In this document: one piece after another, positions 1-64,000 of the stretch
How positions within the stretch are numbered: the first letter of the stretch is position 1
Layout of the letters: each line of letters begins with the position of its first letter
Source of the DNA: Ostreococcus lucimarinus
Taxonomy: Eukaryota
Length of the DNA: 64,000 nt
Strand: one strand, 5' to 3'
Assembly (NCBI GenBank): GCA_000092065.1
Contig: CP000584.1
Translations under genes and position numbers: made by a program
Notes under the pieces: generated by a model
The model's input: the letters and a program-made list of their open reading frames with translations, nothing else
The model's database searches: none
What the model was told of the DNA's origin: nothing

Positions 1-1668
1 CGAGGCTTTCGCACGCTGCACCTCGAGCTCCGCGTTCAAGGCGTCAATTTCCGCCTTAAGCTTCTCTGCTCGATTCATCGCGATTTGCGTATCCTTCATC
101 GCCGACATCTTTTCATCTATAGCCGTCGCTTCGCGCTCTGCAGCTGCTTCTGCGCGCGATTCGGCGTCAGCCAGGCGCAAAGCCGACGCCCTCTCTGTCG
201 CGGTCCATGCGTCGGCGTTCTCCGTCGCCTGCAGCTGCAACGCCTCAATCTGCCGAAGCAACGGACGCGTGCTTTCGGGCATTCTCCTGAGTAACTCATC
301 GTGACTACTCTCTGCGAGCTGACAACGCTCTTCGACGGCAGCTAGATCGTTCTTGAACCTTTCCTCCTGGCGCTCCAAAGCCGCGCTCGAGCGTTGCAAC
401 GAATGTTGCAAGTCGGCGAGTTGATCCTTCAGACTCTGCTCGCGTTCGCGCACAATCTTGAGCTCGCTCGCCAAATCCTCGCTTCGCGCCACATTAGCCT
501 TGATCTCAACATCCGTTAGCTCTTCTTTCGCTTGCGCCAATTTCGATAAATAATACTCCTTTTGCTCGTTCAATTGCGTCGTCAGACGAGTCTTATCCGC
601 CACGTATTCATCGCGCGCGGCTTTCAACTCCGCCGTGAGCTTGCTGATGGACGCGCCTTTGCTTTCGAGCTCCCTGCTTAGTCCTTGATGGGCCTCTTCA
701 CGCTCTCTCAAATCTTTTCTAAGCTTTTTAATGATACCTTCCATCTCCGCCTGCTTCTTACTGAGCGCCTCGCCCTCTGCCATGACTTCGTTGATAATTT
801 CATCCTTCTCCTTGACGAGCATGTCCGCTCCAGCGCCGGCTTCGGCTTGTTTTCTAAGAGTCTTGCACTGCTCTGTGAGCTCGCGCACTCGAGCTTCGGC
901 ATCGGCGAGCGACTCTTCAGCCTGCGCCGCGCGCTCGGCGTATTCTTCCTGTTCGGCGTCCAACGACGCCCGTTGTTCCGCTCGCCTGGCGATTTCGTCT
1001 TCTCGCGCGGTGAGCTGCTTTCTCACCGCTTTAAGCTCCTTCAACGTCGCCTCTAAACGACTACCATCGATGTCGGGTTCGATTGTATCCTCGTCATCGC
1101 TCTCGTCCGCCTTATCAACCGCTTTTGGCGCCGCTTTCGGCGCCGCTTTCGGCGCCGCTTTCGGCGCCACTTTCGGCGCCGCTTTCGGCGCCACTTTCGG
1201 CGCCGCTTTCGGTGCCACTTTCGGCGTCGCTTTCGGCGTCGCTTTCGGCGCCGCTTTCGGCGTCGCTTTCGGCGCCGCTTTTTCTTTCACCTCGTGCGTT
1301 TTCTCCGTCGCCGGCGCGTTCCCCGCGACGGCGTCTCCCTCGTCCTTTGCGCTCGTCCCGCTCGTCCCGCTCGTCGTCCCCGTCCCCGTTCCCGTCCCCT
1401 CCTTCATCCCGAACGCCTCGTCCGCGCGCTGTTCGAGCTCTTTCGCCGCCTCGCTCGCCCGCTCCGCGATCGTCTCCGCCATCGCCCGCACGTCGACGCT
1501 GTTCAACTCTTGCAGCGCCTCGCTCGCCTTGGCGCTGATCGTCGTCGTGAGCGAATCGAAGCTCCACTCCTGCGTGTTCCACCCCTGGGCGACGTTCCCG
1601 AACGCGCTCGCGTACGACGTCGACGCGGCGTCGTCGACCGCGTCATCGCGCGTCGGTGCGTCGCCCAT
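1..1668 (-). CDS. Golgin-like long coiled-coil protein, N-terminal 556 codons only (3' end lies beyond window start). The N-terminal motif WSFDSL..ISAKASEALQELNSVD resembles the golgin-84/TMF N-terminal motif. The protein contains an (A/T/V)PKA repeat block
   Basis: I translated the reverse-complement frame (codons ending at coordinates divisible by 3). It is open from an ATG at 1668 through position 1 with a coherent heptad-rich sequence (...LKAEIDALNAELEVQRAKAS at the window edge). It is absent from the ORF track because there is no stop inside the window. Confidence 0.6.
   Translation of the reverse strand, partial: MGDAPTRDDAVDDAASTSYASAFGNVAQGWNTQEWSFDSLTTTISAKASEALQELNSVDVRAMAETIAERASEAAKELEQRADEAFGMKEGTGTGTGTTSGTSGTSAKDEGDAVAGNAPATEKTHEVKEKAAPKATPKAAPKATPKATPKVAPKAAPKVAPKAAPKVAPKAAPKAAPKAAPKAVDKADESDDEDTIEPDIDGSRLEATLKELKAVRKQLTAREDEIARRAEQRASLDAEQEEYAERAAQAEESLADAEARVRELTEQCKTLRKQAEAGAGADMLVKEKDEIINEVMAEGEALSKKQAEMEGIIKKLRKDLREREEAHQGLSRELESKGASISKLTAELKAARDEYVADKTRLTTQLNEQKEYYLSKLAQAKEELTDVEIKANVARSEDLASELKIVREREQSLKDQLADLQHSLQRSSAALERQEERFKNDLAAVEERCQLAESSHDELLRRMPESTRPLLRQIEALQLQATENADAWTATERASALRLADAESRAEAAAEREATAIDEKMSAMKDTQIAMNRAEKLKAEIDALNAELEVQRAKAS
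1119..1283. repeat. 12-nt tandem repeat (cgccgctttcgg-like, about 13.5 copies), encoding an (A/T/V)PKA tetrapeptide repeat in the minus-strand golgin-like gene
   Basis: Direct reading: gccgctttcggc unit iterated with g/a and c/t variants. Confidence 0.85.
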
Positions 1669-1778
1669 TCGAGGCGACGCGCGCGACGAACGCGTCGCGA
1701 TGTGTCCCGAGGCGCGCGTCGTTCGTCCGCACTGACGCGCGCGCGCGAGCGCACGAGGCCGCGTCGACGCGCGCGACG

Positions 1779-2423
1779 ATGGACGCGGTCGACGGTGACG
1801 CCGCGCGCGCCGTCCGCGGCGCGCGATTGCCCGAGCGCGCGCGCGTGACGCGCGCGAACGCCGAACGGTTGGGGACGGAGCAACAGTTTTGGTGCACGAC
1901 AAAGTGTTTCGTGCGCGACGTGCTCGAGGCGCGAGAGATCGCGATCGTGGACGACGCGAGCGATGGGGGCGAAGGCGTGGACGATGGACGGGCGAGCGAG
2001 CTGTACGAGATGCGAGGACGGGCGAGCGAGGGCGAGGGGGACGGGACGAAGGCGAGCGAGACGAAGGCGAGCTTCGTCGCGCGGCGGGTCGAAGTGTGTG
2101 GATTCGTGGTGGAGAAACGACGAAGGAAGGATTCGAAGGTGATATTTACCGTGGATGATGGGTCGGGGTGCGTGGAGTGCGTGGTGTGGACGCAAGATGG
2201 TGACGCGGTGTCGGGCGAGCAGATGGAGTTGTTCGGCATCGCGAGCACGGCGGACGGAGCGGCGGCGGTGGCGCGGGACATACGGGTCGGGAGCCTGGCT
2301 CGAGTGCAAGGGCGGATACGAGACTGGAACGGGCGTCGTCAAATCAACGCGACCGCGGTGCAAGTCGATCTCGATCCGAACGAGGAATTACTCTTCTGGC
2401 TCGACGCGTCACTCGAAATCTAG
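1779..2423 (+). CDS. STN1: CST complex subunit STN1-like OB-fold protein (small, plant-type STN1)
   Basis: ORF 1656..2423, internal ATG at 1779. The segment FTVDDGSGCVECVVW...ARVQGRIRDWNGRRQINATAVQVDLDPNEELLFWLDASLE aligns with Arabidopsis STN1 (FTIDDGTGCIPCILW...ARVRGRVGSYRGVMQITANVAVAERDPNAEILHWLECLKL). Confidence 0.55.
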   Translation: MDAVDGDAARAVRGARLPERARVTRANAERLGTEQQFWCTTKCFVRDVLEAREIAIVDDASDGGEGVDDGRASELYEMRGRASEGEGDGTKASETKASFVARRVEVCGFVVEKRRRKDSKVIFTVDDGSGCVECVVWTQDGDAVSGEQMELFGIASTADGAAAVARDIRVGSLARVQGRIRDWNGRRQINATAVQVDLDPNEELLFWLDASLEI

Positions 2424-2540
2424 TTAGTAAGAGTTTGGATTTACCTTATTGCACCAAAACTGCGAGCAAAGTCTAAGTCTCTAGTGATAGGATTCTAGTA
2501 TTTTAGCTAATTGTTGTGGTGATGTAGCCCATATCAGCGA

Positions 2541-5500
2541 TTACTCTGGTTTGAGACTCTCTGGGGAGGAGCCATTGTCTTCGTCGCTGCCAGCTCTAGC
2601 CTCTGCCCTTGACCGTCTTCGGAACACTCCTTGAGCAGACGAAAGCCAGCCAGTTAAAATACTCGCCGACGCCGTGCTGAGTGTTTTTGGACGTCTCGTA
2701 TCGAATGCCAACTCCGGATCGTCCGATGACTCAAGATCGGAAGAGCTACCAGAGTCGGAAGTGAGCGCTTGGCGTTTTGGGCCTCCGGACAGCGGCGTAT
2801 TCGCGAGGCTCATTTCCTTTTCTGCGCGCGAGCGTTGCAACCATTGACTCATCACCGAAGCAGCCACGTAAGAAACTGGTTGGCGTTCTGGTGAGGCGGA
2901 ATCACTGGACAACTGAGAAGACGAATCACCGGAATCATCCGAAAGATTCGCTTTCGGTGCAGACGGAGGCACGCTTGCGCGCATCTCTCTCGCTCTCGTC
3001 AACCAGTCTCGCATGACCATCTTTGAAGTTTGACTCATGTGCTCAGTCGTGGCGTACTTGGGTTCTGTATCAGTGTCACTTTCCGACGAGAAGTCAGTCG
3101 AAGAGAACACAGCAGTATTCGTGAGCGACGATTGTCTGTTTGCACGAAGTTGCTTAACCGCAGCCAACCAACCCGTAAGGGCGGCAGAAGAAGCTTCGGA
3201 AAGATTGACAGGCGGGAACCGTTGGAGACCAGCCTCTGTCTCACTTTCAGACGTATCAGAGAGCATGCGGAGATTTACTCCGCGTCCAGATGCTCTCGAA
3301 GCGGCGTGTGTGAGCCATATTCGCATGGCTGCTTCAGCACCCACTGATAGCTTCACTTCTCCGAAGTCTTCTTCCATATCCGAGTCTGACTCTGACATCT
3401 CACCAGCCTTCATTCTACGACGCACAGCTTTTCCGAGTTTCAGCCGCCTTGCAGTACGAGGAGATAGAATTTCTTGTAACTGATCAATGACCCAGTCCCT
3501 ATTCTTTGACATGAAAAGATGGCGGAACTGATCACTCGTGAGGTCGGCCGTCGTGACATCCATCGTTTGGAGGCTGTCGCCACCGCTATCCTCAATCACG
3601 GCTGCCATTTTAGGTACGAAAATGGAAGAAAAATCCTCATCAAGAGAATCCTCGATGATGATTTCCCCAGACGTGATCGAAGAAGTGATTCGCCAGAGGC
3701 CGAAGTGATTTGCCAAGAGGAGGGCGAGACGCTTTGCCGTGTAAGATGCGCCGAGAACCATGAGAACACAAGCCCAGAAGAGGATATCTTCAAACATGTT
3801 GTAGTTTGCTCGGAGCATCATGGAGAGAGCGAGGACGAACAAGAAAGATCCCGAGCCGCCGAGCGCAAGCACAAAGTAGAACTGACTCGAGAAGCACATT
3901 TGATCAATCGCGCGAAGACCGGGGTCAATTGATTCATCGTAAACGCGTTCGAAACCTTTCCATCGCGACGTACGATTGATGAATCGATATCGAGCGTACT
4001 TCAAATACTCGTACACCTTCCAGCCATGGAACAATTCCTGAATGTTGAAAGTTATGATGTCCATGACAATCCAGAACGGAATAATCACGACAGAGAAGAG
4101 AAGATAAATCAAAAGATCCTTCTTTCTGAAACCGTACAGGTACGACAGTCTCAGCTGGTCGTTGAAATCCCAGAAAAAGAAAATGAAGAAAGGCGTCATG
4201 TAGTTAACAGCCGTGTTTACGCCGTAAGCGGCGAGGAAGCCCATTAAATCTTCGACCAACGTATCTTCTGCATCGATTTTTTCCTCTACTTCGACGTCAT
4301 CGTCGTCACCAAAGTTAAATGGTAACAAATTCATGATGTAGTTCACGACTGCGCTGATTTTGTCTGGGAGTACGAGGGCGCAGTACGCGATGAACGCATC
4401 AAGATATACGTACTCGACCATACCCATGATAGTCTCGAAAAAGAAACCAAGGGTGAAATCTGTAAAGTCATCGGCTCCGATCGTCGCAACGCCAACGGCT
4501 GAAGCAAGTACGACCGATACTGGAGCGAGTAAGAAAGCTTCTCCCAACGCGGTTTCTATCTGCATTTCCATGATTACGTGAGCGACCTTCAAGAGGAAGA
4601 AAATGGTAAAGAACTGGACACCGAACGTATCAGTAAACGAGAACTCAATCAAGAAGACATTTGTCACGTTAACTAAGATATTCATCAAAACGAAATGACT
4701 TCGTTTCCAGACTTCTGGTTTGAACATCACTTCATCGACGTAGCGCTCGTCCTCCAATTCCTTCTCTTCTTCGTCTTTCAGTTCGGCAGGGACTAAGATT
4801 TCGGCGGCGCATCCCATCATATACATACCAGCTGTCAAAAAGCAGACTGCGTATCGACCAGCGGTCGCTTTTTCTACGACAGCTGGATCGATTTCACGGC
4901 CGATATTATCAATACTGATCGGGAACTCTGTAATGATTGGGAACGCGACAAACACGGCCCGGAGTCCGAACTGCGCTGTCGCAAACGGTAACATGCCGAG
5001 CGTGACACCCATCAGAGGTGGACCAATCATTATTCGAAGATATGGTAAGAATCGGAATCTCGGTGGTTCTTTCAATAGTGTGAAGATTCTCACGACCACC
5101 CACACAGAAAAGATCAACAACACGACGAGCATTCCGATCGCAAAGAAAAGCGCCAAGTAGAACAGGAAATCAAAAGCAAAGAAATTGAGCAAATCGAACC
5201 AACCTAGCGCTGATACCGCCACGCTAAGCGTGTAAGTACCATCGTGAGCCGTAGCGGATACGTATTCGTCCATCGTCACCGTGGCCGCGATGATTCGTTT
5301 GTCTGAGTCGGTGAATTGATAGTACAAGATCTCAAATTCAACCTTCGTCGGCATCAAACCAGCCGTCAAAACGAATCCTTCGACGGGCGCAAAAATCACA
5401 GGAATATTTTCTTGCGCCGTGATATCGGCCATGTACTTCTCTTTATTTGCGGCTGGCTCCGTCTGGTCGTTCGCCAGGGCGCTTGCTTCGAAAAGAGCGT

Positions 5501-8500
5501 CTTGACTTTCAGCCTCCGCTGTCAAGTAGAACAAGGTGTCACCCTCAGCTTCGTACCAACGCTTCTTTGCTGAAGCTTCTGTGTAGGCCTCTTCATAGAA
5601 ACAATCGATGGTTAACTCGAGCTCATCTGCAACTGCTGCTTGAACTTGCGGAGAGTATTGATTGATGAAGACTGTTTCTTCTTTTGGCACCAACGTGGTC
5701 TCACCATAACTGACAAACGTGCGATCTTCGCCAAACGTGACGGGCTTGTACGGGTTTTCAGTGAGGTGCGAAAAGAAAATATGACTGTCGAATCCGCGGC
5801 AAGCAGAAAAGAAAGGCAAGTAGTCCATCGCGAACAGCGTCTGGTCAGCCGCCCACAAACCTTCATTGAGCAGATACTTTTCTTGCTCGTACACGTCTGG
5901 AAGTGAAAGAGTGATAGTTTCGTCGGTTTGGCCATCCTCGTTCACTATCACCCAATCCTCTGCTTGCGTCGACGTTAAATCAATGTGCGCTTGGCTGGGA
6001 GAATCTTCGGCTGTTAGCACGTTTTGCTGTCGCAGATATTTGAACTTCTTCCACTCCGCACCATACGTAGAGTTGTAATCGATGGCGGCACGGGCATCAA
6101 GCCTTCTACAACCAGGATCTTGGTTAATATTGGCGCACTCGAAGTAATCGGTCGACACTGATCGATACATTGTCGAGGCCACAGGAGCATTCAAGGGCGC
6201 TTGATACTCTTCGTCAATTTCGAATGGCAAAATGGCGTGCACGGAATACGTCGGCGTTGCACTTGCACGCTCTGGAAATTCGACGTCGATGCAAATACTG
6301 TTCAAGAACGACGCACGATTATCCTCTTGATATCTACCATCCAGCATTCTCAGTTCAATTCTGAAAGGCAAATCATCCAAAGCTTGAATGGATAGTTCGT
6401 GCATACCGCGTTTCCAAACGTAGTTCCCAAAAGTTGGATTCTCAACGTTGTAGCCCGTCGCAGTACCATCGCTATTTCTCGCAAACCAGAACGGCAACTC
6501 TAAAGATTCTTGAGAAGCGGGACACTTCTTTTCCTGCTCCTCACCGGCTATGACCTTCATATTCAGCCATGTTATGCCATCGCCTACATCCCATGGCGGG
6601 CATGGCACGGACTTGTATTCGCTTGCAGGGCACAAGGTGTCATCAATCACTGGATTTGTGAAAATAAGCAGCTCGTAATGTTCGCCGTACTTCAGATTTT
6701 CGTTGATTGTCCGCCAATCAAGCCTCAATTTGGCCGTATGACCTCGAGGTAGAGTGAACTTCATCAAAGGGATATTGTTCTCGTCAACGGCGGCGATGCT
6801 GTTGTCATCTGACAGAATGAATGTCGGGTTCAGGAGTTCCCAATTTTTGTTTGTGCAACTGCCCATGCCCATGTAGTCAAATGGGTCGGTGGGTCCTGTC
6901 GCGTTTGAACTAGAAGTGTTCGTCGTATCGATCTGCAATAGAGTGCGACCTGCAGCGATTTGGCTCTCTACTTCCCGAAGCCATTCAGTGTCACGACCTG
7001 TGGCGTTGATTGTTTTGTAATATGTTTTCTCAATCAAGTCAAAACTGACGGGCATGACTCTCCAGAAAGTGATCAAATCTGCAGAGCACTCGTCCAAACT
7101 TTGTGCCGACGGAGACGACGCCGTCCCTGTGGGACATCGGTTGAGCACTTGTCCAGTTCCCGTCGGACAGAAGAAGCAAGCTTGACACGGGAACTGAGTA
7201 CGCGTAGAGTAAGACGCTCCAGCGGGACAGTAGTAACCAGCGGGACATTTGTTGAAAAATTGTGTTTCCGGAGTAGTACCCGGTCCACAGAAGTATCCGT
7301 CGGGGCACTTTTGTTCGGCAATCGATGTTCGAGCGTCGCACACGTAACCCTCCGGACACAAATCCGCTTCACCTTCTGGATCGAGTTGTAAAAGAACACA
7401 CTTGGAGGCGTCGTAAGCCTCGGTGTTGTCCGCATCGCAATAAGCAGAGTACTCGTTTAACGCAGCTGTACCTTGCCCACGAGGTTTGTTATTGCTCATG
7501 CCATCAATGGCGCACACAAGTCCTGAGTTACACGGCAAACATAACGATTCTTCGGTCAAGCCAATAGATGACGACCAGGTTCCTTTCGGACACTGACGGC
7601 ACGCAATGGAGTCCCGCGCAGAGCGGAAATAACCTGCAGGACATGCGGTTGGTTTGAATGTGCCTTCGTCGACGCACTCGTAGCCTGCAGCGCATGTTAG
7701 ACACTCCTGGAACCCTTCGTAAGGCGTATAGGTGCCCGGAAGACATGTAACGGCTGCGGAGTTACCTTGTCCAGATGTGTATGAACCGCGCGGCGCTGGA
7801 ATCGGAATGTAAGTACGTTTCGGACAGTAATGACCCTCGGTACAAGGTCTCATTGGATTATATACATCCGTCGCCGATTCAGAAACCACAGTGGAATCCC
7901 CTGTAGCCCATTCGCAGAAACTTCCTTCCTTACACGGCTGCGGTTGCTTGAAAGAACCCTCCAACACGATCGAAGTTGTTACACCCTCCGTACAGAACGT
8001 CGTGGGAGGACACGGCTTTGGTCGGAAGTTGTCAACGTTCAACGCAATTGGAGATGCATCGACAATAGCTGCCACATCAATAATTGCGAGAGGATCACGG
8101 GTGACGGTATTTTCAAGGCAGTAATGTCCGGCGGGACAACGGGTACCTGCGACGGCCAGACCTTCAGTGTCGCACACGAAGCCGGGTGTGCACACTTCGG
8201 GCGCCTCACGAGCAAAACCTGGGCAAATCGTGCCTTTTGGACATTTTTGACATGAGTCTTTGCCATAATCGGAGTTGTACTCGCCGGGAAGACATGGTTT
8301 CGGTTCGGCGTTGGCGACACCTGGACAATACATTCGCTTTGGGCATCTCAACTGCTGACCAGGAGGACAGTAATGTCCTGGAGGACACGGACCTACGCCT
8401 TGCGGTGTGATAGAACCAGGTTCACAAACATAACCGGCATAGCACTGCTGTGGAGTGGTGAAATTGTATGCGATACTCGCACTCGACACAACACCGGCGG

Positions 8501-11500
8501 TACAGTACATGCCAAATGGACAAGGTAGTGGCCGCTCGGCAACAGTGAAGTCAGTAAAGTTACTCGTTCGCGTACCCTCCAAACAATAATGGCCGGGTGG
8601 ACATAGTTTATTCGGTACAGTAAGGCCAGTAGAGTCACATACCGCACCCCTCGGACAAATGATCGGGATCATTGAGCCCGCGTCTGGCGAAATGTAGCCC
8701 ACTGGCGTTGGAAGACAGTCAGCTTGGCCGGTTCTGGGTTGGAACGTCCCTGGCGGGCATAAGGTGAAATTTTTTCCACCGCCACAGAATGCGCCTCGTG
8801 GACATAAAATGGCTTCACTTTCAGGGCAGTACGATCCAGACGGACATTGTGCGAAATGGAACAGCAGTCGCTGTTCTGAAAAGTCGACTCCATTTGTGGA
8901 GACTTCGACGAACACTGTACGAGTGCCACTTTGCTCCACGCCCGCAACACAAAGAATAGATCTGGATGACAAGAAAGTTGCTGTCGCAAGCTCTTGTCCA
9001 AATCGACACGTTAAACTGGAAGTATTGACAAAATTTGAACCAGTTATGAAAATGGGGCTTCGACTACCGCTCAGACCAACTTTCGGAATGATACCAGAAA
9101 TTTTTGGTGGAACTTGGTAGACAAACGTTGCCGTGTTGATGGTCGAAAGATCACGATCGTTCCCAGAAATGCTAATATCTGCAATTCCTAATCCTCGTGC
9201 CGGCGTGATGCACGTAAGGACGTCGCTTTGAGTGTTGTATGACGTAATTGGAAAGAAGGTGCCGATGCGGCAACTGTAACGCGCGCCATCGGTCAGGCCA
9301 TTCACAGACACCGAGAGCGTGGTTCCACCGTTCTCCGATCCTGTCTCGGGAGACACAGCGGAAATCATCAAATCGTCAATGTACTCGAACGCGGTACCGT
9401 AACTTGAAATAAAACCCGGATCGTCACGAGGAGCCATTCCAATGCCCACTCGGCGCTCAGTAGACCAAGGTGGAGTGATGCAAAGTCCAAGCGCAGACGA
9501 CACCACGTGCGCGCTTGTTTGCTCGTTGCCAAAGTAACAATAGCCAGACTCGTGCAGATTATCTCCGTCGACATGGAGTACGGTTGTTCCGCTAGCCGTA
9601 CCAATACTAGGGTGAACATTGAGAACGACAGGTGGCATGAAAACTTCAAATCCAATCGGTGTTGCAGCGTCGGGCAAAACCATGATTTCAAGAACAGTAA
9701 AACCGAATCCAGAAGGCGGCGTGTCGCAAGTGATCGTTCGCTGATCTTCAAACGTCGCCTGCGCGACCTGTCCATGTAGTTTGCAGCCTAGGTACGCGCC
9801 GTGTGGCAAGTATATTGCACTGTTGGACATCAACTTCAACGTTGTGTCTCCGGCCGCAACGCTCCTCTTCGGCGAGACAAAAGATGGGACGAGTGGAGTG
9901 AAATATTCAAAGCTACCAACCGATGCGTAATCCTTTGAGTTGTACGTCAAAGAGCCAACAACCACAGTACCATTGAGCCCAGCAGGAGAGATGCAAGTGA
10001 CAGACGTCGACGAACGCTGTTCCGAGGTGCTGATTGGACCTATAGTGCCAAACCGACAGAAGATTTCTTGTTCGGTGGCGTCTTCCGCTAAGTTTCCAAT
10101 ATGAAAAGTGAACAGATTGCCTCCGTTTTCCGACAGATATGGGTTTTCCAGACTCTGACTAAGAAAGTCGAAGTCATCCAAATATTGGAACGCCGCAACT
10201 ATCTCGGAAATATAATTTTCATCATCTCGGGGACTGACGCCAAGCGAAACCATGGGCGAATTCCCACTGAGGACAGGAGAAGTACACACACTGAGAGCGG
10301 ACGAAATGGCGTACGCTGTGGTGTTTTGATCACCGAAATGACAGAAACTTGACTCGTGCAAGTGTTCTCCGGCAACGTGGATCACGGAGGATCCACTGTA
10401 GAACCCGACCGACGGAACCATGCTTGTGACAACAGGCGGCACAAAGATGTCAAAGTCTACCCCGACGCCGTCGAGACCTATGGTAGATAACTCCACAAAT
10501 CCCGCCGAAAGAATCGGAACGGGGCAGCTGAGCGTGTATCTTACACAGTCTCTTTGATTACCGCCGGAACACGTAGATGTCCGAACAGCCTGTGACGATA
10601 GAACGGGAAATAACCCAAACATGCATCCCTTTGGCGTCGAGCTCAAACTGTGCCCGGTGGCTTCAAGGACTACGTCAGCAAGGCCCTCGTTCGAAGCTCT
10701 CCCTGGCACGACATGCATGACCGTCATATCCTCCTCGGAATAAATCAAGACAAAATTGGTAAAGTAAGAAGACGTCAAGTGAGATGACAGCCAGACCCGG
10801 ATGGCATCGGGCGACGTCGGTGAGTGCGCCGGAGTCACGAATTCAAAGCTACTTCCCGAGCTTCGCACATACATCGGGCCGATTGAGCCCACGTGTCCAG
10901 CGGGCGCATCCACCAGTTCTTCAAGTATTCCGACAGAAGTTAGCGAGGAAATTTGTATCGTGTCACCTCCAGAGGTTGCCACCGTTTCCGCGGAGATATC
11001 CAGAAGAGTCGGAGCGGGAATGTAACTGATGGACGTTGTACCCATTTCGTCGTAGTTCAAGCTTCCACCAGTATCGACGTATAACGCAATTCTTCCTTGG
11101 TTATTGGAGAAGTACGGTGACTCGCACGTCACCAAGGTCGACGAATGAACTTTTGCGGGCACATTTACGTCGCCAAAGTAGCACTGCACTGACCCACCAG
11201 CCACATCGAGCAAATCTTCACCACTGATAGTGACTAATTCACCACCAGAATTACTGATCAAAGTTGGGTATGCTGACACTAGAATCGGATCAGGTTGGAA
11301 TAAGAACAACGAATCGGTTTCATCTTTCCCAGGTGAGGCACCTAAACTTATTTGAGCGAACCCTGGGGCGTACGCGGGCATGATACACTCAGATACATAA
11401 GGATTCGTGGAGATGGACGTGGCTGAGACGAAAAATCCAGCGACGTGACACTTAATAGAAGTTTCCATTGGGTTTTCATGGAGAATACGAACAGCAACGC

Positions 11501-14500
11501 CTCCACTCACGGATCCGAATGACGGATACACCGCCGAGGAAGACACTTCGACGGTTTCGTGATAGCTGAAAGGTTGTTTCACCGACGTGAACATCTCACC
11601 GAATAAACGAGCATACATGGGAATGGTACCCGCGATGTGCGCGGGAACTCGACATTCTAGACCATTCCCGGTCAGTTGTCCGATGATGGGACCAAGACTT
11701 CCGAATTTGCAAGCACAATTGTCAAATGATTGCTGATACGGATCAACTTTGTAGTAAATTATCGCAATAGACCCTCCATCTTCGTTACTTTCTTGAGGCG
11801 ACACGTGTAAAGGATTATCTTCCTCCTTGATGTACTCAAAGACAATACCAGAGGACTCAAATTCATCGTCCGTGAGGCTTGTTGAACCACTTGACAGAAA
11901 ACTGAGAACTGCAGAGCCAGCATCATTCGCTGGTTGCTCGATCACAACTAGAGCACTTGACACAAACTGTACCGGAGAGAATTTGGTGCTTCCAAAAACA
12001 AACTTGTTGTGCGTGACTTCGTTGAAGTGAACGCCAGTCAATTTTATTATTTCTCCTCCAGCTTCTGCGCCATCATACGGCTGCAAATTAGTAATCTGCG
12101 CATGAGGTTCATAACTGAGCTGTATTTGCGAAGAATCCCACACGCTCACGTCGTGAATTTGCACCCCAACAGCGACAAAACCGGAGCTGTGCGCTGGAGC
12201 GAGACACAAAACGAGACCGTTTGACTCCACTTTTGCAACTGCCGCGTGAAGATCGAACACGCAAGCGACTGGTAAGGTCGCTAGCGAAGAAGGCAATGTG
12301 CTCGGTGAAATCATAAGCTCCACCAAAGATCCCCCATCTAACGATACCGACGTGCGGTATGGCTCAGTGAGATCTATGTTGGCAATGTATTCGTACAGAA
12401 GTGTCGTCGCCGCATTGTCACGCTCATTCATAGCCACAGTCACTGGAACTGTCGCAGGTGAATGGGCAGGCAGGATACATTCAACTTTTTCGGATGAACC
12501 CTGCGTAAGGGAAATTCCAGAGATCGTACCAACTTTGCATGATATTACGCTCAAATCCGTGGAAAAGTCTCCATAGATGTCAACCACAGCACCGCCGGCT
12601 TCCAATCCTCGCGCAGCTGGGTGATCTATTTCGAGTCCAGGAAGAAGAATGAAAGTTATTTGGAAATCCGCACTTTGTTCCACGTCGTTGTATACAAGTT
12701 GTAAAGCAGTGTCATCCTTGCCTTCGGGCGTCACACACACGACGAGCGCCGAAGAAATTACGTGTATAGATGACTTTGCAGTACCTGCACTTGTCGTGTA
12801 ACCGCACGAAGCACTGTAATTCGTACCGCCCCAGATCATATTGGATCCCGTCACATATACCAAACTTCCCCCAATCGTTGGGAATGTGAGTGGAGTCGCT
12901 CTCATGAGTTTCGGTTTGGCAACATAATGGAACTCGAGAGCTGACGACGTAAAATCTTGCAAGTTCATAGAGACATCGATCACCGTGAATCCAGATTTAG
13001 ACGCCGGAGCATTGCAAACAGTATTTGATCCGAAGATGAATGCATTCGTAGTGGTTGAACCAAACCTACACGAAAGATGACTTCCGTAGAAGTTTTCACC
13101 GAACAAAGTCACCGAGGTGCCGCCGGTAACAAAACTCGATTCTGGTATTGTCATTGATGACAACGTCGCGATCACCTTGTACTCAAATGTAGCCGCCGAT
13201 TGACTCAGCTTAATTTCAAACGCAGTATTGTGATGGAACACGTTGACTGGGACTGAACCTGCGCTGTGCGCAGGAGAGACGCAAGACGCCGCATTCATGG
13301 ACAACCATCGTCCAAGAACATTCGAAATGGTTCCAATCCTGAAAGCCAGTGAAACGTCGTTTCGAAACGCCAGGCCATCAAATGAAAGAATAGTACCACC
13401 TTGAGACGGCCCAGTCTTGGGAACTACCCGATGTATGACCGAGGAAGATGTGTTCATGAACTCAAACGGTAAGCCTGGAACCGACCAATCAAAGGCATTG
13501 TTTGAGACTGCAAGGTCATGGTATCCGACCTCCATGCTCGGAGATTCGCACATCACTTGCGAGGGTGAAATAAACGCTGCACGGAATGGAGCTAATGTAC
13601 CGAATCGACACAAAGAAGAGGGAGAAAAGTGATCACCATACACCACGATGGCTGTCCCACCGATGGACGGGCCAGACAGCGGAAGCAAGTGATCCAGCAA
13701 CACCTTCCTCGTTAAAATATCATTTGCATCGGTACTGGAGACGATGTTATTGCCGGAGCTATCGACAATTCTTATATCGTACTCGTTTACGCCGTTGTTA
13801 TCTTCGGGTAACCCACAGAGAACAGAACCATCGCTGAGGACGATGCCTGGGACCAAGGCGTCACCATTTCCAAGATTGCAATACACATCTTGACCAGGAA
13901 CAAATCCCGTACCAGTCACAGTTGCGGTATTATTATCGTTGTTTATAATTGTGGTCACTGACGCTTCAGTAGTATACAAGAAAGTCACCTGCGGACCATC
14001 AGCAAACATGGCGCCGAACTCGCTGACCATGCCGATGTCAAAATTCACCCAACCCTCTACGTGCGCAGGCGCTAGGCACCTATATTCATCTGCAGCGATC
14101 CATTCGCCCACGACAGGACCAATTGAGCCAAACTTACACGCGAGATCGTGTGAATCACTGAAAGAGTGCCCGGCAGCTGTGACTGTGGTACCGCCCTCGA
14201 CTAAACCCATTGATGGTGATAGAGCCGTGACCACTGGAGGTGGATCAAACAAAAATTGCGGCTTCATCGCTAATTCTACTGCGGTTGCTACTACCGATAC
14301 GTCCAGTGCATATGCACCTTCAAACATGCTAGGCGTTTCGCAAATCATCAACGCCGAGGAAACATGTGTTGCCGCTACGGTAGTCGTACCAAACCTACAG
14401 ACAGGATTGTCTTGCAGCAAATGCTCCCCTTCTATGTGGACTAATGTTCCACCTCCTATGGCACCAACTCTGGGCGCTATTCTAGTAATTTCAATCACGT

Positions 14501-15659
14501 CCTTTAATTCAAGCTGCACACTGTCTGATGCAAAGACGGAATATTGGAAATCTTGACCGTTCGAGGCCACCGCAACGGAGACAAAACCGATTCCAGCTGG
14601 AGCTACGCAGGTCACAGCGTTGGTTCCCGCGAGACCTGGAACTTTATGCGAGCCAAATTTACACGCAAGCTCTGGTGTTTGCACGACACTCTGTACCGTG
14701 ATAGACACATGGGAAGATCCTGCCGAAGAGACCTGGAACGGCGCGATTGCATCGACAACGAGACTCGATAGAAAAGTGAACGAGTTTGAGAATGTCACAT
14801 AGTCTCGATGATTCATCGAGACGCTCAGGGGCTTAGCCGCTAAAGAAGATGCAGGCGTCGCGCACTCCAATGTATTTTCATTCTGGTAAATCGCGGAGAC
14901 CTCAATTGCTCCGAAGCGACACCGCAACAAACTTGTCGGCGCAAAATTTTGTCCCGTCAGCGTCACCAACGTGCCCCCTTCGCCAGTACCGACTGCTGGA
15001 CTGACGCGACTTATCGACGGCGCGCCGATATAAATGTGCTGGACGCTACTGAAAGCCTCGAAAAAGTTTGAGGAAGTCAAAGACACGTCCACAGCGACGG
15101 TTCCCTTGTCGATCGAAGGTGATTCACACTTCATCAAACCAGACGAGACGATGTGCCCAGTAGTCGTGAGGTCGCCAAATCGACAGTACTGCGACACGTG
15201 CATATCAGCACCGAATACGTCTACGATACCTCCTGAAATACCATACACAGAGTTCACGGCGTCCACCTTGGCGCCACTCACAAATTGATATCCTTTTGTT
15301 CTCAAAAAGTCTCCCGTTTCATTGTTGAGCGCGAATTCGACGTTTACGAAACCCTCCGTGTGTGACGGTGCTGTGCATTTGACCGTCTCGGCGTCTACGT
15401 AATACGCCCGAACGAACTCATTATCAAACTTGCACGTGAGCTCTGCCCCTGGTATATTCTGAACCGCTGCCAGCTGCTTACTCGAGAGCGTGACGACTTC
15501 GCCGCCGCCCACGTGTCCCGCGCTCGGATACATCCATTCCACCTCTGGAATCTCAAATCCTCGAGCGCCGCACGCGAAGCACGCCGCCACCGTGATTAGG
15601 AATAAAACCAACCAAATCGCACGCGATGGACGAAACGACCTCATATCGCTCGTCCTCAT
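2541..15659 (-). CDS. Giant (4372 aa) single-exon receptor-like protein. Order: signal peptide, about 24 tandem IPT/TIG-like Ig-fold repeats (approx. 8900..15560), a Cys-rich CPxGxYC module (approx. 7080..8860), an unassigned extracellular region, about 11 TM helices (approx. 3480..5220), and a Ser/acidic cytoplasmic tail (2541..3480)
   Basis: Uninterrupted 13,119-nt ORF. N-terminus is MRTSDMRSFRPSRAIWLVLFLITVAACFACGARG. The recurring unit P..G...GGT.V.V.G..F.......C(K/R)FG......A.......C.AP......G.V.V.V occurs about 24 times. Many CPPGHYC/CPAGYYC motifs and multiple long hydrophobic segments are near the C-terminus. Confidence 0.85.
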   Translation of the reverse strand: MRTSDMRSFRPSRAIWLVLFLITVAACFACGARGFEIPEVEWMYPSAGHVGGGEVVTLSSKQLAAVQNIPGAELTCKFDNEFVRAYYVDAETVKCTAPSHTEGFVNVEFALNNETGDFLRTKGYQFVSGAKVDAVNSVYGISGGIVDVFGADMHVSQYCRFGDLTTTGHIVSSGLMKCESPSIDKGTVAVDVSLTSSNFFEAFSSVQHIYIGAPSISRVSPAVGTGEGGTLVTLTGQNFAPTSLLRCRFGAIEVSAIYQNENTLECATPASSLAAKPLSVSMNHRDYVTFSNSFTFLSSLVVDAIAPFQVSSAGSSHVSITVQSVVQTPELACKFGSHKVPGLAGTNAVTCVAPAGIGFVSVAVASNGQDFQYSVFASDSVQLELKDVIEITRIAPRVGAIGGGTLVHIEGEHLLQDNPVCRFGTTTVAATHVSSALMICETPSMFEGAYALDVSVVATAVELAMKPQFLFDPPPVVTALSPSMGLVEGGTTVTAAGHSFSDSHDLACKFGSIGPVVGEWIAADEYRCLAPAHVEGWVNFDIGMVSEFGAMFADGPQVTFLYTTEASVTTIINNDNNTATVTGTGFVPGQDVYCNLGNGDALVPGIVLSDGSVLCGLPEDNNGVNEYDIRIVDSSGNNIVSSTDANDILTRKVLLDHLLPLSGPSIGGTAIVVYGDHFSPSSLCRFGTLAPFRAAFISPSQVMCESPSMEVGYHDLAVSNNAFDWSVPGLPFEFMNTSSSVIHRVVPKTGPSQGGTILSFDGLAFRNDVSLAFRIGTISNVLGRWLSMNAASCVSPAHSAGSVPVNVFHHNTAFEIKLSQSAATFEYKVIATLSSMTIPESSFVTGGTSVTLFGENFYGSHLSCRFGSTTTNAFIFGSNTVCNAPASKSGFTVIDVSMNLQDFTSSALEFHYVAKPKLMRATPLTFPTIGGSLVYVTGSNMIWGGTNYSASCGYTTSAGTAKSSIHVISSALVVCVTPEGKDDTALQLVYNDVEQSADFQITFILLPGLEIDHPAARGLEAGGAVVDIYGDFSTDLSVISCKVGTISGISLTQGSSEKVECILPAHSPATVPVTVAMNERDNAATTLLYEYIANIDLTEPYRTSVSLDGGSLVELMISPSTLPSSLATLPVACVFDLHAAVAKVESNGLVLCLAPAHSSGFVAVGVQIHDVSVWDSSQIQLSYEPHAQITNLQPYDGAEAGGEIIKLTGVHFNEVTHNKFVFGSTKFSPVQFVSSALVVIEQPANDAGSAVLSFLSSGSTSLTDDEFESSGIVFEYIKEEDNPLHVSPQESNEDGGSIAIIYYKVDPYQQSFDNCACKFGSLGPIIGQLTGNGLECRVPAHIAGTIPMYARLFGEMFTSVKQPFSYHETVEVSSSAVYPSFGSVSGGVAVRILHENPMETSIKCHVAGFFVSATSISTNPYVSECIMPAYAPGFAQISLGASPGKDETDSLFLFQPDPILVSAYPTLISNSGGELVTISGEDLLDVAGGSVQCYFGDVNVPAKVHSSTLVTCESPYFSNNQGRIALYVDTGGSLNYDEMGTTSISYIPAPTLLDISAETVATSGGDTIQISSLTSVGILEELVDAPAGHVGSIGPMYVRSSGSSFEFVTPAHSPTSPDAIRVWLSSHLTSSYFTNFVLIYSEEDMTVMHVVPGRASNEGLADVVLEATGHSLSSTPKGCMFGLFPVLSSQAVRTSTCSGGNQRDCVRYTLSCPVPILSAGFVELSTIGLDGVGVDFDIFVPPVVTSMVPSVGFYSGSSVIHVAGEHLHESSFCHFGDQNTTAYAISSALSVCTSPVLSGNSPMVSLGVSPRDDENYISEIVAAFQYLDDFDFLSQSLENPYLSENGGNLFTFHIGNLAEDATEQEIFCRFGTIGPISTSEQRSSTSVTCISPAGLNGTVVVGSLTYNSKDYASVGSFEYFTPLVPSFVSPKRSVAAGDTTLKLMSNSAIYLPHGAYLGCKLHGQVAQATFEDQRTITCDTPPSGFGFTVLEIMVLPDAATPIGFEVFMPPVVLNVHPSIGTASGTTVLHVDGDNLHESGYCYFGNEQTSAHVVSSALGLCITPPWSTERRVGIGMAPRDDPGFISSYGTAFEYIDDLMISAVSPETGSENGGTTLSVSVNGLTDGARYSCRIGTFFPITSYNTQSDVLTCITPARGLGIADISISGNDRDLSTINTATFVYQVPPKISGIIPKVGLSGSRSPIFITGSNFVNTSSLTCRFGQELATATFLSSRSILCVAGVEQSGTRTVFVEVSTNGVDFSEQRLLFHFAQCPSGSYCPESEAILCPRGAFCGGGKNFTLCPPGTFQPRTGQADCLPTPVGYISPDAGSMIPIICPRGAVCDSTGLTVPNKLCPPGHYCLEGTRTSNFTDFTVAERPLPCPFGMYCTAGVVSSASIAYNFTTPQQCYAGYVCEPGSITPQGVGPCPPGHYCPPGQQLRCPKRMYCPGVANAEPKPCLPGEYNSDYGKDSCQKCPKGTICPGFAREAPEVCTPGFVCDTEGLAVAGTRCPAGHYCLENTVTRDPLAIIDVAAIVDASPIALNVDNFRPKPCPPTTFCTEGVTTSIVLEGSFKQPQPCKEGSFCEWATGDSTVVSESATDVYNPMRPCTEGHYCPKRTYIPIPAPRGSYTSGQGNSAAVTCLPGTYTPYEGFQECLTCAAGYECVDEGTFKPTACPAGYFRSARDSIACRQCPKGTWSSSIGLTEESLCLPCNSGLVCAIDGMSNNKPRGQGTAALNEYSAYCDADNTEAYDASKCVLLQLDPEGEADLCPEGYVCDARTSIAEQKCPDGYFCGPGTTPETQFFNKCPAGYYCPAGASYSTRTQFPCQACFFCPTGTGQVLNRCPTGTASSPSAQSLDECSADLITFWRVMPVSFDLIEKTYYKTINATGRDTEWLREVESQIAAGRTLLQIDTTNTSSSNATGPTDPFDYMGMGSCTNKNWELLNPTFILSDDNSIAAVDENNIPLMKFTLPRGHTAKLRLDWRTINENLKYGEHYELLIFTNPVIDDTLCPASEYKSVPCPPWDVGDGITWLNMKVIAGEEQEKKCPASQESLELPFWFARNSDGTATGYNVENPTFGNYVWKRGMHELSIQALDDLPFRIELRMLDGRYQEDNRASFLNSICIDVEFPERASATPTYSVHAILPFEIDEEYQAPLNAPVASTMYRSVSTDYFECANINQDPGCRRLDARAAIDYNSTYGAEWKKFKYLRQQNVLTAEDSPSQAHIDLTSTQAEDWVIVNEDGQTDETITLSLPDVYEQEKYLLNEGLWAADQTLFAMDYLPFFSACRGFDSHIFFSHLTENPYKPVTFGEDRTFVSYGETTLVPKEETVFINQYSPQVQAAVADELELTIDCFYEEAYTEASAKKRWYEAEGDTLFYLTAEAESQDALFEASALANDQTEPAANKEKYMADITAQENIPVIFAPVEGFVLTAGLMPTKVEFEILYYQFTDSDKRIIAATVTMDEYVSATAHDGTYTLSVAVSALGWFDLLNFFAFDFLFYLALFFAIGMLVVLLIFSVWVVVRIFTLLKEPPRFRFLPYLRIMIGPPLMGVTLGMLPFATAQFGLRAVFVAFPIITEFPISIDNIGREIDPAVVEKATAGRYAVCFLTAGMYMMGCAAEILVPAELKDEEEKELEDERYVDEVMFKPEVWKRSHFVLMNILVNVTNVFLIEFSFTDTFGVQFFTIFFLLKVAHVIMEMQIETALGEAFLLAPVSVVLASAVGVATIGADDFTDFTLGFFFETIMGMVEYVYLDAFIAYCALVLPDKISAVVNYIMNLLPFNFGDDDDVEVEEKIDAEDTLVEDLMGFLAAYGVNTAVNYMTPFFIFFFWDFNDQLRLSYLYGFRKKDLLIYLLFSVVIIPFWIVMDIITFNIQELFHGWKVYEYLKYARYRFINRTSRWKGFERVYDESIDPGLRAIDQMCFSSQFYFVLALGGSGSFLFVLALSMMLRANYNMFEDILFWACVLMVLGASYTAKRLALLLANHFGLWRITSSITSGEIIIEDSLDEDFSSIFVPKMAAVIEDSGGDSLQTMDVTTADLTSDQFRHLFMSKNRDWVIDQLQEILSPRTARRLKLGKAVRRRMKAGEMSESDSDMEEDFGEVKLSVGAEAAMRIWLTHAASRASGRGVNLRMLSDTSESETEAGLQRFPPVNLSEASSAALTGWLAAVKQLRANRQSSLTNTAVFSSTDFSSESDTDTEPKYATTEHMSQTSKMVMRDWLTRAREMRASVPPSAPKANLSDDSGDSSSQLSSDSASPERQPVSYVAASVMSQWLQRSRAEKEMSLANTPLSGGPKRQALTSDSGSSSDLESSDDPELAFDTRRPKTLSTASASILTGWLSSAQGVFRRRSRAEARAGSDEDNGSSPESLKPE

Positions 15660-16557
15660 CCCGCGCGTCGTCGTCGTCCCGCTCGCGTCGCGTTCAAACC
15701 TTCTCCACCCTCGCCATCGACCGCGCGCGCGCCTCTTTCCCCATCGTCTCCGTCCAGTTCGACGTCTACGTCCTATTTCTCGCCGCCCTCAACGCGTCGA
15801 GCCGATCACCGCTGAATTCTTCGCGCACGTCCCGTCCCGTCGCGCGCACGAATTTGAACGATGCCGCCCCGATGTCCACGACGTATTTTCGTCCGCGTCC
15901 GTCCGCGCGTCCGACGCGCGCGATCGACGTCGCCCGCGCGCGTTCGATCGTCGTCGCGTCGATCGACGGATTCGTCGCGTTCGCACGCGCTCTACCGCGC
16001 GCTCTGCCGCGCGCGTCCCCCGCGCGTCCGACGCCGCGTCAATCCGCGGACCGCGGCCAAAACGGCCGAGTCACTGGCGCGCAGTCAGACGCACGATTTC
16101 CCAATCGAACCGTTTGAAGGCGCTTTTCCTCACCGAATACGACGATGGATCTTCCCTTGAGTCGAGATCGATAAGGGAAAAAAGCGCGCGGTGGTTGGTC
16201 CGTGTGCGACGTGCGCGAGGAAGACTCGCCTCGCGCGCCTCGTCGCGCGTCGCCGCGACGCCGTCCGTCTTTCACACGCGCGCGGAGTAGAGGTGCGGCG
16301 CGAACGATGCGAGCGCGCGGAACGAATGCACGACGCGGTGACCATCGATGCATCGGCGCGCGCGCGCGGACGGCGCGTCGATCGCGCGTGCAGCGCGCGC
16401 GAACCGAGCGCGCGCGATTAGGGTCACGGTGCAGCGCGATGTCGTCGACTGCGTGCGGGCGCGCGCGCGGGCGCGAGCGCGGGTGGTGCAGACGACGACG
16501 GCGCTGGGTGAAAAGTATTTCGTTCGCGCGGCGCGATCGGTGACTGACGACGTGTGA

Positions 16558-16573
16558 ACGCGTGAAAACGCGT
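16558..16573 (+). promoter_or_regulatory. Two ACGCGT (MluI/MCB-like) boxes 10 bp apart, 16-30 bp upstream of the RPL32 ATG
   Basis: gtgaACGCGTgaaaACGCGTgtttcgcgagcagccATG read directly. Confidence 0.25.
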
Positions 16574-16588
16574 GTTTCGCGAGCAGCC

Positions 16589-17266
16589 ATGGTGACCCCG
16601 CTCATCAAGCACAAGATCGTCAAGAAGCGAACGAAGACGTTCAAGAAGTACCAGTCGGATCGGTACAAGCGCATCGCGAACGTACGTGATAGAAAACGAT
16701 GCGAAATATTCGAATGGCGTCGACGCGCGCGGCGAGAGCGATGATGCGCCGCGCGACGCGCGAGGGTGGTTGAGAACGCGATGACGTCCGGGCGAGGAGG
16801 ACAGACCCTAGCGCGGAAGGCGCCGCGCGCGGGTGGACACGACGGCGTCGAAAACGAACGAGAGACGATGGAATCTCGATCGAAGGCGAGATAAGACCTT
16901 GAATGAGCGCGAGACTGACCGAATGATCGCTTGTCGGCTTTGTACGATGCACAGACGTCATGGAGACGCCCGAAGGGTATTGACTCTCGCGAGCGCCGCA
17001 AGTTCAAGGGCTTGCCGCCGATGCCCAACATCGGTTACGGTTCGGCGAAGAAGACGCGACACTTGTTGCCGAACGGTTTTTTGAAGTTCGTTGTCCACAA
17101 CGTCAAGGATCTCGACCTCCTTCTCATGCACAACCGCAAGTACTGCGCTGAGATTGCGCACAACGTCGCGACCCGCAACCGCGCGGCCATCGTCGAGCGC
17201 GCTCGTCAACTCAACGTGAAGGTGACGAACGCGTCTGCTCGTCTCCGCAGCGAAGAAGACGAATAA
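16589..17266 (+). CDS. RPL32: 60S ribosomal protein L32e, two exons: join(16589..16681,16955..17266). The intron is 273 nt with donor GTACGT
   Basis: Exon 1 [31 protein letters not shown]. Exon 2 [103 protein letters not shown]. Near-colinear with eukaryotic RPL32; total 134 aa. Confidence 0.85.
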
Positions 17267-17489
17267 ATGTCTGGGTCTTCTTAGCCAACTTAGGAGCAGT
17301 GTCAGCGAGGAGGGTGTGATATTTGGGATAGAGATTTTGTTAGAAAACGTTCAGCGAAATCAAAACAGTACTTTGAGCGCTCGCCACGCCTCGCGCAGCC
17401 TTCTCAAACGCGCTCGCCGTGCGTCTCACGCCTGATTTAGTTTTTATCTTGCTCGCAGTGTTGGCCCCGTCGCTCTGGCGACTCGGTGC

Positions 17490-19544
17490 GTGTCGCGCGT
17501 TCGCCTTTTGGCCGCAGAGCGCGCCGCGGCGCCAGCGAGGATGTCAGACGCCCTTGACGGCGCTGACCGCGACGCCAGCTCGACGAGTGATCGTCCCGCG
17601 GCTTCTTCCCTGGATACCGTGCTCGAACTCGAGCGTTTCGTCGATGTCGACGACGACCGCGCGGTGTTGGCAGACGATTATTCCAACGACGTCCCCGGGT
17701 CTTCCGAGCTCGATTTGACGTCTAAATACTGCCGAGACTGCCACGTCGCGAGTCAACGGTTGTATCACGTCGCTGCACTGTCGCGCGTGTGCGAACGGAC
17801 GCTAGAAGACGACGTTGGGGCGTTCCCAATCGATTTAATCGCAGAGCTGGCCGAGGATGATGACGACGATGTGCGCCGAAGCGTGGCCGAGCAACTCGAC
17901 CGATTCGCAGCGTGTGTGGGGAGGTTGAGCGAAAGATTAGATCATGTATGCGCGATTAAACTGCTCGGAGTGACTTTTATGTTGATAGAGGATGATCGCG
18001 AGGAGGTTGTCAGCGCCGCAGAACAAACGTGCGGCGCAGTGGCTTCGTTGCTGTCACCCGAGAAGCAACGCAGTTTGTTGCTTCCAACGTTGAAATCGTT
18101 CTCGGAGAGCGATGAAGAAGAAATTAGAATGAGTGCGGCGAAGGTGCTGGGGAGATTAGCAGCTGTTGTCGGCGTAGAGATGACGAAAAGTGATTTGCTG
18201 CCGAGTCTGTTAAATTTGGCGAGTGACGCAGAATATAGAGTTAGAGAAGCCGTCGCCTCCGCGCTGAGCGACACATTTGAGATTTTAGATGCTAACGACA
18301 CGTTGGAATCGACTTTGCCGACGTTTGCGCGCTTGTCCAGGGACAGTGTATGGGCAGTCCGAGCCACATGCGCGAAGCACGTCGTGCAACTCGTCAGAGC
18401 GGTGCCGACGGACAGAATGCTCGACGTTGCTTCGGAGACTTTCGAGCCTTTGGCCAATGACGTCAGCTTCAAAGTGCGTACAGCAGCGTTGGAGCAGCTC
18501 GGGCAACTTATTTTCGCGTTGAGCTCTGTTGAGGTGCCGACTATCTTTGTGGACTACTTCACGAGCATGGCGGAGAGTTCGACAAGCAGCAGCGCGCTAC
18601 AAGAAACTTGCGCATACAACCTACCAGGCGTGGTGCTCTCGTTGACATCAGCGAGATGGACAGAATTACGCCCGGCGTTTCGATTGTTAGCCGCAAGCTT
18701 GAATTGGAGAGTCCGTCGAACGTTGGGTTGTTCGCTTCACGAGATAGCGACCATCATCGGTCGAGACAACGCAGAGAAAGATTTACTACCAGTGTTGGAG
18801 AGTTTTCTAGAAGACACTGACGAAGTCAAGATCGGTGTGATTGAACATTTGAGTGAAATCTTCGCCGTCATCGGTTCGGCGTCTCGGCTTTCGCTGATCC
18901 GACTTTTGTCGACCTTTGAGTCGGAGGATGCCGAAAAGATCGGGAATTGGAGGATTCGTTTTGCGTTGGCCAAACAGATTCTCCCCGTGGCCGAATTGTT
19001 GTCTGGTGCGGCTACTGCTGAGTTTATCGTGCCAATCTTGCTCGCGTATTTAGATGACACCGCGGCCGTTGTGCGCGAGAAAACCGTCGAGATCGCTGGC
19101 AGAGTTCTCTTCAACGCGGCGAGGGAATTGTCGTGGTACTCGGAAACCATCGTGAACGCGATGTCTTCCATTAAACTACTCGCCACGAGTCACAGATGGT
19201 CCGACCGCAGAGCATACATCAACATTTGCCTCGCGCTCGCGAGAGAAGTCGAGCAACGATTCGTGGTAGATGAATTGTTACCGCTGTTGGTCATGCTCGC
19301 CGAGGATTCCGTCGCGGCGGTTCGAGTGGCTCTGAGTCACTTCTTAACCGAAGTTCTTCGACTCGATCCCACATACATTTCTCTGCCGGATATCAGCGCG
19401 GCGATCATCATACTGAAGGCTGATAGCGACCCCACGGTAGTCGCTGCGGCGCAAAGCATGAAGGCCGAAGCCGAGGCGAAGGTGAAGGACGACGCTGCGT
19501 TCACGTCCGCGCGAGACGTGCGTTTTTCCCCGACAGGCTTGTGA
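17490..19544 (+). CDS. HEAT-repeat protein, PP2A scaffold-subunit / PP4R1-like. The start may be the ATG at 17541 (MSDALDG)
   Basis: 684-aa ORF with repeated LLP.L..L..D....VR.A.. HEAT units throughout. Confidence 0.6.
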   Translation: MSRVRLLAAERAAAPARMSDALDGADRDASSTSDRPAASSLDTVLELERFVDVDDDRAVLADDYSNDVPGSSELDLTSKYCRDCHVASQRLYHVAALSRVCERTLEDDVGAFPIDLIAELAEDDDDDVRRSVAEQLDRFAACVGRLSERLDHVCAIKLLGVTFMLIEDDREEVVSAAEQTCGAVASLLSPEKQRSLLLPTLKSFSESDEEEIRMSAAKVLGRLAAVVGVEMTKSDLLPSLLNLASDAEYRVREAVASALSDTFEILDANDTLESTLPTFARLSRDSVWAVRATCAKHVVQLVRAVPTDRMLDVASETFEPLANDVSFKVRTAALEQLGQLIFALSSVEVPTIFVDYFTSMAESSTSSSALQETCAYNLPGVVLSLTSARWTELRPAFRLLAASLNWRVRRTLGCSLHEIATIIGRDNAEKDLLPVLESFLEDTDEVKIGVIEHLSEIFAVIGSASRLSLIRLLSTFESEDAEKIGNWRIRFALAKQILPVAELLSGAATAEFIVPILLAYLDDTAAVVREKTVEIAGRVLFNAARELSWYSETIVNAMSSIKLLATSHRWSDRRAYINICLALAREVEQRFVVDELLPLLVMLAEDSVAAVRVALSHFLTEVLRLDPTYISLPDISAAIIILKADSDPTVVAAAQSMKAEAEAKVKDDAAFTSARDVRFSPTGL

Positions 19545-19627
19545 TCCTCCATAAACTTAGTAGTAATTGATTTGTACTTTATTATGTAAGCTATGCTAGC
19601 AGTAAGCGCGTTGTTGTTCTATTTCAT

Positions 19628-20605
19628 TCACTGATACACCCCTACCTCAGCCGCGCGAATCACGCGTTCGTGGAGCGAGTATCCCGTCTTCGTCACCGCC
19701 GCCACCGTGCCCGCTTTAGCGTCGGAACCTTCGGGTATAGGGACATTAAAAAGAGCCATGTGCGAATTGGCGTCGAATTCTTCGCCTTCGGGGTTGAACT
19801 TTGTGACACCATGCTTTTTAAATGCCGACAACAGCGTCTTCTCGGTCATCACCACGCCCTCATGAAAGCTCTTGAGCTTTGTCTTCACCTTCTCCACGTC
19901 GTTTTCATCGTCGTCTACGGTCACCGTGGCGATGGCGCGATCGAGATTATCGGCGACGTCGAGTAAATCTTTGCAGAACCCCTGAATCGCAAACTTTTTC
20001 GCATCCTCGGCTTGACGACGCGTGCGTTCGCGCAAATTTTCCATCTCCGCCATGGTTCTCAGAATCCTATCCGTCAAATCAGCCACCTTGGCGTCCTTCT
20101 CCTCCAGCTCCCCGCGAAGTCGCGAGACTTCATCTTCGCCCTCTCCATCGCCCTCGGCGTCCTCCCCACTCTCGTCCTCCGCCGTCGTCTCGTCCTCCGG
20201 TTTTCCTTCACTCGCGAATCCACGCGCGCGCGCCCCTCCTCCGAACCCCTCCTTCCCGAGCGCCCGCGTCCACGCGCATCGCTCGCGCGCCGGCGTCTCC
20301 CACCCACCGCGCGCGCTCATCTCGCGTCTTCCCATCGCGCGATCGTCCATCGCGCGCGCGATCGTCCGCGTCGCGCCGCGCGTCGTCGTCGTCGTCGTCG
20401 TCCTCGTCGTCGTCGTCCCCATCGCGCCCATCGCGCGCGCGCCCCGCGCGAGCGCGCGTCGCGCGGCGCCGCCCGTCATCGTCGACGCGGTCGCGCGTTC
20501 CCTCGGCGCCGACGCGCGTCCGTCGCGCGCGTGTGCGGCGCGACGGACGACGGACGACGACGACGGACGATCGAATCGACCCGTCGGCACCGCCCGCCGA
20601 CCCAA
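19628..20605 (-). CDS. GRPE: GrpE nucleotide-exchange factor (organellar, with long R/T-rich presequence; true start uncertain)
   Basis: The C-terminal 190 aa (LRGELEEKDAKVADLTDRILRTMAEMENLRERTRRQAEDAKKFAIQGFCKDLLDVADNLDRA...GTVAAVTKTGYSLHERVIRAAEVGV) is a typical GrpE fold. Confidence 0.85.
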   Translation of the reverse strand: MGRRAVPTGRFDRPSSSSVVRRAAHARDGRASAPRERATASTMTGGAARRALARGARAMGAMGTTTTRTTTTTTTRGATRTIARAMDDRAMGRREMSARGGWETPARERCAWTRALGKEGFGGGARARGFASEGKPEDETTAEDESGEDAEGDGEGEDEVSRLRGELEEKDAKVADLTDRILRTMAEMENLRERTRRQAEDAKKFAIQGFCKDLLDVADNLDRAIATVTVDDDENDVEKVKTKLKSFHEGVVMTEKTLLSAFKKHGVTKFNPEGEEFDANSHMALFNVPIPEGSDAKAGTVAAVTKTGYSLHERVIRAAEVGVYQ

Positions 20606-20676
20606 ACCCTAGCCCTCGTGCGAAATCGCGATTCGGGGAGTCGAAACGACAGAACGAGGCCTCGAGGCTGGCGAGG

Positions 20677-21285
20677 ATGGCGACTTCGGTGGGCGCGGGG
20701 GGAAGGTGCGCGAGCCAGGGACGCGAGGGATGCACGTTTTCGAGTCGGTGCGGACATCGAGCCGCGCGAGGACCGCAGTGCACGGGCGTCGACCGCGGGG
20801 TGGCGTACTACGAGACGGCGTTGGAACGCCTGGGGGCGACGGGGTTCGCGCGCGTCGGCGTGGCTTCGCGGGAGGCGAATTTGGACGCTTCCGTGGGGGC
20901 GGACGCGCACGGGTACGCGTTCATTCAGAGAACAGGGAGCGTGGTGCACGATCGAGCGCCCGCGCCGTACGCGGACGCGCGCGTGAAGGAGGGCGACGTC
21001 GTCGGCGTTTGTCTAAATCTCGAGATTTCAGACGCGCAAAGTTGGTTCGCGAGGATTTCACGCCGACTACGACGGCGTGACTCATCGTACATCGAGTTTT
21101 ATCTCAATGGTTTGTCTCTCGGACGTGCGTTCGTAAACGAAATCACACCAGGTACGTACTATCCGTGCGTCTCGCTTTTCACGATGCCGCATCAGATTGA
21201 GCCGGCGACGGTTCGAATGAATTTCCACCCACCTTGGATCGCGCCGCCAAAGTCGCAGCTCCAGCACCGTGGGTTCGGCGAATGA
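20677..21285 (+). CDS. SPRY (B30.2)-domain protein
   Basis: ATG at 20677 within the long GC-driven ORF 19879..21285. The C-terminal 150 aa (GYAFIQRTGSVVHDRAPAPYADARVKEGDVVGVCLNLEISDAQ...YIEFYLNGLSLGRAFVNEITPGTYYPCVSLFTMPHQIEPATVRMNF) matches the SPRY consensus. Confidence 0.6.
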   Translation: MATSVGAGGRCASQGREGCTFSSRCGHRAARGPQCTGVDRGVAYYETALERLGATGFARVGVASREANLDASVGADAHGYAFIQRTGSVVHDRAPAPYADARVKEGDVVGVCLNLEISDAQSWFARISRRLRRRDSSYIEFYLNGLSLGRAFVNEITPGTYYPCVSLFTMPHQIEPATVRMNFHPPWIAPPKSQLQHRGFGE

Positions 21286-21330
21286 TACACAGCGCTCAAT
21301 GCATCGATAATTACATTTCCTCCAAAGAGT

Positions 21331-22689
21331 CTAAAAAGAATACACCTTCGACGTCTGCTTCTCTTCGGCGAAACGTCGAGCGAATCGCTCGTTTCGTTCG
21401 ACGTCGACATCGACAAATGCAGACGATACGTCTCCGTCGCCTAATCTGGATTTTCGTTCGCTAATTTGAGCCTCTAGTTCTGCCCGATGTCGGAGACTCG
21501 CTTCGGTCGCCATGCGAAGCTTCTCGTCGAGTTGACGCCTCGCGAGCTCCATGTCTTCCTCGTTTGCCCTGCGCCACGCGAGCTCTTCCTCCTTCTCCGC
21601 GCGCTTCTTCGCCTCGGCCTCGGCGATTTGTTGGCGACGACCATCAATCACATCCTTCATCAACTGTTCTCTTTGATGTGCTTCAAGTTCTTCGCGCGCT
21701 CGCAATTTTCTTTCGTGCTCCAGTCGCGCCTCCTCGACAGCCACGTCGTCTATTTCTTTGTTCGCGCGCTTCTCTGAAGTGAGCTCCTCTAGATACTTTC
21801 GGAAGAGGATCTCTTCCTCGCGTCGCCGAGCGACGAGCTCGGCGTGCTCTTTGGCATGTATGCGCTCCTCTTCCATCGCGTTTTCAACCAATCGAGCGTC
21901 GCACGCCCGTTCCTCCTCGAGCGCCGCCAACGACTCCAACTGCCGCTCTGCGTTCGAGCGAAGCAAGTCCGCGTGGACTTGGCGCTGCCTGAGCGCTTCC
22001 TCCCGCTGATTCGCGGCGTCGATCGTATTTTCTTGTTCCCATCGCGCGTTCAGTTGCGCCCGTTCGTAACGTCGCTCCTCTAAGCTTGCGAGTCTGTCAT
22101 GCTCTCGCGACGACATTTGCTCAAAGAGCGCGCGCGAATGCGCTTCTCGCGCCGCTTTCAACGCCGCATCTCGTTCATCGATGCGCGCCGAATCCTCCGC
22201 GCGAAGCGCGGAAATCGTTGCATTTATTTTTTTCTCGCGCTCGGCGTGTTCCACCGCAAGGCGCCTTCGCTCTTCAACCTGCGCTTGTCGACCCATTTGC
22301 ACTTCATTCGCCAAAGCCGCGCGAGCGCCGTCGCGCGCCGTCTTGTTTGACTCTTTCCACTTTTTGTAAGTCATCTCCTCCACGTGCTGTTTCCGCTCCT
22401 CCTCGCGCTTGGCCAACAATTCGCGCGCGCGCGCCTCCAATTCCATCCGTCGCGCCGCCGCGCTGACGCGTTTTCCCGCCATCTCTTCCTCGTATCGCGC
22501 CTCCTCGCTCGCCAGTTTGACTCGAAGCGCGTCTCTTCGCCGCGTCAGCGCCGCCGCCCGCTCCCGCGCTCTTCGTTCGTGTTCTCGCGCCTCGATCGAT
22601 CGCGTCTCCGCCTCCGGCGCTCTCGATCGCCAATTCACGTCTTCCTGTCGCTCTCGCAGCGCCTGGGTCGCACAAACAAAAATCCACAT
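21331..22689 (-). CDS. E/R/A-rich coiled-coil protein (trichoplein/trichohyalin-like, function unknown)
   Basis: 452-aa ORF of almost continuous charged heptad repeats (EERRRLAVEHAEREKK..., LRAREELEAHQREQL...). Confidence 0.5.
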   Translation of the reverse strand: MWIFVCATQALRERQEDVNWRSRAPEAETRSIEAREHERRARERAAALTRRRDALRVKLASEEARYEEEMAGKRVSAAARRMELEARARELLAKREEERKQHVEEMTYKKWKESNKTARDGARAALANEVQMGRQAQVEERRRLAVEHAEREKKINATISALRAEDSARIDERDAALKAAREAHSRALFEQMSSREHDRLASLEERRYERAQLNARWEQENTIDAANQREEALRQRQVHADLLRSNAERQLESLAALEEERACDARLVENAMEEERIHAKEHAELVARRREEEILFRKYLEELTSEKRANKEIDDVAVEEARLEHERKLRAREELEAHQREQLMKDVIDGRRQQIAEAEAKKRAEKEEELAWRRANEEDMELARRQLDEKLRMATEASLRHRAELEAQISERKSRLGDGDVSSAFVDVDVERNERFARRFAEEKQTSKVYSF

Positions 22690-22981
22690 TCGTCACTCCG
22701 GTTCGTTCGCCTCGCGCTAAGTTTAAACTGCAGTCAACGCGCGCGTGGCTGCTGATTGATTTGATTCATTCGCGTCGTCGTCCGTCGTCTCGTCGTCTGT
22801 CGATTTGGTCGCACCTCGGCGTATTCGCATCGCGCTTCGTGTTCTCTCTCGCGTCGTCGCATCCGCGCCGCGTCCTCTTCCGCGTGCGTCGGCATCGGGT
22901 CCACGTCTTTCTTCCTCGCACCGCCTCGCGTCGCGCACTGTCGCGCATCGCGACATCGCGACGTCGAATCGCGGAGACGCG

Positions 22982-24490
22982 ATGACGACGCTCGCGGACT
23001 CGTTCCTGGCGGATCTGGACGATCTGAGCGACGACGACGCGCGCGACGGCGACGACGACGCGCGCGCGCGCGCGAACGCGAACGCGAACGATGCGACGGC
23101 GCGCGCGGGGACGACGGCGGCGGCGCGCGCGGAGGATTTGGACGACGTGGCGACGCTGACGACGACGGAGAGGTATCTCAGGGTGACGCGCGCGGTGGAC
23201 GAAGCGATGGAAAGGGATGGGATGGACGGCGCGACGACGACGGCGTCGGGAAAGCGCGCGGGGGCGATCGACGAGGGCGCGGAGGCGCTCGTGGTGGAGT
23301 GCAACGCGCTCACGGTGGAGGTGGACAACGAAGTCGCCGTCGTGCATCAGTACATTAAAGACAGGTATAAGAGTAAATTCCCAGAGTTAGAGTCCTTGGT
23401 GCTGCATCCGATCGATTACGCGCGAGTGGTGAAGGCGATCGGGAACGAGATGGACATGATGGGGGTGGAATTGGACGGCGTGTTGCCGTCGGCGACCATC
23501 ATGGTGGTGAGCGTCACGGGATCGACGACGTCTGGACAACCGCTGAGCGAGAGCGATTTGGAGAAGACTTTACGCGCGTGTGATCGAGCGTTAGAGCTCG
23601 ATGAGGCGAAAAAGAAGATGTTCAACTACGTCGCCACGCGCATGGCGGACACGGCGCCAAATTTGAGCGCAGTATTGGGAAGCGACATCGCGGCGCAGCT
23701 CATCGGCATCGCCGGCGGCTTGCACGCTCTGTCGAAAATGCCGGCTTGTAACGTCCAAGTTTTGGGGTCTAAGAAGAAGGCGACCGCGGGCATGTCGAGT
23801 GCATCGGCTGTGCGAGCGGGAGATTTGCACGCTGGCTTCATTTACGACTGCGACATTATCCAAAAGAAGACGCCGCCCGCGTGGCGAAGCAAGGCGGCTC
23901 GTCTGATTGGCGCAAAGTGTTCGCTTATGGCGCGCGTCGATGCGTACGGGGAGTCCCCGGACGGTGCCACTGGGAAGAAGTTTGCCGAAGAAATCATGAA
24001 AAAAATTGAAAAGTGGCAGGAGCCGCCTCCCGCGCGAACGGCGAAACCTTTACCCGCGCCTGGAGTCGAGCAAAAGAAACGCCGAGGCGGTCGCCGCGCG
24101 AGAGCGCTCAAGGAAAGATACGGTCTCACGGACATGCGCAAGGCGGCGAATCGCGTGAATTTCAACGAAGTCGAAGAAGAGGTGGGATACGATGGCGAAG
24201 GTCTCGGCACGCTGGGTTCCGCCGCGGGCTCCGCCGCCGTCGCCGGCAGAATGCGACTCGCCGCGAAGGCGGCCAAGCTCATCAAGACGGATAACAAGGG
24301 CGGAAAATCCACGTTTGCTAGCACGGCTGGGACGTCCGGGATGGCATCTAGCCTGGCTTTCACGCCGGTCCAAGGAATTGAACTCGTAAATCCGAACAGA
24401 ACGGCATCGGATGGTCCAGTCTCTGGCACCGACAGCGTCTTCTCCGAGCGCCGCGGCTTTTCAAACGTCGCGCGACAGCTCAAGCGATAA
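22982..24490 (+). CDS. PRP31: U4/U6 snRNP protein PRP31 (Nop domain)
   Basis: MTTLADSFLADLDDLSDDD N-terminus, a Nop-domain core (FNYVATRMADTAPNLSAVLGSDIAAQLIGIAGGLHALSKMPACNVQVLG), and a C-terminal KKRRGGRRARALKERYGLTDMRKAANRVNF motif. Confidence 0.9.
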   Translation: MTTLADSFLADLDDLSDDDARDGDDDARARANANANDATARAGTTAAARAEDLDDVATLTTTERYLRVTRAVDEAMERDGMDGATTTASGKRAGAIDEGAEALVVECNALTVEVDNEVAVVHQYIKDRYKSKFPELESLVLHPIDYARVVKAIGNEMDMMGVELDGVLPSATIMVVSVTGSTTSGQPLSESDLEKTLRACDRALELDEAKKKMFNYVATRMADTAPNLSAVLGSDIAAQLIGIAGGLHALSKMPACNVQVLGSKKKATAGMSSASAVRAGDLHAGFIYDCDIIQKKTPPAWRSKAARLIGAKCSLMARVDAYGESPDGATGKKFAEEIMKKIEKWQEPPPARTAKPLPAPGVEQKKRRGGRRARALKERYGLTDMRKAANRVNFNEVEEEVGYDGEGLGTLGSAAGSAAVAGRMRLAAKAAKLIKTDNKGGKSTFASTAGTSGMASSLAFTPVQGIELVNPNRTASDGPVSGTDSVFSERRGFSNVARQLKR

Positions 24491-24570
24491 CGAACGCACA
24501 GAGGATTACGCCTAGAGAATTGATGAATACAAAAATACAAATTCTAGTCGTCGGATGCGCCTGATATGAT

Positions 24571-24620
24571 ATCGGCGTCGTCGCAGAGCTCGCGCTCCCG
24601 GCGCGACGACGCGTCACGGC
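24571..24620 (-). other. Candidate SECIS element in the SelM 3' UTR, 45-90 nt downstream of the stop: GUGA-C-[10-bp helix GCGUCGUCGC/GCGACGACGC]-unpaired CC-[5-bp helix + GCGA tetraloop]-C-GA-U
   Basis: Minus-strand reading of 24571..24620 gives GTGACGCGTCGTCGCGCCGGGAGCGCGAGCTCTGCGACGACGCCGAT. A UGA/GA non-Watson-Crick quartet is possible; 12 nt separate the UGA from an unpaired CC, as in the CC-type SECIS reported for mammalian SelM. The first quartet base is G rather than A. Confidence 0.4.
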
Positions 24621-24662
24621 TCGGCGCGTTCCGCGCGACTCGTTTCCATCCCCGCGTCGCGG

Positions 24663-25085
24663 TTAAAGCTCCACGCGCGCGGTTTCCCTCTCCTGCCCCG
24701 GTCTATAAAAGCCTCGCTCGTTCAAATACGTCTCCACGCGCTCCACCGTCCACTCGCTCGTCAGTTTCGCCGTCTCCACGTTGTTCCCGCGTTCGTCTTG
24801 CATGTGCAGCGACGGCGGGTGTCCCGGCGTCCACGTCACGCCCACGCGTTCGCCGTACCCCCCGACCTCGACGACTTCCTTCAGGAACGTCTTGATCTCC
24901 GGGAGGCGGTTCAATTTTCATCCCGGGCACGATTGGAATTGCGCCCGCGCGAACGCGCCTTCGCCCGCGGTCCCGCGCGCGACGCGCGCGAGCGCGACGC
25001 ACGCGGCGACGACGCGCGCGGCGACGACGCGACGCGCGGGACGACGACGCGTCGTCGTTCGCGTCGTCGTCGCCGTCGACGTCAT
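24663..25085 (-). CDS. SELM: Selenoprotein M / Sep15-family thioredoxin-like selenoprotein. An in-frame TGA (Sec) sits at 24918..24920 within a CPGU redox motif. The true start may lie upstream of the ATG at 25085
   Basis: The ORF track splits this into 24918..25343(-) ending ...FARAQFQSCPG and 24663..24914(-) beginning (L)NRLPEIKTFLKEVV. Joined across the TGA, the sequence reads CPGU-KLNRLPEIKTFLKEVV...HMQDERGNNVETAKLTSEWTVERVETYLNERGF. This parallels mammalian SelM (CGGU-QLNRLKEVKAFV...) and the Sep15 C-terminus. Confidence 0.8.
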
Positions 25086-25201
25086 CGCCGAACGCGCGAC
25101 GCGCGATGTCGCATCGTCGCGACGTCGACGTCCCGCAGACGCTCGAGCGCGCGTTATCCGCATCGGCGTCGCGGCATCGCGCGACGCGGACGCGAGGTGC
25201 G

Positions 25202-25232
25202 ATGATGCGCGCGACGACGACGACGACGACAG

Positions 25233-25265
<33 letters not shown>

Positions 25266-25573
25266 CGAAGACGCGCGCGACCACGCGCGCGACGCGACGC
25301 GCGCACGTCGCGCGCGCGAACGCATCGCCCGACGGGGACGCAACCAAAGCCGCGTGCGCGGGGTCGTGCGACTCGTGCGGGCTGGCGAAGGAGAAGATGC
25401 AGTGCGATGGGAGCGGGCGAATCCAGGGCGGGATGGGGGCGATCCCGCTGTTCGCGTGGTGGCCGATCAAGGCGTACAGACCGTGCCCGGGATTGATCGA
25501 TAACGGGGGGGTGTACACGCGAAAAGGCCAAGACGTGAACGCGATTTTGTGGGGGGAATCGGGGAAGGATTAA
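25202..25573 (+). CDS. Small Cys-rich protein with a poly-Thr presequence (C..C..CG......C.GSG zinc-finger-like motif), function unknown
   Basis: ORF 25106..25573. MMRATTTTTTATTTTTTTTTRAKTRATTRATRRAHVARA is followed by KAACAGSCDSCGLAKEKMQCDGSGRIQGGMGAIPLFAWWPIKAYRPCPGL. Confidence 0.4.
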
Positions 25574-25649
25574 TCGTGTTTTGCCTAGGGAACTATCGTG
25601 TTACAACAACAACAACATCGACAAGATATATCGCTAATGTATCGCTAAT

Positions 25650-27341
25650 TTAAAGCTGCGCGTTTTCGTCGTCTCCGATCGCTGCGGAGTCGACGTCGCC
25701 TTGTTCCACGAGACGCGCGAAGCCGACGTCTCGCGCGCCGGCGCGACCGGCGCCGCCCATGTTTTGTCGAGCCGCACCCGCCAATGATTCCTCTATCACG
25801 ATCCCTTGAGTCTCGGGTAATGTAAGCGTTGTTAAGCACGCTGATGCGGCGACGAGACCGAGAACGACGGGAGGAATCGCCGCACTGATAGTTTGCGCGA
25901 GAATAATCCCAGGCGCGATGATACCGCCGACGCGAGCGGCGAGCGAACACGTTCCCAGGCAAGCCGATCGTACGATGGTGGGAAACAACTCAGTGGTGTA
26001 CAAGTAAATCATGTTGAACGATCCAGCGATTCCGAACCGCCCAATCATCGACACGAAAACCTGAGACGAACCGCTAAACATCGAGCTCGAGAAAACACCC
26101 ACGGCGGCGGTCCCCATAAGCACGAGCAGCGTCATTCTTCGTCCGAGTCTGTCGACGTATATTTGCGCAAAAACGTGCGAAGGAAACTCAACGATGCCAC
26201 TGATGAACGTGTTCATGTATACCGACCCACTCAAAGCATCAACGTTGAGTGATAACCCGTAATACACCATACTCGTGACGCAGAAAATGTACGCCATGGC
26301 GACGAGTCGCTGTCGCAACACCGGATACGGGAGCACCGCGGTGACGTTCAAACCTTTCACCACGCGAGTTTGCTTCAGCGGCGGCAGTCGACCAGTAAAT
26401 TTCGGGTTCCCTCTTGCGAGGTGAGTCATCACTTCGTGTGCCTTGTCAGCCTTCCCAGTTGCCAAATACCAACGAGGAGACTCCCACAGAAATTTGGACG
26501 ATAGCGCGACGTACGCCAATCCGCTGAGTCCACAAAATGTGGAAAAATTCCTCCACTTTGGCATCGTATACGCCACCGGGGCCATCAGCGCGATCCCTCC
26601 GGACCAAAAGTATTGCGTTGAGATCCCAAGGACGGCTCGCCACTTTATTCCGAGCACCTCAGTGCACAGGACGTAGCTCGCCACGCCGAGCCCGCCGCAA
26701 CCGAATCCACGCAGCATCGTGCACCAAAAGTACGTCCAGTAACCACCCGCCATCGCCCCGAGCATAGCGCCCGCGCTCGCCAACGCGGTGGAGACGTATA
26801 GGCCGAATATGCGCCCTTTGCTATCGGCGATCTGGCCCAAAATTCCAGCCCCCATCAAGAAACCGACAAAGAAAATAGAATTCGCGAGTTGCACCTTGTA
26901 CTCGTGCGCGCACACCAAGTCCCACTCCGATACGATTGAACTCTTCGCGTCTACCCACGTCCAGAGCTCTCTGTCCATGGCGCATATATTTAATAATTTT
27001 CCACTGTCCCCGTCCAAGCATCCGTTCTCCGTCGCGCACTTCCAATCAACCTCGCGCGCCGTGAACACCGACGTCAGCGTGAGAAACGCCGCCGGGAGCC
27101 ACGCGACGGAGCTCAGCGCGAACTGCGCGAGCTGCGTGTGATTCGCCTGTCCGATGCGTTCGTCGAACAATTCATCAATCGTGCGTTCGTTTCCCTCGTC
27201 ACCGCAACCACCGTCGTCGTCGTTCGCGAGCGTCGTCCCCGCGCCCTCGTCGTCGCGTCCTCGTCGTCGCTCCGCCGCGTCCGCGTCCCACGTCGCCGCG
27301 ACGTCGAGCTCGACGTCGACGTCGTCGACGCTCGCGCGCAT
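25650..27341 (-). CDS. MFS transporter of the SLC22 organic cation/anion transporter family. The ORF extends to 27686, but the first plausible Met (MRASVDD) is at 27341
   Basis: A large extracellular loop after TM1, then LRGFGCGGLGVASYVLCTEVLGIKWRAVLGISTQYFWSGG...PESPRWYLATGKADKAHEV, typical of SLC22/OCT; 12 TM segments. Confidence 0.75.
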   Translation of the reverse strand: MRASVDDVDVELDVAATWDADAAERRRGRDDEGAGTTLANDDDGGCGDEGNERTIDELFDERIGQANHTQLAQFALSSVAWLPAAFLTLTSVFTAREVDWKCATENGCLDGDSGKLLNICAMDRELWTWVDAKSSIVSEWDLVCAHEYKVQLANSIFFVGFLMGAGILGQIADSKGRIFGLYVSTALASAGAMLGAMAGGYWTYFWCTMLRGFGCGGLGVASYVLCTEVLGIKWRAVLGISTQYFWSGGIALMAPVAYTMPKWRNFSTFCGLSGLAYVALSSKFLWESPRWYLATGKADKAHEVMTHLARGNPKFTGRLPPLKQTRVVKGLNVTAVLPYPVLRQRLVAMAYIFCVTSMVYYGLSLNVDALSGSVYMNTFISGIVEFPSHVFAQIYVDRLGRRMTLLVLMGTAAVGVFSSSMFSGSSQVFVSMIGRFGIAGSFNMIYLYTTELFPTIVRSACLGTCSLAARVGGIIAPGIILAQTISAAIPPVVLGLVAASACLTTLTLPETQGIVIEESLAGAARQNMGGAGRAGARDVGFARLVEQGDVDSAAIGDDENAQL

Positions 27342-27450
27342 CGTCGTCGTCGTCGTCGTCGTTCGCGTTATCGAGACGACGCGCGAATCGGGTCCCGGCA
27401 CGGCGACGCGACGCGTCGCGCGTTGACGCGCGCCGAGAAGATTTGATTGA

Positions 27451-27480
27451 TGGATTTCGATTTCGATTTCGATTTCGATG
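27451..27480. repeat. (GATTTC)5 hexanucleotide microsatellite in the divergent SLC22/SOD promoter region
   Basis: gatttcgatttcgatttcgatttcgatgtc read directly. Confidence 0.9.
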
Positions 27481-27597
27481 TCCGCCGTAACCGTCGCGAC
27501 CGCTGTGGGGGTAAAAGTAAAAAAGCGCGCGACGGCCCGATGACGCGACTTTTTACCGCACTCGACGACGGACGACGGACGACGACGGACGACGACG

Positions 27598-28293
27598 ATG
27601 TTGAGTCGAGCGGTGACGACGAGCGCGCGACGATGCCGCGCGTTGGCGTCGTCGCGCGCACCGACGCGCGCGTTCGTGAGCGCCAAGCTTCCCGATTTGG
27701 ACTACGACTTCAGCGCGCTCGAGCCGGTGATTTGCGCAGAGATCATGGAGATTCATCACCAAAAGCACCACAATACCTACGTCACGAACTTTAACATCGC
27801 GCAAGAGAAGTACGCGGAAGCGGAAGCGAAGGGTGATTACGCGGGGATGATCGCGATGCAGCCGGCGATCAAATTCAACGGCGGCGGACACGTGAACCAC
27901 GCGCTGTTCTGGAAGTGCCTGACGCCGCCGAAGGACTACGCGCTTCCCGAGGGCGAACTGCTGAAGATGATCGAGCGCGACTTTGGATCGTTAAACGCGA
28001 TGCAAGATAAATTTACGGCAGCCACAGTGGCCGTGCAAGGCTCTGGTTGGGGCTGGTTGGGCTACGACAAGGCGAACAAGAAGCTCGCCGTGACGACGAC
28101 GGCAAACCAAGACGTCTGCTTGAGCACGGGACTGACCCCGATCCTCGGTGTCGATACCTGGGAGCACGCTTACTATTTACAGTACAAGAATCTTCGCCCG
28201 GATTACGTCAAAAACCTGTGGAAGATCATCAACTGGAAGGTATGGGACATCGGCGAATCGAGGCGAACACACCAGGGCGCCGCGAAGCCGTAG
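27598..28293 (+). CDS. SOD2: Mn superoxide dismutase (Fe/Mn-SOD family) with mitochondrial presequence
   Basis: KLPDLDYDFSALEPVICAEIMEIHHQKHHNTYVTNFN...DTWEHAYYLQYKNLRPDYVKNLWKIINW. Confidence 0.9.
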   Translation: MLSRAVTTSARRCRALASSRAPTRAFVSAKLPDLDYDFSALEPVICAEIMEIHHQKHHNTYVTNFNIAQEKYAEAEAKGDYAGMIAMQPAIKFNGGGHVNHALFWKCLTPPKDYALPEGELLKMIERDFGSLNAMQDKFTAATVAVQGSGWGWLGYDKANKKLAVTTTANQDVCLSTGLTPILGVDTWEHAYYLQYKNLRPDYVKNLWKIINWKVWDIGESRRTHQGAAKP

Positions 28294-28497
28294 ACTGACG
28301 AAATCGCGACAACTTTTCTCATCCCTCGCAGAATGTCGGTGAAAACCTTAAGAGCGCAATGTAAACAAACTTAACAAAACATTTCCTCATAAATTACTCT
28401 TCTTTCATTATTATTGGCTTGCTTGTGCATCAATCAGGCTACGAGATACAGAGCGCGCTGATAAAATCTGTGTTGCTATGCTATGCGCGCCTCGACC

Positions 28498-29133
28498 TCA
28501 GTCCATGCGTTGCTCTTCCTCATCCGTGCTGACGTCCTCGGCAGCTTCTTCATCGATTTCTTCCAACTCGATGTCTTGTTCGCCCTCGGCTTCCATGATC
28601 ACCTTCACGCACTCTTCCCGCTCGTTGTGCATCGCTTCGTCCAGCGGCGTTCTGCCGGCTTGATTGCAAACGCTCGCGCTCCCTCCTTTGTCCAGGAGCA
28701 GTTGCACGATATTGGCGTGACCGTTCAGACACGCCCAGTGCATGGCCGTGCTACCCTGATCGTTCGTCTTGTTCACGTCCGCGCCGTACTCGAGAAAGAG
28801 CGATACAATTTCCACATGCCCATTCGCGGCGGCGAACAAAAGTCCGTCGTACGCGTCCGCGAGCGCGCCTTGGTCCAAGTACGCCCGACACTCGTCGAAC
28901 TCACCGTAACGCGCCGCATCGGCCAACGCCTCGCTCAATTCTTCCGCCGTCGACATCGGAAACGCGCGCGCCGGCGAATGCGAAAGCGCAGTTTCCATCG
29001 CCGCCGACGCGAACTCCCGTGTGGCGCCAATCTCGCAGGTCTTCGCAGAGTCGTTATTCACCAGCGTCCACGATGAGCGCCTCGGCGCGCGTCGGGCGAT
29101 CGACGCGCGCGATGGAGACGAAATCAAAGCCAA
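28498..29133 (-). CDS. Ankyrin-repeat protein with acidic C-terminal tail (start possibly at 28998 or 28956)
   Basis: LLFAAANGHVEIVSLFLEYGADVNKTNDQGSTAMHWACLNGHANIVQLLLDKGGSASVCNQAGRTPLDEA is three canonical ANK repeats. Confidence 0.7.
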   Translation of the reverse strand: MALISSPSRASIARRAPRRSSWTLVNNDSAKTCEIGATREFASAAMETALSHSPARAFPMSTAEELSEALADAARYGEFDECRAYLDQGALADAYDGLLFAAANGHVEIVSLFLEYGADVNKTNDQGSTAMHWACLNGHANIVQLLLDKGGSASVCNQAGRTPLDEAMHNEREECVKVIMEAEGEQDIELEEIDEEAAEDVSTDEEEQRMD

Positions 29134-29339
29134 ACTTCATCGTCGGCTTCGCGTATTTACTCGGTGCGTCACGACGACGACGGCTGCGAGAACCGTCGCG
29201 CGCGATGCGCGTCAAACGACACCAACGACATCGTACGCGCTCGACGCGACTCGCGTCGCGACTCGACTGACGACGAGGTTTTCATCGCGAAGCGACGCAA
29301 CTCACGTCGAAACTTTTACCGTTCTTCATCAACACCCTG

Positions 29340-31333
29340 GTGGCCCGCCGACTCACGCCGGAGGAGTTCGGCGTTCCAACCGTGCACTTTTATCTGCTGT
29401 CCACGGCGATTCTCACCACCCGCGAAGGCTTTCGTCGAGCACTGATGAGAGATTCCGTGAAGGACGCCTCGCTCGGGTACGCCTGGCTCGTACTTCCGAT
29501 CGGTGGCTTTCTTTCCATCGTCATTCCTCTGGGCGTGATTTGGTCGCAAAACATATCCACCCGCGAACCGTACGGCTTGGCGCTACTCTACTACGGCGCC
29601 GCAGCGTTCATCGAACTGTGCGCGGAGCCATATTACATTCGAGCGATGCGAATGTCGGCGTTCAAGCTGAGACTATTCGCAGAAACCACGTCCACGGTCC
29701 TTAGAAGTGTCTTGACGTACGCGCTGGTTTCAGCGAACCAAAACAACGTCGTCATGGCGTTTGCGTACTCGCAGGTGAGAGTTAATTTTATTTCACGCGG
29801 GAATTAAATCACACCGCATCGTACCGCGACTGACGAGAATTTCGTGGTGCAGTTGCTGTACGCCATATCAATGGCGGTGATATACGTATGTGCTACGACG
29901 AAAGCGCCGGAGAAGTCGATGTTGAGAGATGGTGCAACAGTGCAATTAATTGGTATTTTTTCTCTTCAGGTGAGTGATTTCTCGTGCACAAAACGCGTCT
30001 CGACTCACGATCACACATACGCAGGCTGTGTGGAAGCTCGTTTTGGCGGAAGGAGAAAAGGCTGCTCTTATAGCCGTCGCCGCTGCGGATGAAGTCGGCG
30101 TCTACGGCCTCGTGGCTTCCCTCGGGTGAGTTGGAACTATTTCGATAATTAATTAATTGTCGACTAAATATTTTGAAACAGCGCGGCATTCGCACGATTG
30201 GTGCTACAACCTTTTGAAGAGGCGGCGTTTGTTATTTTCACGCGCAGTGTCTCTTCGAAGTCGCAATCATCGAAGGAAAAGGAAGTCTTCAATGCATTAT
30301 TACGCGTAGCAATTATTTTCGGGAGCACGGCGGTGAGTGTGTGATCTTACGCGAGCCTGTCGTCTTTGAACGAGCGGAACTGACTCACTTACGCTAACAG
30401 GCATTCATGGGACCTCATTTCTCGTGGTTAGCGCTGAGGTGAGTCGCTTTGGCGTCAGCTTTTGAGGTGTTGTATTTAATTATTTCGGTTCGTCGACAGA
30501 ATTTTATATGGTGAACGGTGGGCAAACCAGCATTTCGCGTCTGAAACGCTCGGTTTCTACGCCATTTTGATTCTACCACTTGCGGTAAGTATTGCGTCGC
30601 GCGTGCTACGGTGGCAATTGGTTTCTCAACGCGCATGCGTGGGAATTAATTATTTATGCGTTCTCGTGGGCGTGAATTATTTCATTAACTCTGACTTGTC
30701 GCTGCTTCGCAGGTGAACGGTATCACGGAGGCTTTCGCCCACGCGGTGATGGTAAGTGATCATTTATAGCATTTCATTGCGTTTGACTGATTTACGACCG
30801 TTACACAGTCCTCGTCCGAATTAAGCTCGTCTAATATTTGGCTTCTCGTGTGTTCTTTCGTCAATGTGGTACGTGCTCACTCTTTGCTACGGCTAGCCAT
30901 CCGACTAATTTGATGAATTAGGGCGGTACTTTGATGCTTCAGCGTAGACTTGGGCCAGTTGCCTTGCTCGTGGCGAACGCTTTGAGCATGATCGTCCGAA
31001 TCACGTTCACGAGCTCGTATATACGCAAGCGCTTTGCGAGCCAAAAGGCAAATGCACGCTTGAAGTTCCTCTCAAAAACATATCTTTCGGTACGTATGAT
31101 GCGGCGCGAACCACTCAATCTATAACACTGAACCACTTTACGCGCAGGCCTTGGTCATTTTCTCGATCGTTGCCAGGCTCTCGGACCAGGCGTTACGTCG
31201 TGACCCGAGCGCCCTCGGTTTACTAGCGCACACTGGGTGCGGGGCGATAATACTCGCCATTCTCCTCGTCACGCTCTACTTTTACGAGCGCGATGCGTTC
31301 TTGTACTTATCGAGACATGATAAAAGCGATTAG
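29340..31333 (+). CDS. RFT1: RFT1 (oligosaccharide-lipid flippase-like) homologue, about 9 exons: approx. join(29340..29774,29853..29969,30025..30125,30182..30332,30401..30438,30500..30584,30713..30751,30922..31089,31148..31333)
   Basis: Exon 1 (ARRLTPEEFGVPTVHFYLLSTAILTTREGFRRALMR) matches the RFT1 N-terminal signature. Successive short ORFs in consistent phase are separated by 55-170-nt AT-rich segments that start GTGAGT/GTAAGT/GTACGT and end CAG/TAG. Boundaries were derived by eye and are approximate. Confidence 0.6.
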
Positions 31334-31600
31334 CGCCTTCTCATGTCTTCAAACGTAGCGCATTGTGAAATTCATCGTTTTCACACTGCACGAGCCTTGA
31401 ACGATTTCTGACGAAGCCCCAGCCCAGCGCATCTCTGTCTGACCTAGATCACTGCTTCGCCGCAGTCTGTGACGCTACGCCGCCGGCGAAGACGCGCGTG
31501 AGCGCGTATTTGGTTTAATACGTACACGTAGACGCAAAGCGCAACGCTTTCGCGCCTCTTAGTGCAACCCACGCGCGGCGATCGACTTGAGAACGACGCC

Positions 31601-31915
31601 ATGAACTTTGCCCGTCGTGCCGTTTGCACGGCTGTACGAGGTGCGCAGCGCACGTCGGTGCGCTCTTACGGTGCGGGTCCACCGGGAGGATACTTCGCGG
31701 AGGGTACGCAAACGGGCCGGAACGGTTACCTGTTCGGCGAAACTCCGCCGGCACCGGGCAAGCGGAGAGTTTGGGAAGACTGGGAGGCGCCGTGGTACGG
31801 TGCACTCACCCTCGCCACCGCCATTCTCTGCGTTGGTCTCCAAGCCAAGCCTGACACGAGGATGACGTCTTGGGCTAGGGAGGAAGCCGCGCGCCGGTTG
31901 GAAGCGGAAAAGTAG
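31601..31915 (+). CDS. NDUFB11: Complex I accessory subunit NDUFB11/ESSS-like small mitochondrial membrane protein
   Basis: GYLFGETPPAPGKRRVWEDWEAPWYGALTLATAILCVGLQAKPDTRMTSWAREEAARRL aligns with bovine ESSS (...VAYLPDYRMQEWARREAERL). Has a presequence and one TM helix. Confidence 0.55.
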   Translation: MNFARRAVCTAVRGAQRTSVRSYGAGPPGGYFAEGTQTGRNGYLFGETPPAPGKRRVWEDWEAPWYGALTLATAILCVGLQAKPDTRMTSWAREEAARRLEAEK

Positions 31916-32080
31916 AGTCGCTTTCGCGCGCAAAACTTAGTCGAGTAGCCAAGCGTTCGGCATTGACAACCCAACGCGTTGTAAATTGTTTTGTAGAGCT
32001 TCAATCGAGTCGTCTTCCGGTCTTTTTGGCCATGCTGCTATGTGATTTTGCAAATCGCTAATCGTTGTCTAGTAAAATAC

Positions 32081-33985
32081 CTATCGTCGATACCTCGATC
32101 TCTTGAAGTTGACGTAGAGGTGGAAGATGCCGCGCTCAAAAGTGCATCGGAATCCTCGCTTGTGGCTGTATTCCCATTCCTTGTTCACGATCTTGAACGC
32201 GATATCCTCGTACGGTGGGCCCGCGGTGATTTTGAGCAAACACGTTTCGGCATTTGGCGAACCGTCGGGCTCGATTTTGTAAGAAGGCGCCTTGGTGGTG
32301 TCGATGAGGTCCGGGTAGAAGATGTTGAACTTGTACCCCTGCACAATCTTTGGAGGCGGATTTGACGAGTCATAGTGCGTTTGGTTGTACTTGTTCCACG
32401 AGTAGCCTGTGTGAACGCGATTGAAATACTTAGGCTTGCGTGGACGATATTTATCGTGCCACCAGTACGCCTGAGATTCCAACGCAACCTCGGCGGAGAA
32501 GTTTGCGTCGCCGTCTTCCGTGGCGCCCATCATGCGCTCGACCAAGTCTTTCGCTTTCTTATCCGCTTGCTTTTCGATGTCTTTAAAATCAGTCGTTCCA
32601 GTGATCAAATTGGCGAGGACACCAGTGTTGTGATGTGCGCCTCCCGCCTTTTTGAATGCGTTGTAAACATCTTCCTCTGTCTTACCTCGAAGCACCCGGT
32701 TCTCAGAGGTCACCTTTTTGAAGCGCGACATGCTCTTGATGCGTTCTTCCTCGCGAAAGCGAGTGAGATTGGCTTCTTCTTGGTCAATGTCGATTATTTC
32801 GATCCCATCCTCTACCTCTTGCAATCGCATCGGGGATAAAGAAGGATCAAACTCTGCCAACGCCGTGCGCTCCGGCTCGTCACCCGTGTCGTCCCACTCT
32901 CCACCATCGCGAGCATCATCGTCCGCTGTATGCTTTCCAAAGTCATCACCGAGCAAATCATCGTCGTCGTCATCTTCTTCAGCTGGTGCGGCGGTGATAA
33001 GCGATCGTGCCCGACCACCGTCTTCAATTTCTTCGCGCTCAAACTTGACCTTGAGCTCTTTGTGCGTCTCCTCGACAATCGCTCGCTTTTTGGCAAGTTT
33101 AACCCGCTGCAAAACCGCACCCCAGTATTCCACTTCACTCGCATCCGGGCCTTCAATTTGCTCGGAGATCTCACTCTCGAGCTCGGCTAATTCCGACGCA
33201 GATTTGCCGCCAACGATTTCTACGACGTCTTCGTCGATGTCGGCGTGCAAGCCCGTCGCCTCCGCGCGTTCGGACGTTTGCCCTCGCACCCGCGCGAGCT
33301 CGATCTCTGCGTTCTTCCGGTGTTCGTTCATCTCTTCCTCCGTCAACCCGATCAAAGCACTCCAAAATTCTCGCCTTTGCGCATTCTTCGTGTCGAGCTC
33401 GCGCAATTCTTCTAACTCCTTCCTCGTCTCCCCGAGCTCGTGCGCCGTCAACCCTTTCAACACCGTGAGCGGGTTCACGAACGCATCGAACTCGACGTAC
33501 GATTCCGCGAACACATTCCTGGAGATTAAATCGATCGCCTTCGCCCGCCCCTCCTTTATTCGTATGTCCGCTCGCACCTTGGCTTGCCGCAGGTGAAACT
33601 CGTTCTCCTTCTCCTCCAGCGCTTTCGCCTCTCCCTCGGCGCGCGATCGCTTGTGCGCGTCCATGGTCGCCAGCACGCTCGGTTGCCGTCTCGTCCAATC
33701 GCCTCCGTCGTCCGACGTCTTGGACTTGCGCCAATCCTCCGCCGTCGACCCCGCCGTCGACGCCCCGGCGCCGAAACGCGGTCGCCCCGCATCGTTCGCG
33801 GGCGGTGGCGGCACATCCTCCATGCGGCCGACGCGCCACGGGCGCGCGCGGGCTCTGGCTCGGCGCGGGGTCGCGGGGTCGTTGTCGTTGTCGTCGTTTG
33901 TTTCTTTTCTTTTCTCCGCCCCGACCCGGCGGTTTCGTCGCGCGCGCGCGGAGTCCGGGACGCCCAGACGTCGCGCGCGACGCAA
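32081..33985 (-). CDS. CACTIN: Cactin (spliceosome-associated; cactin mid and C-terminal domains). Start at 33985 or 33823
   Basis: The C-terminal block ...YKFNIFYPDLIDTTKAPSYKIEPDG...FKIVNKEWEYSHKRGFRCTFERGIFHLYVNFKRSRYRR is the conserved cactin C-terminus. Confidence 0.85.
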   Translation of the reverse strand: MRRARRLGVPDSARARRNRRVGAEKRKETNDDNDNDPATPRRARARARPWRVGRMEDVPPPPANDAGRPRFGAGASTAGSTAEDWRKSKTSDDGGDWTRRQPSVLATMDAHKRSRAEGEAKALEEKENEFHLRQAKVRADIRIKEGRAKAIDLISRNVFAESYVEFDAFVNPLTVLKGLTAHELGETRKELEELRELDTKNAQRREFWSALIGLTEEEMNEHRKNAEIELARVRGQTSERAEATGLHADIDEDVVEIVGGKSASELAELESEISEQIEGPDASEVEYWGAVLQRVKLAKKRAIVEETHKELKVKFEREEIEDGGRARSLITAAPAEEDDDDDDLLGDDFGKHTADDDARDGGEWDDTGDEPERTALAEFDPSLSPMRLQEVEDGIEIIDIDQEEANLTRFREEERIKSMSRFKKVTSENRVLRGKTEEDVYNAFKKAGGAHHNTGVLANLITGTTDFKDIEKQADKKAKDLVERMMGATEDGDANFSAEVALESQAYWWHDKYRPRKPKYFNRVHTGYSWNKYNQTHYDSSNPPPKIVQGYKFNIFYPDLIDTTKAPSYKIEPDGSPNAETCLLKITAGPPYEDIAFKIVNKEWEYSHKRGFRCTFERGIFHLYVNFKRSRYRR

Positions 33986-34119
33986 TCACGTCGCCCCGCC
34001 GCGCGGCGGTCGGGCGGTCGGGCTTTGAACACCCTCCGCGCGCGGGTCGGCACGTCGTCGCGCGTCGCGTCGGCGCGCGAAGTCGGCGCGAAGTCAGCGC
34101 GCGTCTCGCGACGAAACCG

Positions 34120-34166
34120 ATGGCGAGGGAAAGGACGCCGACGCGACGGACGCGACGGACGCGACG

Positions 34167-34208
<42 letters not shown>

Positions 34209-35793
34209 AAGGCGGACGCGATGGGCGGCGTGCGGGGCGATCGGGATTTTGACGTTTTTGACGACGCTCTTGGGGGCGAACGGAGAGCCGGAGTGCCAAG
34301 AACGAAGCGAAACGCGCGCGGTGGACGTAGAACTCGACACCGGGGCGTGGCAAACGATCGTCACGGGAGGGCTTGCGCTGTTCGGGGGGGACGTGGAGGC
34401 GAACGCGACGCTCGGGCCGTGGACGATTGGGGGGGCGAGCGCGGACGCCTACGGATGCGCGATCGGTAGCGTGGGAGACGATTTCACGGGTAAAGATGTC
34501 TTGGTCGTGAAGCGAGGGGAGTGTGAGTTCTACGAGAAGGCTAGGGTGGCGCAAGACGTCGGAGCAAAGGCGGTCTTTGTGGTGAGCGATGGGGAAGACT
34601 TCACCGCGATGACGTGCAACGAGGATCAGAAACTGGATGTCGTGACCGTTTTAGTGACGGGAACGACTGGACAGGCGATCCTCGATGCCACCACGGAAGT
34701 GGGCGCGACGATTACGATCGCACGCTCCGACGCACTGCCGAGACAGTTTGATTTCTTGGCCTCTGCGGCTCTCGTTGCGTTGGCCCTCGCTACCATCGCC
34801 CTCGGTGGAAGGTGGTCGTTGAAGGACAAACGAGCCGTCGTGAGCTCAAAACGTGATGATGATGACATCGACGATAGTAGTGACGGAGGAGAAGCCCATG
34901 AGGGCATCGAGATAAACGAGTACAGCGCGTTTTGGTTCGTCATCATGGCGTCAGCGGTCTTACTCATCTTGTTTTATTCCATGCAACATTGGGTATTCGT
35001 GGTGATGAGACTGGTGTTTTCTTTCGCTTCCTTCCAAGGATTGTACGTGATATGTTTCGAGGCGTTGATGTCGAGACGAAAGTCGACCTCGAGGGATTCA
35101 AGAGTGCTGTTGCCCATCGTCGGCTCAGTTCACCTTTTGGCCATTCCGGCGGCTGTATTCGCTGGCTTAATCGTTGCCACGTGGCTTATATTCCGGCAAG
35201 CCACGTGGGCTTGGATGTTGCAGGATATCATGGGTTTGTCATTCTTGGTAAACGTGTTGCGTTTGGTGCATCTGCCCAACTTCAAGGTGGCCACCATACT
35301 TTTATGTTGCGCGATGTTGTACGACATCTTCTGGGTCTACGTTCAGCCACATTTGTTCGGTAAGAAGAGCGTGATGGTCGCCGTTGCGCGCGGCGGAGAT
35401 GAAGGTGAAAGTTTACCGATGCTATTTTTATTCCCGAGAGCTTCAAGTCCAGGGGATTTCTCCATGCTGGGGTACGGCGACGTCATCCTTCCCGGTTTAC
35501 TCATCGTGCACAACTTGTTGTTTGACAACAGAAAGCGCAATTTTTCGGATACCAGGTACTATTACTTCTTCTGGAGTATGGTTGCATACGTTGTCGGGAT
35601 GTGCTTGACGTTCACGGCGCTTTATTTTGAGGTTGGAGGCCAAGGTGGACAACCAGCGTTGACGTATTTAGTTCCCACCGTCGTCGGGACGACGGGAATT
35701 TTAGCGTGGAAGCACGACGATTTATCAGACATGTGGTACGGTGTCGACGATGATTACTCGGCATTACCATCGGAGTCCCAATCTATATTGTAA
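34120..35793 (+). CDS. SPPL: Signal peptide peptidase-like (SPPL2-type) intramembrane aspartyl protease with an N-terminal PA domain. The presequence contains a TTTTTTTTTTTTT tract
   Basis: PA domain (GKDVLVVKRGECEFYEKARVAQDVGAKAVFVVSDGED). Catalytic motifs YD (CAMLYDIFWV), GxGD (LGYGDVILPGL) and PAL (QPALTYLVP) are in multi-TM context. ORF from 33805, first Met after GC-run at 34120. Confidence 0.85.
34163..34210. repeat. (ACG)n/(GAC)n trinucleotide microsatellite (about 16 units), coding poly-Thr in SPPL. Similar tracts occur at about 20389-20423, 25201-25262 and 27343-27362
   Basis: acggacgacgacgacgacgacgacgacgacgacgacgacgacgcg read directly. Confidence 0.9.
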
Positions 35794-35920
35794 AAAGTAA
35801 GATACACGTAGTTGCGTAGAAACAACCGCACCACTCCACGCGCTCGTGAACGCCTCTCGCGCAGAGAACCTGCATTGTGCCGCTCGTTCGTGCCGTAACC
35901 GGGATCTCGCGCGGTAATGC

Positions 35921-36265
35921 GTGATGAATAGAGACAAAGCGCGACAAGGTCTTAGAGCACCGACTCTGGGCGGTGCGACGAAAGAAGATACCCCCATTGC
36001 GCGTCGCGTCGCGTTCCTCCGCGAAGCCGCCCAAGCGTACGTCGAAGACATTCCCGAATTGTCGGCGTGGTTGAGCATGTCAGCGACTACTTTAGCGCGA
36101 GAAAACGAGCTATCGCGAACGCAAATAAACGCATACGGGTCTTGTCCAGCGTGTGGCTTACCCAAAGACTCTGAAGAGATCAGTTGTCGACTGTGTGGTT
36201 CTCTGCTGAAGAAGAAACAACGCCGTGCGACCAAGGATAGTAGACGAGCGCACGGGAGTAGTTAA
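35921..36265 (+). CDS. Small protein with a C-terminal CxxC...CxxC zinc ribbon, possibly RNase P subunit Rpr2/RPP21-like
   Basis: IARRVAFLREAAQAYVE (Rpr2-like R..FL.QAA) plus CPACGLPKDSEEISCRLCG. Weak assignment. Confidence 0.3.
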   Translation: MMNRDKARQGLRAPTLGGATKEDTPIARRVAFLREAAQAYVEDIPELSAWLSMSATTLARENELSRTQINAYGSCPACGLPKDSEEISCRLCGSLLKKKQRRATKDSRRAHGSS

Positions 36266-36349
36266 AGTACTTGTTTAGGGACATATGTATGAAAAGTAGA
36301 CGATGCATAGTATCACATATTTCATGTTCGGCACGTATCAAATACCGAT

Positions 36350-37816
36350 CTAAGCGAACGAAACGCCTTTCAAAATTGCCGCACCAGAGCTGGGCAGCGT
36401 TGCGAAGAGCGTCGTCGCCATATTGTCAGCAGAAATAAGGCCCGCAGCGATGCGAGAAGAGTAGAAAGACTCGTGCACCGCTTTCAGAACACTCTCTACC
36501 GCATCCTTGGCGACAATTGCTACGGCACAACCGCCCCAACCAGCACCAGTAAGACGCGCGCCCAGAGCACCCGCCGCTCTAAATGCATCCACGAGTTCAT
36601 CCAGCTCCGCGCAAGAGCACTCGTACAGGGCTCTACAAGATTCGTGGCTACCATTCATGTACACGCCCAGCTCCGTTGGGTCGACCTTCATCGCGCACGC
36701 CGCAGCGAACAAGTGCACACGACCGGCCTCGGAGTAGACGTGCAACGTCCGCGCCAGAAGCTTATATCCCTTCTCGTTGTGACTCAAGACCAACTTCGAC
36801 GCTGGTGAAGAGAAGACGTCCATGAATGCTTCTACTCCTATGAGTTCTTCAATCTCTCTTGCATCGTAGTATCCCTCGTGCAAATGTTCCTCGGCCGCAG
36901 CCTTAGCGGCAGACATGGAGCCGACAAAGTCTTCGATTTCCTTGAGCGTCTCTATTTTTGACGCTTCTTCCGCGTTCATACCTAGCTTTAAACCTAAAAT
37001 AATCGCCGCAAGACGGCACTCTACGACGCGCAAATTATAGCGCTCGTGTGCGGTCTCCGCTTTGTTGCTCACTGCGAGGCAGTTGCCTATGATGAACGCC
37101 GCTTCCTCCGGAAGGTTGACGTCGTTGGTGCTTATGGGATTGAAATCGACCAATTTTGCCACACCAGCTTCGCCCATGATGGAAATAGCTTGATCCATAC
37201 CCCCCGACTGCGTTCCTGAGTATCGTTCGCACTTGCACGTGAAGTCAGCAATTTCACCTTGAGTGAAATTCAATCCTAGCGCGTGCATCACCGCCACCGC
37301 CACGGCGCAGCACAACGCCGAGGACGAACTCAAACCGCTTCCAGTGGGTACCGTGCCGTCGACGATGATGTCCAACCCAACGGGGGCGGGTGATGCCTTA
37401 TCGCTCTCTTTCAAGAAATCGAACACCCCCTTGTAGCCGCACATGACGTAATTCGTCCAGTGCAAAGACGCCGCGTCCACGTCTTGTTCGGGCGAGCTCT
37501 CGAATGTCTTCGGCGTGTACTTTTCGTTCGTGTTCCCGACCGCGATCTTCCCCGAACTCGCATTCACGGAGATGGCGACGATAGTGTCGAGCCCGATCGC
37601 CATCGGCAGCACGGAGTACCCCTCGTAATCGATGTGTTCGCCGATTAAATTCACTCGTCCCGGCGACCTCGCGAACGCGTCCGGCTCGCGTCCGTACGCC
37701 TTCACGAACGCATCGCGCACCGTCGCGTACCGCGCGCGCGTGTGCGTCTCCAGCGACGCGGCGTCATATATCTCTTCTAACGAGCTCACCACTCGCACCT
37801 CATCATCCGTCCCCAT
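36350..37816 (-). CDS. GALK: Galactokinase-type GHMP kinase
   Basis: Galactokinase signature PGRVNLIGEHIDYEGYSVLPMAI, GHMP ATP-binding motif PTGSGLSSSSALCCAVAVA, and C-terminal GAGWGGCAVAIV. Confidence 0.85.
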   Translation of the reverse strand: MGTDDEVRVVSSLEEIYDAASLETHTRARYATVRDAFVKAYGREPDAFARSPGRVNLIGEHIDYEGYSVLPMAIGLDTIVAISVNASSGKIAVGNTNEKYTPKTFESSPEQDVDAASLHWTNYVMCGYKGVFDFLKESDKASPAPVGLDIIVDGTVPTGSGLSSSSALCCAVAVAVMHALGLNFTQGEIADFTCKCERYSGTQSGGMDQAISIMGEAGVAKLVDFNPISTNDVNLPEEAAFIIGNCLAVSNKAETAHERYNLRVVECRLAAIILGLKLGMNAEEASKIETLKEIEDFVGSMSAAKAAAEEHLHEGYYDAREIEELIGVEAFMDVFSSPASKLVLSHNEKGYKLLARTLHVYSEAGRVHLFAAACAMKVDPTELGVYMNGSHESCRALYECSCAELDELVDAFRAAGALGARLTGAGWGGCAVAIVAKDAVESVLKAVHESFYSSRIAAGLISADNMATTLFATLPSSGAAILKGVSFA

Positions 37817-38467
37817 GCTCGCCGTCTCGCGCGCGCGATTGCGACGGCACGCGGCGCGTCGCGCGCGCTCGGCGCCAACGCGTCCGTCGCGCGCGGTGCC
37901 GTTTTCATTTTTACGTTTGCCGCGTCGGCTGTTTTTTACGCATTCAACGACACGATACCGCCATCAAGCGCACACCAGGGTTCAACCTCGCCCCTCCAGA
38001 TGCGCTGAAAATCCCGCGTCGCCGTCTTCGAATGCCGACCGCCGACCGAGGCGCGGGCGAAACGAGTGACGGAGGACGTTCGAGGCGACGCGACGCGACG
38101 CGACCGCGCGCGCCGCACAGTTGCTCGCACGACCGCGTCGGGCGCACGGAGCGAAGCGATCTGACGCGTGAACGACGAACGCGTCGACGAACGCGAACGG
38201 CGCGAGCGCGGACGATCGAGCGCGAGCGCGATCGTCGTCGAAGCGCGCGCGAATTCGCGCTTGGAACGACTGGATCCCACGCTCGAGCGATCTTGGGGGG
38301 ATTTAAGGCGCGAGTTTGAGGCGCTTTAGGACGCAAATTCACAGCGTCACGGAGGAGGTCGATATCGGTCACGTCGCATCGCGCGCGTTCGCATCGCACG
38401 TCAGTCGCGACCGAACACGGACGTCGGATCGTCAACCGCACATCATCTTGATTTCGGCTCGGCGACC

Positions 38468-39235
38468 ATGGCGAAGAGTGCCGAGGTCGTTCTATCCGCT
38501 CTCGATGAGTCCATCAAGACGGCTAGCGTGAGCGAATTGGCGAAAATGGGCATCACAATCGAGGGTCTGAGCGATGATATGGACGCGAAGGAGCGTGAGA
38601 AACTGTTGAGGATGTACCGACGCAAGATCGCGAATCGCGAGTCTGCCAAGCGTTCAAAGATTAGGAAGAAGGCTGAGGACGCAAAACTGCTCTCCGCCGC
38701 AGAGACTCTGCTGCAGGACAGTGCCAGCATGCGTAAAACGATCACGGACTTGCAGAAGAAGGTCGACACATTGTACGCCGAAAACGTCAAGCTTCGGATG
38801 AAATTGGGCGAGAAAGTTTCGGAAGACACCGGGCCTTCGATGAAACCGGTCAACCTGCCTCCTGAAGTGGAACCACCGAGTCTGGTCATGAAAGAAGCTC
38901 GAAAGAAAAAGCGGGGCATGCTCAAATCAATGTCTGATTCGTCCATCGCCACTACTTTTGAAGAAGAGACTCGCGCTTTGCCCATAGAAGAACCTTCAAA
39001 AGTGACGAAGCGCGCCAAAGGCAAGCGTGCCACCATCAACGAGCCCAACCCTCTATTGACGCAAGACCAACTTAATTACCTCAACCACCCAGATGACTCT
39101 GGATATGTTCTTCAAAGCTTCTTGATGAATGATTCCAATCGTCCTGGAACTGACTCTCCTTTTTTCACAGACAACTATGCGATGTACGACTTTCAAGACG
39201 GCGAAGTTGTCGATGACGGTGTTCCTTTCTTCTGA
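38468..39235 (+). CDS. bZIP transcription factor
   Basis: Basic region KIANRESAKRSKIRKK (N-x7-R), followed by a leucine-zipper/coiled coil (LQDSASMRKTITDLQKKVDTLYAENVKLRMKL). Confidence 0.6.
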   Translation: MAKSAEVVLSALDESIKTASVSELAKMGITIEGLSDDMDAKEREKLLRMYRRKIANRESAKRSKIRKKAEDAKLLSAAETLLQDSASMRKTITDLQKKVDTLYAENVKLRMKLGEKVSEDTGPSMKPVNLPPEVEPPSLVMKEARKKKRGMLKSMSDSSIATTFEEETRALPIEEPSKVTKRAKGKRATINEPNPLLTQDQLNYLNHPDDSGYVLQSFLMNDSNRPGTDSPFFTDNYAMYDFQDGEVVDDGVPFF

Positions 39236-39685
39236 CGATTGATGAACGAAGACTTCCATCATTCCATGTTATTTCCACGTTTCTGTAAAAAACTACGGGG
39301 AATTCGTCAAATATTCTGAACAAGAGAGAGATTCTGACGCCCCGTGGCAATAAATCTGCTTTGTAAACTAAAACAGTGCACGCCAAAAAATCAAGAGCTC
39401 ACTCGCGTAATTTTTTTTCTTGTCTTTCATAATTTTACATGGCACTACAGGTAAGTGCTAATCCCTCACCGGCTGGGTGGTTCTCGCGCATCCCTCGCCT
39501 CCTTGCATGTCGATACGTATCCCTCGCGCGCGCTTTCGCGTGCGCAAGTGAAAAGGTGTTGACAGGGACCCTGCGCTCGGCGATATGCGGGAGTTGCGCA
39601 CTTTGTGTGTGTATGTTCATTCACAAATTATTTATACTAGATGCGATCGTTCGGGATAAAGACAAGAGACTAAAGTGTGACGGAT

Positions 39686-41257
<1,572 letters not shown>

Positions 41258-41630
41258 TTAGTGCGCGTCTCTGCGACTCGCGTTCGCGGGTTTCTCTCCG
41301 CGCTCGCGCGCAGACGTTGACAAACTCTCCGCTCGCGTGTACGCGCGCGTTGTTCGTGACGCACGGAGCGCGCGTCGACGTGTGCGCCACGATTCGCGCG
41401 CGCCGCCCTAGCCACCCTCGCGCCAGACGAGCCGAGCCGCTGACGCGACATCGCGCGATTAGGGTTGTTCGGCGCGCGGTCGATCTTTTTTTATCGCGAG
41501 TTCGGTGATTTCCATTCGACGGCGTTCGAACGCCGTCGAATGCGTCGTTCGACCGCGAAAATGGAAATCGCCGTCCGAGCGCGGTCGCGAACGTCACGTC
41601 ACCGCACTCGCGCGCGCGGGAACGCGAACG

Positions 41631-41948
41631 ATGTTGACGGTGACGATGAAGACGGCGACGATGCAGACGACGCGAGCGGTGGTGAAACGTGACACCACTC
41701 GTGCTCGCGGTGTCGCGCGAGTGACGAAACGAGGGCGCGACGGCGTGCGCGCGCGGGCGACGCAAGACGGTAAGAACGGGCCGAAGAAGCTCACGAGGGA
41801 GAATGAAAAGGAGGCGTGGTTGAGCGAGATGGAGCGCGAGGGGGCGAATCCGTTGAAGGATCCCATGGCGTTGATTGGGATCGGTGGAATCATGGTGCCG
41901 TTTATCATCTTGGCCATCGCCTCCGCGGCGGGTTTCATCGGGCAGTGA
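41631..41948 (+). CDS. Small organelle-targeted tail-anchored membrane protein (function unknown)
   Basis: T/R-rich presequence, then a single C-terminal TM (DPMALIGIGGIMVPFIILAIASAAGFIGQ) ending at the stop. Confidence 0.35.
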   Translation: MLTVTMKTATMQTTRAVVKRDTTRARGVARVTKRGRDGVRARATQDGKNGPKKLTRENEKEAWLSEMEREGANPLKDPMALIGIGGIMVPFIILAIASAAGFIGQ

Positions 41949-42071
41949 GCGAAACGAGAGAGGGTGGATAGAGTGCAAGAGCGAGCGCGTTGTTTTCAAA
42001 CTTGATGTGATACGTACAATTTTTATATTATTATTGATCCGAAGGATGCGATCGCGCGGTACAATTTGGTT

Positions 42072-42623
42072 TTACACGAGGGATGTCTTCGTATCCTCGG
42101 TCTCTGGGGTGAAATCATTCAGGCTTTCAAGCCAGGCGTGGAATTCGAGCGAACCGCGACGCTCAGTCGGCGTCGCGCGTGTCTCCGTTTCTGGCTTCTT
42201 TTTCTCGCCACGTTCACGCGAACGCGCGCTGTCGCCCGCTACTGATACAGTGCATATTGATTCATTTCTGTCGTCGTCGTCGAGGATGATATCGAACAAA
42301 TCAACATCCAAGTAACGGTCGTCGTTCGCGGGCGCCAAGGCGACGTCGTCCCAGCGCGTCGCCAACAGAACCTCTTCGGGAGCGATCCAGTCCACGAACG
42401 CGCGCTCGAGCTCTAACTGTGCGGATAAATCACAATTTTCATCCGCGCGCGCTGGCTCCCCACCCATCGCGTCTTCAAGTCGCTCGTCGTCGCCCCCCGC
42501 CCCTCGTCGCTCGCTCTCCGCGCCAGCCTCCGTCGCGTCCGCGGCGCCTTCAAACATCTCGCTCACGAGGAACTTGGCGCACGCCGCGTTCACGCCCTTT
42601 AATTTCCCATCTCGTTTTCCCAT
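42072..42623 (-). CDS. Hypothetical acidic protein (183 aa)
   Basis: This is the 3' portion of ORF 42072..43286(-). Its 5' part is antisense to eRF3 and is rejected. From the ATG at 42623 the sequence is non-repetitive and acidic (…ELERAFVDWIAPEEVLLATRWDDV…). Confidence 0.3.
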   Translation of the reverse strand: MGKRDGKLKGVNAACAKFLVSEMFEGAADATEAGAESERRGAGGDDERLEDAMGGEPARADENCDLSAQLELERAFVDWIAPEEVLLATRWDDVALAPANDDRYLDVDLFDIILDDDDRNESICTVSVAGDSARSRERGEKKKPETETRATPTERRGSLEFHAWLESLNDFTPETEDTKTSLV

Positions 42624-42791
42624 CGCTTCGCCCTCGTCGCCCTCGTCGTCGCGTCCGCGCGTGCGGTCGGCGCGTCGAATTGGTTTACAAAAAATATCAT
42701 CGCGTAACGACGAAAAACGCACGCCCTTCGCGCACGCCACCAATTCGCGCCGTGACGCCGCGATCCGCGCGTCGCCCCGCACTCGGCGACG

Positions 42792-44558
42792 ATGGCGGAC
42801 GAGGGCGACGCCGCGAAGCCTCGGCTCGACGCCTCGGCGGCGAGCTTCAACTTTAACCCGAGCGCGAGCGCGTTCGAGTTCAAACCGCGCACCGTGACCC
42901 CGGTCGCGGGAGACGACGGGCGCGGGCCGACGCCGCCGCCGGGCGCGCCGCCGGCGAAGGCGGCGTCGCTCTCCATCGGCGGACCGGCCAAGGCGGTGAC
43001 GATCGGCGGACCGGCCAAGGCGGTGACGATCGGCGGACCGGCCAAGGCGGTGTCGCTGTCCATCGGCGGACCGGCCAAGGCGGTGACGATCGGAGGACCG
43101 GCGAAGGCGAAGGCGAGCGAAGACGACGCCGAAGGGGACGAGGCGGCGGCGGCGGCGAGCGCGGCCAAGGTTGAAAAGGTCGCGGCGAAAGTCGCGGAGG
43201 TCGTCATCGAGGACGAAGTGGTGGACGATGTCGAAGACGACACGTTCGATCGTCGCGAGCACCTGAACTTGGTGTTCATCGGACACGTCGATGCGGGGAA
43301 ATCGACGATCGGTGGGCAGATCTTGTTCTTATCGGGCATGGTGGACGATCGCGTGATTCAGAAATACGAGCGAGAGGCGAAGGAGAAAAATCGCGACTCG
43401 TGGTACATGGCGTACATCATGGATACCAGCGAAGAAGAGCGTGCGAAAGGGAAGACTGTCGAAGTCGGTCGCGCGCACTTCGAAACGGAAAAGAAGCGTT
43501 ACACGGTTTTGGACGCTCCGGGTCACAAAAACTACGTACCCAACATGATCGCCGGTACGGCGCAAGCCGACGTGGGGGTGCTCGTTATTTCGGCGCGTAA
43601 GGGTGAATTTGAAACTGGTTTCGATAAAGGTGGTCAGACTCGAGAGCATGCGCAGCTTGCAAAGACGTTAGGCGTCACAAAATTAGTCGTCGTCGTGAAC
43701 AAGATGGATGATCCGAGCGTCGAATGGGCGAAGGAACGTTACGACGAGATTGAAAAGAAAATCACGCCATTTTTGAAGCAGTGTGGTTACAAGATTGATG
43801 CAGATGTCACCTTCGTACCGATCTCGGGCTTGACGGGGGCGAACATGCAGAAGAAGGTTGGATCAGACGTGTGCTCGTGGTATGAAGGAAAGTCATTCTT
43901 CGACACGCTCGACGATCTCGAGCCGCTTCCTAGAGACCCGAACGCTCTGGTAAGATTACCGGTTATGGACAAATATAACGAAGCAGGTGCGATGGTCATG
44001 GGTAAGATTGAATCTGGTACCTTGCGTATGGGTCAGACGCTCATGTTGATGCCAAACAAGGCCGGCGTTAAGGTCGCCGCTTTGTTTCGCGACGAAGTGG
44101 AATGCACGAAATGTTTGCCGGGAGAGAACGTACGCTTAAAGTTGACGGGTGTTCAAGAAAGTGATATCCAACCTGGTTTCGTGCTTTGCAGCGTGAAGGA
44201 GCCCATTCACATCTGCGAAGAGATTGAATGCCAGCTTGCGCTCTTGGAACTGCTCGAGCACAACTCCGTCTTCACGAAGGGGTACAAGGCTGTGATTCAC
44301 ATCCACACGGCAACGGAAGAAGTCGAGGTGACAAAGCTAGTCTCAGAAATCGACACGAAACTACGCAAACCGAAGGAAGGCAAGCCGAAATTCCTGAAGA
44401 GTGGTAGCCTCGGTAACGTTCGCCTCCGCTTTGCCCAACCGGTGTGCGTAGAAAAGTTCGCCGACTACGCTCAGCTCGGTCGTTTCACCTTGCGCGACGA
44501 AGGACGAACCATCGCCATCGGTAAAGTGACTCGCCTCAAACCCAAATCGAGCGATTAA
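42792..44558 (+). CDS. ERF3: Eukaryotic release factor 3 (eRF3/GSPT; HBS1 is less likely). A translational GTPase with a repeat-containing N-terminal extension
   Basis: G-domain: NLVFIGHVDAGKSTIGG...DAPGHKNYVPNMIAGTAQADVGVLVISARKGEFETGFDKGGQTREHAQLAKTLGV...VVVNKMDD. Has beta-barrel domains II and III. Confidence 0.85.
   Translation: MADEGDAAKPRLDASAASFNFNPSASAFEFKPRTVTPVAGDDGRGPTPPPGAPPAKAASLSIGGPAKAVTIGGPAKAVTIGGPAKAVSLSIGGPAKAVTIGGPAKAKASEDDAEGDEAAAAASAAKVEKVAAKVAEVVIEDEVVDDVEDDTFDRREHLNLVFIGHVDAGKSTIGGQILFLSGMVDDRVIQKYEREAKEKNRDSWYMAYIMDTSEEERAKGKTVEVGRAHFETEKKRYTVLDAPGHKNYVPNMIAGTAQADVGVLVISARKGEFETGFDKGGQTREHAQLAKTLGVTKLVVVVNKMDDPSVEWAKERYDEIEKKITPFLKQCGYKIDADVTFVPISGLTGANMQKKVGSDVCSWYEGKSFFDTLDDLEPLPRDPNALVRLPVMDKYNEAGAMVMGKIESGTLRMGQTLMLMPNKAGVKVAALFRDEVECTKCLPGENVRLKLTGVQESDIQPGFVLCSVKEPIHICEEIECQLALLELLEHNSVFTKGYKAVIHIHTATEEVEVTKLVSEIDTKLRKPKEGKPKFLKSGSLGNVRLRFAQPVCVEKFADYAQLGRFTLRDEGRTIAIGKVTRLKPKSSD
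42975..43104 (+). repeat. 27-nt tandem repeat (about 4.7 copies, one 33-nt variant) encoding IGGPAKAVT in the eRF3 N-terminal domain
   Basis: atcggcggaccggccaaggcggtgacg iterated. Confidence 0.85.
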
Positions 44559-44647
44559 TCATCACCGTCGCGTTCACGCACCTCGTAGACATATTCAATA
44601 AGTACAAAAATCTCACGAAGAGTGACCCTCAGTGCGCGTCGCGCCGC

Positions 44648-45904
44648 ATGCCGTTTATCGTCCACGCACGTCGAGCGTGCGCGCGCGCCGCGCGCGTACT
44701 CACGCAGTATCGGCGCGAATACATAGCTCTCAGCGCCGGGAACGGTGATCACGGTCGTCTAGGTCACGGCTCACCCGACGAAGCCCATGACGGATGGTCA
44801 CCTCGAAGTTCCAACTACTTTCACCCGGTCGAGGGCGTGAGCGATCTCGATGTGCGCGCCGTCGCCGCCGGCGGTGCGCACAGCGTATTTCTCGTCGCCG
44901 GTGGACACGTATTCACGTGCGGGCTGAACGCGGATGGACAGCTGGGACACTCGGCGGGGCTGCCGTTCTCGCCGGAGCCCATGCTGGTGAGACTGGACGT
45001 CGAAGTCGTAAGCGTAGCCGCTGGGAACGGTCACACGCTGTGCGTCGACGTCGACGGCTGCGTCTGGGCATTTGGAAAAAATACTGCGGGGCAGCTCGGG
45101 ACTGGAAACGTCGACGGGACGATTCCACGGAAGATTGGTGCGCTTGCGAAGGAAGCCCGCGTGGCGCAGGTGGCGTGCGGCGCGGAGCATTCTCTCGCCG
45201 TGGCTGACGACGGACGCGTGTACTCATGGGGCTCGAGTACGGATGGTGTGCTTGGGCACGGATCAGAGACCTGGAACGACGGATGGTTTTATCGCACCGC
45301 GAGGGCTGAATTGGCGCCGAGATTGGTGCGTTCGCTCGAGGACAAAAAGGTGGTGGCTGTCGCCGCTGGGCATATGCATTCGGCGTGTATCGACGACCGA
45401 GGGAACTTGTACACGTGGGGTCAAGGAAGATTTAACCAACTTGGATTGAGTGCGAAGCCTTCGGACCACGAGACGACGCCTTCGCCTGTCATGTCGCTTC
45501 GATTTGTACATGAAATCGCGTGCGGCGGTTTACACAGTCTCGCAAACACAAATGCCGGAGTCGTGTCGTGGGGGGCGAATCAACACGGCGAACTCGGGCA
45601 TGGTCACCATTCAGATATCAAGTCAGCTGTCCCGAAACCCATTAAAATGGGCTCACGCGGTTGGTCAAAACTTGCCGCTGGTTGGAAGCACTCTGCTGGT
45701 ATCGCGAATGGCAAGTTGTTCGCGTGGGGATTTGGCGGTTCAATGGGTTCGTACGCGGACGAGAAAATGTCCAGCGGTGGTCAGTTAGGTTTAGGAAATG
45801 AGTTTGACTTTTGGGAACCACACGAAGTTTCTGTTCCAGGTGAAGTCAAAGATGTTTCGTGTGGATTTAATCACACGCTCGCGTTGGTAGATACTCATAG
45901 CTAG
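44648..45904 (+). CDS. RCC1-repeat (seven-bladed propeller) protein
   Basis: Repeated GxNxxGQLG(H/T)G blocks (GNGDHGRLGHG, GLNADGQLGHS, GKNTAGQLGTG, GSSTDGVLGHG, GQGRFNQLGLS, GANQHGELGHG). Confidence 0.8.
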   Translation: MPFIVHARRACARAARVLTQYRREYIALSAGNGDHGRLGHGSPDEAHDGWSPRSSNYFHPVEGVSDLDVRAVAAGGAHSVFLVAGGHVFTCGLNADGQLGHSAGLPFSPEPMLVRLDVEVVSVAAGNGHTLCVDVDGCVWAFGKNTAGQLGTGNVDGTIPRKIGALAKEARVAQVACGAEHSLAVADDGRVYSWGSSTDGVLGHGSETWNDGWFYRTARAELAPRLVRSLEDKKVVAVAAGHMHSACIDDRGNLYTWGQGRFNQLGLSAKPSDHETTPSPVMSLRFVHEIACGGLHSLANTNAGVVSWGANQHGELGHGHHSDIKSAVPKPIKMGSRGWSKLAAGWKHSAGIANGKLFAWGFGGSMGSYADEKMSSGGQLGLGNEFDFWEPHEVSVPGEVKDVSCGFNHTLALVDTHS

Positions 45905-45924
45905 CTTATTTGAAATTCATACAA

Positions 45925-47337
45925 TTACTTCCTAGTAGATGCTTCCTCATTTTCCATGCGCCGCACTCGCACCAGGCTAATGGCACCTATGCCTACAAAA
46001 CCAGCGAGTACCTTGAACACCGTGTGCCAGCCGTACGTCGAAGCCAATGCGCCGACCAAAATTTGACCGGTACCACTTCCAATAGCACCTGCAGAGTCGA
46101 TCAATCCAGAGATGATACCGATGATACCGCCGCGATCACTATGTATCTTTGCTTTCTTTCCCACTTCCGCGCTCATGACACCCGCGAACAACGCCGCGGC
46201 TGGTCCGATGAGGAATCCAGCCAAGAAGATGCAAGACACTGTCCCGCCCAACGTCTTTGAGTACGGGATCGCCAACAGCGGCACAAGTCCTAAAACTAAA
46301 CTAACTAGGAACAACAAGACCCATCTTCCGATCAATCTATTCAATAATGCCGCGAAGCCCATTCCAAGAATCAACGATAAATCAAAGAATTGCGTCGAAA
46401 CTATGGACGAACTATGCGAATCAAAACGCTCCTCGACGTAATACGGAATCCAAAATAGCAAGGACGTGACCACGACCTTCAGCGCCATGACGGAAAAAGC
46501 GTAATCAAGTACGCCAGGAATTTTCGAAACGTCACTCATGACTCGCCAAAAGCCTGCCTGCGGGGACTCATCTTCAACCGTCTCCGATACCGGCGGCGCG
46601 TCCAACAAGGAGGCTTCCTCCTCGTCCTCGTCCTCCTCATCTCTCACGATGCGCGCTTTGTTCGCTCCGATGCACACCAAGAATAGCACGAGATTCAATA
46701 GCACGAACACGCCCGCGACGAACATGACGTACGGCCAGTGCTCTTCTCCCTCGCGCAACACCGCCTGCGCGATTTGCAAACCGACGATGTCGCCCACGGG
46801 CGACGCCGTCGCCCACACCGTCAACACAGTCGCTCTAAAGTACGGTTCGATACTATCGCTCAAAAGCGCGATAAAATTTGGATACGTCCACCCCTGGACG
46901 AACGCCGAAGCCATCCACAGCGGCACGTGCGCCGTCCACGCCACCGTCCACGCCTCGTCCTCGCTCTTCGGCGCGAGCGCGTACCCAATCACCGCCCCGA
47001 ACGCGATCGACAGCAATCCCGTGAGCAAGAAACTGATCGCGATCGTTTTTCGTACCCCGTATTTACGTCCGAGGTACCCCGCCGTGAACAATCCGCACGC
47101 GTAGCTCGCGCAAAACCCGAAGTCAATCTCCCCCAGCAGCACCGTCGGGTACTTGGCGCGGTCGTGCAGCGTCGATTTACACGCCATGTACCCCTCGCGC
47201 ACGGCGTGGAACGAGGTAAAGTTCACGAACGACACCACCACCGTCATCCACGACGTTCGATCGCGCTTCGACATCGGTCGCACCACCCGCATCGCGCCGA
47301 TGTCTGACGCAACACCCATCGGTGGTGCGGTCCGCAT
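45925..47337 (-). CDS. MFS transporter, sugar-phosphate/glycerol-3-phosphate (SLC37/UhpC-like) family. Start uncertain (ATGs at 47337, 47292, 47274)
   Basis: 12 TM segments with an acidic central loop. The ORF upstream of 47337 is R-rich and antisense to the WD40 gene. Confidence 0.65.
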   Translation of the reverse strand: MRTAPPMGVASDIGAMRVVRPMSKRDRTSWMTVVVSFVNFTSFHAVREGYMACKSTLHDRAKYPTVLLGEIDFGFCASYACGLFTAGYLGRKYGVRKTIAISFLLTGLLSIAFGAVIGYALAPKSEDEAWTVAWTAHVPLWMASAFVQGWTYPNFIALLSDSIEPYFRATVLTVWATASPVGDIVGLQIAQAVLREGEEHWPYVMFVAGVFVLLNLVLFLVCIGANKARIVRDEEDEDEEEASLLDAPPVSETVEDESPQAGFWRVMSDVSKIPGVLDYAFSVMALKVVVTSLLFWIPYYVEERFDSHSSSIVSTQFFDLSLILGMGFAALLNRLIGRWVLLFLVSLVLGLVPLLAIPYSKTLGGTVSCIFLAGFLIGPAAALFAGVMSAEVGKKAKIHSDRGGIIGIISGLIDSAGAIGSGTGQILVGALASTYGWHTVFKVLAGFVGIGAISLVRVRRMENEEASTRK

Positions 47338-47355
47338 CGCGAGGCGCGACGCGCG

Positions 47356-48732
47356 ATGACGTCGTCGTCGTCGTCGACGCTCGCCGCGCTCGTCGCGACG
47401 TGCGGCGTCGAAGCCGACGGCCGGTCGTCGATCAGGGTGTACGACCCCGAGGCGGGACGCGCGACGCTCGCGGCGTCGCGCGCGCTCGAACGACGCGCCG
47501 AGGGCGACGCGCGATGCGTCGCGTGGTCGCCCTCGAACGGGGCGCTGTGCGCGGGGACGACCGAGGCGGGGTGCGTGCTGATGAAACCCGACCTGAGCGA
47601 TCTCGGACGAGTGCCCGAACGCGCGGTGGCGGGCGAGGGAGAGGTGCACGCGGTGGACTTCTCCGCGGGGTCGCGATACTTGGTCGCTGGCGGGACGGGA
47701 GAGGCTCGGGTGTGGGATTTGAAGCGGAAACGCGAACATCGCGTGTTCTCGGGACACACGGGTGGGGTGGCGACGGTGAAATATGGCATGTTCGGCCGAG
47801 TGGTCGGGAGCGGAGGACACGATGGGACGGTGCTCGTGCGGGACGTCGAGAGCGGGGCGACCAAGGCGAAACTGTCGCCGCCGACGCTGAGCGGAGTGAC
47901 CTCGATAGATTTCTCCGAGTACTCGCCCCAACACTTGGTGTCGGCGTGTGCGGATGGCACGGTCAGACTGTGGGACGCCGAAGTCGGCGAGCTGCAGTCG
48001 ACGCTCACGGTTCGAGGGTCTGAGTGTTATCAAGTTGAATTTTCACCCGTGGCTCCGGGCTTGGTCGGATACGTCAAGAGCGATGGGAGAGTGGTGCTTC
48101 AAGACGTCGCCTCTCCGACGCCGTCAGGCGCGTTGACATTTCGATCGACGCAAGTGACGTGCATGGCTTGGCATTATTCGGGCTTCGGGCTCGTAGTGGG
48201 GACGTCAAACGGTGTCGTGACTTGGCTGGACACGCGAAAGATTAGCGGCGGCGCCGACATCGCCACGTGCAAAATCTACGACGTCAAGGCGCACGAAGGT
48301 GCGGTGAATTCGCTCAGTTGGCAAAAGCCCGTTCCGCACTCGTTTCAAGTCGAAAGCACGCCCGCGCGTGGAGACAACCTGCCGGATTCTCCCATGACGC
48401 CCGTCGCGGAAAAGTCCAATCGCTTGCTCCACGGTCAACGCGCGCACACACCGCCAGCCGCGGCGTTGGCGCGCGAGGAGTTGAAACTCGTCGGCACAAA
48501 TCCCATCCCCACCACCGCGGACGTGTCATCTTTGCTCGACGCCGCCGTGGAGAAGTTCGGCGGCGACCTCTCCGCTCGCGTTCGAGACGTCCATCTCGAA
48601 CTCTTGCGACAGCACCAACTTCAACAAGAGGAAACCGCGCGCATGTTCGCCGACATGCAGCACGCACAGCTGGAGATGGCGGCCGAAATAGCCGCTCTAA
48701 GAATTGCATTAGAAAATAGCCGATCAGCCTGA
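47356..48732 (+). CDS. WD40-repeat protein with C-terminal coiled coil
   Basis: Multiple ...DGTVRLWD-type WD repeats (VRVWDLKRKREHRVFSGHTGGV, DGTVRLWDAEVGE). C-terminal ELLRQHQLQQEETARMFADMQHAQLEMAAEIAALR. Confidence 0.7.
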   Translation: MTSSSSSTLAALVATCGVEADGRSSIRVYDPEAGRATLAASRALERRAEGDARCVAWSPSNGALCAGTTEAGCVLMKPDLSDLGRVPERAVAGEGEVHAVDFSAGSRYLVAGGTGEARVWDLKRKREHRVFSGHTGGVATVKYGMFGRVVGSGGHDGTVLVRDVESGATKAKLSPPTLSGVTSIDFSEYSPQHLVSACADGTVRLWDAEVGELQSTLTVRGSECYQVEFSPVAPGLVGYVKSDGRVVLQDVASPTPSGALTFRSTQVTCMAWHYSGFGLVVGTSNGVVTWLDTRKISGGADIATCKIYDVKAHEGAVNSLSWQKPVPHSFQVESTPARGDNLPDSPMTPVAEKSNRLLHGQRAHTPPAAALAREELKLVGTNPIPTTADVSSLLDAAVEKFGGDLSARVRDVHLELLRQHQLQQEETARMFADMQHAQLEMAAEIAALRIALENSRSA

Positions 48733-48833
48733 CGTTGTAATGTTGCATAAACGCGCGTAATCTTCAATCTTCAGTCTTGAATCTCCCACGCGATGCCTCA
48801 GCGCGCGCCTCGCGCCTCATCTAAGACGGACGC

Positions 48834-50000
48834 ATGCCGCGCGAGTCGCTGCGTCACGCCATCCCCTCGTCCTACGACGAAGAGATGGAGCAACTCCGCG
48901 TCGCGCTCGAGATATCTGCGCGCGCGTCGACCTCACACGACGTTCACGCGTCGTCCTCGGCGCGAAATTCGCTACGACAATCCGCGGCACCACACGTAAC
49001 GACTTCACCTCGTTTCGTCAACGGGAGCGGCGCGTCGACGCGAACGGCGGGACGAACGGGACGAGTGCTCGTCGATGACGCGCGCGCGCGTCGTCCTGCG
49101 CGCGCGCGCGATGATTTCGCGGACGACGACGATGACGCGCGGGCGACGCTCGCGGAGCGGCTCGAGCGGCGGCACGGCGTCTCGGCGCGAGACGCGCAGC
49201 GCGTGGTGGACGTGCTCGACGGTGACTACGCGCGCGCGGAGGACGTGTGCTTGATCGTAAAAATGGTACCCACGAGTGTGGATCGAGCGATCGCGCATTT
49301 GAGGAACGTGGGATGGGACGTGGATTTGGCGTTGTCGAGGATGTTGGACGCGTCGAAGACGAGCCCGAACGCCGAGACTGAGCGGGAGGAATTGAAGCGG
49401 CGCGCGAGGTCGATGCGACGCCCGGGGGGTGATGGGAAGGCCGACGAAGCGAGGACGGTAAAGCAGAATTTGAACTATACTCCCGGTGCGGGCCATCGCG
49501 AGTCAGAGTCGGGATTTTCGTCGGCGTCGTTTCGCGCGTCTCCCGCCTCGCGAGCGCGCGACGAAGAAACGGAGCGGTATCATCGCGAGCGGTGGGAGAG
49601 CGAAATTTCCGATCGCGCGGCACAAGCGAACAAAGCGAAGTCAAAATGGGACTCATCTCAACCTACCGCGGCATCGACGCCTCGTACGGCGTCGGGATCG
49701 GAGCACGCTCGCGAGACTTTGCGATCCGAACCGCCAAAGCCTTCGCATTCGGCGCCGCGACCCTCTCGCGCGTCCGACCCCCCACTCGCCACCCTCGAGC
49801 GCGAAGGTTTGGTACAAGTTCTCACCGCGCTCGGCGTTGAACCGTCGTCGTCTTCTATCACTGCCGTGCGTTCGGCGTACAGAAAAGCTGCCCTTCGTTT
49901 CCATCCCGACCGTCTCTCCGCCGCCGGCGCGCTCGAGCGCTCCTACAAATCCGACGTCTGGAAGCTTCTCTCGTCCAAGATGGACGCCTACGCCCCCTAG
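48834..50000 (+). CDS. J-domain protein with N-terminal UIM and a putative UBA-like segment
   Basis: UIM (DEEMEQLRVALEISA) at the N-terminus. C-terminal J-domain with the HPD motif (SAYRKAALRFHPDRL). Confidence 0.65.
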   Translation: MPRESLRHAIPSSYDEEMEQLRVALEISARASTSHDVHASSSARNSLRQSAAPHVTTSPRFVNGSGASTRTAGRTGRVLVDDARARRPARARDDFADDDDDARATLAERLERRHGVSARDAQRVVDVLDGDYARAEDVCLIVKMVPTSVDRAIAHLRNVGWDVDLALSRMLDASKTSPNAETEREELKRRARSMRRPGGDGKADEARTVKQNLNYTPGAGHRESESGFSSASFRASPASRARDEETERYHRERWESEISDRAAQANKAKSKWDSSQPTAASTPRTASGSEHARETLRSEPPKPSHSAPRPSRASDPPLATLEREGLVQVLTALGVEPSSSSITAVRSAYRKAALRFHPDRLSAAGALERSYKSDVWKLLSSKMDAYAP

Positions 50001-50358
50001 CGATGATGTTGATTCTAATAGTATCTTTAGCATCTTTAGTGTTCTCGTCTCAACTCCTCAGTGTTCTGGTCTCGAGCCTCCATTCACCGCTCGCCGAGGG
50101 CTTCGTTCGCGAAACCTCGCGCGCGCGGCTCTCTCCTCAACGGGCGGTTCCGCGGTTTCGCGCTCGCCTGACCTCGGATCTGCACTCGACGTCGAGCGCG
50201 TCGTCGGCGTTCGCGCGAACGACGCGCGTGCGACGAACGCACGACACGCGCGCGCGTCAAACGCACGCGTCCGCGCGTCGTACGTTGCCGTTTACGCGCG
50301 CGCGCGCGAGCGCGAACGCGCGATTCGATCGCAACGTTTGGTCGCGATCTGAACAAAG

Positions 50359-53300
50359 ATGTTGACGAAGTTCGAGGTACGACGCGCGATGTGGCGCCGC
50401 GACGACGCGTGGATCGCGAGAAGTGATCGTCGAGCGGGACTGACGCGCGCGACGACCGCAGACGAAATCGAACCGGGTGAAAGGGTTGGCGTTTCACCCC
50501 AAGCGACCGTGGATTTTGGCGTCGCTGCACAGCGGGGTGATTCAGTTATGGGATTATCGCATGGGAACGCTGATCGATCGATTCGATGAGCACGAGGGTC
50601 CAGTGCGGGGGGTACACTTTCACAGTTCGCAGCCGTTATTCGTGTCAGGAGGTGCGTGATGATGGGGCGAGGCGAAGAGGGCGACGCGCGCGATCGACCC
50701 GAGACGCGATCGCAAACGCGAGGCGAGGAAAATGCGACGGGGGGAGAAATTGAGACTGACCGCGCGCTATTGCGCTGAAACAGGGGATGATTATAAGATC
50801 AAGGTTTGGAGTTACAAGCTCAGACGGTGTATGTTCACGCTTTTGGGTCACTTGGACTACATCAGAACGGTTGAGTTTCACCAAGAGTACCCGTGGATCG
50901 TCTCCGCTTCGGATGATCAGACGATTCGGATCTGGAACTGGCAGAGCAGAAGCTCGATTGCGGTTCTCACGGGACATAATCACTACGTTATGTGCGCGAG
51001 ATTCCATCACAAGGATGACTTGGTGGTTTCGGCGTCATTGGATCAGACGGTGAGAGTTTGGGACATTAGCGGTCTCCGGCGCAAGGCTGTGAGTCCGGCG
51101 GATGAGCTCCGCATGCCGCAAATGAACAACGATCTGTTTGGTGGAGGTGACACTGTGGTGAAGTACATCCTAGAAGGTCACGACCGCGGCGTCAATTGGG
51201 CGGCTTTCCACCCGACGTTGCCGCTGATTGTGTCCGGTGCGGACGATCGTCAAGTGAAGCTTTGGCGCATGAACGACACGAAGGCTTGGGAAGTTGACTC
51301 TCTTCGTGGACACGTCAACAACGTGAGTTGTGTCGCTTTCCATGCCAGGCAGGATGTGATTGTGTCGAACTCAGAGGACAAGTCGATCCGTGTGTGGGAC
51401 ATGTCAAAGCGAGCCGACGCGCAAACCTTCCGACGAGAGAATGATCGGTTCTGGATCTTGGCCGCGCATCCTGAAGTCAATTTGTTAGCCGCAGGCCATG
51501 ACAGTGGTATGATTGTTTTCAAGCTCGAACGTGAACGTCCGGCGTACACCAGCCACCAAGGTAGCTTGTTCTACGTGAAGGATCGCTACTTGCGCCGCTA
51601 TGACTTTCAGTCTCAGCGGGATAATCCGTTGGTGTCCATCCGACGCACCGTTGGAGGTCCCAACTCGAGCCCGAGATCCATGTCATACAACCCAGCGGAG
51701 AATGCGGTGCTCATTACGTACGATGCCGGTGGTGAAAACTACGAGCTTTTCATGTTACCAAAGGATAGCGGCCGAGGCGAAGTCAGTGGCGACTCACGTC
51801 GCGGTAACGGTATTGGCGCGGTCTTCGTGGCCAGAAACCGATTTGCGACACTGGATAAGCAATCGAATAACATCATCATCAAGAACTTGGACAACGAAAT
51901 GACCAAGAAGTGTGCCTGCCCTACCCCGGGCACTGACATGATCTTCTATGCTGGCACAGGATCGCTCTTGTGCCGCTCCGATGAGAAGATGGTGTTGTTT
52001 GATCTCCAACAGCGCGCCGCTATCGCCGAGCTTGCTGCACCACACATCAAGTACGTCGTCTGGGCGTCAGATATGAGCCGTGTTGCTCTGCTGAGTAAGC
52101 ACGCCATCGTTCTCGCGGATCGCAAGCTTGGTCACTCTGTCACGGTGCACGAAACCATTCGCGTAAAGTCGGGAGCCTGGGACGATCACGGTGTCTTCAT
52201 CTACACTACGCTCAACCACATCAAATACGCCTTACCAAATGGTGACTCGGGCATTATTCGCACGTTGGATAACCCCGTGTACCTCACCAAGGTGTTTGGC
52301 AATGTCATTTTCTGTTTGGATCGTGATGGACGTAACCGTCAGCTTCAGTTTGACCCGTCAGAGTACATGTTCAAGCTCGCGCTCAATGCGAAGAGGTTCG
52401 ATCAAGTGCTTTCGATGATCAAAAGTGGACAGCTCTGCGGCCAATCGATCATCGCGTACTTGCAGCAAAAGGGTTACCCGGAGATCGCGCTCCACTTCGT
52501 TCAGGTGAGTTTCTCGTGCAACTTTTTCGGCGCTTTCTCGACGACCTTTTGGCACACGATGATTATCTACAACCTTACGGATCCTTCCTTGGTGAATGCC
52601 GAGAGTCTATGAAGATTTCTTGTTCGCTATTTTTTTGTATGAGTGTTCCAGCGACACTGCATTTGCTGCTCTTTTTTCGCCGACGGCGGCTTGACTAACG
52701 TCTCTATTCTTTTCATAAAACAGGATGAACGCACTCGCTTTGAGTTGGCGTTGGAATGCGGTAACATCGAAGTCGCCCTCACTAGCGCTCAAGAGATCGA
52801 CGACAAAGACACATGGCACAAGCTTGGTGTTGCGGCGTTGAATCAAGGTAACCACCAAATCGTTGAGTTTGCGTACCAAAAGACGAAGAATTTTGAGCGT
52901 CTTTCATTCTTGTACCTCATCACCGGTAACCTCGAAAAGTTGAGTAAGATGTTGAAGATCTCGGAAATGCGCGCCGATGTCATGGGACAGTTCCACAACG
53001 CACTCTACTTGGGTGACGTAGCCGAGCGAGTCAAGGTGCTTGAGAATGTTGGCCACTACCCGCTCGCGTACTTAACCGCCAAGACACATGGATTGGAAGA
53101 CGATGCAGCGCGCATAGCAGAAACATTAAACGAGAACGGTGCCGCTATTCCAGACGTGAGTGGCTTAGGAAAGCTGCTTCAACCGCCCGCTCCCTTGTTT
53201 AGAGGGGATAACTGGCCGTTGTTGCCGGTGTCCAAGGGATTCTTCGAAGGTGTTCTATCTGGCGAGATCGCTGGCGACGAGTACGCTGAAGATGATGTCA

Positions 53301-54463
53301 TGGGCATGGGTGGTGTTGGTCTTGGATGGGGTGACGCTGACATTGATATCGGTGACGACGAGCGCGTCGATCCGCTCGCCAAGGCTGGTATTGCGCCCGA
53401 TGTTGAGTTCGACGACGTCGACAATGAAAACGATGGCTGGGGCATGGATGAATTAGAACTACCGGAAGAGTTGATGGGTGGTGCAGTGGATGACACTGGC
53501 GCTGAAACGTTTCATAGCGATGTCTTCATCGCACCAACCGCCGGCGTTCCGCCGTCGCGACGATGGACTGAGAAGAGTGCCGTTGCCGGCGAGCACGTGG
53601 CTGCGGGCGATTTCGATAGCGCCATGAAATTGCTTAGCCGTCAGTTAGGGATCGTCAATTTCGCTCCACTCAAGCAACATTTCGTGGATTTGGCGTATGC
53701 GTCGCATGTGACCCTCGAGGGCATGCCCGCAAGTCCCAAGATACCGATGCCGCTCGGCCGCGGCTGGTCTTCGCGCGCAACGGGTGTTTTGCCGCCTGCG
53801 ATGATCTGTTCTCCGGAAATTCTCCAGGAACGCCTCAAGTCCGCTTTCAAGTTAACTACTGAAGGCAAGTTTGTGGAAGCTTTGAAAGTGTTTGTCGGTA
53901 TCATTCACGCGATCACCTTGTTGAGCGTGGAGGATCCGAGCGAAGTTGAGGACGTGGAACAGCTCTTGAAGGTGGCTCGCGAATACGCGTGTGCGCTGAG
54001 GATTGAGATTGCTAGAAAGGAAGTCAAGGATGACGCGACTCGACAAGCTGAGCTCGCCGCGTATTTTACGCACTCTGAGATGCAGCCGATTCACCTGTCT
54101 CTTTCTCTGCGATCGGCAATGTCAATTTTCTTCAAGCTGAAGAACTATGTCACCGCCGCAACGTTCTGCCGTCGATTACTTGAACTCAACCCGCCTGTCA
54201 AGGTGGCTACGCAAGCGAAACAAGTGTTACAAGCGTGCGAACGAGCACCTAAGGATGAGGTCGAGGTCAACTACGATCCTCACAATCCGTTCGCCGTTTG
54301 CTCTGCTACCTTTGTTCCAATTTACAAGGGGACGAAGGACTGCGTGTGCCCTACGTGTGGTGCGCACTACGTCGTGGAAGAAGCAGGGAACGTTTGCGGT
54401 GTGTGTAACTTAGGCAAAATCGGAGCGGATGCGACGGGACTGGTGTGTTCTGCGGCGCGTTAG
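50359..54463 (+). CDS. COPA: Coatomer subunit alpha, 4 exons: join(50359..50376,50462..50651,50784..52504,52724..54463), about 1222 aa
   Basis: MLTKFE|[64 protein letters not shown]|[11 protein letters not shown]... reproduces the invariant COPA N-terminus across GT..AG introns. WD40 array, then the coatomer WD-associated region and COPI C-terminal domain. Confidence 0.9.
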
Positions 54464-54610
54464 GCCTTAGCTTTTGAATGACAAAGTCTGTGCTTAATTG
54501 ATACACTCGCGGATTGTTGAGGATACGCGCCGTCACTGCGCGCTCAACTCTCCGCCTAATTCTAGTTTGCATTTCGTTTCTACCAAAGAATATCGACGCT
54601 TTTGATAATA

Positions 54611-55339
54611 TCAAAGCGGAGAAGAATCCGAACTCATCGACACTAGCCCTTCGACGGAGGGAGTCGGCGTGATCCGACTGCGTAAGCGTTCTGAGCTTGG
54701 GTACAAGAAAATAAGAACGACCTGTACGATGGAGAGCACAGAACCGAAAAGATTCGGCGCGGCGATCCACCAGTCGTTCAACGCTATGCCATACGTGGTC
54801 CAGCACAGGCCATTGAGTCCGTTGCAAAACACCAGAGGAAAGTGCATGGACTTTGAATCCTTCGTCCTGACGACTTCCGCCATCGTCGACAGCGGCGCCG
54901 AGTAGTACACCACCAGAATCAAGTTTGCCAAGATCCCAGCCACCACAAGGCGCGCGCTCTCGCTCGAATTCTTCATCACACAACTCACTACCATCCCTAT
55001 GAAACTAACCAAGATGATTAATACCGCAACTATGCGTTCCATCGTTCCCCGTATCTTCTCGTCGAGCGCATACGCCACAAAAGAGTAATACGTCCCGCAA
55101 AAGTATCCAGTAAAGTTTGGAATATACACCCAATAGTTCCCACTGATACCACCGTAAATCATCCACGCCGCGCAATTCGCCGCCACGAACGGATACGGCA
55201 GCGCGTTCAGGTGTCCGAGCGAGCGCTTCGTCTTGCACCGCTCGATTTCCGGGAACGGGCTCAGAAACATGACCTGGGCCAACGCGCTCCCCAACGCCGG
55301 CGCGAACCAAAGCGTGAGGGCATCTCGCGTGTCGCCCAT
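54611..55339 (-). CDS. SWEET: SWEET (MtN3/saliva, PQ-loop) sugar transporter, 7 TM
   Basis: Two MtN3 repeats (FLSPFPEIERCKTKRSLGHLNALPYPFVAANCAAWMIYG and YYSAPLSTMAEVVRTKDSKSMHFPLVFCNGLNGLCWTTYG). Confidence 0.8.
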   Translation of the reverse strand: MGDTRDALTLWFAPALGSALAQVMFLSPFPEIERCKTKRSLGHLNALPYPFVAANCAAWMIYGGISGNYWVYIPNFTGYFCGTYYSFVAYALDEKIRGTMERIVAVLIILVSFIGMVVSCVMKNSSESARLVVAGILANLILVVYYSAPLSTMAEVVRTKDSKSMHFPLVFCNGLNGLCWTTYGIALNDWWIAAPNLFGSVLSIVQVVLIFLYPSSERLRSRITPTPSVEGLVSMSSDSSPL

Positions 55340-55508
55340 GACGCGCGACGTGTGACGCACGTACGCTTACGTCGCGCACCTCGTCCTCGTGACCGTGCGA
55401 ACGCGCTGATGCGCGGCAACGCGGCGCACTTTGACGTCCGACGCGTTTGTCCCGCTCGAGACACTTTTTTGCCCGCACGCTCGGGACACCGCGACGCGCG
55501 TGTCGGCG

Positions 55509-55748
55509 ATGCACCCGCCGCTGACGCTGGACAAGCACCCGATCTGCCGCGAAGCCGTCATCGCTCTCAAGCGCTGTCACGCCGAAAACGCCCTGGGCAA
55601 GTTCCTCGGGAAGTGCAACGAAGAAAAGTGGACGCTCGACGCGTGCCTGAAGGAGCAAAAGCTGTGGAAGAGTCGAAGAAACTTGAAGCTCGCGCGCGAG
55701 TCCAAGGCGCGATTGGCGAAAAAACTCGAGGAAGAGCGAGCGAAGTGA
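55509..55748 (+). CDS. CMC2: COX assembly mitochondrial protein CMC2-like (twin Cx9C)
   Basis: MHPPLTLDKHPICREAVIALKRCHAENALGKFLGKCNEEKWTLDACLKEQ aligns with human CMC2 ([51 protein letters not shown]). Two Cx9C motifs. Confidence 0.7.
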   Translation: MHPPLTLDKHPICREAVIALKRCHAENALGKFLGKCNEEKWTLDACLKEQKLWKSRRNLKLARESKARLAKKLEEERAK

Positions 55749-55759
55749 GACCTCGAGCG

Positions 55760-56332
55760 ATGACGAGGGTTCTCATCGGAGTGTCAGGATCCGTGGCGGC
55801 GATCAAGTTCGACGAGCTCGCGCGCGAGCGGTGGAGCGCGAGCGGCGAGTGTGAGGTTCGGTTCGTGTTCACAGATAACGCGTTGAAGTTCATCGATGCG
55901 GAAGATATCGCACGAGCGGAAGAAAATAACATAAAAACTTTCACCGATCACGACGAGTGGCGTGAATGGGGCGAAAAGGGCGATCCCGTGATGCATATCG
56001 AGTTGGTCAAGTGGGCTGACGTCTTCGTCTTGGCGCCACTCAGCGCAAACACCCTGGCTAAAATCGCCAACGGGTTGTGTGATAATCTCCTCACGTGTGT
56101 ATTTCGCGCGTGGGATTTTAAAGACCCCGCCAAACGCGTGTTCATAGCGCCCGCGATGAACACAAAGATGTGGGAGAGCCCGTTCACCGAGCGACATTTG
56201 CGCTCGGCGCGCGAGCTCGGCGTCGTCGTCGTTCCGCCGATCGAGAAGCACCTCGCGTGCGGTGACTTTGGCGTCGGCGCCATGGCGGAGGTCTCCACCA
56301 TCGCCGAAGTCGTGCGGTCGCCTCCGGCGTAA
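55760..56332 (+). CDS. PPCDC: Phosphopantothenoylcysteine decarboxylase (HAL3/CoaC flavoprotein)
   Basis: MTRVLIGVSGSVAAIKFDELARE...ELVKWADVFVLAPLSANTLAKIANGLCDNLLTCVFRAWDF...VFIAPAMNTKMWESPFTERHL matches the flavoprotein fold. Begins 11 nt after the CMC2 stop. Confidence 0.85.
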   Translation: MTRVLIGVSGSVAAIKFDELARERWSASGECEVRFVFTDNALKFIDAEDIARAEENNIKTFTDHDEWREWGEKGDPVMHIELVKWADVFVLAPLSANTLAKIANGLCDNLLTCVFRAWDFKDPAKRVFIAPAMNTKMWESPFTERHLRSARELGVVVVPPIEKHLACGDFGVGAMAEVSTIAEVVRSPPA

Positions 56333-56434
56333 CCCGTCCTAGCTCATCATTGTTTCCCCGCGCGTCGTGTGTTGTGCAATAGAGATAGAAAAAAGCGAAA
56401 AAAACCCGACGGCTCGACGTCACCACCATAGCTC

Positions 56435-58030
56435 GTGCGCCTCGCGACGCCACACCGCGCTCGTCGACGATCGACGTCGCGCCGGACGCGCGCGATGCAC
56501 AGAACATTCGTCAGGTCGGCCATGCACCGCCGCGTCGTCGCCGCCGCCGCCGCGCGCACGCGCACGACGTCATCCTCGTCCTCGTCCTCGCCGCTCGCCG
56601 CGAGCGTCGTCGCGCGACGTTGGACGCCCGGACGTCCCGCGCAGCGCGCGACGCTCGCCACGCGAGCGAGCGCAACGAGCGAAGCGCCCGCGTTGAATGC
56701 GTCGGGGGAGACGAACAAGGCGCTGGCGTGGAAGGCGGCGATCGATTTCAAGTTTGTGCGGGACAACGCCGAGTTGGTGCAAAAGAACGCGACGACGAGA
56801 AAGGTGGACGTGGATGTGCAGGAAATCATCGCGAAATACGAGGCGTTGAACGCGTTGAACTTTAAGTGCGATGAACTTCGCGAGCGTCGAAACGCGAACG
56901 CGAAGAGCATGAAGGGGAAGATGGATAAAGAGGTTCGGGACGGGTTGATTGCCGAGGGCAAGGCGATTAAGGACGAGCTCGCGGCGCTCGAAGGCGATCT
57001 CGCCGGACTCGAGAGCGAGTTACAAACCATGGCGCAGAGGTTGCCAAACTTGACACACCCGGATGTGCCGATCGGCAGCGAAGAAAATACGGTGACTCGG
57101 GCGACGGTGGGTGAGCAGCGCGCGTTTACGTTTCCAGTGCAAAATCACGTCGACGTCGGCGAAAAGCTTGGGATGTTCGACTTCGAGACTGGAAGCAAGG
57201 TGAGTGGTAGTCGTTTCGTCTACCTCACCGGTGTTGGAGCTATGCTTGAGTTAGCTCTGATCAACTGGGCGTTCGCCAAGGTTTTGAGCAAAGGTTTCAA
57301 GCCCATGATGGTGCCAGACATGGTGCGTAGCAGCGTGGTGGAGAAGTGCGGATTCCAGCCGCGGGCAGAGAACACGCAAGTGTATAGCATTGAAAACTCC
57401 GATCTCTGTATGGCGGGTACGGCTGAACTATTATTGGGTGGAGTATACATGGATGAAGTTGTGGAAGAATCGCAACTCCCTATCAAAATGGCGGCCTTCA
57501 GTCATTGTTTCCGCACTGAAGCCGGCGCCGCCGGCGCGCAGACTCGGGGCATGTATCGTTTGCATCAGTTTAGCAAGGTGGAGATGTTCGTCGTGGCCAC
57601 GCCTGAGCAATCTGACGCACTTCACGAGGAGCTCATCGGCATCGAGACTGAAATGTTTGCAGAGCTCGGCTTCCACTTCAAAGTTTTGGACATGCCCACG
57701 GAGGACTTAGGCGCACCGGCATATCGCAAATTCGACGTCGAAGCGTGGATGCCCGCGCTCGAACGGTACGGCGAAATTTCGAGTGCCTCGAACTGCACGG
57801 ATTATCAAGCGAGGCGGCTGAATATAAAGTACAGACCGAATGCCGTCGATGGCAAGAAGCAGCCGCTTATGCACTGCCACACTCTCAACGCGACGGCGTG
57901 CGCGATTCCTCGTATGATCGTCACCATCCTCGAAAATTTCCAGCAAGAAGATGGAAGCGTCGTCGTACCCGAGCCGTTGCGACCGTACCTCGGTGGCATG
58001 GATGTTTTGCGTCCGGAAGAGGGGAAATAG
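56435..58030 (+). CDS. SARS2: Seryl-tRNA synthetase (organellar type, with presequence; alternative start 56495)
   Basis: Class II motifs. GAMLELALINWAFAKVLSKGFKPMMVPDMVRSSVVEKCGF...FSHCFRTEAGAAGAQTRGMYRLHQFSKVEMFV...CHTLNATACAIPRMIVTILENFQQEDGSVVVPEPLRPY. Confidence 0.9.
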   Translation: MRLATPHRARRRSTSRRTRAMHRTFVRSAMHRRVVAAAAARTRTTSSSSSSSPLAASVVARRWTPGRPAQRATLATRASATSEAPALNASGETNKALAWKAAIDFKFVRDNAELVQKNATTRKVDVDVQEIIAKYEALNALNFKCDELRERRNANAKSMKGKMDKEVRDGLIAEGKAIKDELAALEGDLAGLESELQTMAQRLPNLTHPDVPIGSEENTVTRATVGEQRAFTFPVQNHVDVGEKLGMFDFETGSKVSGSRFVYLTGVGAMLELALINWAFAKVLSKGFKPMMVPDMVRSSVVEKCGFQPRAENTQVYSIENSDLCMAGTAELLLGGVYMDEVVEESQLPIKMAAFSHCFRTEAGAAGAQTRGMYRLHQFSKVEMFVVATPEQSDALHEELIGIETEMFAELGFHFKVLDMPTEDLGAPAYRKFDVEAWMPALERYGEISSASNCTDYQARRLNIKYRPNAVDGKKQPLMHCHTLNATACAIPRMIVTILENFQQEDGSVVVPEPLRPYLGGMDVLRPEEGK

Positions 58031-58107
58031 GCAGCTGCAGCATATATTTCGTGTGATAATATAAGAGTTATTGATGAATTGACCGATTTACATCGAGCGC
58101 GTTGCGA

Positions 58108-59400
58108 TTAATTGTTCTTCCAGTTCTCGATCCACGCTTGTGCCTCATCAGCCTTAGTGGCAGACTTGGTCGGCTTGGCTGGAGCGCTGGCCACGGTTTT
58201 CGCCGGGGTGCTAGACACTGTGGTAGTCTTCGTCGCCGCCGTCGATACGGACGGTTGACCCTCTCTGCGGTTTGAGTATGCGAACAGACCGAGACCGAGA
58301 CCGGTGGCAATGATGGAGAGCGGGTTCACGCGGCTCACCTTCTTCGGGCGCGGAGCCGGCTTGGCCGCCTTCTTCACCGCCGGCTTGGCAACCTTCTTCG
58401 TGACGGACTTGACCGGTCGGGTAACCTTCTTGGTAGATTTGGTCTTCGCCTTCGCCGCCGCCGGCTTGGTGGTCGTCGCCGTTGCCGCCGCCGGCGTCGT
58501 GGTCTTGATCGGCGTCGTCACCGGCTTTGCCGCCGCCGGCGTGGTGGTCGCCGCCTTGGCCGGCTTGGCGGTCGCCGCCGCCTTGGTCGCCGCCGGCGTC
58601 TTTGTCGCCGCCGCCTTGGTCGCCGCCGGCGTCTTTGTCGCCGGGGCAGCCTTCGGCGCCGGGGCCGTCACAGTCGGGGCCGACTTCTTGGCCGCCGCCG
58701 GCTTTTTCGTCGTCGGCTTCTTGGTCGCAGCGCCCGCCGCTGCCGCCGCCTTCGTTTGGGCCGGAGTCTTCGTCTTCTTCACTTCTGCGGCAGACTTAAG
58801 TGCAGTTCCCTTCAATCGGTTCGGTTCCGCGCGCTTCGGCGCAACCTTTTGGTATCGCGCCGCAGCCGCTTGCTCCAACTCCTTGCGTTGCTTCGGAGTG
58901 AGCGTCGCCTTGGCCGACGTGCGCTTCACCTTGATTTGCACATCCGGCGCAACCTTAGCTTTCGTGGACTTCACCTTTGCCGCAGACTGAACGCCCTCTC
59001 TTCGCGCCGCCGGCGACGTCGCCGTCGTGGCCAACGCCGGCTCCACGGACGTCGTCGCGAGCGTCAGCGCGAGCGCCGCCGCGAACGCCTTCCCCGCTGC
59101 GCCTTCTTCGCTCGCACTCGCGCGCACGACCACCGCGCTTCGCGCGTTGGAACGTCGAACCTACGCGTGTAATAGTTATCTTCGCCGTCAGTCGTCCGTC
59201 TCGCGCGTCTTCGCTCGCGACGCGTCGCAAATCGCCGATAAAGTCGCGACGCGTCCCGATAGATCGTCTTCGCCTCGAAACAACCATCGGCAACGCTCGC
59301 GCGCGTTCTCGAGCGCGATGCGGGCGCGCGCGCGCGCGCGTACCTTGACAACCTTCGTGGGCGTCACTCGCGCGGTGAGCGCGTTCATCGAGGCCAACAT
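58108..59400 (-). CDS. Lys/Ala/Thr/Pro-rich basic low-complexity protein (paralog 1), with transit-peptide-like N-terminus and one C-terminal hydrophobic segment. Proposed 2 exons: join(59400..59344,59160..58108)
   Basis: Main ORF 58108..59133. Upstream mini-exon MLASMNALTARVTPTKVVK with GTACGC donor and CGCGTAG acceptor, in phase. Conserved block AFAAALALTLATTSVEPALATTATSPAARREG is shared with the paralog. Confidence 0.5.
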
Positions 59401-59759
59401 GATCGTCTGAGCGTCGAGAAATAGCGAAAGCCATGACGTCATGCCGACGTCGATCCCCAGCCTCGCCGGCACGCGGGCGCTTTTTGGTCTTTGCGGGACG
59501 CTCGCGGGAAGACGGAGCGAGCGATGGAGCATCGGGACGCTCGAATCGAGAAAAGCGAGCGAACGGCGCGCGCGGTGATCGTAGATAGAGGATATGGACA
59601 GAATGCGTATTGAGAAAGTACTCTCGAGTTCGCCAGTCGACGAGGCGCCGCGGGCGCTAGCGCCCCGGCGAGTCGAGAGAATTCAGAGCCACATTTGCCA
59701 TTTATGCACGCGCGATCAAATATCGACAGCGCGCAATTGAGAGATCACACGCGTATAGC

Positions 59760-60546
59760 TTACTTTCTGCGTTGCGCCGGGGAAGTCGTCTTGGACTTCT
59801 TCGCCGCGACGGGGGCAGTCTTGGAGGACTTGCGAACGGTCTTGACCGGCTTGCGCGCGGACTTGACGGTGCGCTTGACGGTCTTGCGCGCGGCCGGGGC
59901 GGCGGCGGTGCTCGTCTTGGAGCGAACGCGCTTCGTCGTGCGCTTCTTGGTCGTCGCAACCGGGGTGGTCTTCTTCGCCTTGTACGCGGTGGCCTTCTTA
60001 GCCTTCACCCCCGGGGCCGCCGCCGGAGCCGGCTTCGCCGTCTTCGGGGACACCGCCGCGGCCGAGCGCTTGCCCGATCGTCGCGCCGCCGGGGACGTCG
60101 TGGACGTCGCGAACGACGGTTCGACCGACGTCGCGGAGAGCGTCAACGCGAGCGCCGCCGAGAACGCGGCCCGCGCGAAGGACGCGCCTTGAGTTTCGCC
60201 CTCCTCCTTCGCGGCGCGCACCGCGAAGCTCTTCGCCTGCGTCTTGCGTCCCTGTTCGCGTCGCGTTCGCGTTTCGCCCATCGTCAGTCCTCTCGCGGGT
60301 GTTTCTCTCGCGTCTCGCGGGTGTTTCTCTCGCCCGTCCCGTCTCGCTCGCGGTCCCGTCTCGCTCGCGCCTCGTGGATAGGGTCCGCGACGATCGCGCG
60401 CTCGCGCGTCGTCCCTCGCCGCGTCTCGGGTCCGCGCGTCCCCCCTGCGCGACGCGGTCTCCGGTTCGCGTTCGGGCGCGCACCTGCGCGGACTTGGTCG
60501 CGACGCGCGCCCTGAGCGCCGTCATCGAGGTGGACATGGTGAACAT
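59760..60546 (-). CDS. Lys/Ala/Thr-rich basic low-complexity protein (paralog 2). Proposed 2 exons: join(60546..60484,60236..59760)
   Basis: Main ORF 59760..60281. Upstream mini-exon MFTMSTSMTALRARVATKSAQ with GTGCGC donor and ACGCAG acceptor, in phase. Conserved block AAFSAALALTLSATSVEPSFATSTTSPAARRSG. Confidence 0.5.
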
Positions 60547-60895
60547 CGTGCGAGCGTGCTTGCGTGCGGGAAGTGCGGATTCGGATTATTCGGCGGCGGG
60601 ATTCGATGCGCGGCGGGCGATCGCGGGGGGGTCACGACGAGTCACGAACGGTCGATGACGATTTTCGTTCGTTTTCGACCTCGAAAAAGCGCGCCGCGCG
60701 AAAAGACGCGCGGGTCCGGCGATCGATCGGATCGATCGCGCGCGCGATCGACGCCCGCGCGCGGTCGAACTTCGAACGGCGCGCGGCGATGGATGCGGCG
60801 ATGGATGCGCGCGTGGAACGATGCGGATGCGCGCGCGGATGACGGCGTGACGACGGGAGACGACGACGGCGCGACCGGGCGTCGCGTCGGTCGAC

Positions 60896-63800
60896 ATGGC
60901 GCCCGAGCGCGGCGCGCGCGGTGGACGCGGACGCGGGACGACGACGACGACGGGGGCGCGATGCGACGGCGAGGGACGACGCGCGACGACGCGCGGACGG
61001 GGACGGGGACGGGGACGCGGGCGAGGCGGGGGCGCGAGCGCGAGCGCGAGCGCGGAGGCGCTGACGGAGGGTGAGAAAGAGGCGGCGCTGGCGCGGTCGA
61101 GGGCGCGCGAGGAAGCGCAAGCGGCGAAGAGGGCGGCGGAGGAGGCGACGAGGACGGAGGCGGCGGCGGCGAAGGCGCGCGCGGAGCTCGAGGCGAAGCG
61201 ACGGGAGATCGAGCGGGCGCGAGAGACGCGAGCGAAGGCGCGCGAGGGGAACGCGTCGCCGTCGAGGCCGGACGAACAAGCGCTCAAGGGGAGAGATTCG
61301 AGCATTAAGAAGAACACGACGCTGATTAAAAAGTTGAGGACGATTACGGAGGAGAACGGGGCGGCGCTCGCGCAAGAGTTGAGCAGGGTGAACGTGAGTA
61401 AGTACGTCACCGAGGCCGCGACGGCGTGCGTGGAGGGTAAGATGAAGAGCTCGGACGTCAACGCGGCGGTGGAGATCATTTCTTGCATGCACCAGACGTA
61501 CGCGGATTTCGCGGCGCCGCTCATCGCGGCGTTGAGCGCGTACGTATTGCCGCCCAAGCCCGAGACGTTGTTGAAGATGGCAGAGGGCGAGGTAGAGGCG
61601 TTGCCGTCGCCGTTGCAGCGTCGAACCAAATTACGATTGTTCATGGAGCTTCATCTCGTCGGTGTGTGCCCCGAAGTAAAGCCCGTGCTCGACGCCGTGA
61701 AGGAGCTGGCGCGCTTGGAGTACAAGACGGCGCCGGATTTATACCAACACTCGCTCAGCACGCTGGCAAGTTTCGCCAAGACATTTGCCGTGGAGATGCT
61801 CGGTGCCGAACCCGAGGTCGAGATGGCGTCCAACGATTTTATCCTGGCGCCAGATGTGCAAAAGGCGTTTCGGACGACGCTGAATGAGTATTGCGACAGA
61901 CTCTTCTTCGTGCTCATGGAGGCGTTTTCAGCCGTCACAGCGCAAGAACGCGAGATGTCGCGGTTATTAGAACGCACGGGTGCTATTAGTGAGGCAGCAT
62001 CGGTGGAGTTTGCGGCTCTCACAAAGGTGTTTGATGGGTTGTTGAAGGGGGCAACGACGCTCGCAGAAGCGCTCAGTCGCGAGCTTCCAGAGATGAAGAA
62101 GCAAGTGGAAGAGAAGGTCGCACGAGGAGGCACGATGGAGCTGCATCGTGGAGGTGTGAAATCGTCGGGCGAGCGCAGCGATATGTGGGAAGACGAGGAA
62201 CAGCAGCACTTTTACGAGACACTTCCAGATTTGCGAGCCTCGATTCCCGCGGTGCTCCTGGTGAACGCGACGAACGAAAACGAAACGGAAGCCGAGCGTC
62301 TGAAACGCGAGAGGGAAGAAAACGCAGAAGGGCGAAGCGCAAAAGTCGAAGGTTTAATCATGCGTTTGTCCGATTCGCTGTCGAAAGACAAGGCTGATAC
62401 GATTTGTACCGACTTCTGTTACATCGCCGCTCGAGGAGGACGAAGACGGTTGATTCAAGAATTTTTGAGCGTACACCGCTCGGAGGTAGATCGCATTCCA
62501 TTCTATGGTAGAATAATAGCCACACTCGCGAATGTGTTCGATGACATCGCGCCCGCCGTTTCCGAACCGCTGAAGAATGAGTTCTATAATTTGGTCAAGA
62601 AGGGCAAACGAGCAAATCTAAGCGAGCGCTTGAAGAATATCAAATTCATCGGCGAGCTCATCAAGTTCAAAGTTTTCGACGATTTGGCGGTGTTTGAGAT
62701 CGTGAAAAGTCTTTTAGATGATTTTCATGGTGACAATGTCGACGTTCTTTGCTGTTTATTTGACGTAGCGGGCTATTACTTGACTCGAACGCCGTCGACG
62801 TCGAAACGTATGGGAAGCATTTTGGACATCTTCCTGCGCCTAAAAGCTGTGAGCAAGTTGGACTCTCGGCAGTGTGCTTTGGTGGATAGCGCTTATTATA
62901 AATGTAGGCCAGTGCAGAGGGTCGTAGTGGAAAAGATACGACCACCATTGCACGAATATATTCGAGAGCTCATCTATTTACAGTTGTCAAAGCACACGCT
63001 CGACAAAGTGGCGACGCAACTTCGTAAACTTCCTTGGGATGAAACTGAACCTTACTTGTTGAAAAGACTCCTCAAAGTGAGTAAAGGGAGATACGCATCC
63101 GTACCACTCGTCGCAGCGTTGATTGCGAGATTGTCACAATACTACCCGACTCTCGCAGTGCGAGCGCTTGATACATTGCTAGAGGATATTCGATTTGGTT
63201 TAGAGACAAACGAAACGTGGATGCATCAGCGCCGTGTTGCGAACATGAGACTCCTCGCACTTCTGTACAAAGAGCGCGTCGCGCTCTTCCGTGAGCTTAT
63301 GGATACGCTCTACTTGATAATTTCTATCGGCTACGACGGACGCGAAGCGCCTGACTATCTGACGGATACGATTCGTTTGCGCATGGTTTGTACGCTTTTG
63401 GAAACCGCGTTCAAGGGAAGAGGAGCCATTAGTTACGCGCAGAAGAAAGAAATCGACAGGTTCTTGATCTTTTTTCAGCGATACGCGTTGACAAAAGATG
63501 TGGCGTTAGATATATCTAACGACGTCATGGAGTTGTTGTCCTCGATGAATCCGCGAATGAAAATTTGCGAGACGTACGAAGAGGCGAACGGTGAGTGCCA
63601 AAAGCTTCTTGAAAAGCCGAGCATTACCCCTGGTGGCATGGAACCAGTGATGGAGGAGGAGGAAGAAGAAGAAGAAGAAGAAGAAGAAATGGACGTCTGC
63701 GAAGAGAGCGAAGAGAGCGAAGAGAGCGAAGAGAGCGAAGAAGAACACGAAGATGAAGATATGGACGATGTGTCGTCGGATGAATCAGAAGACGAATCTA

Positions 63801-64000
63801 CGGATGGCGAATCCTCGACCGAAGTGGACGTCGACGATGATGACTCCACTGACTCCGGATCCGAGACTTCCGAGCAAGACGAAGAAGTCAAAGTTCGTGC
63901 GAAGCTTTCTCGAGCATCTTTGCAAGAACAGCGAGAGTTTGATCGCGAGATGAACAAGTTCCTCGGTGCCTCTGCGACGTCGATGCTGGGAAGTCGCGGC
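60896..64000 (+). CDS. UPF2: UPF2 (regulator of nonsense transcripts 2), N-terminal about 1035 codons with MIF4G domains. The CDS continues beyond the window end
   Basis: The frame is open from the ATG at 60896 (preceded by an in-frame TGA at 60848) to 64000. GRRRLIQEFLSVHRSEVDRIPFYGRIIATL, NIKFIGELIKFKVFDDLAVFEIVKSLLDDFHGDNVDVLCCLFDVAGYYL and the acidic EEEEEE/ESEESEE linker are UPF2 hallmarks. Not in the ORF track (no stop in window). Confidence 0.8.
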   Translation, partial: MAPERGARGGRGRGTTTTTGARCDGEGRRATTRGRGRGRGRGRGGGASASASAEALTEGEKEAALARSRAREEAQAAKRAAEEATRTEAAAAKARAELEAKRREIERARETRAKAREGNASPSRPDEQALKGRDSSIKKNTTLIKKLRTITEENGAALAQELSRVNVSKYVTEAATACVEGKMKSSDVNAAVEIISCMHQTYADFAAPLIAALSAYVLPPKPETLLKMAEGEVEALPSPLQRRTKLRLFMELHLVGVCPEVKPVLDAVKELARLEYKTAPDLYQHSLSTLASFAKTFAVEMLGAEPEVEMASNDFILAPDVQKAFRTTLNEYCDRLFFVLMEAFSAVTAQEREMSRLLERTGAISEAASVEFAALTKVFDGLLKGATTLAEALSRELPEMKKQVEEKVARGGTMELHRGGVKSSGERSDMWEDEEQQHFYETLPDLRASIPAVLLVNATNENETEAERLKREREENAEGRSAKVEGLIMRLSDSLSKDKADTICTDFCYIAARGGRRRLIQEFLSVHRSEVDRIPFYGRIIATLANVFDDIAPAVSEPLKNEFYNLVKKGKRANLSERLKNIKFIGELIKFKVFDDLAVFEIVKSLLDDFHGDNVDVLCCLFDVAGYYLTRTPSTSKRMGSILDIFLRLKAVSKLDSRQCALVDSAYYKCRPVQRVVVEKIRPPLHEYIRELIYLQLSKHTLDKVATQLRKLPWDETEPYLLKRLLKVSKGRYASVPLVAALIARLSQYYPTLAVRALDTLLEDIRFGLETNETWMHQRRVANMRLLALLYKERVALFRELMDTLYLIISIGYDGREAPDYLTDTIRLRMVCTLLETAFKGRGAISYAQKKEIDRFLIFFQRYALTKDVALDISNDVMELLSSMNPRMKICETYEEANGECQKLLEKPSITPGGMEPVMEEEEEEEEEEEEMDVCEESEESEESEESEEEHEDEDMDDVSSDESEDESTDGESSTEVDVDDDDSTDSGSETSEQDEEVKVRAKLSRASLQEQREFDREMNKFLGASATSMLGSRG

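What the first reader, a model, noticed from the sequence alone, without database searches (positions are those of the whole stretch)
2541..15659. 13.1-kb intronless gene encoding a 4372-aa TIG-array receptor fused to an about 11-TM polytopic domain
This is a single uninterrupted ORF in a genome whose other genes are 0.3-4 kb. It encodes a cleavable signal peptide, about 24 consecutive IPT/TIG-type Ig-fold repeats (each with the C(K/R)FG...C.(A/S)P core), a 600-aa Cys-rich CPxGxYC module, a roughly 600-aa unassigned ectodomain, a cluster of about 11 transmembrane helices, and a 300-aa Ser/acidic tail. An adhesion/sensor ectodomain joined to a channel- or transporter-like membrane core recalls polycystin-1/fibrocystin-type architectures, but there is no obvious PLAT, GPS or G8 domain. 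It is a candidate cell-surface mechanosensor or adhesion receptor in a wall-less picoeukaryote. It accounts for 20% of the window and is markedly less GC-rich than its neighbours.
Basis: partly seen in the sequence, partly recalled or inferred. Interest (0 to 1): 0.8.

Follow-up and report, generated by a model that had tools for sequence, protein, structure and literature searches.

The report
Giant TIG-array receptor, novel 11-helix core
This 13-kb gene of the tiny marine alga Ostreococcus lucimarinus really does encode one giant surface-receptor-like protein, and its membrane-spanning part belongs to a large protein family, found in many groups of protists, that I found in no curated domain library, solved structure or searchable paper.

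Summary
Window 2541-15659 (-) is one 4372-codon ORF, identical to the Ostreococcus lucimarinus CCE9901 predicted protein XP_001417452.1 / A4RVQ0.

From N to C terminus it has:
- an N-terminal hydrophobic leader
- 25 tandem IPT/TIG repeats
- a ~620-aa Cys-rich module of the Ephrin-receptor-like (GCC2_GCC3) type
- an unassigned ~390-aa region
- a beta-rich juxtamembrane domain
- 11 TM helices, N-out/C-in
- a 380-aa Ser/acidic tail with repeated WLxxAR-type motifs

The ~2000-aa C-terminal module defines a large family: 1613 clusters at 50% identity. Named members come from green algae, oomycetes, a chlorarachniophyte, a dinoflagellate and a jakobid. TIG arrays in the family vary from 1 to 43 repeats.

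The polycystin-1/fibrocystin comparison is therefore architectural only. The most likely role is a cell-surface adhesion or sensing receptor whose conserved polytopic core transduces the signal. That function is inferred, not shown.

The parts
2541..15659 (-). Whole ORF, 4372 codons plus stop. It equals O. lucimarinus XP_001417452.1.
15561..15659 (-). aa 1-33: N-terminal leader with a hydrophobic core at aa 14-32. Probably a signal peptide, with cleavage near GARG|FE (inferred).
   Evidence: one search gives the hydropathy peak of 2.44. Cleavage was inferred by eye and not predicted with a tool.
8853..15548 (-). aa 38-2269: 25 tandem IPT/TIG Ig-fold repeats of ~88 aa each, most carrying a conserved Cys pair (CxFG ... 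CxxP).
   Evidence: Pfam TIG E=2.9e-156. Self-built HMM finds 25 units. Weak PDB sequence matches to plexin and MET IPT domains. Mean pairwise repeat identity is 23%.
6990..8852 (-). aa 2270-2890: Cys-rich CPxGxxC module of the Ephrin-receptor-like / GCC2_GCC3 type.
   Evidence: Cys density. PF07699 at 26 bits against a 23.1 cut-off. About 15-22 CxxGxxC motifs upstream of the core in the long family members listed.
5826..6989 (-). aa 2891-3278: ectodomain region conserved in the family, with no Pfam match. Partly beta, but the model is poor.
   Evidence: pLDDT 55
5190..5825 (-). aa 3279-3490: conserved beta-rich juxtamembrane domain. It starts at the LPFFSxCRGFDSHI motif and ends with YYQ..KR.
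   Evidence: Profile positions ~105 onward are matched in nearly all family members. Seven strands in the AF2 model. Conservation pattern.
3690..5189 (-). aa 3491-3990: 11-TM core. AF2 helices at 3498-3526, 3537-3572, 3592-3622, 3648-3674, 3683-3705, 3708-3727, 3732-3757, 3810-3831, 3846-3872, 3925-3951 and 3961-3985. The cytosolic TM9-TM10 loop (ELFHGWK...RWKG...CFSSQ) is highly conserved.
2544..3689 (-). aa 3991-4372: cytosolic tail. It has a conserved FRxxFxxNRxW segment, then five repeats of an acidic/Ser cluster followed by a WLxxAR-type basic helix.

Best explanation
This is a single gene for a giant membrane protein with its N terminus outside the cell. It belongs to a widespread protist family that I could not find described anywhere.

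**Shown**
- The domain order is leader, 25 TIG Ig-fold repeats, a disulfide-rich GCC2_GCC3-like stalk, two further conserved ectodomain regions, an 11-TM core and a cytosolic tail.
- The C-terminal ~2000 aa (stalk to tail) is the constant module of the family. The TIG array is the variable part.
- The core is the most conserved part of the protein and resembles no solved structure.

**Inferred mechanism**
- The TIG array forms a rod of roughly 90-100 nm (25 Ig-like domains at about 4 nm each) projecting from the naked plasma membrane. There it binds an external partner (another cell, a particle or a surface) or bears tension.
- Displacement is passed through the rigid Cys-rich stalk and the beta-rich juxtamembrane domain onto the 11-TM bundle.
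- The bundle then changes conformation. The most likely form is gating of a cation path involving the conserved acidic residues E3672, the GAxDFxDF hairpin, D3849 and mid-membrane D3867. A purely allosteric signal is the alternative.
- The signal is read out by the highly conserved cytosolic TM9-TM10 loop and by the tail. The tail's repeated WLxxAR helices next to Ser/acidic clusters look like phospho-regulated docking sites.
For: **One gene**
- One intact ORF.
- Wild-population copies keep the same reading frame with only 3-16 aa changes. One variant was seen on 242 contigs.
- The same domain order is found in Bigelowiella and Prasinoderma proteins and on a distant metagenomic contig.
- All 53 family representatives with at least 1500 aa upstream of the core carry TIG repeats (1-43). 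The long members listed carry about 15-22 CxxGxxC motifs.

**Extracellular ectodomain**
- N-terminal hydrophobic leader.
- A conserved Cys pair in most TIG repeats, and 57 Cys in aa 2201-2900.
- 14 of 19 NxS/T sites lie in the ectodomain.
- K+R counts of 19 inside and 3 outside for N-out/C-in with 11 TM helices.

**The core is more than an anchor**
- 79% identity to the Ostreococcus-clade ortholog, against 63% for the ectodomain and tail.
- 1613 family clusters, 449 of them at E<=1e-30.
- Named members come from green algae, oomycetes, Rhizaria, a dinoflagellate and a jakobid.
- Conserved acidic residues at and within the TM helices, and a highly conserved cytosolic loop.
- Confident AF2 model with pLDDT 81.5 and pTM 0.80.

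**Tail signalling motifs**
- FRxxFxxNRxW is present in 93 of 129 tails.
- The WLxxAR-type motif occurs at 4.0 per 1000 aa in tails, against 0.07 in ectodomains.
Against: - There are no localisation, expression or functional data for any family member. I found no paper on the family.
- The core gives no meaningful match to any known channel, transporter or receptor fold, so 'ion path' rests only on conserved acidic residues.
- Only a few of this protein's intramembrane charges are conserved across the family.
- The low GC3 (0.51) could mean weak expression.
- The ~78%-identical ortholog on metagenome contig L001 is interrupted by frame changes. If real, these would suggest the gene is dispensable in that lineage. 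Assembly error is at least as likely.
- The ectodomain could equally face an endomembrane lumen.
Confidence: 0.45

Rival explanations
1. Passive surface fibril or glycocalyx protein. The TIG rod would be a structural or adhesive coat element, and the 11-TM bundle would only anchor it firmly or oligomerise it in the membrane, with no signalling or transport activity.
For: - The ectodomain makes up about 80% of the protein, and TIG number varies freely from 1 to 43 across the family, as expected for a spacer or coat.
- No known channel or transporter fold was detected.
Against: - The core and its cytosolic loop are the most conserved parts: 79% against 63% identity to the ortholog, and conserved across distant eukaryotic lineages.
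- A single helix would suffice as an anchor.
- The cytosolic tail motifs are conserved and about 55-fold enriched.
Confidence: 0.2
2. Functional analogue of the alveolate CRMPs. It would be a Cys-rich multipass receptor that senses contact with a target and triggers regulated exocytosis or another membrane event as part of a larger complex.
For: - The layout is the same as described for CRMPs: signal peptide, Cys-rich EGF/Ephrin-receptor-like repeats, multiple C-terminal TM helices and a cytosolic C-terminus (PMC9670195, PMC9815656).
- The family includes a dinoflagellate member.
Against: - Profile comparisons between this core and TgCRMPA, TgCRMPB, PbCRMP1 and PbCRMP2 give a probability below 1%.
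- CRMPs have 9 TM helices; this protein has 11.
- From general knowledge, Ostreococcus has no known extrusive organelles.
Confidence: 0.1
3. Endomembrane protein. The 'ectodomain' would be luminal (ER, Golgi or vacuole), and the protein would act in cargo or polysaccharide handling rather than at the cell surface.
For: The topology evidence cannot distinguish a lumen from the cell exterior. No localisation data exist.
Against: - A rod of ~100 nm is hard to fit into the cisternae of a 1-um cell (inference).
- TIG arrays with Cys-rich stalks are typical of surface receptors such as plexin, MET and fibrocystin (general knowledge; weak plexin/MET sequence matches).
Confidence: 0.12
4. Very distant member of the TMEM16/OSCA/TMC superfamily of channels and scramblases.
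For: - The TM count is similar: 10-11 TM helices in that superfamily (general knowledge), 11 here.
Against: - No Pfam Anoctamin, RSN1_7TM or TMC match in any of the 33 family members scanned.
- No PDB sequence match with the family profile.
Confidence: 0.05
5. Gene-model artefact. Two or more adjacent genes (a TIG protein and a membrane protein) would happen to be in frame.
For: The ortholog on contig L001 is called as four separate products: 3130, 708, 92 and 419 aa.
Against: - There is no stop codon in 13.1 kb.
- An identical continuous ORF is seen in hundreds of environmental contigs.
- The same fusion occurs in distant eukaryotic lineages.
- The L001 breaks are frame shifts with no loss of homologous sequence.
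Confidence: 0.03

Closest known systems
Polycystin-1 (PKD1) and PKD1-like/REJ proteins
   Same: A very large ectodomain built largely of Ig-fold repeats, about 11 TM helices and a cytosolic C-terminal tail. Polycystin-1 is thought to couple extracellular mechanical or ligand cues to a membrane core.
   Different: No REJ, GAIN/GPS, PLAT or PKD_channel domain. The modelled core does not retrieve polycystin or TRP structures. The repeats are IPT/TIG, not PKD domains.
Fibrocystin (PKHD1) / PKHD1L1, plexins and MET
   Same: Tandem IPT/TIG arrays in a cell-surface ectodomain. Plexin-A and MET are the only PDB sequence matches.
   Different: Those proteins are single-pass. No G8/PbH1 (fibrocystin), Sema/PSI or RasGAP (plexin), or kinase (MET) domain is found here. 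This protein ends in an 11-TM core.
Cysteine repeat modular proteins (CRMPs) of Apicomplexa and ciliates
   Same: Signal peptide, Ephrin-receptor-like/EGF-like Cys-rich repeats, a polytopic C-terminal core and a cytosolic tail. CRMPs are proposed contact sensors (PMC9670195, PMC9815656).
   Different: CRMPs have a 9-TM core with no detectable sequence-profile similarity to this one. The papers read describe no TIG array in CRMPs.
Meckelin (TMEM67)
   Same: A Cys-rich domain, then a beta-rich domain, then a multi-TM bundle. It appears third in the Foldseek list.
   Different: The match is not significant (E 0.52, probability 0.08, TM-score 0.08). Meckelin has 7 TM helices and no TIG array.

Membership tests
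IPT/TIG domain (Pfam PF01833) | Match to the TIG profile above the gathering score | tested here: met
   508 bits against a 20.9 cut-off, 17 stretches. 25 units found with a self-built HMM.
Ephrin_rec_like / GCC2_GCC3 Cys-rich repeats (PF07699) | Match above the gathering score | tested here: met
   26 bits against 23.1 for aa 2265-2900 alone, but only 18.7 bits in the whole protein. A marginal member.
Polycystin-1 / PKD1-like | PKD_channel-type last six TM helices | tested here: not met
Polycystin-1 / PKD1-like | REJ, GAIN/GPS and PLAT domains | tested here: not met
   No Pfam match at E<=1 for the whole protein or E<=10 for fragments.
Polycystin-1 / PKD1-like | About 11 TM helices, N-out/C-in | tested here: met
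   11 helices. K+R counts of 19 inside and 3 outside. This shows analogy only.
Fibrocystin (PKHD1) | G8 and PbH1 domains and a single TM helix | tested here: not met
   No G8 or PbH1 match. 11 TM helices instead of one.
CRMP (cysteine repeat modular proteins) | Conserved core of EGF-like domains plus the CRMP 9-TM bundle | tested here: not met
   hhalign probability 0.06-0.3% against TgCRMPA, TgCRMPB and a 4-sequence CRMP profile. hmmsearch found nothing in either direction.
TMEM16 / OSCA / TMC | Anoctamin, RSN1_7TM or TMC profile match, or a clear fold match | tested here: not met
Unnamed family defined here (variable TIG array plus constant stalk / 11-TM module) | LPFFSxCxGFDSxI ... YYQ..KR juxtamembrane domain, 11 TM helices, ELFHGWK...RWK...CFSSQ loop | tested here: met
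   The protein seeds the profile. 1613 clusters match at E<=1e-3, nearly all over profile positions ~105-810.
Unnamed family defined here | TIG array and Cys-rich module upstream of the core; tail with FRxxFxxNRxW and WLxxAR-type repeats | tested here: met
   53 of 53 long members have TIG repeats, and the long members listed have about 15-22 CxxGxxC motifs. Tail motifs are in 93 and 102 of 129 members.

The most novel reading that the evidence does not exclude
The 11-TM core, with its beta-rich extracellular cap and conserved mid-membrane aspartate, is a previously unrecognised class of force- or ligand-gated ion channel or transducer. It would date from early in eukaryote evolution, being present in green algae, stramenopiles, Rhizaria, alveolates and jakobids. 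In that reading, giant TIG rods of adjustable length serve as the 'antenna'. This would be a protist counterpart, of independent origin, to polycystin-1 and CRMP systems.
Probability: 0.2. Interest if true: 0.85.

Novelty: new variant of a known kind. Interest (0 to 1): 0.6.

Why it matters
Ostreococcus is the smallest free-living eukaryote, with a naked cell and a very compact genome (general knowledge). Even so, it keeps a 13-kb gene intact in wild populations. This gene is an entry point to a family of giant receptors that is common in marine protists and oomycete pathogens. The family's membrane core has no curated domain model, no solved relative and no publication that I could find.

If the core transduces signals or conducts ions, it would be a new membrane-protein fold and function with wide phylogenetic reach. 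It would also be a candidate for how wall-less picoplankton sense contact, particles, mates or viruses. O. tauri can be modified by homologous recombination (general knowledge), so the question can be tested directly.

Tried and rejected
**Homology to known families**
1. Polycystin, fibrocystin, anoctamin and OSCA homology: no Pfam matches in the protein, its fragments or 33 relatives.
2. PDB relatives by sequence, using a single sequence and two profiles: only plexin/MET IPT domains matched, and nothing matched the core.
3. Fold searches with a confident core model:
   - Foldseek-PDB best E 0.29.
   - BFVD viral structures: nothing.
   - AFDB50 was not available.
4. CRMP homology was a lead from memory. 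I tested it with sequences taken from the supplement of PMC9815656 and rejected it.

**Searches that led nowhere**
5. Word-indexed protein searches with an alignment and with a family consensus returned almost nothing. The index also did not return the query's own 4330-aa cluster, so long proteins seem to escape it. The exhaustive HMMER search was what revealed the family. An earlier attempt failed because the profile was too long.
6. The model of the unassigned ectodomain, aa 2880-3300, was poor (pLDDT 55), so I did not use it for fold search.
7. No internal sequence repeat was found within the TM core.
8. No relatives in viral contigs. The prokaryotic genome scan could not be run with the alignment.
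9. Literature searches by accession, locus tag and keywords found no description of the protein or the family.
Full report
**Observation**

The window contains one open reading frame on the minus strand from 15659 down to 2541. It has 4372 codons and an ATG start. No other ORF in the 64-kb window exceeds 702 aa.

An exact-sequence look-up identifies the product as the Ostreococcus lucimarinus CCE9901 predicted protein XP_001417452.1 / ABO95745.1. UniRef100_A4RVQ0 calls it 'IPT/TIG domain-containing protein', and it sits on a 930,724-bp contig. So the gene model already exists in public annotation, but only as an uncharacterised protein.

The same cluster holds 182 members. Environmental copies differ by only 3-16 residues and keep the frame intact over 4330 aa. 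One variant was seen on 242 contigs. Prokaryote-style gene callers start those copies at Met43, which removes the leader.

GC is 0.47-0.51 across the gene, against ~0.6 in the flanks. GC3 is 0.51, against 0.61-0.79 in neighbouring ORFs. The ortholog on contig L001 is also lower in GC than its flank, at 0.504 against 0.557.

**Anatomy**

- **Leader.** There is a hydrophobic peak at aa 14-32. It is followed by small residues compatible with signal-peptide cleavage. This is inferred, and no dedicated predictor was available.
- **TIG array.** Pfam gives IPT/TIG at E=2.9e-156 with 17 stretches. An HMM built iteratively from the repeats finds 25 contiguous units between aa 38 and 2269. Of these, 22 are strong and 3 are degenerate.
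  - The repeats are old, at 23% mean pairwise identity. One pair (1742-1822 and 2010-2089) is 45% identical, which points to a later segmental duplication.
  - The only PDB sequence matches are weak ones to the IPT domains of plexin-A and MET.
- **Cys-rich stalk.** Residues ~2270-2890 are rich in cysteine, with 57 Cys in aa 2201-2900. Scanned alone, this region passes the Ephrin_rec_like (GCC2_GCC3) threshold at 26 bits against 23.1.
- **Unassigned ectodomain.** Residues 2891-3278 match nothing in Pfam and modelled poorly, with pLDDT 55.
- **Conserved core.** From aa 3279 a conserved block begins.
  - An AlphaFold2 model of aa 3262-4010, built from a 33-sequence alignment, has pLDDT 81.5 and pTM 0.80.
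  - It shows a beta-rich juxtamembrane domain followed by eleven long helices. These coincide with the eleven family-averaged hydropathy peaks.
  - With the N terminus outside and the C terminus inside, the loops carry 19 K/R on the cytosolic side and 3 on the outer side.
- **Tail.** The tail (aa ~3991-4372) is rich in Ser and acidic residues. It contains five copies of an acidic/Ser cluster followed by a WLxxAR-type basic helix.

**The family**

A word-indexed search with aa 3000-4010 found only five relatives. An exhaustive HMMER search with a trimmed profile against 1.84 billion cluster representatives gave far more: 1613 proteins at E<=1e-3 and 449 at E<=1e-30. Many are 4000-7900 aa long, with the match near the C terminus followed by a 100-700-aa tail.

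Members that carry a source name come from:
- Prasinoderma coloniale (green lineage)
- Albugo laibachii and Aphanomyces invadans (oomycetes)
- Bigelowiella natans (Rhizaria)
- Gymnodinium smaydae (dinoflagellate)
- Andalucia godoyi (jakobid), whose own annotation points to a Guillardia theta protein

All are 'hypothetical' or 'IPT/TIG domain-containing'. The Bigelowiella and Prasinoderma proteins have TIG arrays by Pfam.

All 53 representatives with at least 1500 aa upstream of the core carry TIG repeats (1-43, median 10). The long members listed carry about 15-22 CxxGxxC motifs. A distant metagenomic relative (L002) has the Cys-rich module upstream of the core as well.

The family therefore consists of a constant ~2000-aa module (stalk, two ectodomain regions, 11-TM core and tail) preceded by a TIG array of variable length.

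The tail motifs are also family features. FRxxFxxNRxW occurs in 93 of 129 tails. The WLxxAR-type motif occurs in 102 of 129 tails, at 4.0 per 1000 aa against 0.07 in ectodomains.

Against the Ostreococcus-clade ortholog on L001, identity is 63% in the ectodomain, 79% in the core and 63% in the tail.

**What the core is not**

- No Pfam family matches the core, the preceding region or the tail. This holds for this protein and for 33 family members scanned one by one. That excludes detectable PKD_channel, PLAT, GPS, REJ, G8, anoctamin, RSN1_7TM and TMC domains.
- Family profiles find no PDB chain for the core.
- The confident model finds no significant structure.
  - Foldseek-PDB has a best E of 0.29, with meckelin at 0.52.
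  - Nothing was found in predicted viral structures.
- I recalled the alveolate CRMPs as a possible relative. They have a Cys-rich ectodomain, 9 TM helices and a cytosolic tail, and they act as contact sensors for rhoptry and mucocyst discharge (PMC9670195, PMC9815656). I took TgCRMPA, TgCRMPB, PbCRMP1 and PbCRMP2 core sequences from the paper's supplement. Sequence-profile and profile-profile comparisons gave probabilities below 1%. CRMP is therefore an analogue, not a relative detectable here.

**Mechanism (inferred)**

The core and its cytosolic TM9-TM10 loop are the best-conserved parts. A single helix would be enough for anchoring. For these reasons I think the 11-TM bundle is the active transducer of a surface receptor.

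The proposed sequence is:
1. The TIG rod, roughly 90-100 nm if extended, engages an external partner or bears tension.
2. The disulfide-rich stalk and the beta-rich cap transmit this to the bundle.
3. The bundle either gates a cation path or signals allosterically to the loop and the tail. A cation path is suggested by the conserved acidic positions: E3672, the GAxDFxDF hairpin, D3849 and mid-membrane D3867.
4. The tail's repeated motifs next to Ser/acidic clusters look like phospho-regulated docking sites.

None of these functional steps is shown. Localisation, expression and activity are all unknown. Rival readings are scored separately: passive coat or anchor, CRMP-like trigger of a membrane event, luminal protein, remote TMEM16 relative, and gene-model artefact.

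**Novelty and verdict**

The polycystin/fibrocystin comparison is valid only as an architectural analogy. The protein is already in databases.

Its C-terminal module, however, belongs to a large, taxonomically broad family with no curated domain model, no solved relative and no description in the searchable literature. That literature search covers open-access papers and preprints only.

I rate it a new variant of a known kind, namely a giant modular ectodomain fused to a polytopic core. Interest is moderately high.

Noticed in passing
L001:408-13714 (metagenome contig Ga0494229_00869, JGI 3300046170): The ~63-79%-identical ortholog is split into ORFs of 3170, 726 and 419 aa. The breaks are frame changes near 9932-9962 and between 12040 and 12446. 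No homologous sequence is lost, and the gap length equals the missing 135 aa. This is either assembly indels or a decaying gene copy in that lineage.
   Followed up: partly
window 2544-3689 (-), aa 3991-4372: The tail has five repeats of an acidic/Ser cluster followed by a WLxxAR-type basic helix, plus an FRxxFxxNRxW segment just after TM11. Both are conserved across the family and about 55-fold enriched in tails compared with ectodomains. I could not match them to any known short linear motif. They do not fit the LIR pattern.
   Followed up: partly
window ~8853-10435 (-), aa 1742-2269: TIG repeats 1742-1822 and 2010-2089 are 45% identical, against a 23% mean for the array. This suggests a later duplication of a three-repeat block inside an otherwise ancient array.
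   Followed up: no
window 2541-15659 compared with neighbouring ORFs; L001: GC3 of the giant gene is 0.51, against 0.61-0.79 in neighbouring ORFs. The ortholog is also lower in GC than its flank (0.504 against 0.557). The cause was not examined; weak expression or codon bias, or reduced GC-biased gene conversion, are possibilities.
   Followed up: partly
window 15534-15659 (-), aa 1-42: Nearly all environmental copies of the protein are called from Met43 (4330 aa), which removes the hydrophobic leader. This is an artefact of prokaryote-style gene calling on eukaryotic contigs.
   Followed up: yes
family members P0004 and others (tail region of alignments A3 and A4): Some relatives carry CxxC...CxxC pairs in the tail, and the family profile weakly hits a PDB 'nicking endonuclease' in that region (9qgv, E 0.0014). 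The Ostreococcus protein lacks these cysteines.
   Followed up: no
window 13939-14556 (+): A 205-aa TTG-start ORF lies antisense inside the TIG-coding region. It is most likely a chance ORF in a long coding sequence.
   Followed up: no
L002:2747-3721 and 4014-9098: In the distant relative, the Cys-rich module lies in a different reading frame (frame 2) from the core ORF (frame 3). This implies an intron or a frameshift between the stalk and the core on that contig.
   Followed up: no

What the first reader, a model, noticed from the sequence alone, without database searches (positions are those of the whole stretch)
24571..24620. Candidate non-canonical (GUGA, CC-type) SECIS element immediately downstream of the SelM stop
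On the minus strand, 45-90 nt past the TAA, the sequence GUGA-C-GCGUCGUCGC-G-CC-G-GGAGC-GCGA-GCUCU-GCGACGACGC-C-GA-U can fold as a perfect 10-bp helix closed by a UGA/GA quartet. An unpaired CC lies 12 nt after the UGA, and a short distal helix is capped by a GNRA loop. Mammalian SelM is the classic example of a SECIS with CC in place of the conserved AA, so finding the same variant next to a SelM homologue is striking. The first quartet nucleotide is G rather than A, which is rare. The 3' UTR shared with the convergent PRP31 gene is only 172 nt, so there is little other room for a SECIS.
Basis: partly seen in the sequence, partly recalled or inferred. Interest (0 to 1): 0.6.

Follow-up and report, generated by a model that had tools for sequence, protein, structure and literature searches.

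The report
SelM selenocysteine-insertion hairpin, CC variant
The hairpin is almost certainly the real signal (SECIS element) that lets the ribosome read the in-frame UGA of an Ostreococcus selenoprotein M gene as selenocysteine. It is an expected part of an already catalogued gene, and its only unusual feature is that two normally conserved adenines have become cytosines in this lineage.

Summary
On the minus strand, 46-92 nt past the SelM stop codon, lies GUGA-C, an 11-bp helix, unpaired CC(GG), a 4-bp mini-stem with a GCGA loop, then C-GA-U.

- **Gene:** it carries a Sep15/SelM domain and a CPG-UGA (CxxU) motif. The window matches O. lucimarinus.
- **Conservation:** about ten Ostreococcus lineages and Micromonas pusilla share the same gene order. 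All Ostreococcus lineages keep GUGAC…[C/U]GA[U/G]. Micromonas has AUGAC…CGAU.
- **Structure:** helix II shows compensatory changes at 4 of 11 pairs.
- **Independent test:** a covariance model built only from orthologues outside the window's clade finds this one site in 64 kb (49.9 bits, E~1e-9).
- **Chance:** about 2e-4 for the 172-nt spacer.

GUGA is the rule in Ostreococcus (Lobanov 2007), not a rarity. The GNRA loop is not conserved.

The CC claim holds. Every other lineage has AAA(A) at exactly that position, so CC is a derived change fixed in the O. lucimarinus clade. One sister contig has CG. This parallels placental-mammal SelM.

The gene and its SECIS were catalogued in 2007. Only the AA-to-CC switch appears undiscussed in the papers I could search. 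Interest is modest.

The parts
24663..25085 (-). SelM (selenoprotein M) coding sequence. ATG at 25085, in-frame Sec codon TGA at 24920-24918 within a CPG-U (CxxU) motif, stop TAA at 24665-24663. The C-terminus is RVEL, which resembles an ER-retention signal.
   Evidence: Translation. Pfam Sep15_SelM, E 6.8e-17. CPG-TGA is conserved in all orthologues. The C-terminal 76 aa are identical to O. lucimarinus XP_001417455.1.
24557..24627 (-). Complete SECIS element, type 2, from the 5' strand of helix I to its 3' strand.
   Evidence: MFE folds. The model built from orthologues of other clades hits 24566-24622(-) at 49.9 bits, E~1e-9, and is the only significant hit in the window.
24623..24627 (-). 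Helix I 5' strand, GCGCC. It pairs with GGCGC at 24557-24561. The internal loop GAGCC precedes the core.
   Evidence: MFE folds. An equivalent lower helix forms in most orthologues from unrelated sequence.
24613..24617 (-). 5' half of the SECIS core, G-UGA-C. It is the kink-turn quartet strand. G24615 and A24614 are expected to form sheared pairs with A24572 and G24573.
   Evidence: GUGAC is invariant in 12 distinct Ostreococcus sequences. Micromonas has AUGAC. The non-Watson-Crick pairing itself is inferred.
24602..24612 (-). Helix II 5' strand, GCGUCGUCGCG.
   Evidence: 11 pairs, 93.9% of cells paired, and 4 pairs with changes on both sides. Slid controls reach at most 56%. RNAalifold predicts the same helix.
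24598..24601 (-). Unpaired apical bulge CCGG. CC at 24601-24600 occupies the position of the conserved AA motif.
   Evidence: It aligns with AAA(A) in O. tauri and five or six other Ostreococcus lineages. CC is invariant in more than 20 contigs of the window's clade.
24586..24597 (-). Mini-stem (helix III) GAGC/GCUC capped by a GCGA loop.
   Evidence: A mini-stem is present in the orthologues, but loop sequence and length vary.
24575..24585 (-). Helix II 3' strand, UGCGACGACGC.
24571..24574 (-). 3' half of the SECIS core, C-GA-U.
   Evidence: GA is invariant. The flanks are C or U on the 5' side and U or G on the 3' side across lineages.
24528..24539 (-). Two UGUA motifs in a conserved AU-rich block. 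This is a putative poly(A) signal that would end the SelM mRNA just after the SECIS.
   Evidence: Block conserved. A UGUA lies downstream of the SECIS in every orthologous UTR. Its function is inferred from my own knowledge of green-algal UGUAA signals and was not tested.
22982..24490 (+). Convergent PRP31 (U4/U6 snRNP) gene that bounds the 172-nt spacer.
   Evidence: ORF. 100% identity to P0005 and 81% to O. tauri Prp31. Pfam Nop and Prp31_C in syntenic loci.

Best explanation
The hairpin at 24557-24627 on the minus strand is the functional type-2 SECIS element of the SelM mRNA of Ostreococcus lucimarinus or a near-identical clade-A strain.

Proposed mechanism:
- The GUGA/GA strands form a kink-turn with tandem sheared G-A pairs. 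The SECIS-binding protein (an SBP2 orthologue) recognises this fold.
- Through the Sec-specific elongation factor and Sec-tRNA, this recodes the UGA at 24920-24918 (CPG-U) as selenocysteine rather than stop.
- Helix II sets the distance to an unpaired apical motif. That motif is AAA(A) in related lineages and has become CC in this clade without loss of function.

Shown here: position, motif conservation, covariation, uniqueness in the window, and purifying selection on the coding sequence downstream of the UGA.

Inferred: the non-Watson-Crick pairing, protein binding and actual Sec insertion.
For: 1. **Gene context.**
- Sep15/SelM domain.
- In-frame TGA at the CxxU position, conserved in every orthologue.
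- Lobanov 2007 lists one SelM selenoprotein in O. lucimarinus.

2. **Core and helix II.**
- The GUGAC…GA core is invariant in 12 distinct Ostreococcus sequences.
- Helix II is kept through 4 double compensatory changes, with 93.9% of cells paired against at most 56% in slid controls.

3. **Orthologue comparison.** Orthologues carry the canonical AAA(A) exactly where the window has CC, 12 nt after UGA. Micromonas has AUGA…AUAAAA…GA at the syntenic site.

4. **Independent model.** A covariance model built without the window's clade scores the site 49.9 bits (E~1e-9). The next best hit has E 0.9 and is the reverse strand of the same hairpin.

5. **Chance.** Expectation is about 0.17 per 128 kb.

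6. **Selection.** dN/dS is 0.18-0.38 for the 84 codons after the UGA within the CC/CG clade, so the region past UGA is translated.

7. **Lineage norm.** GUGA plus a mini-stem is the published Ostreococcus SECIS signature.
Against: - No Rfam SECIS family matches, even at E<=10. The same is true of the AAAA-type O. tauri orthologue, so this negative says little.
- Folding-energy z-scores are not significant.
- The base before the 3' GA is C rather than the consensus G/U.
- The nearest sister contig, L011, has CG instead of CC and a C-A mismatch in helix II.
- There are no transcript or selenium-labelling data for this gene here.
Confidence: 0.92

Rival explanations
1. The hairpin is a generic GC-rich palindrome with no role in recoding. 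It could be a by-product of the (GTC)n/(GAC)n-rich composition, or a bidirectional 3'-end or terminator structure shared by the convergent SelM and PRP31 genes.
For: - The region is rich in GTC/GAC repeats.
- Folding z-scores are unremarkable.
- The helix is nearly palindromic, so the plus strand also gives a weak model hit of 11.5 bits.
- It sits between two convergent genes.
Against: - The strand-specific flanks GUGAC and CGAU are invariant, and the orthologues have AAAA only in the SelM sense.
- The model scores 49.9 bits on the minus strand against 11.5 on the plus strand.
- The geometry is unique in 128 kb.
- L055/L056, which lack SelM at this site, give no model hit downstream of PRP31.
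Confidence: 0.03
2. It is a decaying SECIS. Loss of the AA motif (CC here, CG in L011) means the element is weakened or dead, and SelM in this clade is on its way to truncation or pseudogenisation.
For: - The AA motif is lost only in this clade.
- L011 adds a helix mismatch and has neither AA nor CC.
- Another Ostreococcus lineage (L055/L056) has no SelM at the syntenic site.
Against: - CC-type SECIS elements occur in mammalian SelM, SelO and Trxr3 (PMC3316567 and PMC2761289).
- The UGA and the full downstream ORF are intact in more than 20 contigs, with dN/dS 0.18-0.38.
- CC is fixed, not polymorphic.
Confidence: 0.05

Closest known systems
Ostreococcus tauri / O. lucimarinus SECIS elements (Lobanov et al. 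2007, Genome Biol 8:R198, PMC2375036)
   Same: - G before the UGA core, type-2 architecture with a mini-stem, and a location in a short 3' UTR.
- The O. tauri SelM orthologue (L013) has the same GUGAC, 11-bp helix and CGAU frame.
- That paper already counts the SelM selenoprotein of O. lucimarinus.
   Different: - O. tauri SelM has AAAA in the apical bulge, while this element has CC.
- The paper's text and accessible supplements show only O. tauri SECIS sequences and do not mention a CC variant.
Placental-mammal SELENOM SECIS (CC-type; Mariotti et al. 2012, PMC3316567; Korotkov et al. 2002, from my own knowledge)
   Same: Same protein family. The same substitution of the two unpaired apical adenines by cytosines occurs, and relatives keep AA: non-placental vertebrates there, other Ostreococcus lineages and Micromonas here.
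   Different: - The origin is independent, since AA is ancestral in both groups.
- The mammalian core is AUGA.
- Mariotti 2012, looking only at vertebrates, concluded that CC forms 'evolved specifically in mammals'.
Micromonas pusilla SelM SECIS (L057 5575-5623, minus strand)
   Same: Syntenic position, convergent with PRP31. The UGAC…CGAU core flanks, helix II of about 9 bp, mini-stem and CSG-U selenoprotein are all shared.
   Different: The core is AUGA rather than GUGA, the apical motif is AUAAAA, and the helix sequence is unrelated. The Ostreococcus model does not detect it.

Membership tests
Eukaryotic SECIS element (type 2) | Lies in the 3' UTR of an mRNA whose in-frame UGA aligns with Sec/Cys of a known selenoprotein family. 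| tested here: met
   The element starts 46 nt after the SelM stop. The CPG-UGA motif sits in a Sep15/SelM domain protein and is conserved in all orthologues.
Eukaryotic SECIS element (type 2) | Core quartet: UGA on the 5' strand and GA on the 3' strand (consensus UGAN/KGAW, PMC3753652). | tested here: met
   UGAC and GAU are present and invariant. The base before GA is C rather than K. This deviation is shared by most Ostreococcus orthologues and by Micromonas. The sheared G-A pairing itself cannot be tested here.
Eukaryotic SECIS element (type 2) | Helix II of about 9-12 bp between the core and the apical unpaired nucleotides, maintained in evolution. | tested here: met
   11 bp, with 4 pairs showing double compensatory changes and 93.9% of cells paired.
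Eukaryotic SECIS element (type 2) | Conserved unpaired AA (rarely CC) 10-13 nt after the core. | tested here: met
   CC lies 12 nt after UGA and is homologous to AAA(A) in the orthologues. This is the recognised minority variant, not the AA majority form.
Eukaryotic SECIS element (type 2) | Helix I plus an internal loop below the core, and an additional mini-stem (helix III) above the apical bulge. | tested here: met
   MFE folds of the window and of most orthologues show both. Helix I covariation was not formally counted, because the flanks cannot be aligned.
Eukaryotic SECIS element (type 2) | Match to the curated Rfam SECIS covariance models. | tested here: not met
   No SECIS hit at gathering threshold or at E<=10. 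The canonical AAAA-type O. tauri orthologue also fails. The SECISearch3 authors excluded Ostreococcus from their consensus model because its SECIS elements are lineage-specific. This is therefore a limit of the model, not evidence against membership.
Eukaryotic SECIS element (type 2) | Binds SBP2 and supports Sec insertion at UGA. | not testable with these tools
   There is only indirect support: dN/dS of 0.18-0.38 downstream of the UGA.
Selenoprotein M (Sep15/SelM family) | Sep15/SelM thioredoxin-like domain with an N-terminal CxxU redox motif. It lacks the Cys-rich UGGT-binding domain of Sep15. | tested here: met
   Pfam PF08806 at 61.7 bits over residues 50-126. CPGU lies at residues 53-56 of a 140-aa protein, preceded only by a short basic and hydrophobic leader.

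The most novel reading that the evidence does not exclude
The AA-to-CC replacement in the SelM SECIS arose independently in placental mammals and in the O. lucimarinus clade, and a sister lineage carries CG. This would mean the substitution is not an accident. One reading is that the apical 'AA' contact is dispensable or re-tuned specifically for SelM mRNAs, for example to set a distinct Sec-insertion efficiency or selenium-hierarchy rank. The other is that the Ostreococcus recoding machinery tolerates any apical dinucleotide.
Probability: 0.12. Interest if true: 0.5.

Novelty: already known. Interest (0 to 1): 0.3.

Why it matters
This is correct annotation rather than discovery.

- **Annotation:** it shows that the NCBI gene model for this locus (XP_001417455.1) is truncated or mis-spliced to avoid the UGA. 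The true product is a 140-aa selenoprotein.
- **Detection:** Rfam's SECIS models miss Ostreococcus SECIS elements altogether.
- **Possible new point:** the apical AA motif, whose role Mariotti et al. 2012 describe as not known, was replaced by CC within one algal genus. This happened in the same protein family where placental mammals made the same change.
- **Use:** O. tauri (AAAA), O. lucimarinus (CC) and the L011 lineage (CG) form a natural allelic series for testing what the motif does.

Tried and rejected
- **Rfam 15.** There were no SECIS hits at gathering threshold on the whole window or at E<=10 on 24400-24760. Controls on orthologues showed that Rfam also misses the canonical O. tauri element, so I discounted this negative.
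- **Lobanov 2007 supplements.** I searched them for the SelM alignment and SECIS sequences. No searchable text was found, and file 1 is only a flow chart.
- **First metagenome query.** It worked with 7 closer sequences.
- **MAFFT alignment A5.** The nine non-window-clade orthologues came out of register because four carry a 1-nt bulge. I rebuilt the alignment with the bulged base removed (A6) before making the model. This edit affects only the model input.
- **Model reach.** Model R1 does not reach Micromonas. I read that element by eye from the sequence.
- **A better canonical AUGA element.** None was found. The only AUGA-type look-alikes in the window are 56572(-) and 49076(+). Both lack an apical AA/CC, and 49076(+) lies inside a 388-aa ORF.
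- **Corroborating the CG variant of L011.** The PRP31-based look-ups (P0009, P0006, P0010, P0011) returned other lineages, not L011's.

Full report
**What is in the sequence.**
- Minus strand 25085-24663 encodes a 140-codon ORF interrupted by one in-frame TGA (24920-24918) within ...AQFQSCPG-U-KLNRLPEIK.... It ends in RVEL followed by TAA.
- With the TGA read as Cys, the product matches Pfam Sep15_SelM (61.7 bits, E 6.8e-17). The CxxU motif directly after a short leader is the SelM arrangement.
- The convergent plus-strand ORF ending at 24490 is PRP31, so the spacer is 24491-24662, or 172 nt.
- RNAfold returns that helix, distal stem and GCGA loop as the MFE and centroid structure. In the full spacer it adds a lower helix, GCGCC 24627-24623 with GGCGC 24561-24557.

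**Is it more than chance?**
- Folding-energy z-scores are unremarkable (-0.5 and -0.9), as expected in a GC-rich, (GTC)n-rich region.
- The specific geometry is rare. UGA-N, then 11 consecutive pairs, then N-GA occurs once on the two strands of the 64-kb window, at this site.
- It occurs 0.17 times per dinucleotide shuffle, which gives roughly 2e-4 for a 172-nt target.
- GUGA at 24617 is also the only UGA in the spacer.

**Organism.**
- The post-UGA ORF is 99% identical to P0001. Its 90% identity cluster contains XP_001417455.1 of Ostreococcus lucimarinus CCE9901.
- That NCBI model is identical to the window over its last 76 residues but has an unrelated N-terminus, MRHRASR. The annotation evidently avoided the UGA.
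- PRP31 is 81% identical to O. tauri Prp31.
- The window is therefore O. lucimarinus or a near-identical clade-A strain.

**Comparative test.** The SelM/PRP31 convergent arrangement is conserved. Using it together with one metagenome scan, I collected the SelM 3' UTR from about ten Ostreococcus lineages and from Micromonas pusilla. All retain CPG-UGA, or CSG-UGA in Micromonas. In SelM sense the elements read as follows:

| Lineage | Element |
|---|---|
| Window clade (more than 20 contigs) | GUGA C GCGUCGUCGCG CCGG GAGC-GCGA-GCUC UGCGACGACGC C GA U |
| L026-28 | same, with CCAG |
| L011 | GCGUCGCCGCG CGAG GAGC-GCA-GCUC ... |
| L029-36 | GCGCCGUUUGCG AAAA ... |
| L037-43 | GCACCGUUCGCG AAAAAA ... 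|
| L044 / L052 | GCGUCGGUGCG AAAAA ... U GA U |
| L017 | GCAUCGGUGCG CAAAA ... |
| L015 / L045 | GCUGUUGUCGCG AAA ... |
| L014 / L046-51 | GCCUCGCCGUG AAAA ... |
| O. tauri (L013) | GUGUUGUCGCG AAAA ... UGCGAGGACAC C GA U |

**Structure and independent-model results.**
- On a 12-sequence MAFFT alignment, GUGAC and GA are invariant.
- The 11-bp helix II has 93.9% of cells paired, against 31-56% when the 3' partner is slid. Four pairs changed on both sides, and 0 of 500 shuffles reached the observed covariation score.
- RNAalifold independently predicts the same 11 pairs.
- Unconstrained folds of extended segments show a lower helix I in most lineages, built from unrelated sequences.
- I built covariance model R1 from nine orthologues that exclude the window's clade. 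Four had a single bulged base removed to keep register.
- With filters off, R1 finds 24566-24622(-) at 49.9 bits, E~1e-9. The next hit is the reverse strand of the same hairpin, at E 0.9.

**Function.**
- Within the CC/CG clade, the 84 codons downstream of the UGA evolve with dN/dS 0.18-0.38. No stops or frameshifts appear in more than 20 contigs. The UGA is therefore read through in these lineages, so the CC element works. This is an inference.
- The mechanism is the standard eukaryotic one and is inferred from the family. The GUGA/GA kink-turn is bound by SBP2, which recruits eEFSec with Sec-tRNA to the UGA.

- **CC in place of AA: supported.** CC at 24601-24600 occupies the columns that hold AAA(A) in every other Ostreococcus lineage and AUAAAA in Micromonas. 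It is derived and fixed in the O. lucimarinus clade. One sister contig (L011, 1 kb) has CG plus a C-A mismatch in helix II, and I could not corroborate it with a second contig.
- **'G instead of A is rare': not for this genus.** Lobanov et al. [quoted passage not shown]
- **GNRA loop: incidental.** It is not conserved.
- **An additional deviation.** The base before the 3' GA is C, outside the SECISearch3 consensus KGAW, but it is conserved in this gene across genera.

**Why Rfam is silent.** No SECIS family matches the window at gathering threshold or at E<=10. The AAAA-type O. tauri orthologue is not matched either. The SECISearch3 authors explicitly left Ostreococcus SECIS elements out of their consensus model as lineage-specific. 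The negative therefore reflects model scope.

**Comparison with the literature.**
- Lobanov 2007 lists one SelM selenoprotein in O. lucimarinus, and their search pattern allowed NTGA__CC__GA. The gene and its SECIS are therefore already catalogued.
- The paper shows only O. tauri SECIS sequences and does not mention a CC variant. The 2020 algal selenoproteome paper does not discuss apical motifs.
- Mariotti et al. 2012 found CC only in SelM of placental mammals and in SelO of mammals, among vertebrates. Latreche et al. 2009 add Trxr3 in human.
- A CC SelM SECIS in a green alga is thus an independent recurrence of a known minority variant in the same family. It is a curiosity and possibly coincidence. 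With about 26-29 SECIS elements per genome, landing in SelM or SelO by chance is roughly 1 in 10, and I could not examine the other SECIS elements of this genome.

**Verdict.** The element is a real and almost certainly functional SECIS belonging to a previously reported selenoprotein gene. Novelty is low (already known). Interest is modest at 0.3, and rests on the lineage-specific AA-to-CC (and CG) switch.

Noticed in passing
window 24663-25085 (-); proteins P0140 and P0001: The public gene model for this locus in O. lucimarinus (XP_001417455.1, 84 aa, 'predicted protein') has an unrelated N-terminus, MRHRASR, joined to the post-UGA part. It misses the Sec codon and the leader. The same ORF is also deposited as 'hypothetical protein [bacterium]' (MDA9627149.1), which suggests an Ostreococcus contig binned into a bacterial MAG.
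   Followed up: partly
L055 3118-3801 and L056: An Ostreococcus-like lineage (PRP31 82% identical to the window's) has no SelM gene and no SECIS hit between PRP31 and the sugar transporter. SelM seems to be lost or relocated there.
   Followed up: partly
window 24528-24550 (-) and orthologous UTRs: An AU-rich block, UAGAAUUUGUAUUUUUGUAUUCAUCAAU, is nearly identical between the window and L011. A UGUA motif lies 40-95 nt downstream of the SECIS in every lineage, including Micromonas. It is probably the poly(A) signal region shared by the two convergent genes.
   Followed up: no
L007 about 3335-3345: One 263-kb contig of the window's clade has an extra G between the helix II 3' strand and the core GA (GCC-G-GAU instead of GCC-GAU). 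This lowers the model score to 40.9 bits. It could be a polymorphism next to the kink-turn or an assembly error.
   Followed up: no
L057 5575-5623 (-): The Micromonas pusilla SelM gene (CSG-U) is also convergent with PRP31. It carries a canonical AUGA…AUAAAA…GA SECIS with the same UGAC/CGAU core flanks. Gene order and element position therefore predate the Ostreococcus/Micromonas split.
   Followed up: partly
window 49075-49117 (+) and about 56510-56573 (-): Two AUGA-C…C/U-GA hairpin look-alikes are built from (GC)n or GCG-rich repeats. Neither has an apical AA/CC. The first lies inside a 388-aa ORF (48834-50000), and the model hit there has E 3.6. I judged both to be chance.
   Followed up: partly
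L012 (636-bp contig, coverage 1.8): The coding part of SelM is riddled with substitutions (79% aa identity), while the 3' UTR and SECIS are identical to the window. This looks like a low-coverage, error-prone assembly rather than a separate lineage.
   Followed up: no

What the first reader, a model, noticed from the sequence alone, without database searches (positions are those of the whole stretch)
55509..56332. CMC2 and PPCDC separated by 11 nt on the same strand: candidate bicistronic locus
The twin-Cx9C COX-assembly factor ORF (CMC2-like) ends with TGA at 55746..55748. The ATG of phosphopantothenoylcysteine decarboxylase is at 55760, in a different frame. That leaves no room for a terminator, polyadenylation site or promoter, and no splice signals in between. 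Polycistronic nuclear transcripts with very short inter-ORF spacers have been described in green algae, often pairing a small mitochondrial protein with a downstream enzyme. This pair fits that pattern.
Basis: partly seen in the sequence, partly recalled or inferred. Interest (0 to 1): 0.7.

Follow-up and report, generated by a model that had tools for sequence, protein, structure and literature searches.

The report
CMC2–PPCDC bicistronic gene pair, Ostreococcus
Two unrelated genes in the tiny marine alga Ostreococcus lucimarinus, a small mitochondrial assembly factor and a coenzyme-A enzyme, sit 11 bases apart and are very probably read from one messenger RNA; the same pair is already listed as a two-gene transcript in other green algae, and it also appears in mosses.

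Summary
A 79-aa twin-Cx9C Cmc1/CMC2 ORF (55509..55748, TGA) is followed after 11 nt by the ATG of a 190-aa PPCDC (55760..56332), in another frame. The window is Ostreococcus lucimarinus CCE9901, and both ORFs are already annotated there as separate genes (XP_001417204/205).

The bicistronic reading is well supported but not proven for this species.
- The same pair, "CMC2/COAC1", is listed as a bicistron in Auxenochlorella protothecoides (inter-ORF 2 nt, no upstream ATGs). It has PacBio support in Chlorella sorokiniana (PMC11892635, Datasets S1/S2). Ostreococcus was not examined for this pair.
- CMC2→PPCDC adjacency holds in 31 distinct Mamiellophyceae-like sequences, with spacers from −20 to 82 nt. 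It survives rearrangement of the flanking genes.
- No ATG lies between the CMC2 start and the first PPCDC-frame ATG in any of them. That fits leaky scanning.
- One MMETSP transcript in a relative carries both ORFs.
- Spliced moss transcript contigs carry both ORFs, and Physcomitrium keeps a decayed CMC2 exon in its PPCDC leader.

Weak points are the absence of transcript data for O. lucimarinus and a CMC2 start context that is not clearly weak. Verdict: a new member of a known kind, with hints of green-lineage-wide conservation.

The parts
55340..55508 (+). Divergent intergenic region (169 nt) shared with the SWEET gene on the minus strand. Inferred to hold the promoter, transcription start site and short 5'UTR of the bicistronic transcript.
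   Evidence: The SWEET (PF03083) ATG lies at 55337-55339 on the minus strand. The only ATG in this region is at 55409; it is in the PPCDC frame and is not conserved in strain L017. The promoter/TSS role is inferred, not shown.
55509..55748 (+). ORF1: CMC2-like twin-Cx9C COX-assembly factor, 79 aa, TGA stop. It contains no ATG in any frame after its start codon.
   Evidence: Pfam Cmc1 E 2.9e-17. Identical to XP_001417204.1. dN/dS is 0.03-0.26 in its own frame, and pN>pS in the other two frames. 0 internal ATGs against 3.4 expected, P=0.014.
55749..55759 (+). Inter-ORF spacer, 11 nt (GACCTCGAGCG).
   Evidence: The length is 11 nt in strain L017 with a different sequence (AGCATCGAGCG). Other lineages range from -20 to 82 nt, so the spacer carries no conserved element.
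55760..56332 (+). ORF2: phosphopantothenoylcysteine decarboxylase (PPCDC / HAL3 / COAC), 190 aa, TAA stop.
   Evidence: Pfam Flavoprotein E 3.9e-32. Identical to XP_001417205.1, which UniRef names phosphopantothenoylcysteine decarboxylase. 55-59% identical to land-plant PPCDCs.
56333..56494 (+). Downstream intergenic region (162 nt) before the seryl-tRNA synthetase gene. Inferred to hold the 3'UTR and poly(A) site of the transcript.
   Evidence: SerRS ATG at 56495. The role is inferred. The shared 3' end of contigs L018/L019 at 56342 coincides with a strain SNP at 56343 and is not evidence for a poly(A) site.

Best explanation
The locus is the Ostreococcus lucimarinus ortholog of the green-algal CMC2/COAC1 bicistron. 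One capped mRNA probably starts in the 169-nt region shared with the divergent SWEET gene. It runs through both ORFs and is polyadenylated in the 162 nt before the SerRS gene. Scanning 40S subunits initiate at the CMC2 AUG some of the time. The rest scan on (leaky scanning) through about 250 nt that contain no other AUG and initiate at the PPCDC AUG. One transcript thus yields a mitochondrial intermembrane-space COX-assembly factor and a coenzyme-A biosynthesis enzyme in a ratio fixed by the sequence. Shown here: the ORF identities, the geometry, purifying selection on both ORFs, conserved adjacency, and AUG avoidance. Shown in relatives only: co-transcription. Inferred: the transcript ends and the translation mechanism in this species.
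For: (1) The same pair is listed as a bicistron in A. protothecoides: CMC2 UTEX250_A10.26400 plus PPCDC UTEX250_A10.26395, with 5'UTR 37 nt, ORF1 276 nt, inter-ORF 2 nt and 0 ATGs before ORF2. It is colinear in five other trebouxiophytes, with PacBio evidence in C. sorokiniana. Experiments in that paper favour leaky scanning.
(2) CMC2->PPCDC lies on the same strand in O. tauri (23 nt), an O. mediterraneus-like lineage (0 nt, TAA|ATG) and other clades. In total 66 loci give 33 distinct sequences, 31 of them Mamiellophyceae-like, with spacers from -20 to 82 nt.
(3) In the L025/L106-L113 lineage SWEET and COPA are absent, SerRS is inverted upstream and a ceramidase lies downstream, yet the pair is intact.
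(4) There are no ATGs between the ORF1 start and the first PPCDC-frame ATG in all 31 sequences. Synonymous resampling expects 2.7-4.6, P 0.002-0.05 per lineage. In Ostreococcus-type loci only 0-11% of equal-length CDS windows are ATG-free. The 5' half of ORF1 alone is ATG-free in all 11 representatives (nulls 0.04-0.37).
(5) The relative frame varies (15/8/5) and stop codons vary, which argues against a fusion or readthrough product.
(6) MMETSP Transcript_12435 carries both ORFs in the L025 lineage.
(7) Moss contig L086 is colinear with the spliced exons of genomic L095 and carries intact CMC2 and PPCDC ORFs.
(8) The P. patens PPCDC mRNA leader retains a decayed CMC2 exon.
Against: I could obtain no transcript-level data for O. 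lucimarinus. The two short contigs that span exactly the pair (L018, L019) end at a strain SNP and so say nothing about transcript ends. The ORF1 start context is not clearly weak here: gGCGATGc ranks 11th of 27 window genes and ORF2 ranks 14th. A conservative codon-order permutation test is not significant in any single lineage (P 0.07-0.9). In GC-rich lineages ATG-free stretches are common by chance (17-44%). The lineages share ancestry, so multiplied P values overstate the significance. An ATG at 55409, in the PPCDC frame, would precede CMC2 if the TSS lay upstream of it. Moss versions carry 4-6 out-of-frame ATGs in ORF1 and the spacer, so leaky scanning alone does not fit everywhere. MMETSP transcripts are short-read assemblies that can merge overlapping transcripts in dense genomes.
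Confidence: 0.8

Rival explanations
1. Two independent, overlapping monocistronic transcripts. PPCDC has its own transcription start inside the CMC2 coding sequence, and the CMC2 mRNA is polyadenylated inside or beyond PPCDC. The tight spacing would then simply reflect extreme genome compaction.
For: Ostreococcus intergenic regions average below 200 bp and gene fusions or overlaps are reported. Convergent genes in this window lie as little as 20 nt apart. A PPCDC 5'UTR lying within CMC2 would also be selected to lack uAUGs, which could explain part of the ATG avoidance. No transcript data exist for this species.
Against: ATG avoidance covers the whole of ORF1, including its 5' half, in all 11 representative lineages. 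The pair stays together where the flanks are rearranged. Spacers of -4, -1 and 0 nt leave no untranslated room. The orthologous pair is supported by long reads in trebouxiophytes, and both ORFs lie on one spliced contig in mosses.
Confidence: 0.12
2. A bicistronic mRNA, but PPCDC is translated mainly by termination-reinitiation after ribosomes finish CMC2, rather than by leaky scanning.
For: Spacers cluster at very short values, including overlapping stop/start arrangements (ATGA in L036, TGATG in L044/L052, TAA|ATG in L021), which are classic coupling geometries. The ORF1 start context is not obviously weak in O. lucimarinus. Moss transcripts have several out-of-frame ATGs followed by tiny ORFs. 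The authors of PMC11892635 do not exclude some reinitiation.
Against: Reinitiation gives no reason to purge ATGs from inside a translated ORF1, yet all 31 Mamiellophyceae-like sequences lack them. A 240-nt ORF1 is long for efficient reinitiation (general knowledge). Spacers reach 80 nt in some lineages. In A. protothecoides and C. reinhardtii, ORF2 output falls when the ORF1 context is strengthened or an AUG is added.
Confidence: 0.15
3. A single fusion protein (CMC2-PPCDC) made by splicing, frameshifting or stop-codon readthrough, as in the first O. tauri gene model.
For: The old O. tauri model UPI0000E4B030 (302 aa) joins the two ORFs. The L021 lineage has the ORFs in frame, separated only by TAA.
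Against: The relative frame is not conserved (15/8/5). The 11-nt spacer cannot hold an intron. The CMC2 C-terminus and the PPCDC N-terminal Met are each conserved. The current O. tauri annotation splits them into XP_022838729.1 and XP_003078689.2. A Cx9C intermembrane-space protein fused to a cytosolic flavoenzyme has no precedent that I know of.
Confidence: 0.02
4. The upstream ORF is only a regulatory uORF whose peptide is irrelevant, so this is not a true two-protein locus.
For: It sits where a uORF would sit. In P. patens the upstream ORF has decayed while the leader persists.
Against: There is strong purifying selection on the peptide (dN/dS 0.03-0.26; 12 of 16 differences between the window and L017 fall at third codon positions). 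M1, H2, P3, P4, the four Cys and other residues are invariant. The full-length Cmc1 profile matches in all lineages. No second Cmc1-family ORF turned up for these organisms in the searches, though that was not tested exhaustively.
Confidence: 0.03

Closest known systems
CMC2/COAC1 bicistronic locus of Auxenochlorella protothecoides (UTEX250_A10.26400 / UTEX250_A10.26395; PMC11892635, Datasets S1B, S2B, S5)
   Same: The same two protein families in the same order (Cmc1-like upstream, PPCDC downstream). ORF1 is small (276 vs 240 nt), the inter-ORF is very short (2 vs 11 nt), and there are no ATGs between the ORF1 start and the ORF2 start. It is colinear in related species, with PacBio support in C. 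sorokiniana.
   Different: It belongs to a different class (Trebouxiophyceae vs Mamiellophyceae). The Auxenochlorella genes contain introns (ORF2 'size' 1100 nt), whereas the Ostreococcus ORFs are intronless. Ostreococcus was not searched for this pair in that study. Long-read support exists there but not here. The pair is only listed in supplementary tables and is not discussed.
Green-algal polycistronic loci in general (Gallaher et al. 2021, PMC7896298; PNAS 2025, PMC11892635)
   Same: A small upstream ORF, often a mitochondrial protein (TOM22-like, LYR-motif), followed by a larger downstream ORF on the same strand. The relative frame is random, the stretch before ORF2 is AUG-depleted, and colinearity is conserved.
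   Different: Median inter-ORF distances in C. reinhardtii and C. zofingiensis are 260 and 212 nt, much longer than here. A weak ORF1 Kozak-like context, typical of that set, is not clearly seen in O. lucimarinus.
CDC26-TTM3 bicistron of land plants and green algae (cited in PMC11892635)
   Same: A small upstream ORF and an unrelated metabolic enzyme on one transcript, conserved across Chlorophyta and Streptophyta. My moss contigs suggest that CMC2-PPCDC may be similarly ancient.
   Different: The genes differ. CDC26-TTM3 has experimental validation in Arabidopsis. CMC2-PPCDC linkage appears to be lost or decayed in some streptophytes (the P. patens fossil, and loci L094 and L098-L104 with no PPCDC downstream).
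Translationally coupled overlapping stop/start pairs (AUGA / UGAUG) of bacteria and some RNA viruses
   Same: Some Ostreococcus lineages have exactly these overlaps between CMC2 and PPCDC (L036 ATGA; L044/L052 TGATG).
   Different: This is a nuclear eukaryotic gene pair. The window itself has an 11-nt gap. ATG avoidance in ORF1 points to scanning rather than coupling. No ribosome-tethering element is possible in such short spacers.

Membership tests
Green-algal bicistronic (polycistronic) nuclear loci | Both ORFs are present on one mature, polyadenylated mRNA (Iso-Seq, EST or long-read evidence). | tested here: inconclusive
   No RNA data were reachable for O. lucimarinus. Contigs L018/L019 span exactly the pair, but their common end is at a SNP. 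Relatives are positive: MMETSP Transcript_12435 holds both ORFs, spliced moss contig L086 holds both, and there is PacBio support in C. sorokiniana.
Green-algal bicistronic (polycistronic) nuclear loci | [quoted passage not shown] | tested here: met
   The spacer is 11 nt, the shortest of 10 tandem gaps in the window.
Green-algal bicistronic (polycistronic) nuclear loci | A small upstream ORF. | tested here: met
   ORF1 is 240 nt. A. protothecoides ORF1s are mostly 114-729 nt, and its CMC2 is 276 nt.
Green-algal bicistronic (polycistronic) nuclear loci | Depletion of AUGs between the ORF1 start and the ORF2 start. | tested here: met
   0 observed vs 3.4 expected, P 0.014. 3-7% of matched CDS windows in this window are ATG-free. 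The count is 0 in all 31 Mamiellophyceae-like sequences. The codon-order permutation test alone is not significant.
Green-algal bicistronic (polycistronic) nuclear loci | A weaker Kozak-like context at ORF1 than at ORF2. | tested here: inconclusive
   A PWM from 27 window genes scores ORF1 at 1.32 (rank 11/27) and ORF2 at 1.87 (rank 14/27). Across lineages, ORF1 never has A at -3, often has a pyrimidine there, and always has C at +4. The sample for the consensus is small.
Green-algal bicistronic (polycistronic) nuclear loci | Colinearity conserved in other species. | tested here: met
   The pair is also retained where the flanking genes differ.
Green-algal bicistronic (polycistronic) nuclear loci | Both ORFs encode real, selected proteins, and no conserved relative frame suggests readthrough. 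| tested here: met
   dN/dS for ORF1 is 0.03-0.26, and third-position bias is seen in both ORFs. Relative frames are 15/8/5.
Green-algal bicistronic (polycistronic) nuclear loci | Both ORFs translated from the one mRNA (Ribo-seq, proteomics or in vitro translation). | not testable with these tools
   No ribosome-profiling or proteomic data are accessible.
CMC2 (Cmc1-family twin-Cx9C COX assembly factor) | A full-length match to Pfam PF08583 with two Cx9C motifs. | tested here: met
   E 2.9e-17, profile positions 1-69 of 70. C13/C23 and C36/C46 are invariant in the alignment. Assignment to CMC2 rather than CMC1 rests on source names ('COX assembly mitochondrial protein 2') and on the name used for the Auxenochlorella ortholog. 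It was not tested phylogenetically. No solved structure matched.
Phosphopantothenoylcysteine decarboxylase (HAL3/PPCDC/CoaC) | The flavoprotein fold (PF02441) with the PPCDC motifs: N-terminal GxSGSVA, PxMNxxMW, and the ACGD Cys loop. | tested here: met
   Pfam E 3.9e-32. The motifs GVSGSVAAIK, APAMNTKMW and LACGDFG are visible in the translation and invariant in alignment A2. That these motifs define PPCDC is from my own knowledge of AtHAL3a. Enzyme activity was not tested.

The most novel reading that the evidence does not exclude
CMC2-PPCDC may be an ancient obligate bicistron of the whole green lineage, a second deeply conserved plant bicistron beside CDC26-TTM3. It would be retained from prasinophytes (Ostreococcus and other Mamiellophyceae) through Trebouxiophyceae to mosses, with a decayed 'fossil' upstream cistron still embedded in the PPCDC mRNA leader of Physcomitrium patens. 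If so, the arrangement would be maintained to fix the stoichiometry between a mitochondrial cytochrome-oxidase assembly factor and coenzyme-A synthesis. In picoalgae the AUG-free upstream ORF and stop/start overlaps would mark its most streamlined form.
Probability: 0.55. Interest if true: 0.6.

Novelty: new member of a known kind. Interest (0 to 1): 0.5.

Why it matters
Eukaryotic nuclear bicistrons were long thought exceptional. Green algae are now the best system for studying them, and they are being turned into synthetic-biology tools for co-expressing genes.

This locus shows that one catalogued trebouxiophyte bicistron (CMC2/COAC1) is also present in Mamiellophyceae, where it takes an extremely compact, intronless form. 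It offers a natural series of spacers from −20 to 82 nt, all with AUG-free upstream ORFs. O. tauri is transformable, so the competition between leaky scanning and reinitiation becomes directly testable on a minimal natural template.

The moss transcripts and the Physcomitrium fossil suggest the linkage may predate the chlorophyte/streptophyte split. That would raise the question of why a COX-assembly factor and a CoA-pathway enzyme have been kept on one mRNA for so long.

For annotation, it explains why early pipelines fused these genes or missed the small ORF.

Tried and rejected
1. L018 (ERR9769283) and L019 (SRR27008269) looked like transcript contigs. Each spans just CMC2 plus PPCDC, and both end 10 nt after the PPCDC stop. 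The end coincides with a C/G strain SNP at window 56343, so this is an assembly-graph break.
2. L015 seemed to lack PPCDC, but the contig is truncated by a Nextera adapter.
3. The 307-codon ORF from ATG 55409 in the PPCDC frame, overlapping CMC2, is not coding. pN>pS in that frame, the ATG is absent in L017, and a TAG closes the frame in L011.
4. An apparent second tight pair, the DnaJ-like gene followed 2 nt later by ORF 50003-50365 with a weak CHD5 hit, is spurious. The region holds COPA exon 1 and an intron.
5. Codon-order permutation as a test of ATG avoidance is too conservative. The avoidance is carried by codon and amino-acid choice.
6. Kozak scoring from 27 window genes did not discriminate between the two starts.
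7. A profile search with a 17-lineage PPCDC alignment returned no named Micromonas or Bathycoccus proteins. The GC-rich lineages (0.62-0.70) are therefore labelled 'Micromonas-like' from composition only.
8. The PDB sequence search with CMC2 found nothing.
9. No supplements are held for the 2021 PNAS paper. No paper's main text combines CMC2 or HAL3 with PPCDC or 'bicistronic'.
Full report
**Observation.** The region reads exactly as described. An ATG at 55509 opens a 79-codon ORF that ends with TGA at 55746..55748. Eleven bases (GACCTCGAGCG, 55749..55759) follow. An ATG at 55760 then opens a 190-codon ORF that ends with TAA at 56330..56332, in a different frame, since (55760−55509) mod 3 = 2.

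ORF1 matches Pfam Cmc1 (PF08583) over the whole profile (E 2.9e-17) and has two Cx9C motifs. ORF2 matches Pfam Flavoprotein (PF02441, E 3.9e-32) and is 55–59% identical to land-plant phosphopantothenoylcysteine decarboxylases. The PPCDC start is well defined. The protein begins MTRVLIGVSGSVAAIK, three residues before the conserved N-terminal motif, and the next Met is residue 79.

The neighbours are a SWEET transporter on the opposite strand (start 55339, 169 nt from CMC2) and seryl-tRNA synthetase downstream (ATG 56495, 162 nt from PPCDC). Among 10 same-strand neighbour pairs of confident ORFs in the window, 11 nt is the shortest gap. Published averages for Ostreococcus intergenic regions are "below 200 bp".

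**Source and annotation.** Exact-sequence look-ups identify the window as Ostreococcus lucimarinus CCE9901. The two ORFs are XP_001417204.1 (UniRef: COX assembly mitochondrial protein) and XP_001417205.1 (phosphopantothenoylcysteine decarboxylase), already annotated as separate adjacent genes. The same layout recurs in many marine metagenome contigs of this species.

**What is already known.** Polycistronic nuclear mRNAs are established in green algae (PMC7896298). The follow-up study (PMC11892635) lists, in its Auxenochlorella protothecoides set, a locus labelled "CMC2/COAC1". UTEX250_A10.26400 is Cmc1-like and predicted mitochondrial. UTEX250_A10.26395 is a PPCDC. The 5'UTR is 37 nt, ORF1 is 276 nt, the inter-ORF is 2 nt, and no ATG precedes ORF2 other than the ORF1 start.

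That locus is colinear in Prototheca cutis, Chlorella vulgaris, Nannochloris desiccata and Coccomyxa, and carries PacBio evidence in Chlorella sorokiniana. The C. reinhardtii column is empty. The Auxenochlorella set was searched only within Trebouxiophyceae plus Chlamydomonas. O. lucimarinus and Micromonas were queried only with Chlamydomonas loci. So the Ostreococcus pair was not examined, and the pair is not discussed in any main text I could search. The paper's experiments favour leaky scanning: ORF2 output falls when the ORF1 context is strengthened or an AUG is added upstream.

**Comparative evidence gathered here.** CMC2→PPCDC on the same strand was found in the following places:
- a 91%-identity O. 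lucimarinus-like strain (11 nt, different spacer sequence);
- O. tauri (23 nt, sequence);
- an O. mediterraneus-like lineage, where TAA abuts ATG (0 nt);
- other Ostreococcus clades (38–58 nt).

A metagenome scan with a CMC2 alignment then gave 66 loci with both genes and 33 distinct sequences. Thirty-one of these are Mamiellophyceae-like, with GC 0.54–0.70. Over the 28 of them tabulated, spacers are −20, −4 (ATGA overlap), −1 (TGATG), 0, 5, 11, 12, 15, 22–24, 38–43, 58 and 80–82 nt. All divergent ORF1s tested are Cmc1-family.

In one lineage (L025, L106–L113), SWEET and COPA are absent, SerRS is inverted upstream and a ceramidase lies downstream. The pair is nevertheless intact. The linkage is therefore not just a by-product of general synteny.

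**Selection.** ORF1 is under purifying selection in its own frame (dN/dS 0.03–0.26). Twelve of the 16 differences between the window and the 91% strain fall at third codon positions. In the other two frames pN exceeds pS. This also shows that the long PPCDC-frame ORF extending back to ATG 55409 is not coding. The relative frame of the two ORFs varies (15, 8 and 5 sequences in the three frames) and stop codons vary, which argues against a readthrough, frameshift or spliced fusion. An early O. tauri model that fused the two ORFs has since been replaced by two genes.

**The AUG-free signature.** In the window there is no ATG in any frame between 55509 and 55760. Synonymous resampling with this genome's codon usage expects 3.4 (P 0.014). 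Only 3–7% of equal-length coding windows in the window are ATG-free.

The same holds in every one of the 31 Mamiellophyceae-like sequences. The single L016/L061 ATG inside ORF1 is in the PPCDC frame. Per-lineage empirical nulls are 0–11% in Ostreococcus-type loci but 17–44% in most GC-rich ones, where the test is uninformative. The 5' half of ORF1 alone is ATG-free in all 11 representative lineages, with nulls of 0.04–0.37. That pattern is hard to explain by a PPCDC promoter inside CMC2.

Three cautions apply. A codon-order permutation test is not significant in any single lineage, so the avoidance is carried by codon and amino-acid choice. The lineages are related, so multiplied probabilities overstate significance. 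The ORF1 start context in O. lucimarinus is average rather than weak (rank 11 of 27, against rank 14 of 27 for ORF2).

**Transcript evidence.** None could be obtained for O. lucimarinus. Two short contigs that span just the pair end at a strain SNP (56343 C/G), so they reflect assembly-graph breaks rather than transcript ends.

Relatives do provide such evidence. In the L025 lineage, MMETSP Transcript_12435 carries both the CMC2 ORF (g.46426) and the PPCDC ORF (g.46424). This is a short-read assembly, so it is supportive but not conclusive.

Two contigs from the scan (L085, L086) come from mosses; their PPCDC is 80–83% identical to Physcomitrium patens. They carry an intact twin-Cx9C CMC2 ORF followed by PPCDC. 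L086 is colinear with the exons of a moss-like genomic contig (L095), with three GT…AG introns removed. It is therefore a spliced mRNA carrying both ORFs.

In P. patens itself, RNA-seq contigs of PPCDC have a spliced leader of about 465–580 nt. Its second exon is a decayed CMC2 exon: ELVVNSKSSHEERLVQKFFRAYGGLSVE against ELIVNFKKCHEDHPVQKFFGACNDLKVQ, with the cysteines lost.

Some AT-rich, plant-like loci have CMC2 without PPCDC within 2.4 kb downstream, so the linkage is not universal. The moss transcripts also contain 4–6 out-of-frame ATGs in ORF1 and the spacer, so strict leaky scanning does not describe every lineage.

**Mechanism.** The best-supported model is one mRNA that starts in the SWEET–CMC2 intergenic region. 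It would be translated at the CMC2 AUG by some scanning subunits and at the PPCDC AUG by those that bypass it. The AUG-free 250 nt ensures that bypassing subunits reach PPCDC.

Termination–reinitiation may contribute. Stop/start overlaps and 0–11-nt gaps are favourable geometries for it. It does not explain ATG avoidance within ORF1, however. Independent overlapping transcripts remain possible (about 0.1). A fusion protein or a purely regulatory uORF is very unlikely.

**Novelty and score.** The kind of system is known, and this exact gene pair is already catalogued as a bicistron in another algal class. I therefore class it as a new member of a known kind.

What is new is the following:
- the extension to Mamiellophyceae;
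- the natural series of spacers, including stop/start overlaps;
- the uniformly AUG-free upstream ORF;
- indications from mosses and the Physcomitrium fossil that the linkage may be ancestral to the green lineage.

Interest 0.5. Confidence that the O. lucimarinus pair is expressed as a bicistron mainly by leaky scanning is 0.8.

Noticed in passing
L114 3007-3090 (P. patens GCA_000002425.3, CM009328.2); L115 261-353: Physcomitrium patens PPCDC mRNAs (RNA-seq contigs L115-L123) have a spliced 5' leader of about 465-580 nt. Its second exon is a decayed CMC2 exon (tblastn E 6e-7, cysteines lost). This is a fossil upstream cistron.
   Followed up: partly
L086 255-1295; L085 378-1672; L095 1834-3900: Moss-derived intronless contigs carry an intact CMC2 ORF plus PPCDC (spacers 75 and 287 nt, with 4-6 internal out-of-frame ATGs). 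L086 matches the spliced exons of genomic contig L095, so it is a spliced bicistronic mRNA in a bryophyte.
   Followed up: partly
L036/L037 2501-2755 and 2752: In an O. lucimarinus-like strain (95% CMC2 identity) the usual CMC2 stop is lost. ORF1 extends to 84 aa and ends in an ATGA overlap with the PPCDC start. L044 and L052 have a TGATG overlap.
   Followed up: partly
window 55409-55759: An ATG at 55409, 100 nt upstream of CMC2, is in frame with PPCDC and open all the way, giving a 307-codon ORF that overlaps CMC2. It is not conserved (absent in L017; the frame is closed by TAG in L011) and shows pN>pS, so it is not coding. It would matter only if the TSS lies upstream of it.
   Followed up: yes
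window 50003-50589 and 52600-52660: ORF 50003-50365 starts 2 nt after the DnaJ-like gene stop but is spurious low-complexity sequence. The real feature there is COPA exon 1 (MLTKFE, 50359-50376), followed by a GT intron and then [17 protein letters not shown] second short intron (gtctatg...ttccag, about 52606-52655) splits COPA into the two long ORFs 50732-52612 and 52643-54463.
   Followed up: partly
window 731-2423 (+) and 59998-61644 (-): Two other tight same-strand ORF pairs. 731-1735 is followed after 43 nt by 1779-2423 (OB-fold, PF01336). On the minus strand, 60586-61644 is followed after 39 nt by 59998-60546. They could be split exons, spurious ORFs or further tight pairs.
   Followed up: no
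L015 4236-4285: Metagenome contig ERZ27294684 k141_407058 ends in a Nextera adapter sequence (ctgtctcttatacacatctgacgctgccgacga), which truncates the CMC2 ORF. This is an assembly contaminant.
   Followed up: yes
L016 799-801 vs L061 2501-2737: L016 (Logan ERR14822400) has a premature TAA in CMC2, and the frame continues with homologous sequence to a TGA 60 nt later. The sister contig L061 has an intact 78-aa ORF. This is either a strain variant or an assembly error. This lineage also has one ATG inside CMC2 that is in frame with PPCDC, which gives the 276-aa model P0273.
   Followed up: partly
O. tauri proteins P0237, P0235: The old O. tauri model UPI0000E4B030 fuses CMC2 and PPCDC. OUS49357.1 (732 aa) clusters with both PPCDC and SerRS, so it is probably a PPCDC+SerRS fused model. 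Both illustrate annotation problems at tightly packed loci.
   Followed up: partly
L094, L098-L104 (GC 0.31-0.35): These AT-rich contigs have a plant-like CMC2 exon structure (a first exon of 14-16 aa) but no PPCDC within 2.4 kb downstream. The linkage is absent or more distant in some streptophyte-like genomes.
   Followed up: no
window 2541-15659 (-): A single uninterrupted 4372-codon ORF, the largest gene in the window. It was not examined.
   Followed up: no

What the first reader, a model, noticed from the sequence alone, without database searches (positions are those of the whole stretch)
58108..60546. Tandem pair of paralogous Lys/Ala/Thr-rich disordered proteins sharing a conserved spliced 5' mini-exon and a transit-peptide/AxA-like motif
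Two head-to-tail minus-strand genes encode highly basic low-complexity proteins (KAAATKTPAATKAAATAKPAKAATTTPAAAKP... and KTAKPAPAAAPGVKAKKATAYKAKKTTPVATTKK...). Both share a near-identical N-terminal block: (F/A)(A/S)AALALTL(A/S)(T/A)TSVEP(A/S)(L/F)ATT(A/S)TSPAARR(E/S)G. Upstream of each, in a different frame, lies a short conserved ORF start (MLASMNALTARVTPTKVVK and MFTMSTSMTALRARVATKSAQ). Each can be joined in phase through a GT...AG intron (183 and 247 nt), giving a chloroplast-transit-peptide-like N-terminus. A hydrophobic ALALTLA stretch followed by an A-x-A site resembles a thylakoid-lumen/TPP targeting signal. Paralog 1 also has a C-terminal TM (PLSIIATGLGLGLFAY). This may be a lineage-specific plastid or nucleoid-associated family of basic disordered proteins.
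Basis: partly seen in the sequence, partly recalled or inferred. Interest (0 to 1): 0.65.

Follow-up and report, generated by a model that had tools for sequence, protein, structure and literature searches.

The report
Thylakoid-anchored protein with FNR-docking helix
Two neighbouring genes of the marine green alga Ostreococcus are real, spliced, chloroplast-targeted genes, and the larger one ends in the same short helix that Chlamydomonas uses to dock the NADPH-making enzyme FNR, so it is a candidate for the FNR membrane tether not yet identified in green algae.

Summary
Both minus-strand genes (P1, 369 aa; P2, 179 aa) need a 5' mini-exon and a GT..AG intron (183 and 247 nt). The same mini-exon, phase-0 intron and GACTGACG branch-like box recur in two other syntenic Mamiellales genomes.

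The window is Ostreococcus, near O. lucimarinus.

P1 belongs to an unnamed, Pfam-less green-algal family that includes a Micromonas pusilla 'predicted protein'. Lysine-rich disorder is variable and does not define the family. Five features do:
- a transit-peptide-like N-terminus;
- a weakly hydrophobic segment ending in AxA, which is a canonical twin-arginine signal in distant members;
- a 'YxKVEPxRxxxxRFxGTE' block;
- one transmembrane helix;
- 1-3 C-terminal helices, consensus EAQxWIxxWK.

It matches the Chlamydomonas Lhca4 N-terminal helix (ENVKEAREWIDAWK), reported in April 2026 to bind ferredoxin-NADP+ reductase (FNR) with a KD of about 126 nM.

My best reading is that P1 is a type-I thylakoid protein whose stromal tail tethers FNR. 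This is inferred, not shown.

P2 is an Ostreococcus-specific tandem duplicate. It kept the presequence and the basic tail but lost the anchor and the motif. Its role is unknown.

A nucleoid role is disfavoured. A relationship to PETO could not be tested.

The parts
59344..59400 (-). P1 exon 1 (19 codons, MLASMNALTARVTPTKVVK). It forms the start of the transit-peptide-like presequence.
   Evidence: Homologous mini-exons, in phase 0, occur in L007 (7754-7819) and L008 (5737-5799).
59161..59343 (-). P1 intron, 183 nt, GTACGC...GTAG, with GACTGACG at 59186-59193 (branch A 27 nt before the AG).
   Evidence: Unspliced read-through meets stop codons.
58108..59160 (-). P1 exon 2 (350 codons plus the stop codon).
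   Evidence: Orthologues are P0001/P0002 at 42% identity, in synteny.
59029..59091 (-). P1 residues 43-63, KAFAAALALTLATTSVEPALA. Weakly hydrophobic signal-type segment ending in A-L-A, the predicted thylakoid processing site.
   Evidence: Kyte-Doolittle mean 1.3 over 17 residues. An AxA/SxA end is seen in most family members, and a twin-Arg version occurs in P0018 and P0061.
58972..59028 (-). P1 residues 64-82, TTATSPAARREGVQSAAKV. This block is shared with P2 and is specific to the two Ostreococcus-like genomes examined (window and L007).
58804..58902 (-). P1 residues 106-138, LTPKQRKELEQAAAARYQKVAPKRAEPNRLKGT. Conserved family block (consensus YxKVEPxRxxxxRFxGTE), predicted to be lumenal.
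   Evidence: Alignments (Y, V, P and R are nearly invariant).
58339..58803 (-). P1 residues 139-293. Lys/Ala/Thr/Pro-rich low-complexity spacer with 33-nt and ~45-nt in-frame repeats. Its length differs between population contigs.
   Evidence: TRF. L004 carries an extra 15-residue unit, and assemblies break here. The spacer is much shorter in orthologues.
58273..58329 (-). P1 residues 297-315, VNPLSIIATGLGLGLFAYS. Transmembrane anchor, preceded by the conserved KKVSR and followed by NRR.
   Evidence: The orthologous segment is modelled as a helix.
58150..58272 (-). P1 residues 316-356. Ser/Thr/Ala/Pro-rich flexible tail, predicted to be stromal.
   Evidence: low pLDDT, no secondary structure in the orthologue model.
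58111..58149 (-). P1 residues 357-369, DEAQAWIENWKNN. C-terminal helix motif EAQxWIxxWK, the same motif as the Chlamydomonas Lhca4 FNR-binding helix.
   Evidence: It is the only match in all six frames of the window. A, Q, W, I and W are invariant in the family. The orthologous helices are modelled at pLDDT 68-80. The Lhca4 peptide is SAVPENVKEAREWIDAWKSKSGG.
60484..60546 (-). P2 exon 1 (21 codons, MFTMSTSMTALRARVATKSAQ).
   Evidence: The L007 orthologue 6481-6543 has the same length and 78% nucleotide identity.
60237..60483 (-). P2 intron, 247 nt, GTGCGC...GCAG, with GACTGACG at 60282-60289. It contains two perfect short tandem duplications.
59760..60236 (-). P2 exon 2. Residues 43-64 are the signal-type segment ending S-F-A (60108-60173). 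Residues 65-85 are the shared TSPAARRSG block. Residues 86-179 are a Lys/Thr/Ala/Arg-rich tail. There is no transmembrane helix and no helix motif.

Best explanation
P1 is a nuclear-encoded chloroplast protein of Ostreococcus.

Shown:
- The gene is split by a conserved phase-0 intron after a 19-22-codon mini-exon.
- The product belongs to a conserved, unnamed green-algal family with a fixed order of parts: transit-peptide-like N-terminus, signal-type hydrophobic segment ending AxA, conserved YxKVEPxR..RFxGTE block, variable low-complexity spacer, one transmembrane helix, flexible tail, and 1-3 terminal helices EAQxWIxxWK.

Inferred:
- The presequence is bipartite: stromal import, then insertion into the thylakoid with cleavage after ALA63.
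- This gives a type-I topology. The N-terminal part is in the lumen and the ~54-residue C-terminal tail is in the stroma.
- The terminal amphipathic helix is the same short linear motif as the N-terminal helix of Chlamydomonas Lhca4. A 2026 preprint reports that this Lhca4 helix docks ferredoxin-NADP+ reductase 1:1 with a KD of about 126 nM.
- P1 would therefore hold FNR at the thylakoid membrane on a flexible leash. That is the job done by TROL and Tic62 in land plants, but with a different binding motif.

P2 is a tandem duplicate found only in the two Ostreococcus-like genomes. It kept the mini-exon, intron, presequence and a basic tail, and it lost the conserved block, the anchor and the helix. 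It is predicted to be a small, very basic, disordered, soluble lumenal protein of unknown role.
For: Gene models and conservation:
- Models are conserved in three syntenic genomes, all in the order LeuRS - Upf2 - gene(s) - SerRS - flavoprotein - SWEET - COPI.
- dN/dS is below 1 and GC3 is high in the proposed frame.
- There are transcript-derived fragments: P0067 and P0009 (source 'merc') cover P1 from the transmembrane helix towards the C-terminus, P0067 reaching the end. P0014 comes from MMETSP.

Family:
- An exhaustive profile search of 1.84 billion representatives gave 18 hits.
- The alignments show the shared architecture.
- Micromonas pusilla C1MPT1 is a member.
- Pfam finds nothing.

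Targeting signal:
- AxA or SxA ends the hydrophobic segment in most members, and P0018 and P0061 carry GRRDVFGA...AxA.
- The segment is only ~15 residues long with Kyte-Doolittle ~1.3-1.6. That fits a signal h-region better than a permanent anchor.

Helix motif:
- A-Q-x-W-I-x-x-W is invariant at the extreme C-terminus.
- It occurs only once in six frames of the 64 kb window.
- It is modelled as a helix with the best confidence in the protein.
- Over the ten-residue core EAREWIDAWK of the Lhca4 peptide, the L007 orthologue matches 8 of 10 residues and P1 matches 6 of 10.

FNR link:
- FNR binding of that peptide, and its loss on charge swap, are reported in bioRxiv 10.64898/2026.04.07.716946.
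- Other carriers of the motif have only a transit-peptide-like N-terminus, or are LHC N-termini, so the motif is stromal there. That agrees with a stromal P1 tail.
- As of a 2017 paper, no orthologues of the plant FNR tethers had been identified in Chlamydomonas (PMC5683061).
Against: - No binding, localisation or splice-junction data exist for P1 itself.
- The link to FNR rests on a ~10-residue motif and on one unreviewed preprint from a distant green alga.
- P1 replaces two of the acidic residues of the Lhca4 helix: E becomes A before the first W, and the upstream 'ENVK' becomes 'TKAD'.
- The type-I topology puts a domain of net charge +51 (P1) or +36 (P2) into the lumen. This goes against the positive-inside rule. 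The flank N-terminal of the transmembrane helix is also more basic than the C-terminal flank.
- The Ostreococcus signal has no twin arginine.
- The Tetraselmis protein with a starch-binding domain and 20 copies of the motif looks more like a scaffold or linker than an FNR dock.
Confidence: 0.5

Rival explanations
1. The architecture is the same, but the partner differs. The EAQxWIxxW[KR] helix would be a general chloroplast docking tag whose main partner in Mamiellales is not FNR. Candidates are Rubisco, a starch-associated protein, a photosystem or the b6f complex. P1 would tether that partner to the thylakoid.
For: The motif is modular and often multivalent in unrelated proteins:
- Tetraselmis P0005: CBM_20 + 20 motif repeats + a 6-phosphogluconolactonase-type domain.
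- P0011: 2 motifs + a C-terminal transmembrane helix.
- P0010 and P0014: 2-3 motifs.

This mirrors the design logic of the Chlamydomonas Rubisco-binding motif on SAGA and RBMP proteins (PMC10473226). The FNR evidence comes from one species and one preprint.
Against: - The only experimental datum for this motif is FNR binding at ~126 nM with 1:1 stoichiometry.
- The P1 end does not fit the Rubisco-binding motif [D/N]W[R/K]xx[L/I/V/A]. The NWK triplet is followed by NN-stop, or by KSQ or PSG in the orthologue.
- That Rubisco-binding motif has not been found outside the Volvocales.
- Ostreococcus has no pyrenoid (own knowledge).
- The enzyme domain fused to the motif in Tetraselmis belongs to an NADPH-producing pathway, which fits FNR at least as well.
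Confidence: 0.22
2. The topology is inverted. The N-terminal hydrophobic segment would be an uncleaved anchor, and the Lys-rich region would face the stroma. There it would bind DNA/RNA or acidic membrane surfaces, acting as a nucleoid or membrane organiser in the manner of PEND or MFP1. This is essentially the first reader's 'nucleoid-associated' idea. The P1 C-terminus would then be lumenal.
For: - The positive-inside rule: net +51 in P1 and +36 in P2 for the region after the segment.
- Histone-H1-tail-like composition. One mis-called relative even hits Pfam PF07382.
- Without a second transmembrane helix, P2 would be a simple N-anchored basic protein.
Against: - The segment is short and weakly hydrophobic.
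- It ends in AxA or SxA in most members, and it is a canonical twin-arginine export signal in P0018 and P0061.
- The basic spacer is not conserved. It has only a small net charge (about +3, counted by hand) in the Micromonas-type member P0012.
- The C-terminal motif is stromal in its other carriers.
- There is no DNA-binding domain.
Confidence: 0.15
3. P1 is the prasinophyte counterpart of PETO (subunit V of the Chlamydomonas cytochrome b6f complex). PETO is a green-alga-specific single-pass thylakoid phosphoprotein that co-fractionates with FNR, PGRL1 and ANR1 and promotes cyclic electron flow. This reading is compatible with the best explanation rather than exclusive of it.
For: - PETO is described as a transmembrane thylakoid phosphoprotein specific to green algae, loosely bound to the stromal side of b6f (subunit IV) and to cytochrome f, and found with FNR in the putative cyclic-flow supercomplex.
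- The size and the single-pass, Ser/Thr-rich-tail design of the shorter family members (171-200 aa precursors) are similar. My memory that PETO has a bipartite presequence is unverified.
Against: - The exhaustive profile search returned no hit carrying a Chlamydomonas name, and no hit was named PETO or b6f.
- I could not obtain the PETO sequence or the primary papers.
Confidence: 0.1
4. The ORFs are artefacts: chance open reading frames in GC-rich, low-complexity DNA, or decaying pseudogenes.
For: - Long antisense ORFs also exist here, for example 58304..58990 on the + strand, 228 aa.
- The composition is extremely biased.
- The exact spliced proteins are not in the 15-billion-sequence collection.
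Against: - Conserved order, reading frame, intron position and terminal motif in three genomes.
- dN/dS of 0.2-0.46.
- Transcript-derived fragments.
- A family with 18 significant representatives.
Confidence: 0.02

Closest known systems
N-terminal FNR-binding helix of Chlamydomonas reinhardtii Lhca4 (bioRxiv 10.64898/2026.04.07.716946)
   Same: The helix core is the same: E-A-(R/Q)-x-W-I-(D/E)-x-W-K. Lhca4 has ENVKEAREWIDAWK, the L007 orthologue has NAAEAQEWIDNWK and P1 has KADEAQAWIENWK. In both cases the helix is predicted, sits on a flexible linker next to a thylakoid membrane anchor, and is stromal in Lhca4.
   Different: The carrier is not a light-harvesting protein. It is a dedicated single-pass protein, with the helix at the C-terminus rather than the N-terminus, in 1-3 copies. 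The lineage (Mamiellophyceae) was not covered by the preprint. Binding is untested here.
TROL and Tic62 (land-plant FNR membrane tethers)
   Same: The proposed job is the same: a membrane-anchored protein presenting a short C-terminal FNR-docking peptide to the stroma on a flexible region, sometimes in several copies.
   Different: There is no rhodanese or dehydrogenase domain (Pfam found nothing). There is no Ser/Pro-rich polyproline-type FNR-binding repeat. The docking element here is an amphipathic alpha-helix. The two are not homologous.
PETO (cytochrome b6f subunit V, Chlamydomonas)
   Same: Both are restricted to green algae, are single-pass thylakoid proteins with a stromal Ser/Thr-rich region, and are associated with FNR-containing fractions.
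   Different: No sequence relationship could be tested. No hit carrying a Chlamydomonas name was found with the family profile.
Rubisco-binding-motif proteins of Chlamydomonas (EPYC1, RBMP1/2, SAGA1/2)
   Same: The design principle is shared: a short helical W-[K/R] motif reused on transmembrane, starch-binding and repeat proteins, often at the extreme C-terminus and often multivalent.
   Different: The motif consensus [D/N]W[R/K]xx[L/I/V/A] is not met. That motif has not been found outside the Volvocales. Ostreococcus has no pyrenoid.
Type-I thylakoid proteins with bipartite presequences (cytochrome f, PsaF) and C-tail-anchored Tat substrates
   Same: Both have a cleavable signal ending AxA, a lumenal N-terminal domain, one C-terminal stop-transfer helix and a short stromal tail. 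This rests on established knowledge.
   Different: There is no cofactor or folded lumenal domain. The lumenal part is mostly disordered and very basic.

Membership tests
Lhca4-type FNR-binding helix motif | Core sequence E-A-x-x-W-I-(D/E)-x-W-K with flanking acidic residues | tested here: met
   P1 has DEAQAWIENWK. The L007 orthologue has AEAQEWIDNWK twice. The published peptide has KEAREWIDAWK.
Lhca4-type FNR-binding helix motif | The motif adopts an alpha-helix | tested here: met
   The AF2 model of orthologue P0002 has helices at 199-212 and 220-237, the highest-confidence parts of the protein (pLDDT 68-80). This is a prediction only.
Lhca4-type FNR-binding helix motif | Exposed to the stroma | tested here: inconclusive
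   Inferred from the cleavable or twin-Arg signal plus a single transmembrane helix. The positive-inside rule argues the other way.
Lhca4-type FNR-binding helix motif | Binds FNR (ITC, 1:1, sub-micromolar) | not testable with these tools
Lhca4-type FNR-binding helix motif | Carried on an LHCI antenna protein | tested here: not met
   There is no chlorophyll a/b-binding domain. Pfam finds nothing. The protein has a single transmembrane helix.
Thylakoid bipartite presequence (transit peptide + lumen transfer signal) | N-terminus rich in Ala/Arg/Ser/Thr/Val, almost free of acidic residues, ending near V-x-A | tested here: met
   There are 0-1 Asp/Glu in the first 29-35 residues of all five gene models, each ending VRA or ARV. 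No TargetP-type predictor was available.
Thylakoid bipartite presequence (transit peptide + lumen transfer signal) | Hydrophobic h-region followed by AxA | tested here: met
   The ends are ALA, SFA, AFA, SYA, AHA, ALA and ASA across most of the family; two of the ten aligned members lack a clear AxA.
Thylakoid bipartite presequence (transit peptide + lumen transfer signal) | Twin-arginine or Lys n-region | tested here: met
   P0018 and P0061 have GRRDVFGA. The Ostreococcus and Micromonas members have a single Lys.
Thylakoid bipartite presequence (transit peptide + lumen transfer signal) | Experimentally lumenal N-terminus and cleavage | not testable with these tools
   This needs N-terminal sequencing or protease protection.
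TROL / Tic62 FNR tethers | Rhodanese-like (TROL) or NAD(P)-binding dehydrogenase (Tic62) domain | tested here: not met
   Pfam returned no family for P1, P2 or the orthologues.
TROL / Tic62 FNR tethers | Ser/Pro-rich FNR-binding repeat (…LSPYxxYxDLKPP…) | tested here: not met
   It is absent from the sequences on direct reading. The preprint also finds the two motif types distinct.
PETO (b6f subunit V) | Sequence similarity to Chlamydomonas PETO | not tested
   The sequence and the primary papers are not held. The profile search gave no named b6f hit.
Chlamydomonas Rubisco-binding motif | [D/N]W[R/K]xx[L/I/V/A] | tested here: not met
   P1 ends NWKNN-stop. The orthologue has NWKPSG and NWKKSQ. 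The motif consensus itself is from my own knowledge of Meyer et al. 2020.
Histone H1-like / plastid nucleoid proteins | A DNA-binding domain, or a basic region exposed to the stroma | tested here: inconclusive
   There is no Linker_histone or other domain. The basic region is predicted to be lumenal, but the topology is unproven.

The most novel reading that the evidence does not exclude
EAQxWIxxW[KR] would be a general, reusable 'FNR address tag' of green algae. Evolution would have attached it to different scaffolds to place NADP(H)/ferredoxin chemistry where it is needed:
- on PSI through Lhca4;
- on the bulk thylakoid membrane through the P1 family, which would be the missing algal TROL/Tic62 analogue;
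- on tail-anchored proteins;
- on starch, through a CBM20 / 20-repeat / 6-phosphogluconolactonase protein in Tetraselmis.

In addition, P1 and P2 would place an unprecedented, highly basic, rapidly expanding disordered polypeptide in the thylakoid lumen.
Probability: 0.3. Interest if true: 0.8.

Novelty: new variant of a known kind. Interest (0 to 1): 0.62.

Why it matters
How FNR is held at the thylakoid membrane influences how electrons are divided between NADPH production and cyclic flow. Land plants use TROL and Tic62, and cyanobacteria use a domain of FNR itself. For green algae, a 2017 paper stated that no orthologues of the plant tethers had yet been identified in Chlamydomonas (PMC5683061). 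A 2026 preprint then proposed one site, on Lhca4.

If P1 binds FNR, several things follow:
- Prasinophytes, which are ecologically dominant marine picoplankton, have a dedicated tether.
- The Lhca4 helix becomes a portable motif rather than a peculiarity of one antenna protein.
- A simple sequence pattern could be used to map FNR-docking sites across algal proteomes.

The idea is directly testable with a 19-residue peptide and recombinant FNR. Targeted gene replacement has been reported for O. tauri (own knowledge).

Tried and rejected
- **Spliced proteins in the look-up of encoding contigs:** I used the neighbouring SerRS instead.
- **First word-indexed homology search with full-length P1:** swamped by low-complexity candidates, only 2 hits.
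- **Second search with a trimmed family alignment:** 14 unnamed hits.
- **Third search with a double-motif profile:** only short unnamed fragments.
- **Pfam on P1, P2 and eight relatives:** nothing, except the domains of the Tetraselmis protein.
- **Apparent large deletions at the locus in metagenome contigs:** rejected as biology. They are mostly scaffold N-gaps. Only small in-frame repeat indels are clean.
- **Exon versus intron nucleotide identity between species:** does not discriminate in this GC-rich DNA, at 65-78% everywhere. I relied on phase, protein conservation and the branch box instead.
- **AF2 of the orthologue:** mean pLDDT of 46, so no fold search was run.
- **PETO:** the primary papers are not held, and the held part of a long review does not mention it.
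- **Exact look-up of the spliced models in the 15-billion-protein collection:** negative.
Full report
**1. The observation**

- P1 is exon 1 59400..59344, intron 59343..59161 (183 nt, GTACGC...GTAG) and exon 2 59160..58108. The product is 369 aa with pI 11.4, of which 64% is A, K, T or P.
- P2 is exon 1 60546..60484, intron 60483..60237 (247 nt, GTGCGC...GCAG) and exon 2 60236..59760. The product is 179 aa with pI 12.0.
- Both joins are in phase.
- P1 exon 2 has no in-frame ATG. Reading on from the exon-1 ATG without splicing meets stop codons. A eukaryotic gene here therefore needs the splice.
- The two proteins align from the first residues of exon 1 through about residue 85. The duplication therefore included the mini-exon and the intron.
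- The long ORFs on the opposite strand are the usual by-product of GC-rich low-complexity DNA. In the proposed frames GC3 is 0.79 and 0.91, compared with 0.71 for the neighbouring seryl-tRNA synthetase.

**2. Organism and comparative evidence**

The adjacent seryl-tRNA synthetase (56495-58030, + strand) occurs with identical sequence on contigs in 731 blocks of the collection; those read came from ENA metagenome assemblies. It clusters at 90% identity or more with the Ostreococcus lucimarinus CCE9901 protein A4RVT4. The window is therefore Ostreococcus, in or near clade A.

The only hits of the first homology search, P0001 and P0002 (238 aa, 42% identity), lie at the syntenic position (LeuRS - Upf2 - X - SerRS - flavoprotein - Cmc1 - SWEET - COPI) of a second Ostreococcus-like genome (L005-L007).

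Reading that locus shows the same tandem pair:
- The P2 orthologue has exon 1 at 6481-6543 (MFTMSTSLTTLKAQVAAKAVA), a 261-nt intron and exon 2 to 7269.
- The P1 orthologue has exon 1 at 7754-7819, a 166-nt intron and exon 2 at 7986-8717.
- Both are in phase.

A third, more distant syntenic genome (L008, 52-57% GC) has a single P1-type gene. Its mini-exon has 21 codons and its intron 126 nt. There is no room for a P2 copy.

All five introns begin with GT and end with AG. All carry the octamer GACTGACG 24-47 nt upstream of the AG. This octamer contains the CTRAY-type branch-point consensus and occurs 10 times in the window against 3.9 expected.

Between the window and L007, dN/dS is 0.46 for P2 and 0.44 for P1. 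It is 0.20 for P2 residues 22-85 and 0.75 for the basic tail.

Fragments from transcript catalogues cover the P1 transmembrane region, one reaching the C-terminus (P0067 and P0009, source 'merc').

That criterion was tested, and the finding passed.

**3. What family it is**

A profile of P1 and its orthologue was run against 1.84 billion representative proteins. It gave 18 significant hits, whose sequences are.

Eight of these hits, together with P1 and its orthologue, share one architecture (alignments; further members):
- a basic N-terminus that is almost free of acidic residues;
- a short Ala/Leu/Val/Thr-rich segment ending in AxA or SxA;
- a conserved block, consensus Y-x-K-V-E-P-x-R-x(4)-R-F-x-G-T-E (P1 has RYQKVAPKRAEPNRLKGT);
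- a low-complexity Lys/Ala/Ser/Pro spacer of very variable length;
- a transmembrane helix;
- a Ser/Ala/Gly-rich tail;
- one to three copies of a helix with the invariant core A-Q-x-W-I-x-x-W, the last copy at the extreme C-terminus.

One member is Micromonas pusilla CCMP1545 'predicted protein' C1MPT1. Every other member is unnamed or 'hypothetical'. Pfam has no model for any of them.

Two divergent members (P0018, P0061) have GRRDVFGA(V/L)AAG...A(S/L)A in place of the plain hydrophobic segment. That is a textbook twin-arginine thylakoid transfer signal.

It covers 155 residues in P1 and about 30 in the L007 orthologue. It is built of 33-nt and ~45-nt in-frame repeats. Its length differs between population contigs: one contig carries an extra 15-residue unit, and several assemblies break at this point. 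The large 'deletions' that BLAST suggested are scaffold gaps.

**4. The C-terminal helix**

P1 ends ...KSATKADEAQAWIENWKNN. The pattern occurs once in all six frames of the 64-kb window.

A full-text search for printed versions of the motif found a single relevant paper. It is a bioRxiv preprint of April 2026 (10.64898/2026.04.07.716946). The preprint reports the following:
- The N-terminal helix of Chlamydomonas Lhca4, as the peptide SAVPENVKEAREWIDAWKSKSGG, binds ferredoxin-NADP+ reductase 1:1 with a KD of 126 +/- 58 nM.
- Swapping its acidic residues weakens the binding.
- Cryo-EM shows a diffuse FNR density above Lhca4.

Over the ten-residue core EAREWIDAWK, the L007 orthologue (EAQEWIDNWK, present twice) matches 8 of 10 residues and P1 (EAQAWIENWK) matches 6 of 10. 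The remaining differences are conservative, except E to A.

An AlphaFold2 model of the orthologue is disordered overall (mean pLDDT 46). It does place helices on the transmembrane segment and on both motif copies. The motif copies are the most confident parts of the model, at pLDDT 68-80.

The preprint searched only Lhca proteins. It reports high-confidence models only in Chlamydomonadales and Sphaeropleales, and it does not mention Mamiellales or any non-Lhca carrier.

**5. The motif is modular**

The same profile search also retrieved proteins that share nothing with P1 except the helix:
- A 900-aa Tetraselmis striata protein has a CBM_20 starch-binding domain, twenty 20-residue repeats NVLEAQRWIAAWRATQEVPA, and a 6-phosphogluconolactonase-type domain.
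- A 163-aa protein has a transit-peptide-like start, two motifs and a C-terminal transmembrane helix.
- Two proteins (one from an MMETSP transcriptome) have two or three motifs and a Cys-rich end.
- Several are small two-motif proteins.

Where these proteins have a recognisable presequence, it is a simple transit-peptide-like one. The motif is therefore stromal in them, as it is on the stromal N-terminus of an LHC protein.

**6. Mechanism proposed, and what is shown versus inferred**

Shown: gene structure, conservation, family architecture, identity of the motif, and its predicted helicity.

Inferred:
- (a) Import into the chloroplast.
- (b) Thylakoid insertion, with signal cleavage after A63 in P1 and A64 in P2.
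- (c) Type-I topology, with the ~54-residue tail and its helix in the stroma.
- (d) Docking of FNR by the helix.

Under this model P1 is a membrane leash for FNR. It would be functionally analogous to land-plant TROL and Tic62 but unrelated to them in sequence and in binding chemistry. A 2017 paper stated that no orthologues of those tethers had yet been identified in Chlamydomonas (PMC5683061).

The main internal difficulty is charge. The model places net +51 (P1) or +36 (P2) in the lumen, against the positive-inside rule. I therefore keep an inverted-topology, stromal-basic-domain rival at 0.15, and a 'same design, other partner' rival at 0.22.

P2 occurs only in the two Ostreococcus-like genomes. 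It retains the presequence, the shared TSPAARR(S/E)G block and a basic tail. It lacks the conserved block, the anchor and the helix. The most economical reading is a subfunctionalised or neofunctionalised duplicate that is released as a soluble basic peptide in the compartment where the P1 N-terminal domain resides. I cannot say what it does there.

**7. Comparison with known systems**

Membership was tested feature by feature (see the membership table).
- The P1 terminal helix meets the sequence and helicity criteria of the Lhca4-type FNR-binding motif. It is not on an LHC protein, and binding is untested.
- P1 is not a TROL or Tic62 homologue.
- P1 does not meet the Chlamydomonas Rubisco-binding-motif consensus.
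- PETO is a green-alga-specific single-pass thylakoid phosphoprotein that travels with FNR. It is an attractive possible relative. I could not obtain its sequence or the primary papers. No hit named PETO or b6f, and none carrying a Chlamydomonas name, appeared in any search.

**8. Verdict**

The 'basic disordered nucleoid family' label is not right.

The element that gives the locus its interest is the conserved C-terminal helix. It links an uncharacterised prasinophyte membrane-protein family to a recently reported FNR-docking mechanism.

This is a new variant of a known kind: a membrane tether for FNR using the Lhca4-type helix on a new scaffold. It is supported only in silico. Interest is 0.62.

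Noticed in passing
P0005 (Tetraselmis striata, eukprot EP00873_P043168), residues 74-160, ~297-700 and 715-850: The protein combines a CBM_20 starch-binding domain, twenty tandem 20-residue repeats carrying the same helix motif (NVLEAQRWIAAWRATQEVPA) and a 6-phosphogluconolactonase-type domain. It could be a multivalent scaffold on starch. Its partner (FNR, Rubisco or something else) is unknown.
   Followed up: partly
P0011, P0010, P0014, P0020, P0099-P0104, P0107: Other small proteins carry 1-3 copies of EAQxWIxxW[KR] in unrelated contexts. Examples are a tail-anchored protein, proteins with a Cys-rich 'GCTD..NYDP..DDGSCLY' end, and one labelled as a Prorocentrum minimum transcript. This suggests a portable docking motif.
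   Followed up: partly
window 58339-58803; L003 and L004 at about 12030-12400: The Lys/Ala/Thr/Pro repeat region of P1 differs in length between metagenome contigs. L004 has an extra 15-residue unit PVTAPIKTTTPAAA, and L003 has an extra ATKTPAATKAA unit. Several scaffolds carry N-gaps exactly here, so the locus is hard to assemble.
   Followed up: yes
window 60291-60333 and 60336-60369 (inside the P2 intron): There are two perfect short tandem duplications, 22 nt x2 and 17 nt x2, within the intron.
   Followed up: no
window 4001-14000 versus 58001-62000: GC content is strongly heterogeneous: 47-51% over about 10 kb near the start of the window, against 63-68% around the finding. Ostreococcus genomes are known (own knowledge) to contain low-GC outlier regions. 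This was not examined.
   Followed up: no
window, 10 sites listed: GACTGACG occurs 10 times against 3.9 expected. Two copies are the branch-like boxes of the P1 and P2 introns. The other eight may mark further introns in the window.
   Followed up: no
L008 5604-5737: In the third syntenic genome, only about 130 nt separate the Upf2-like gene from the P1-type start codon. There is no P2 copy, which dates the duplication to the Ostreococcus lineage.
   Followed up: yes
P0066: This 189-aa called ORF joins a Lys/Ala/Pro-rich stretch (Pfam PF07382, histone H1-like) to the two-motif C-terminus of a Micromonas-type family member. It is probably a frame or ORF-calling artefact in a related locus.
   Followed up: no
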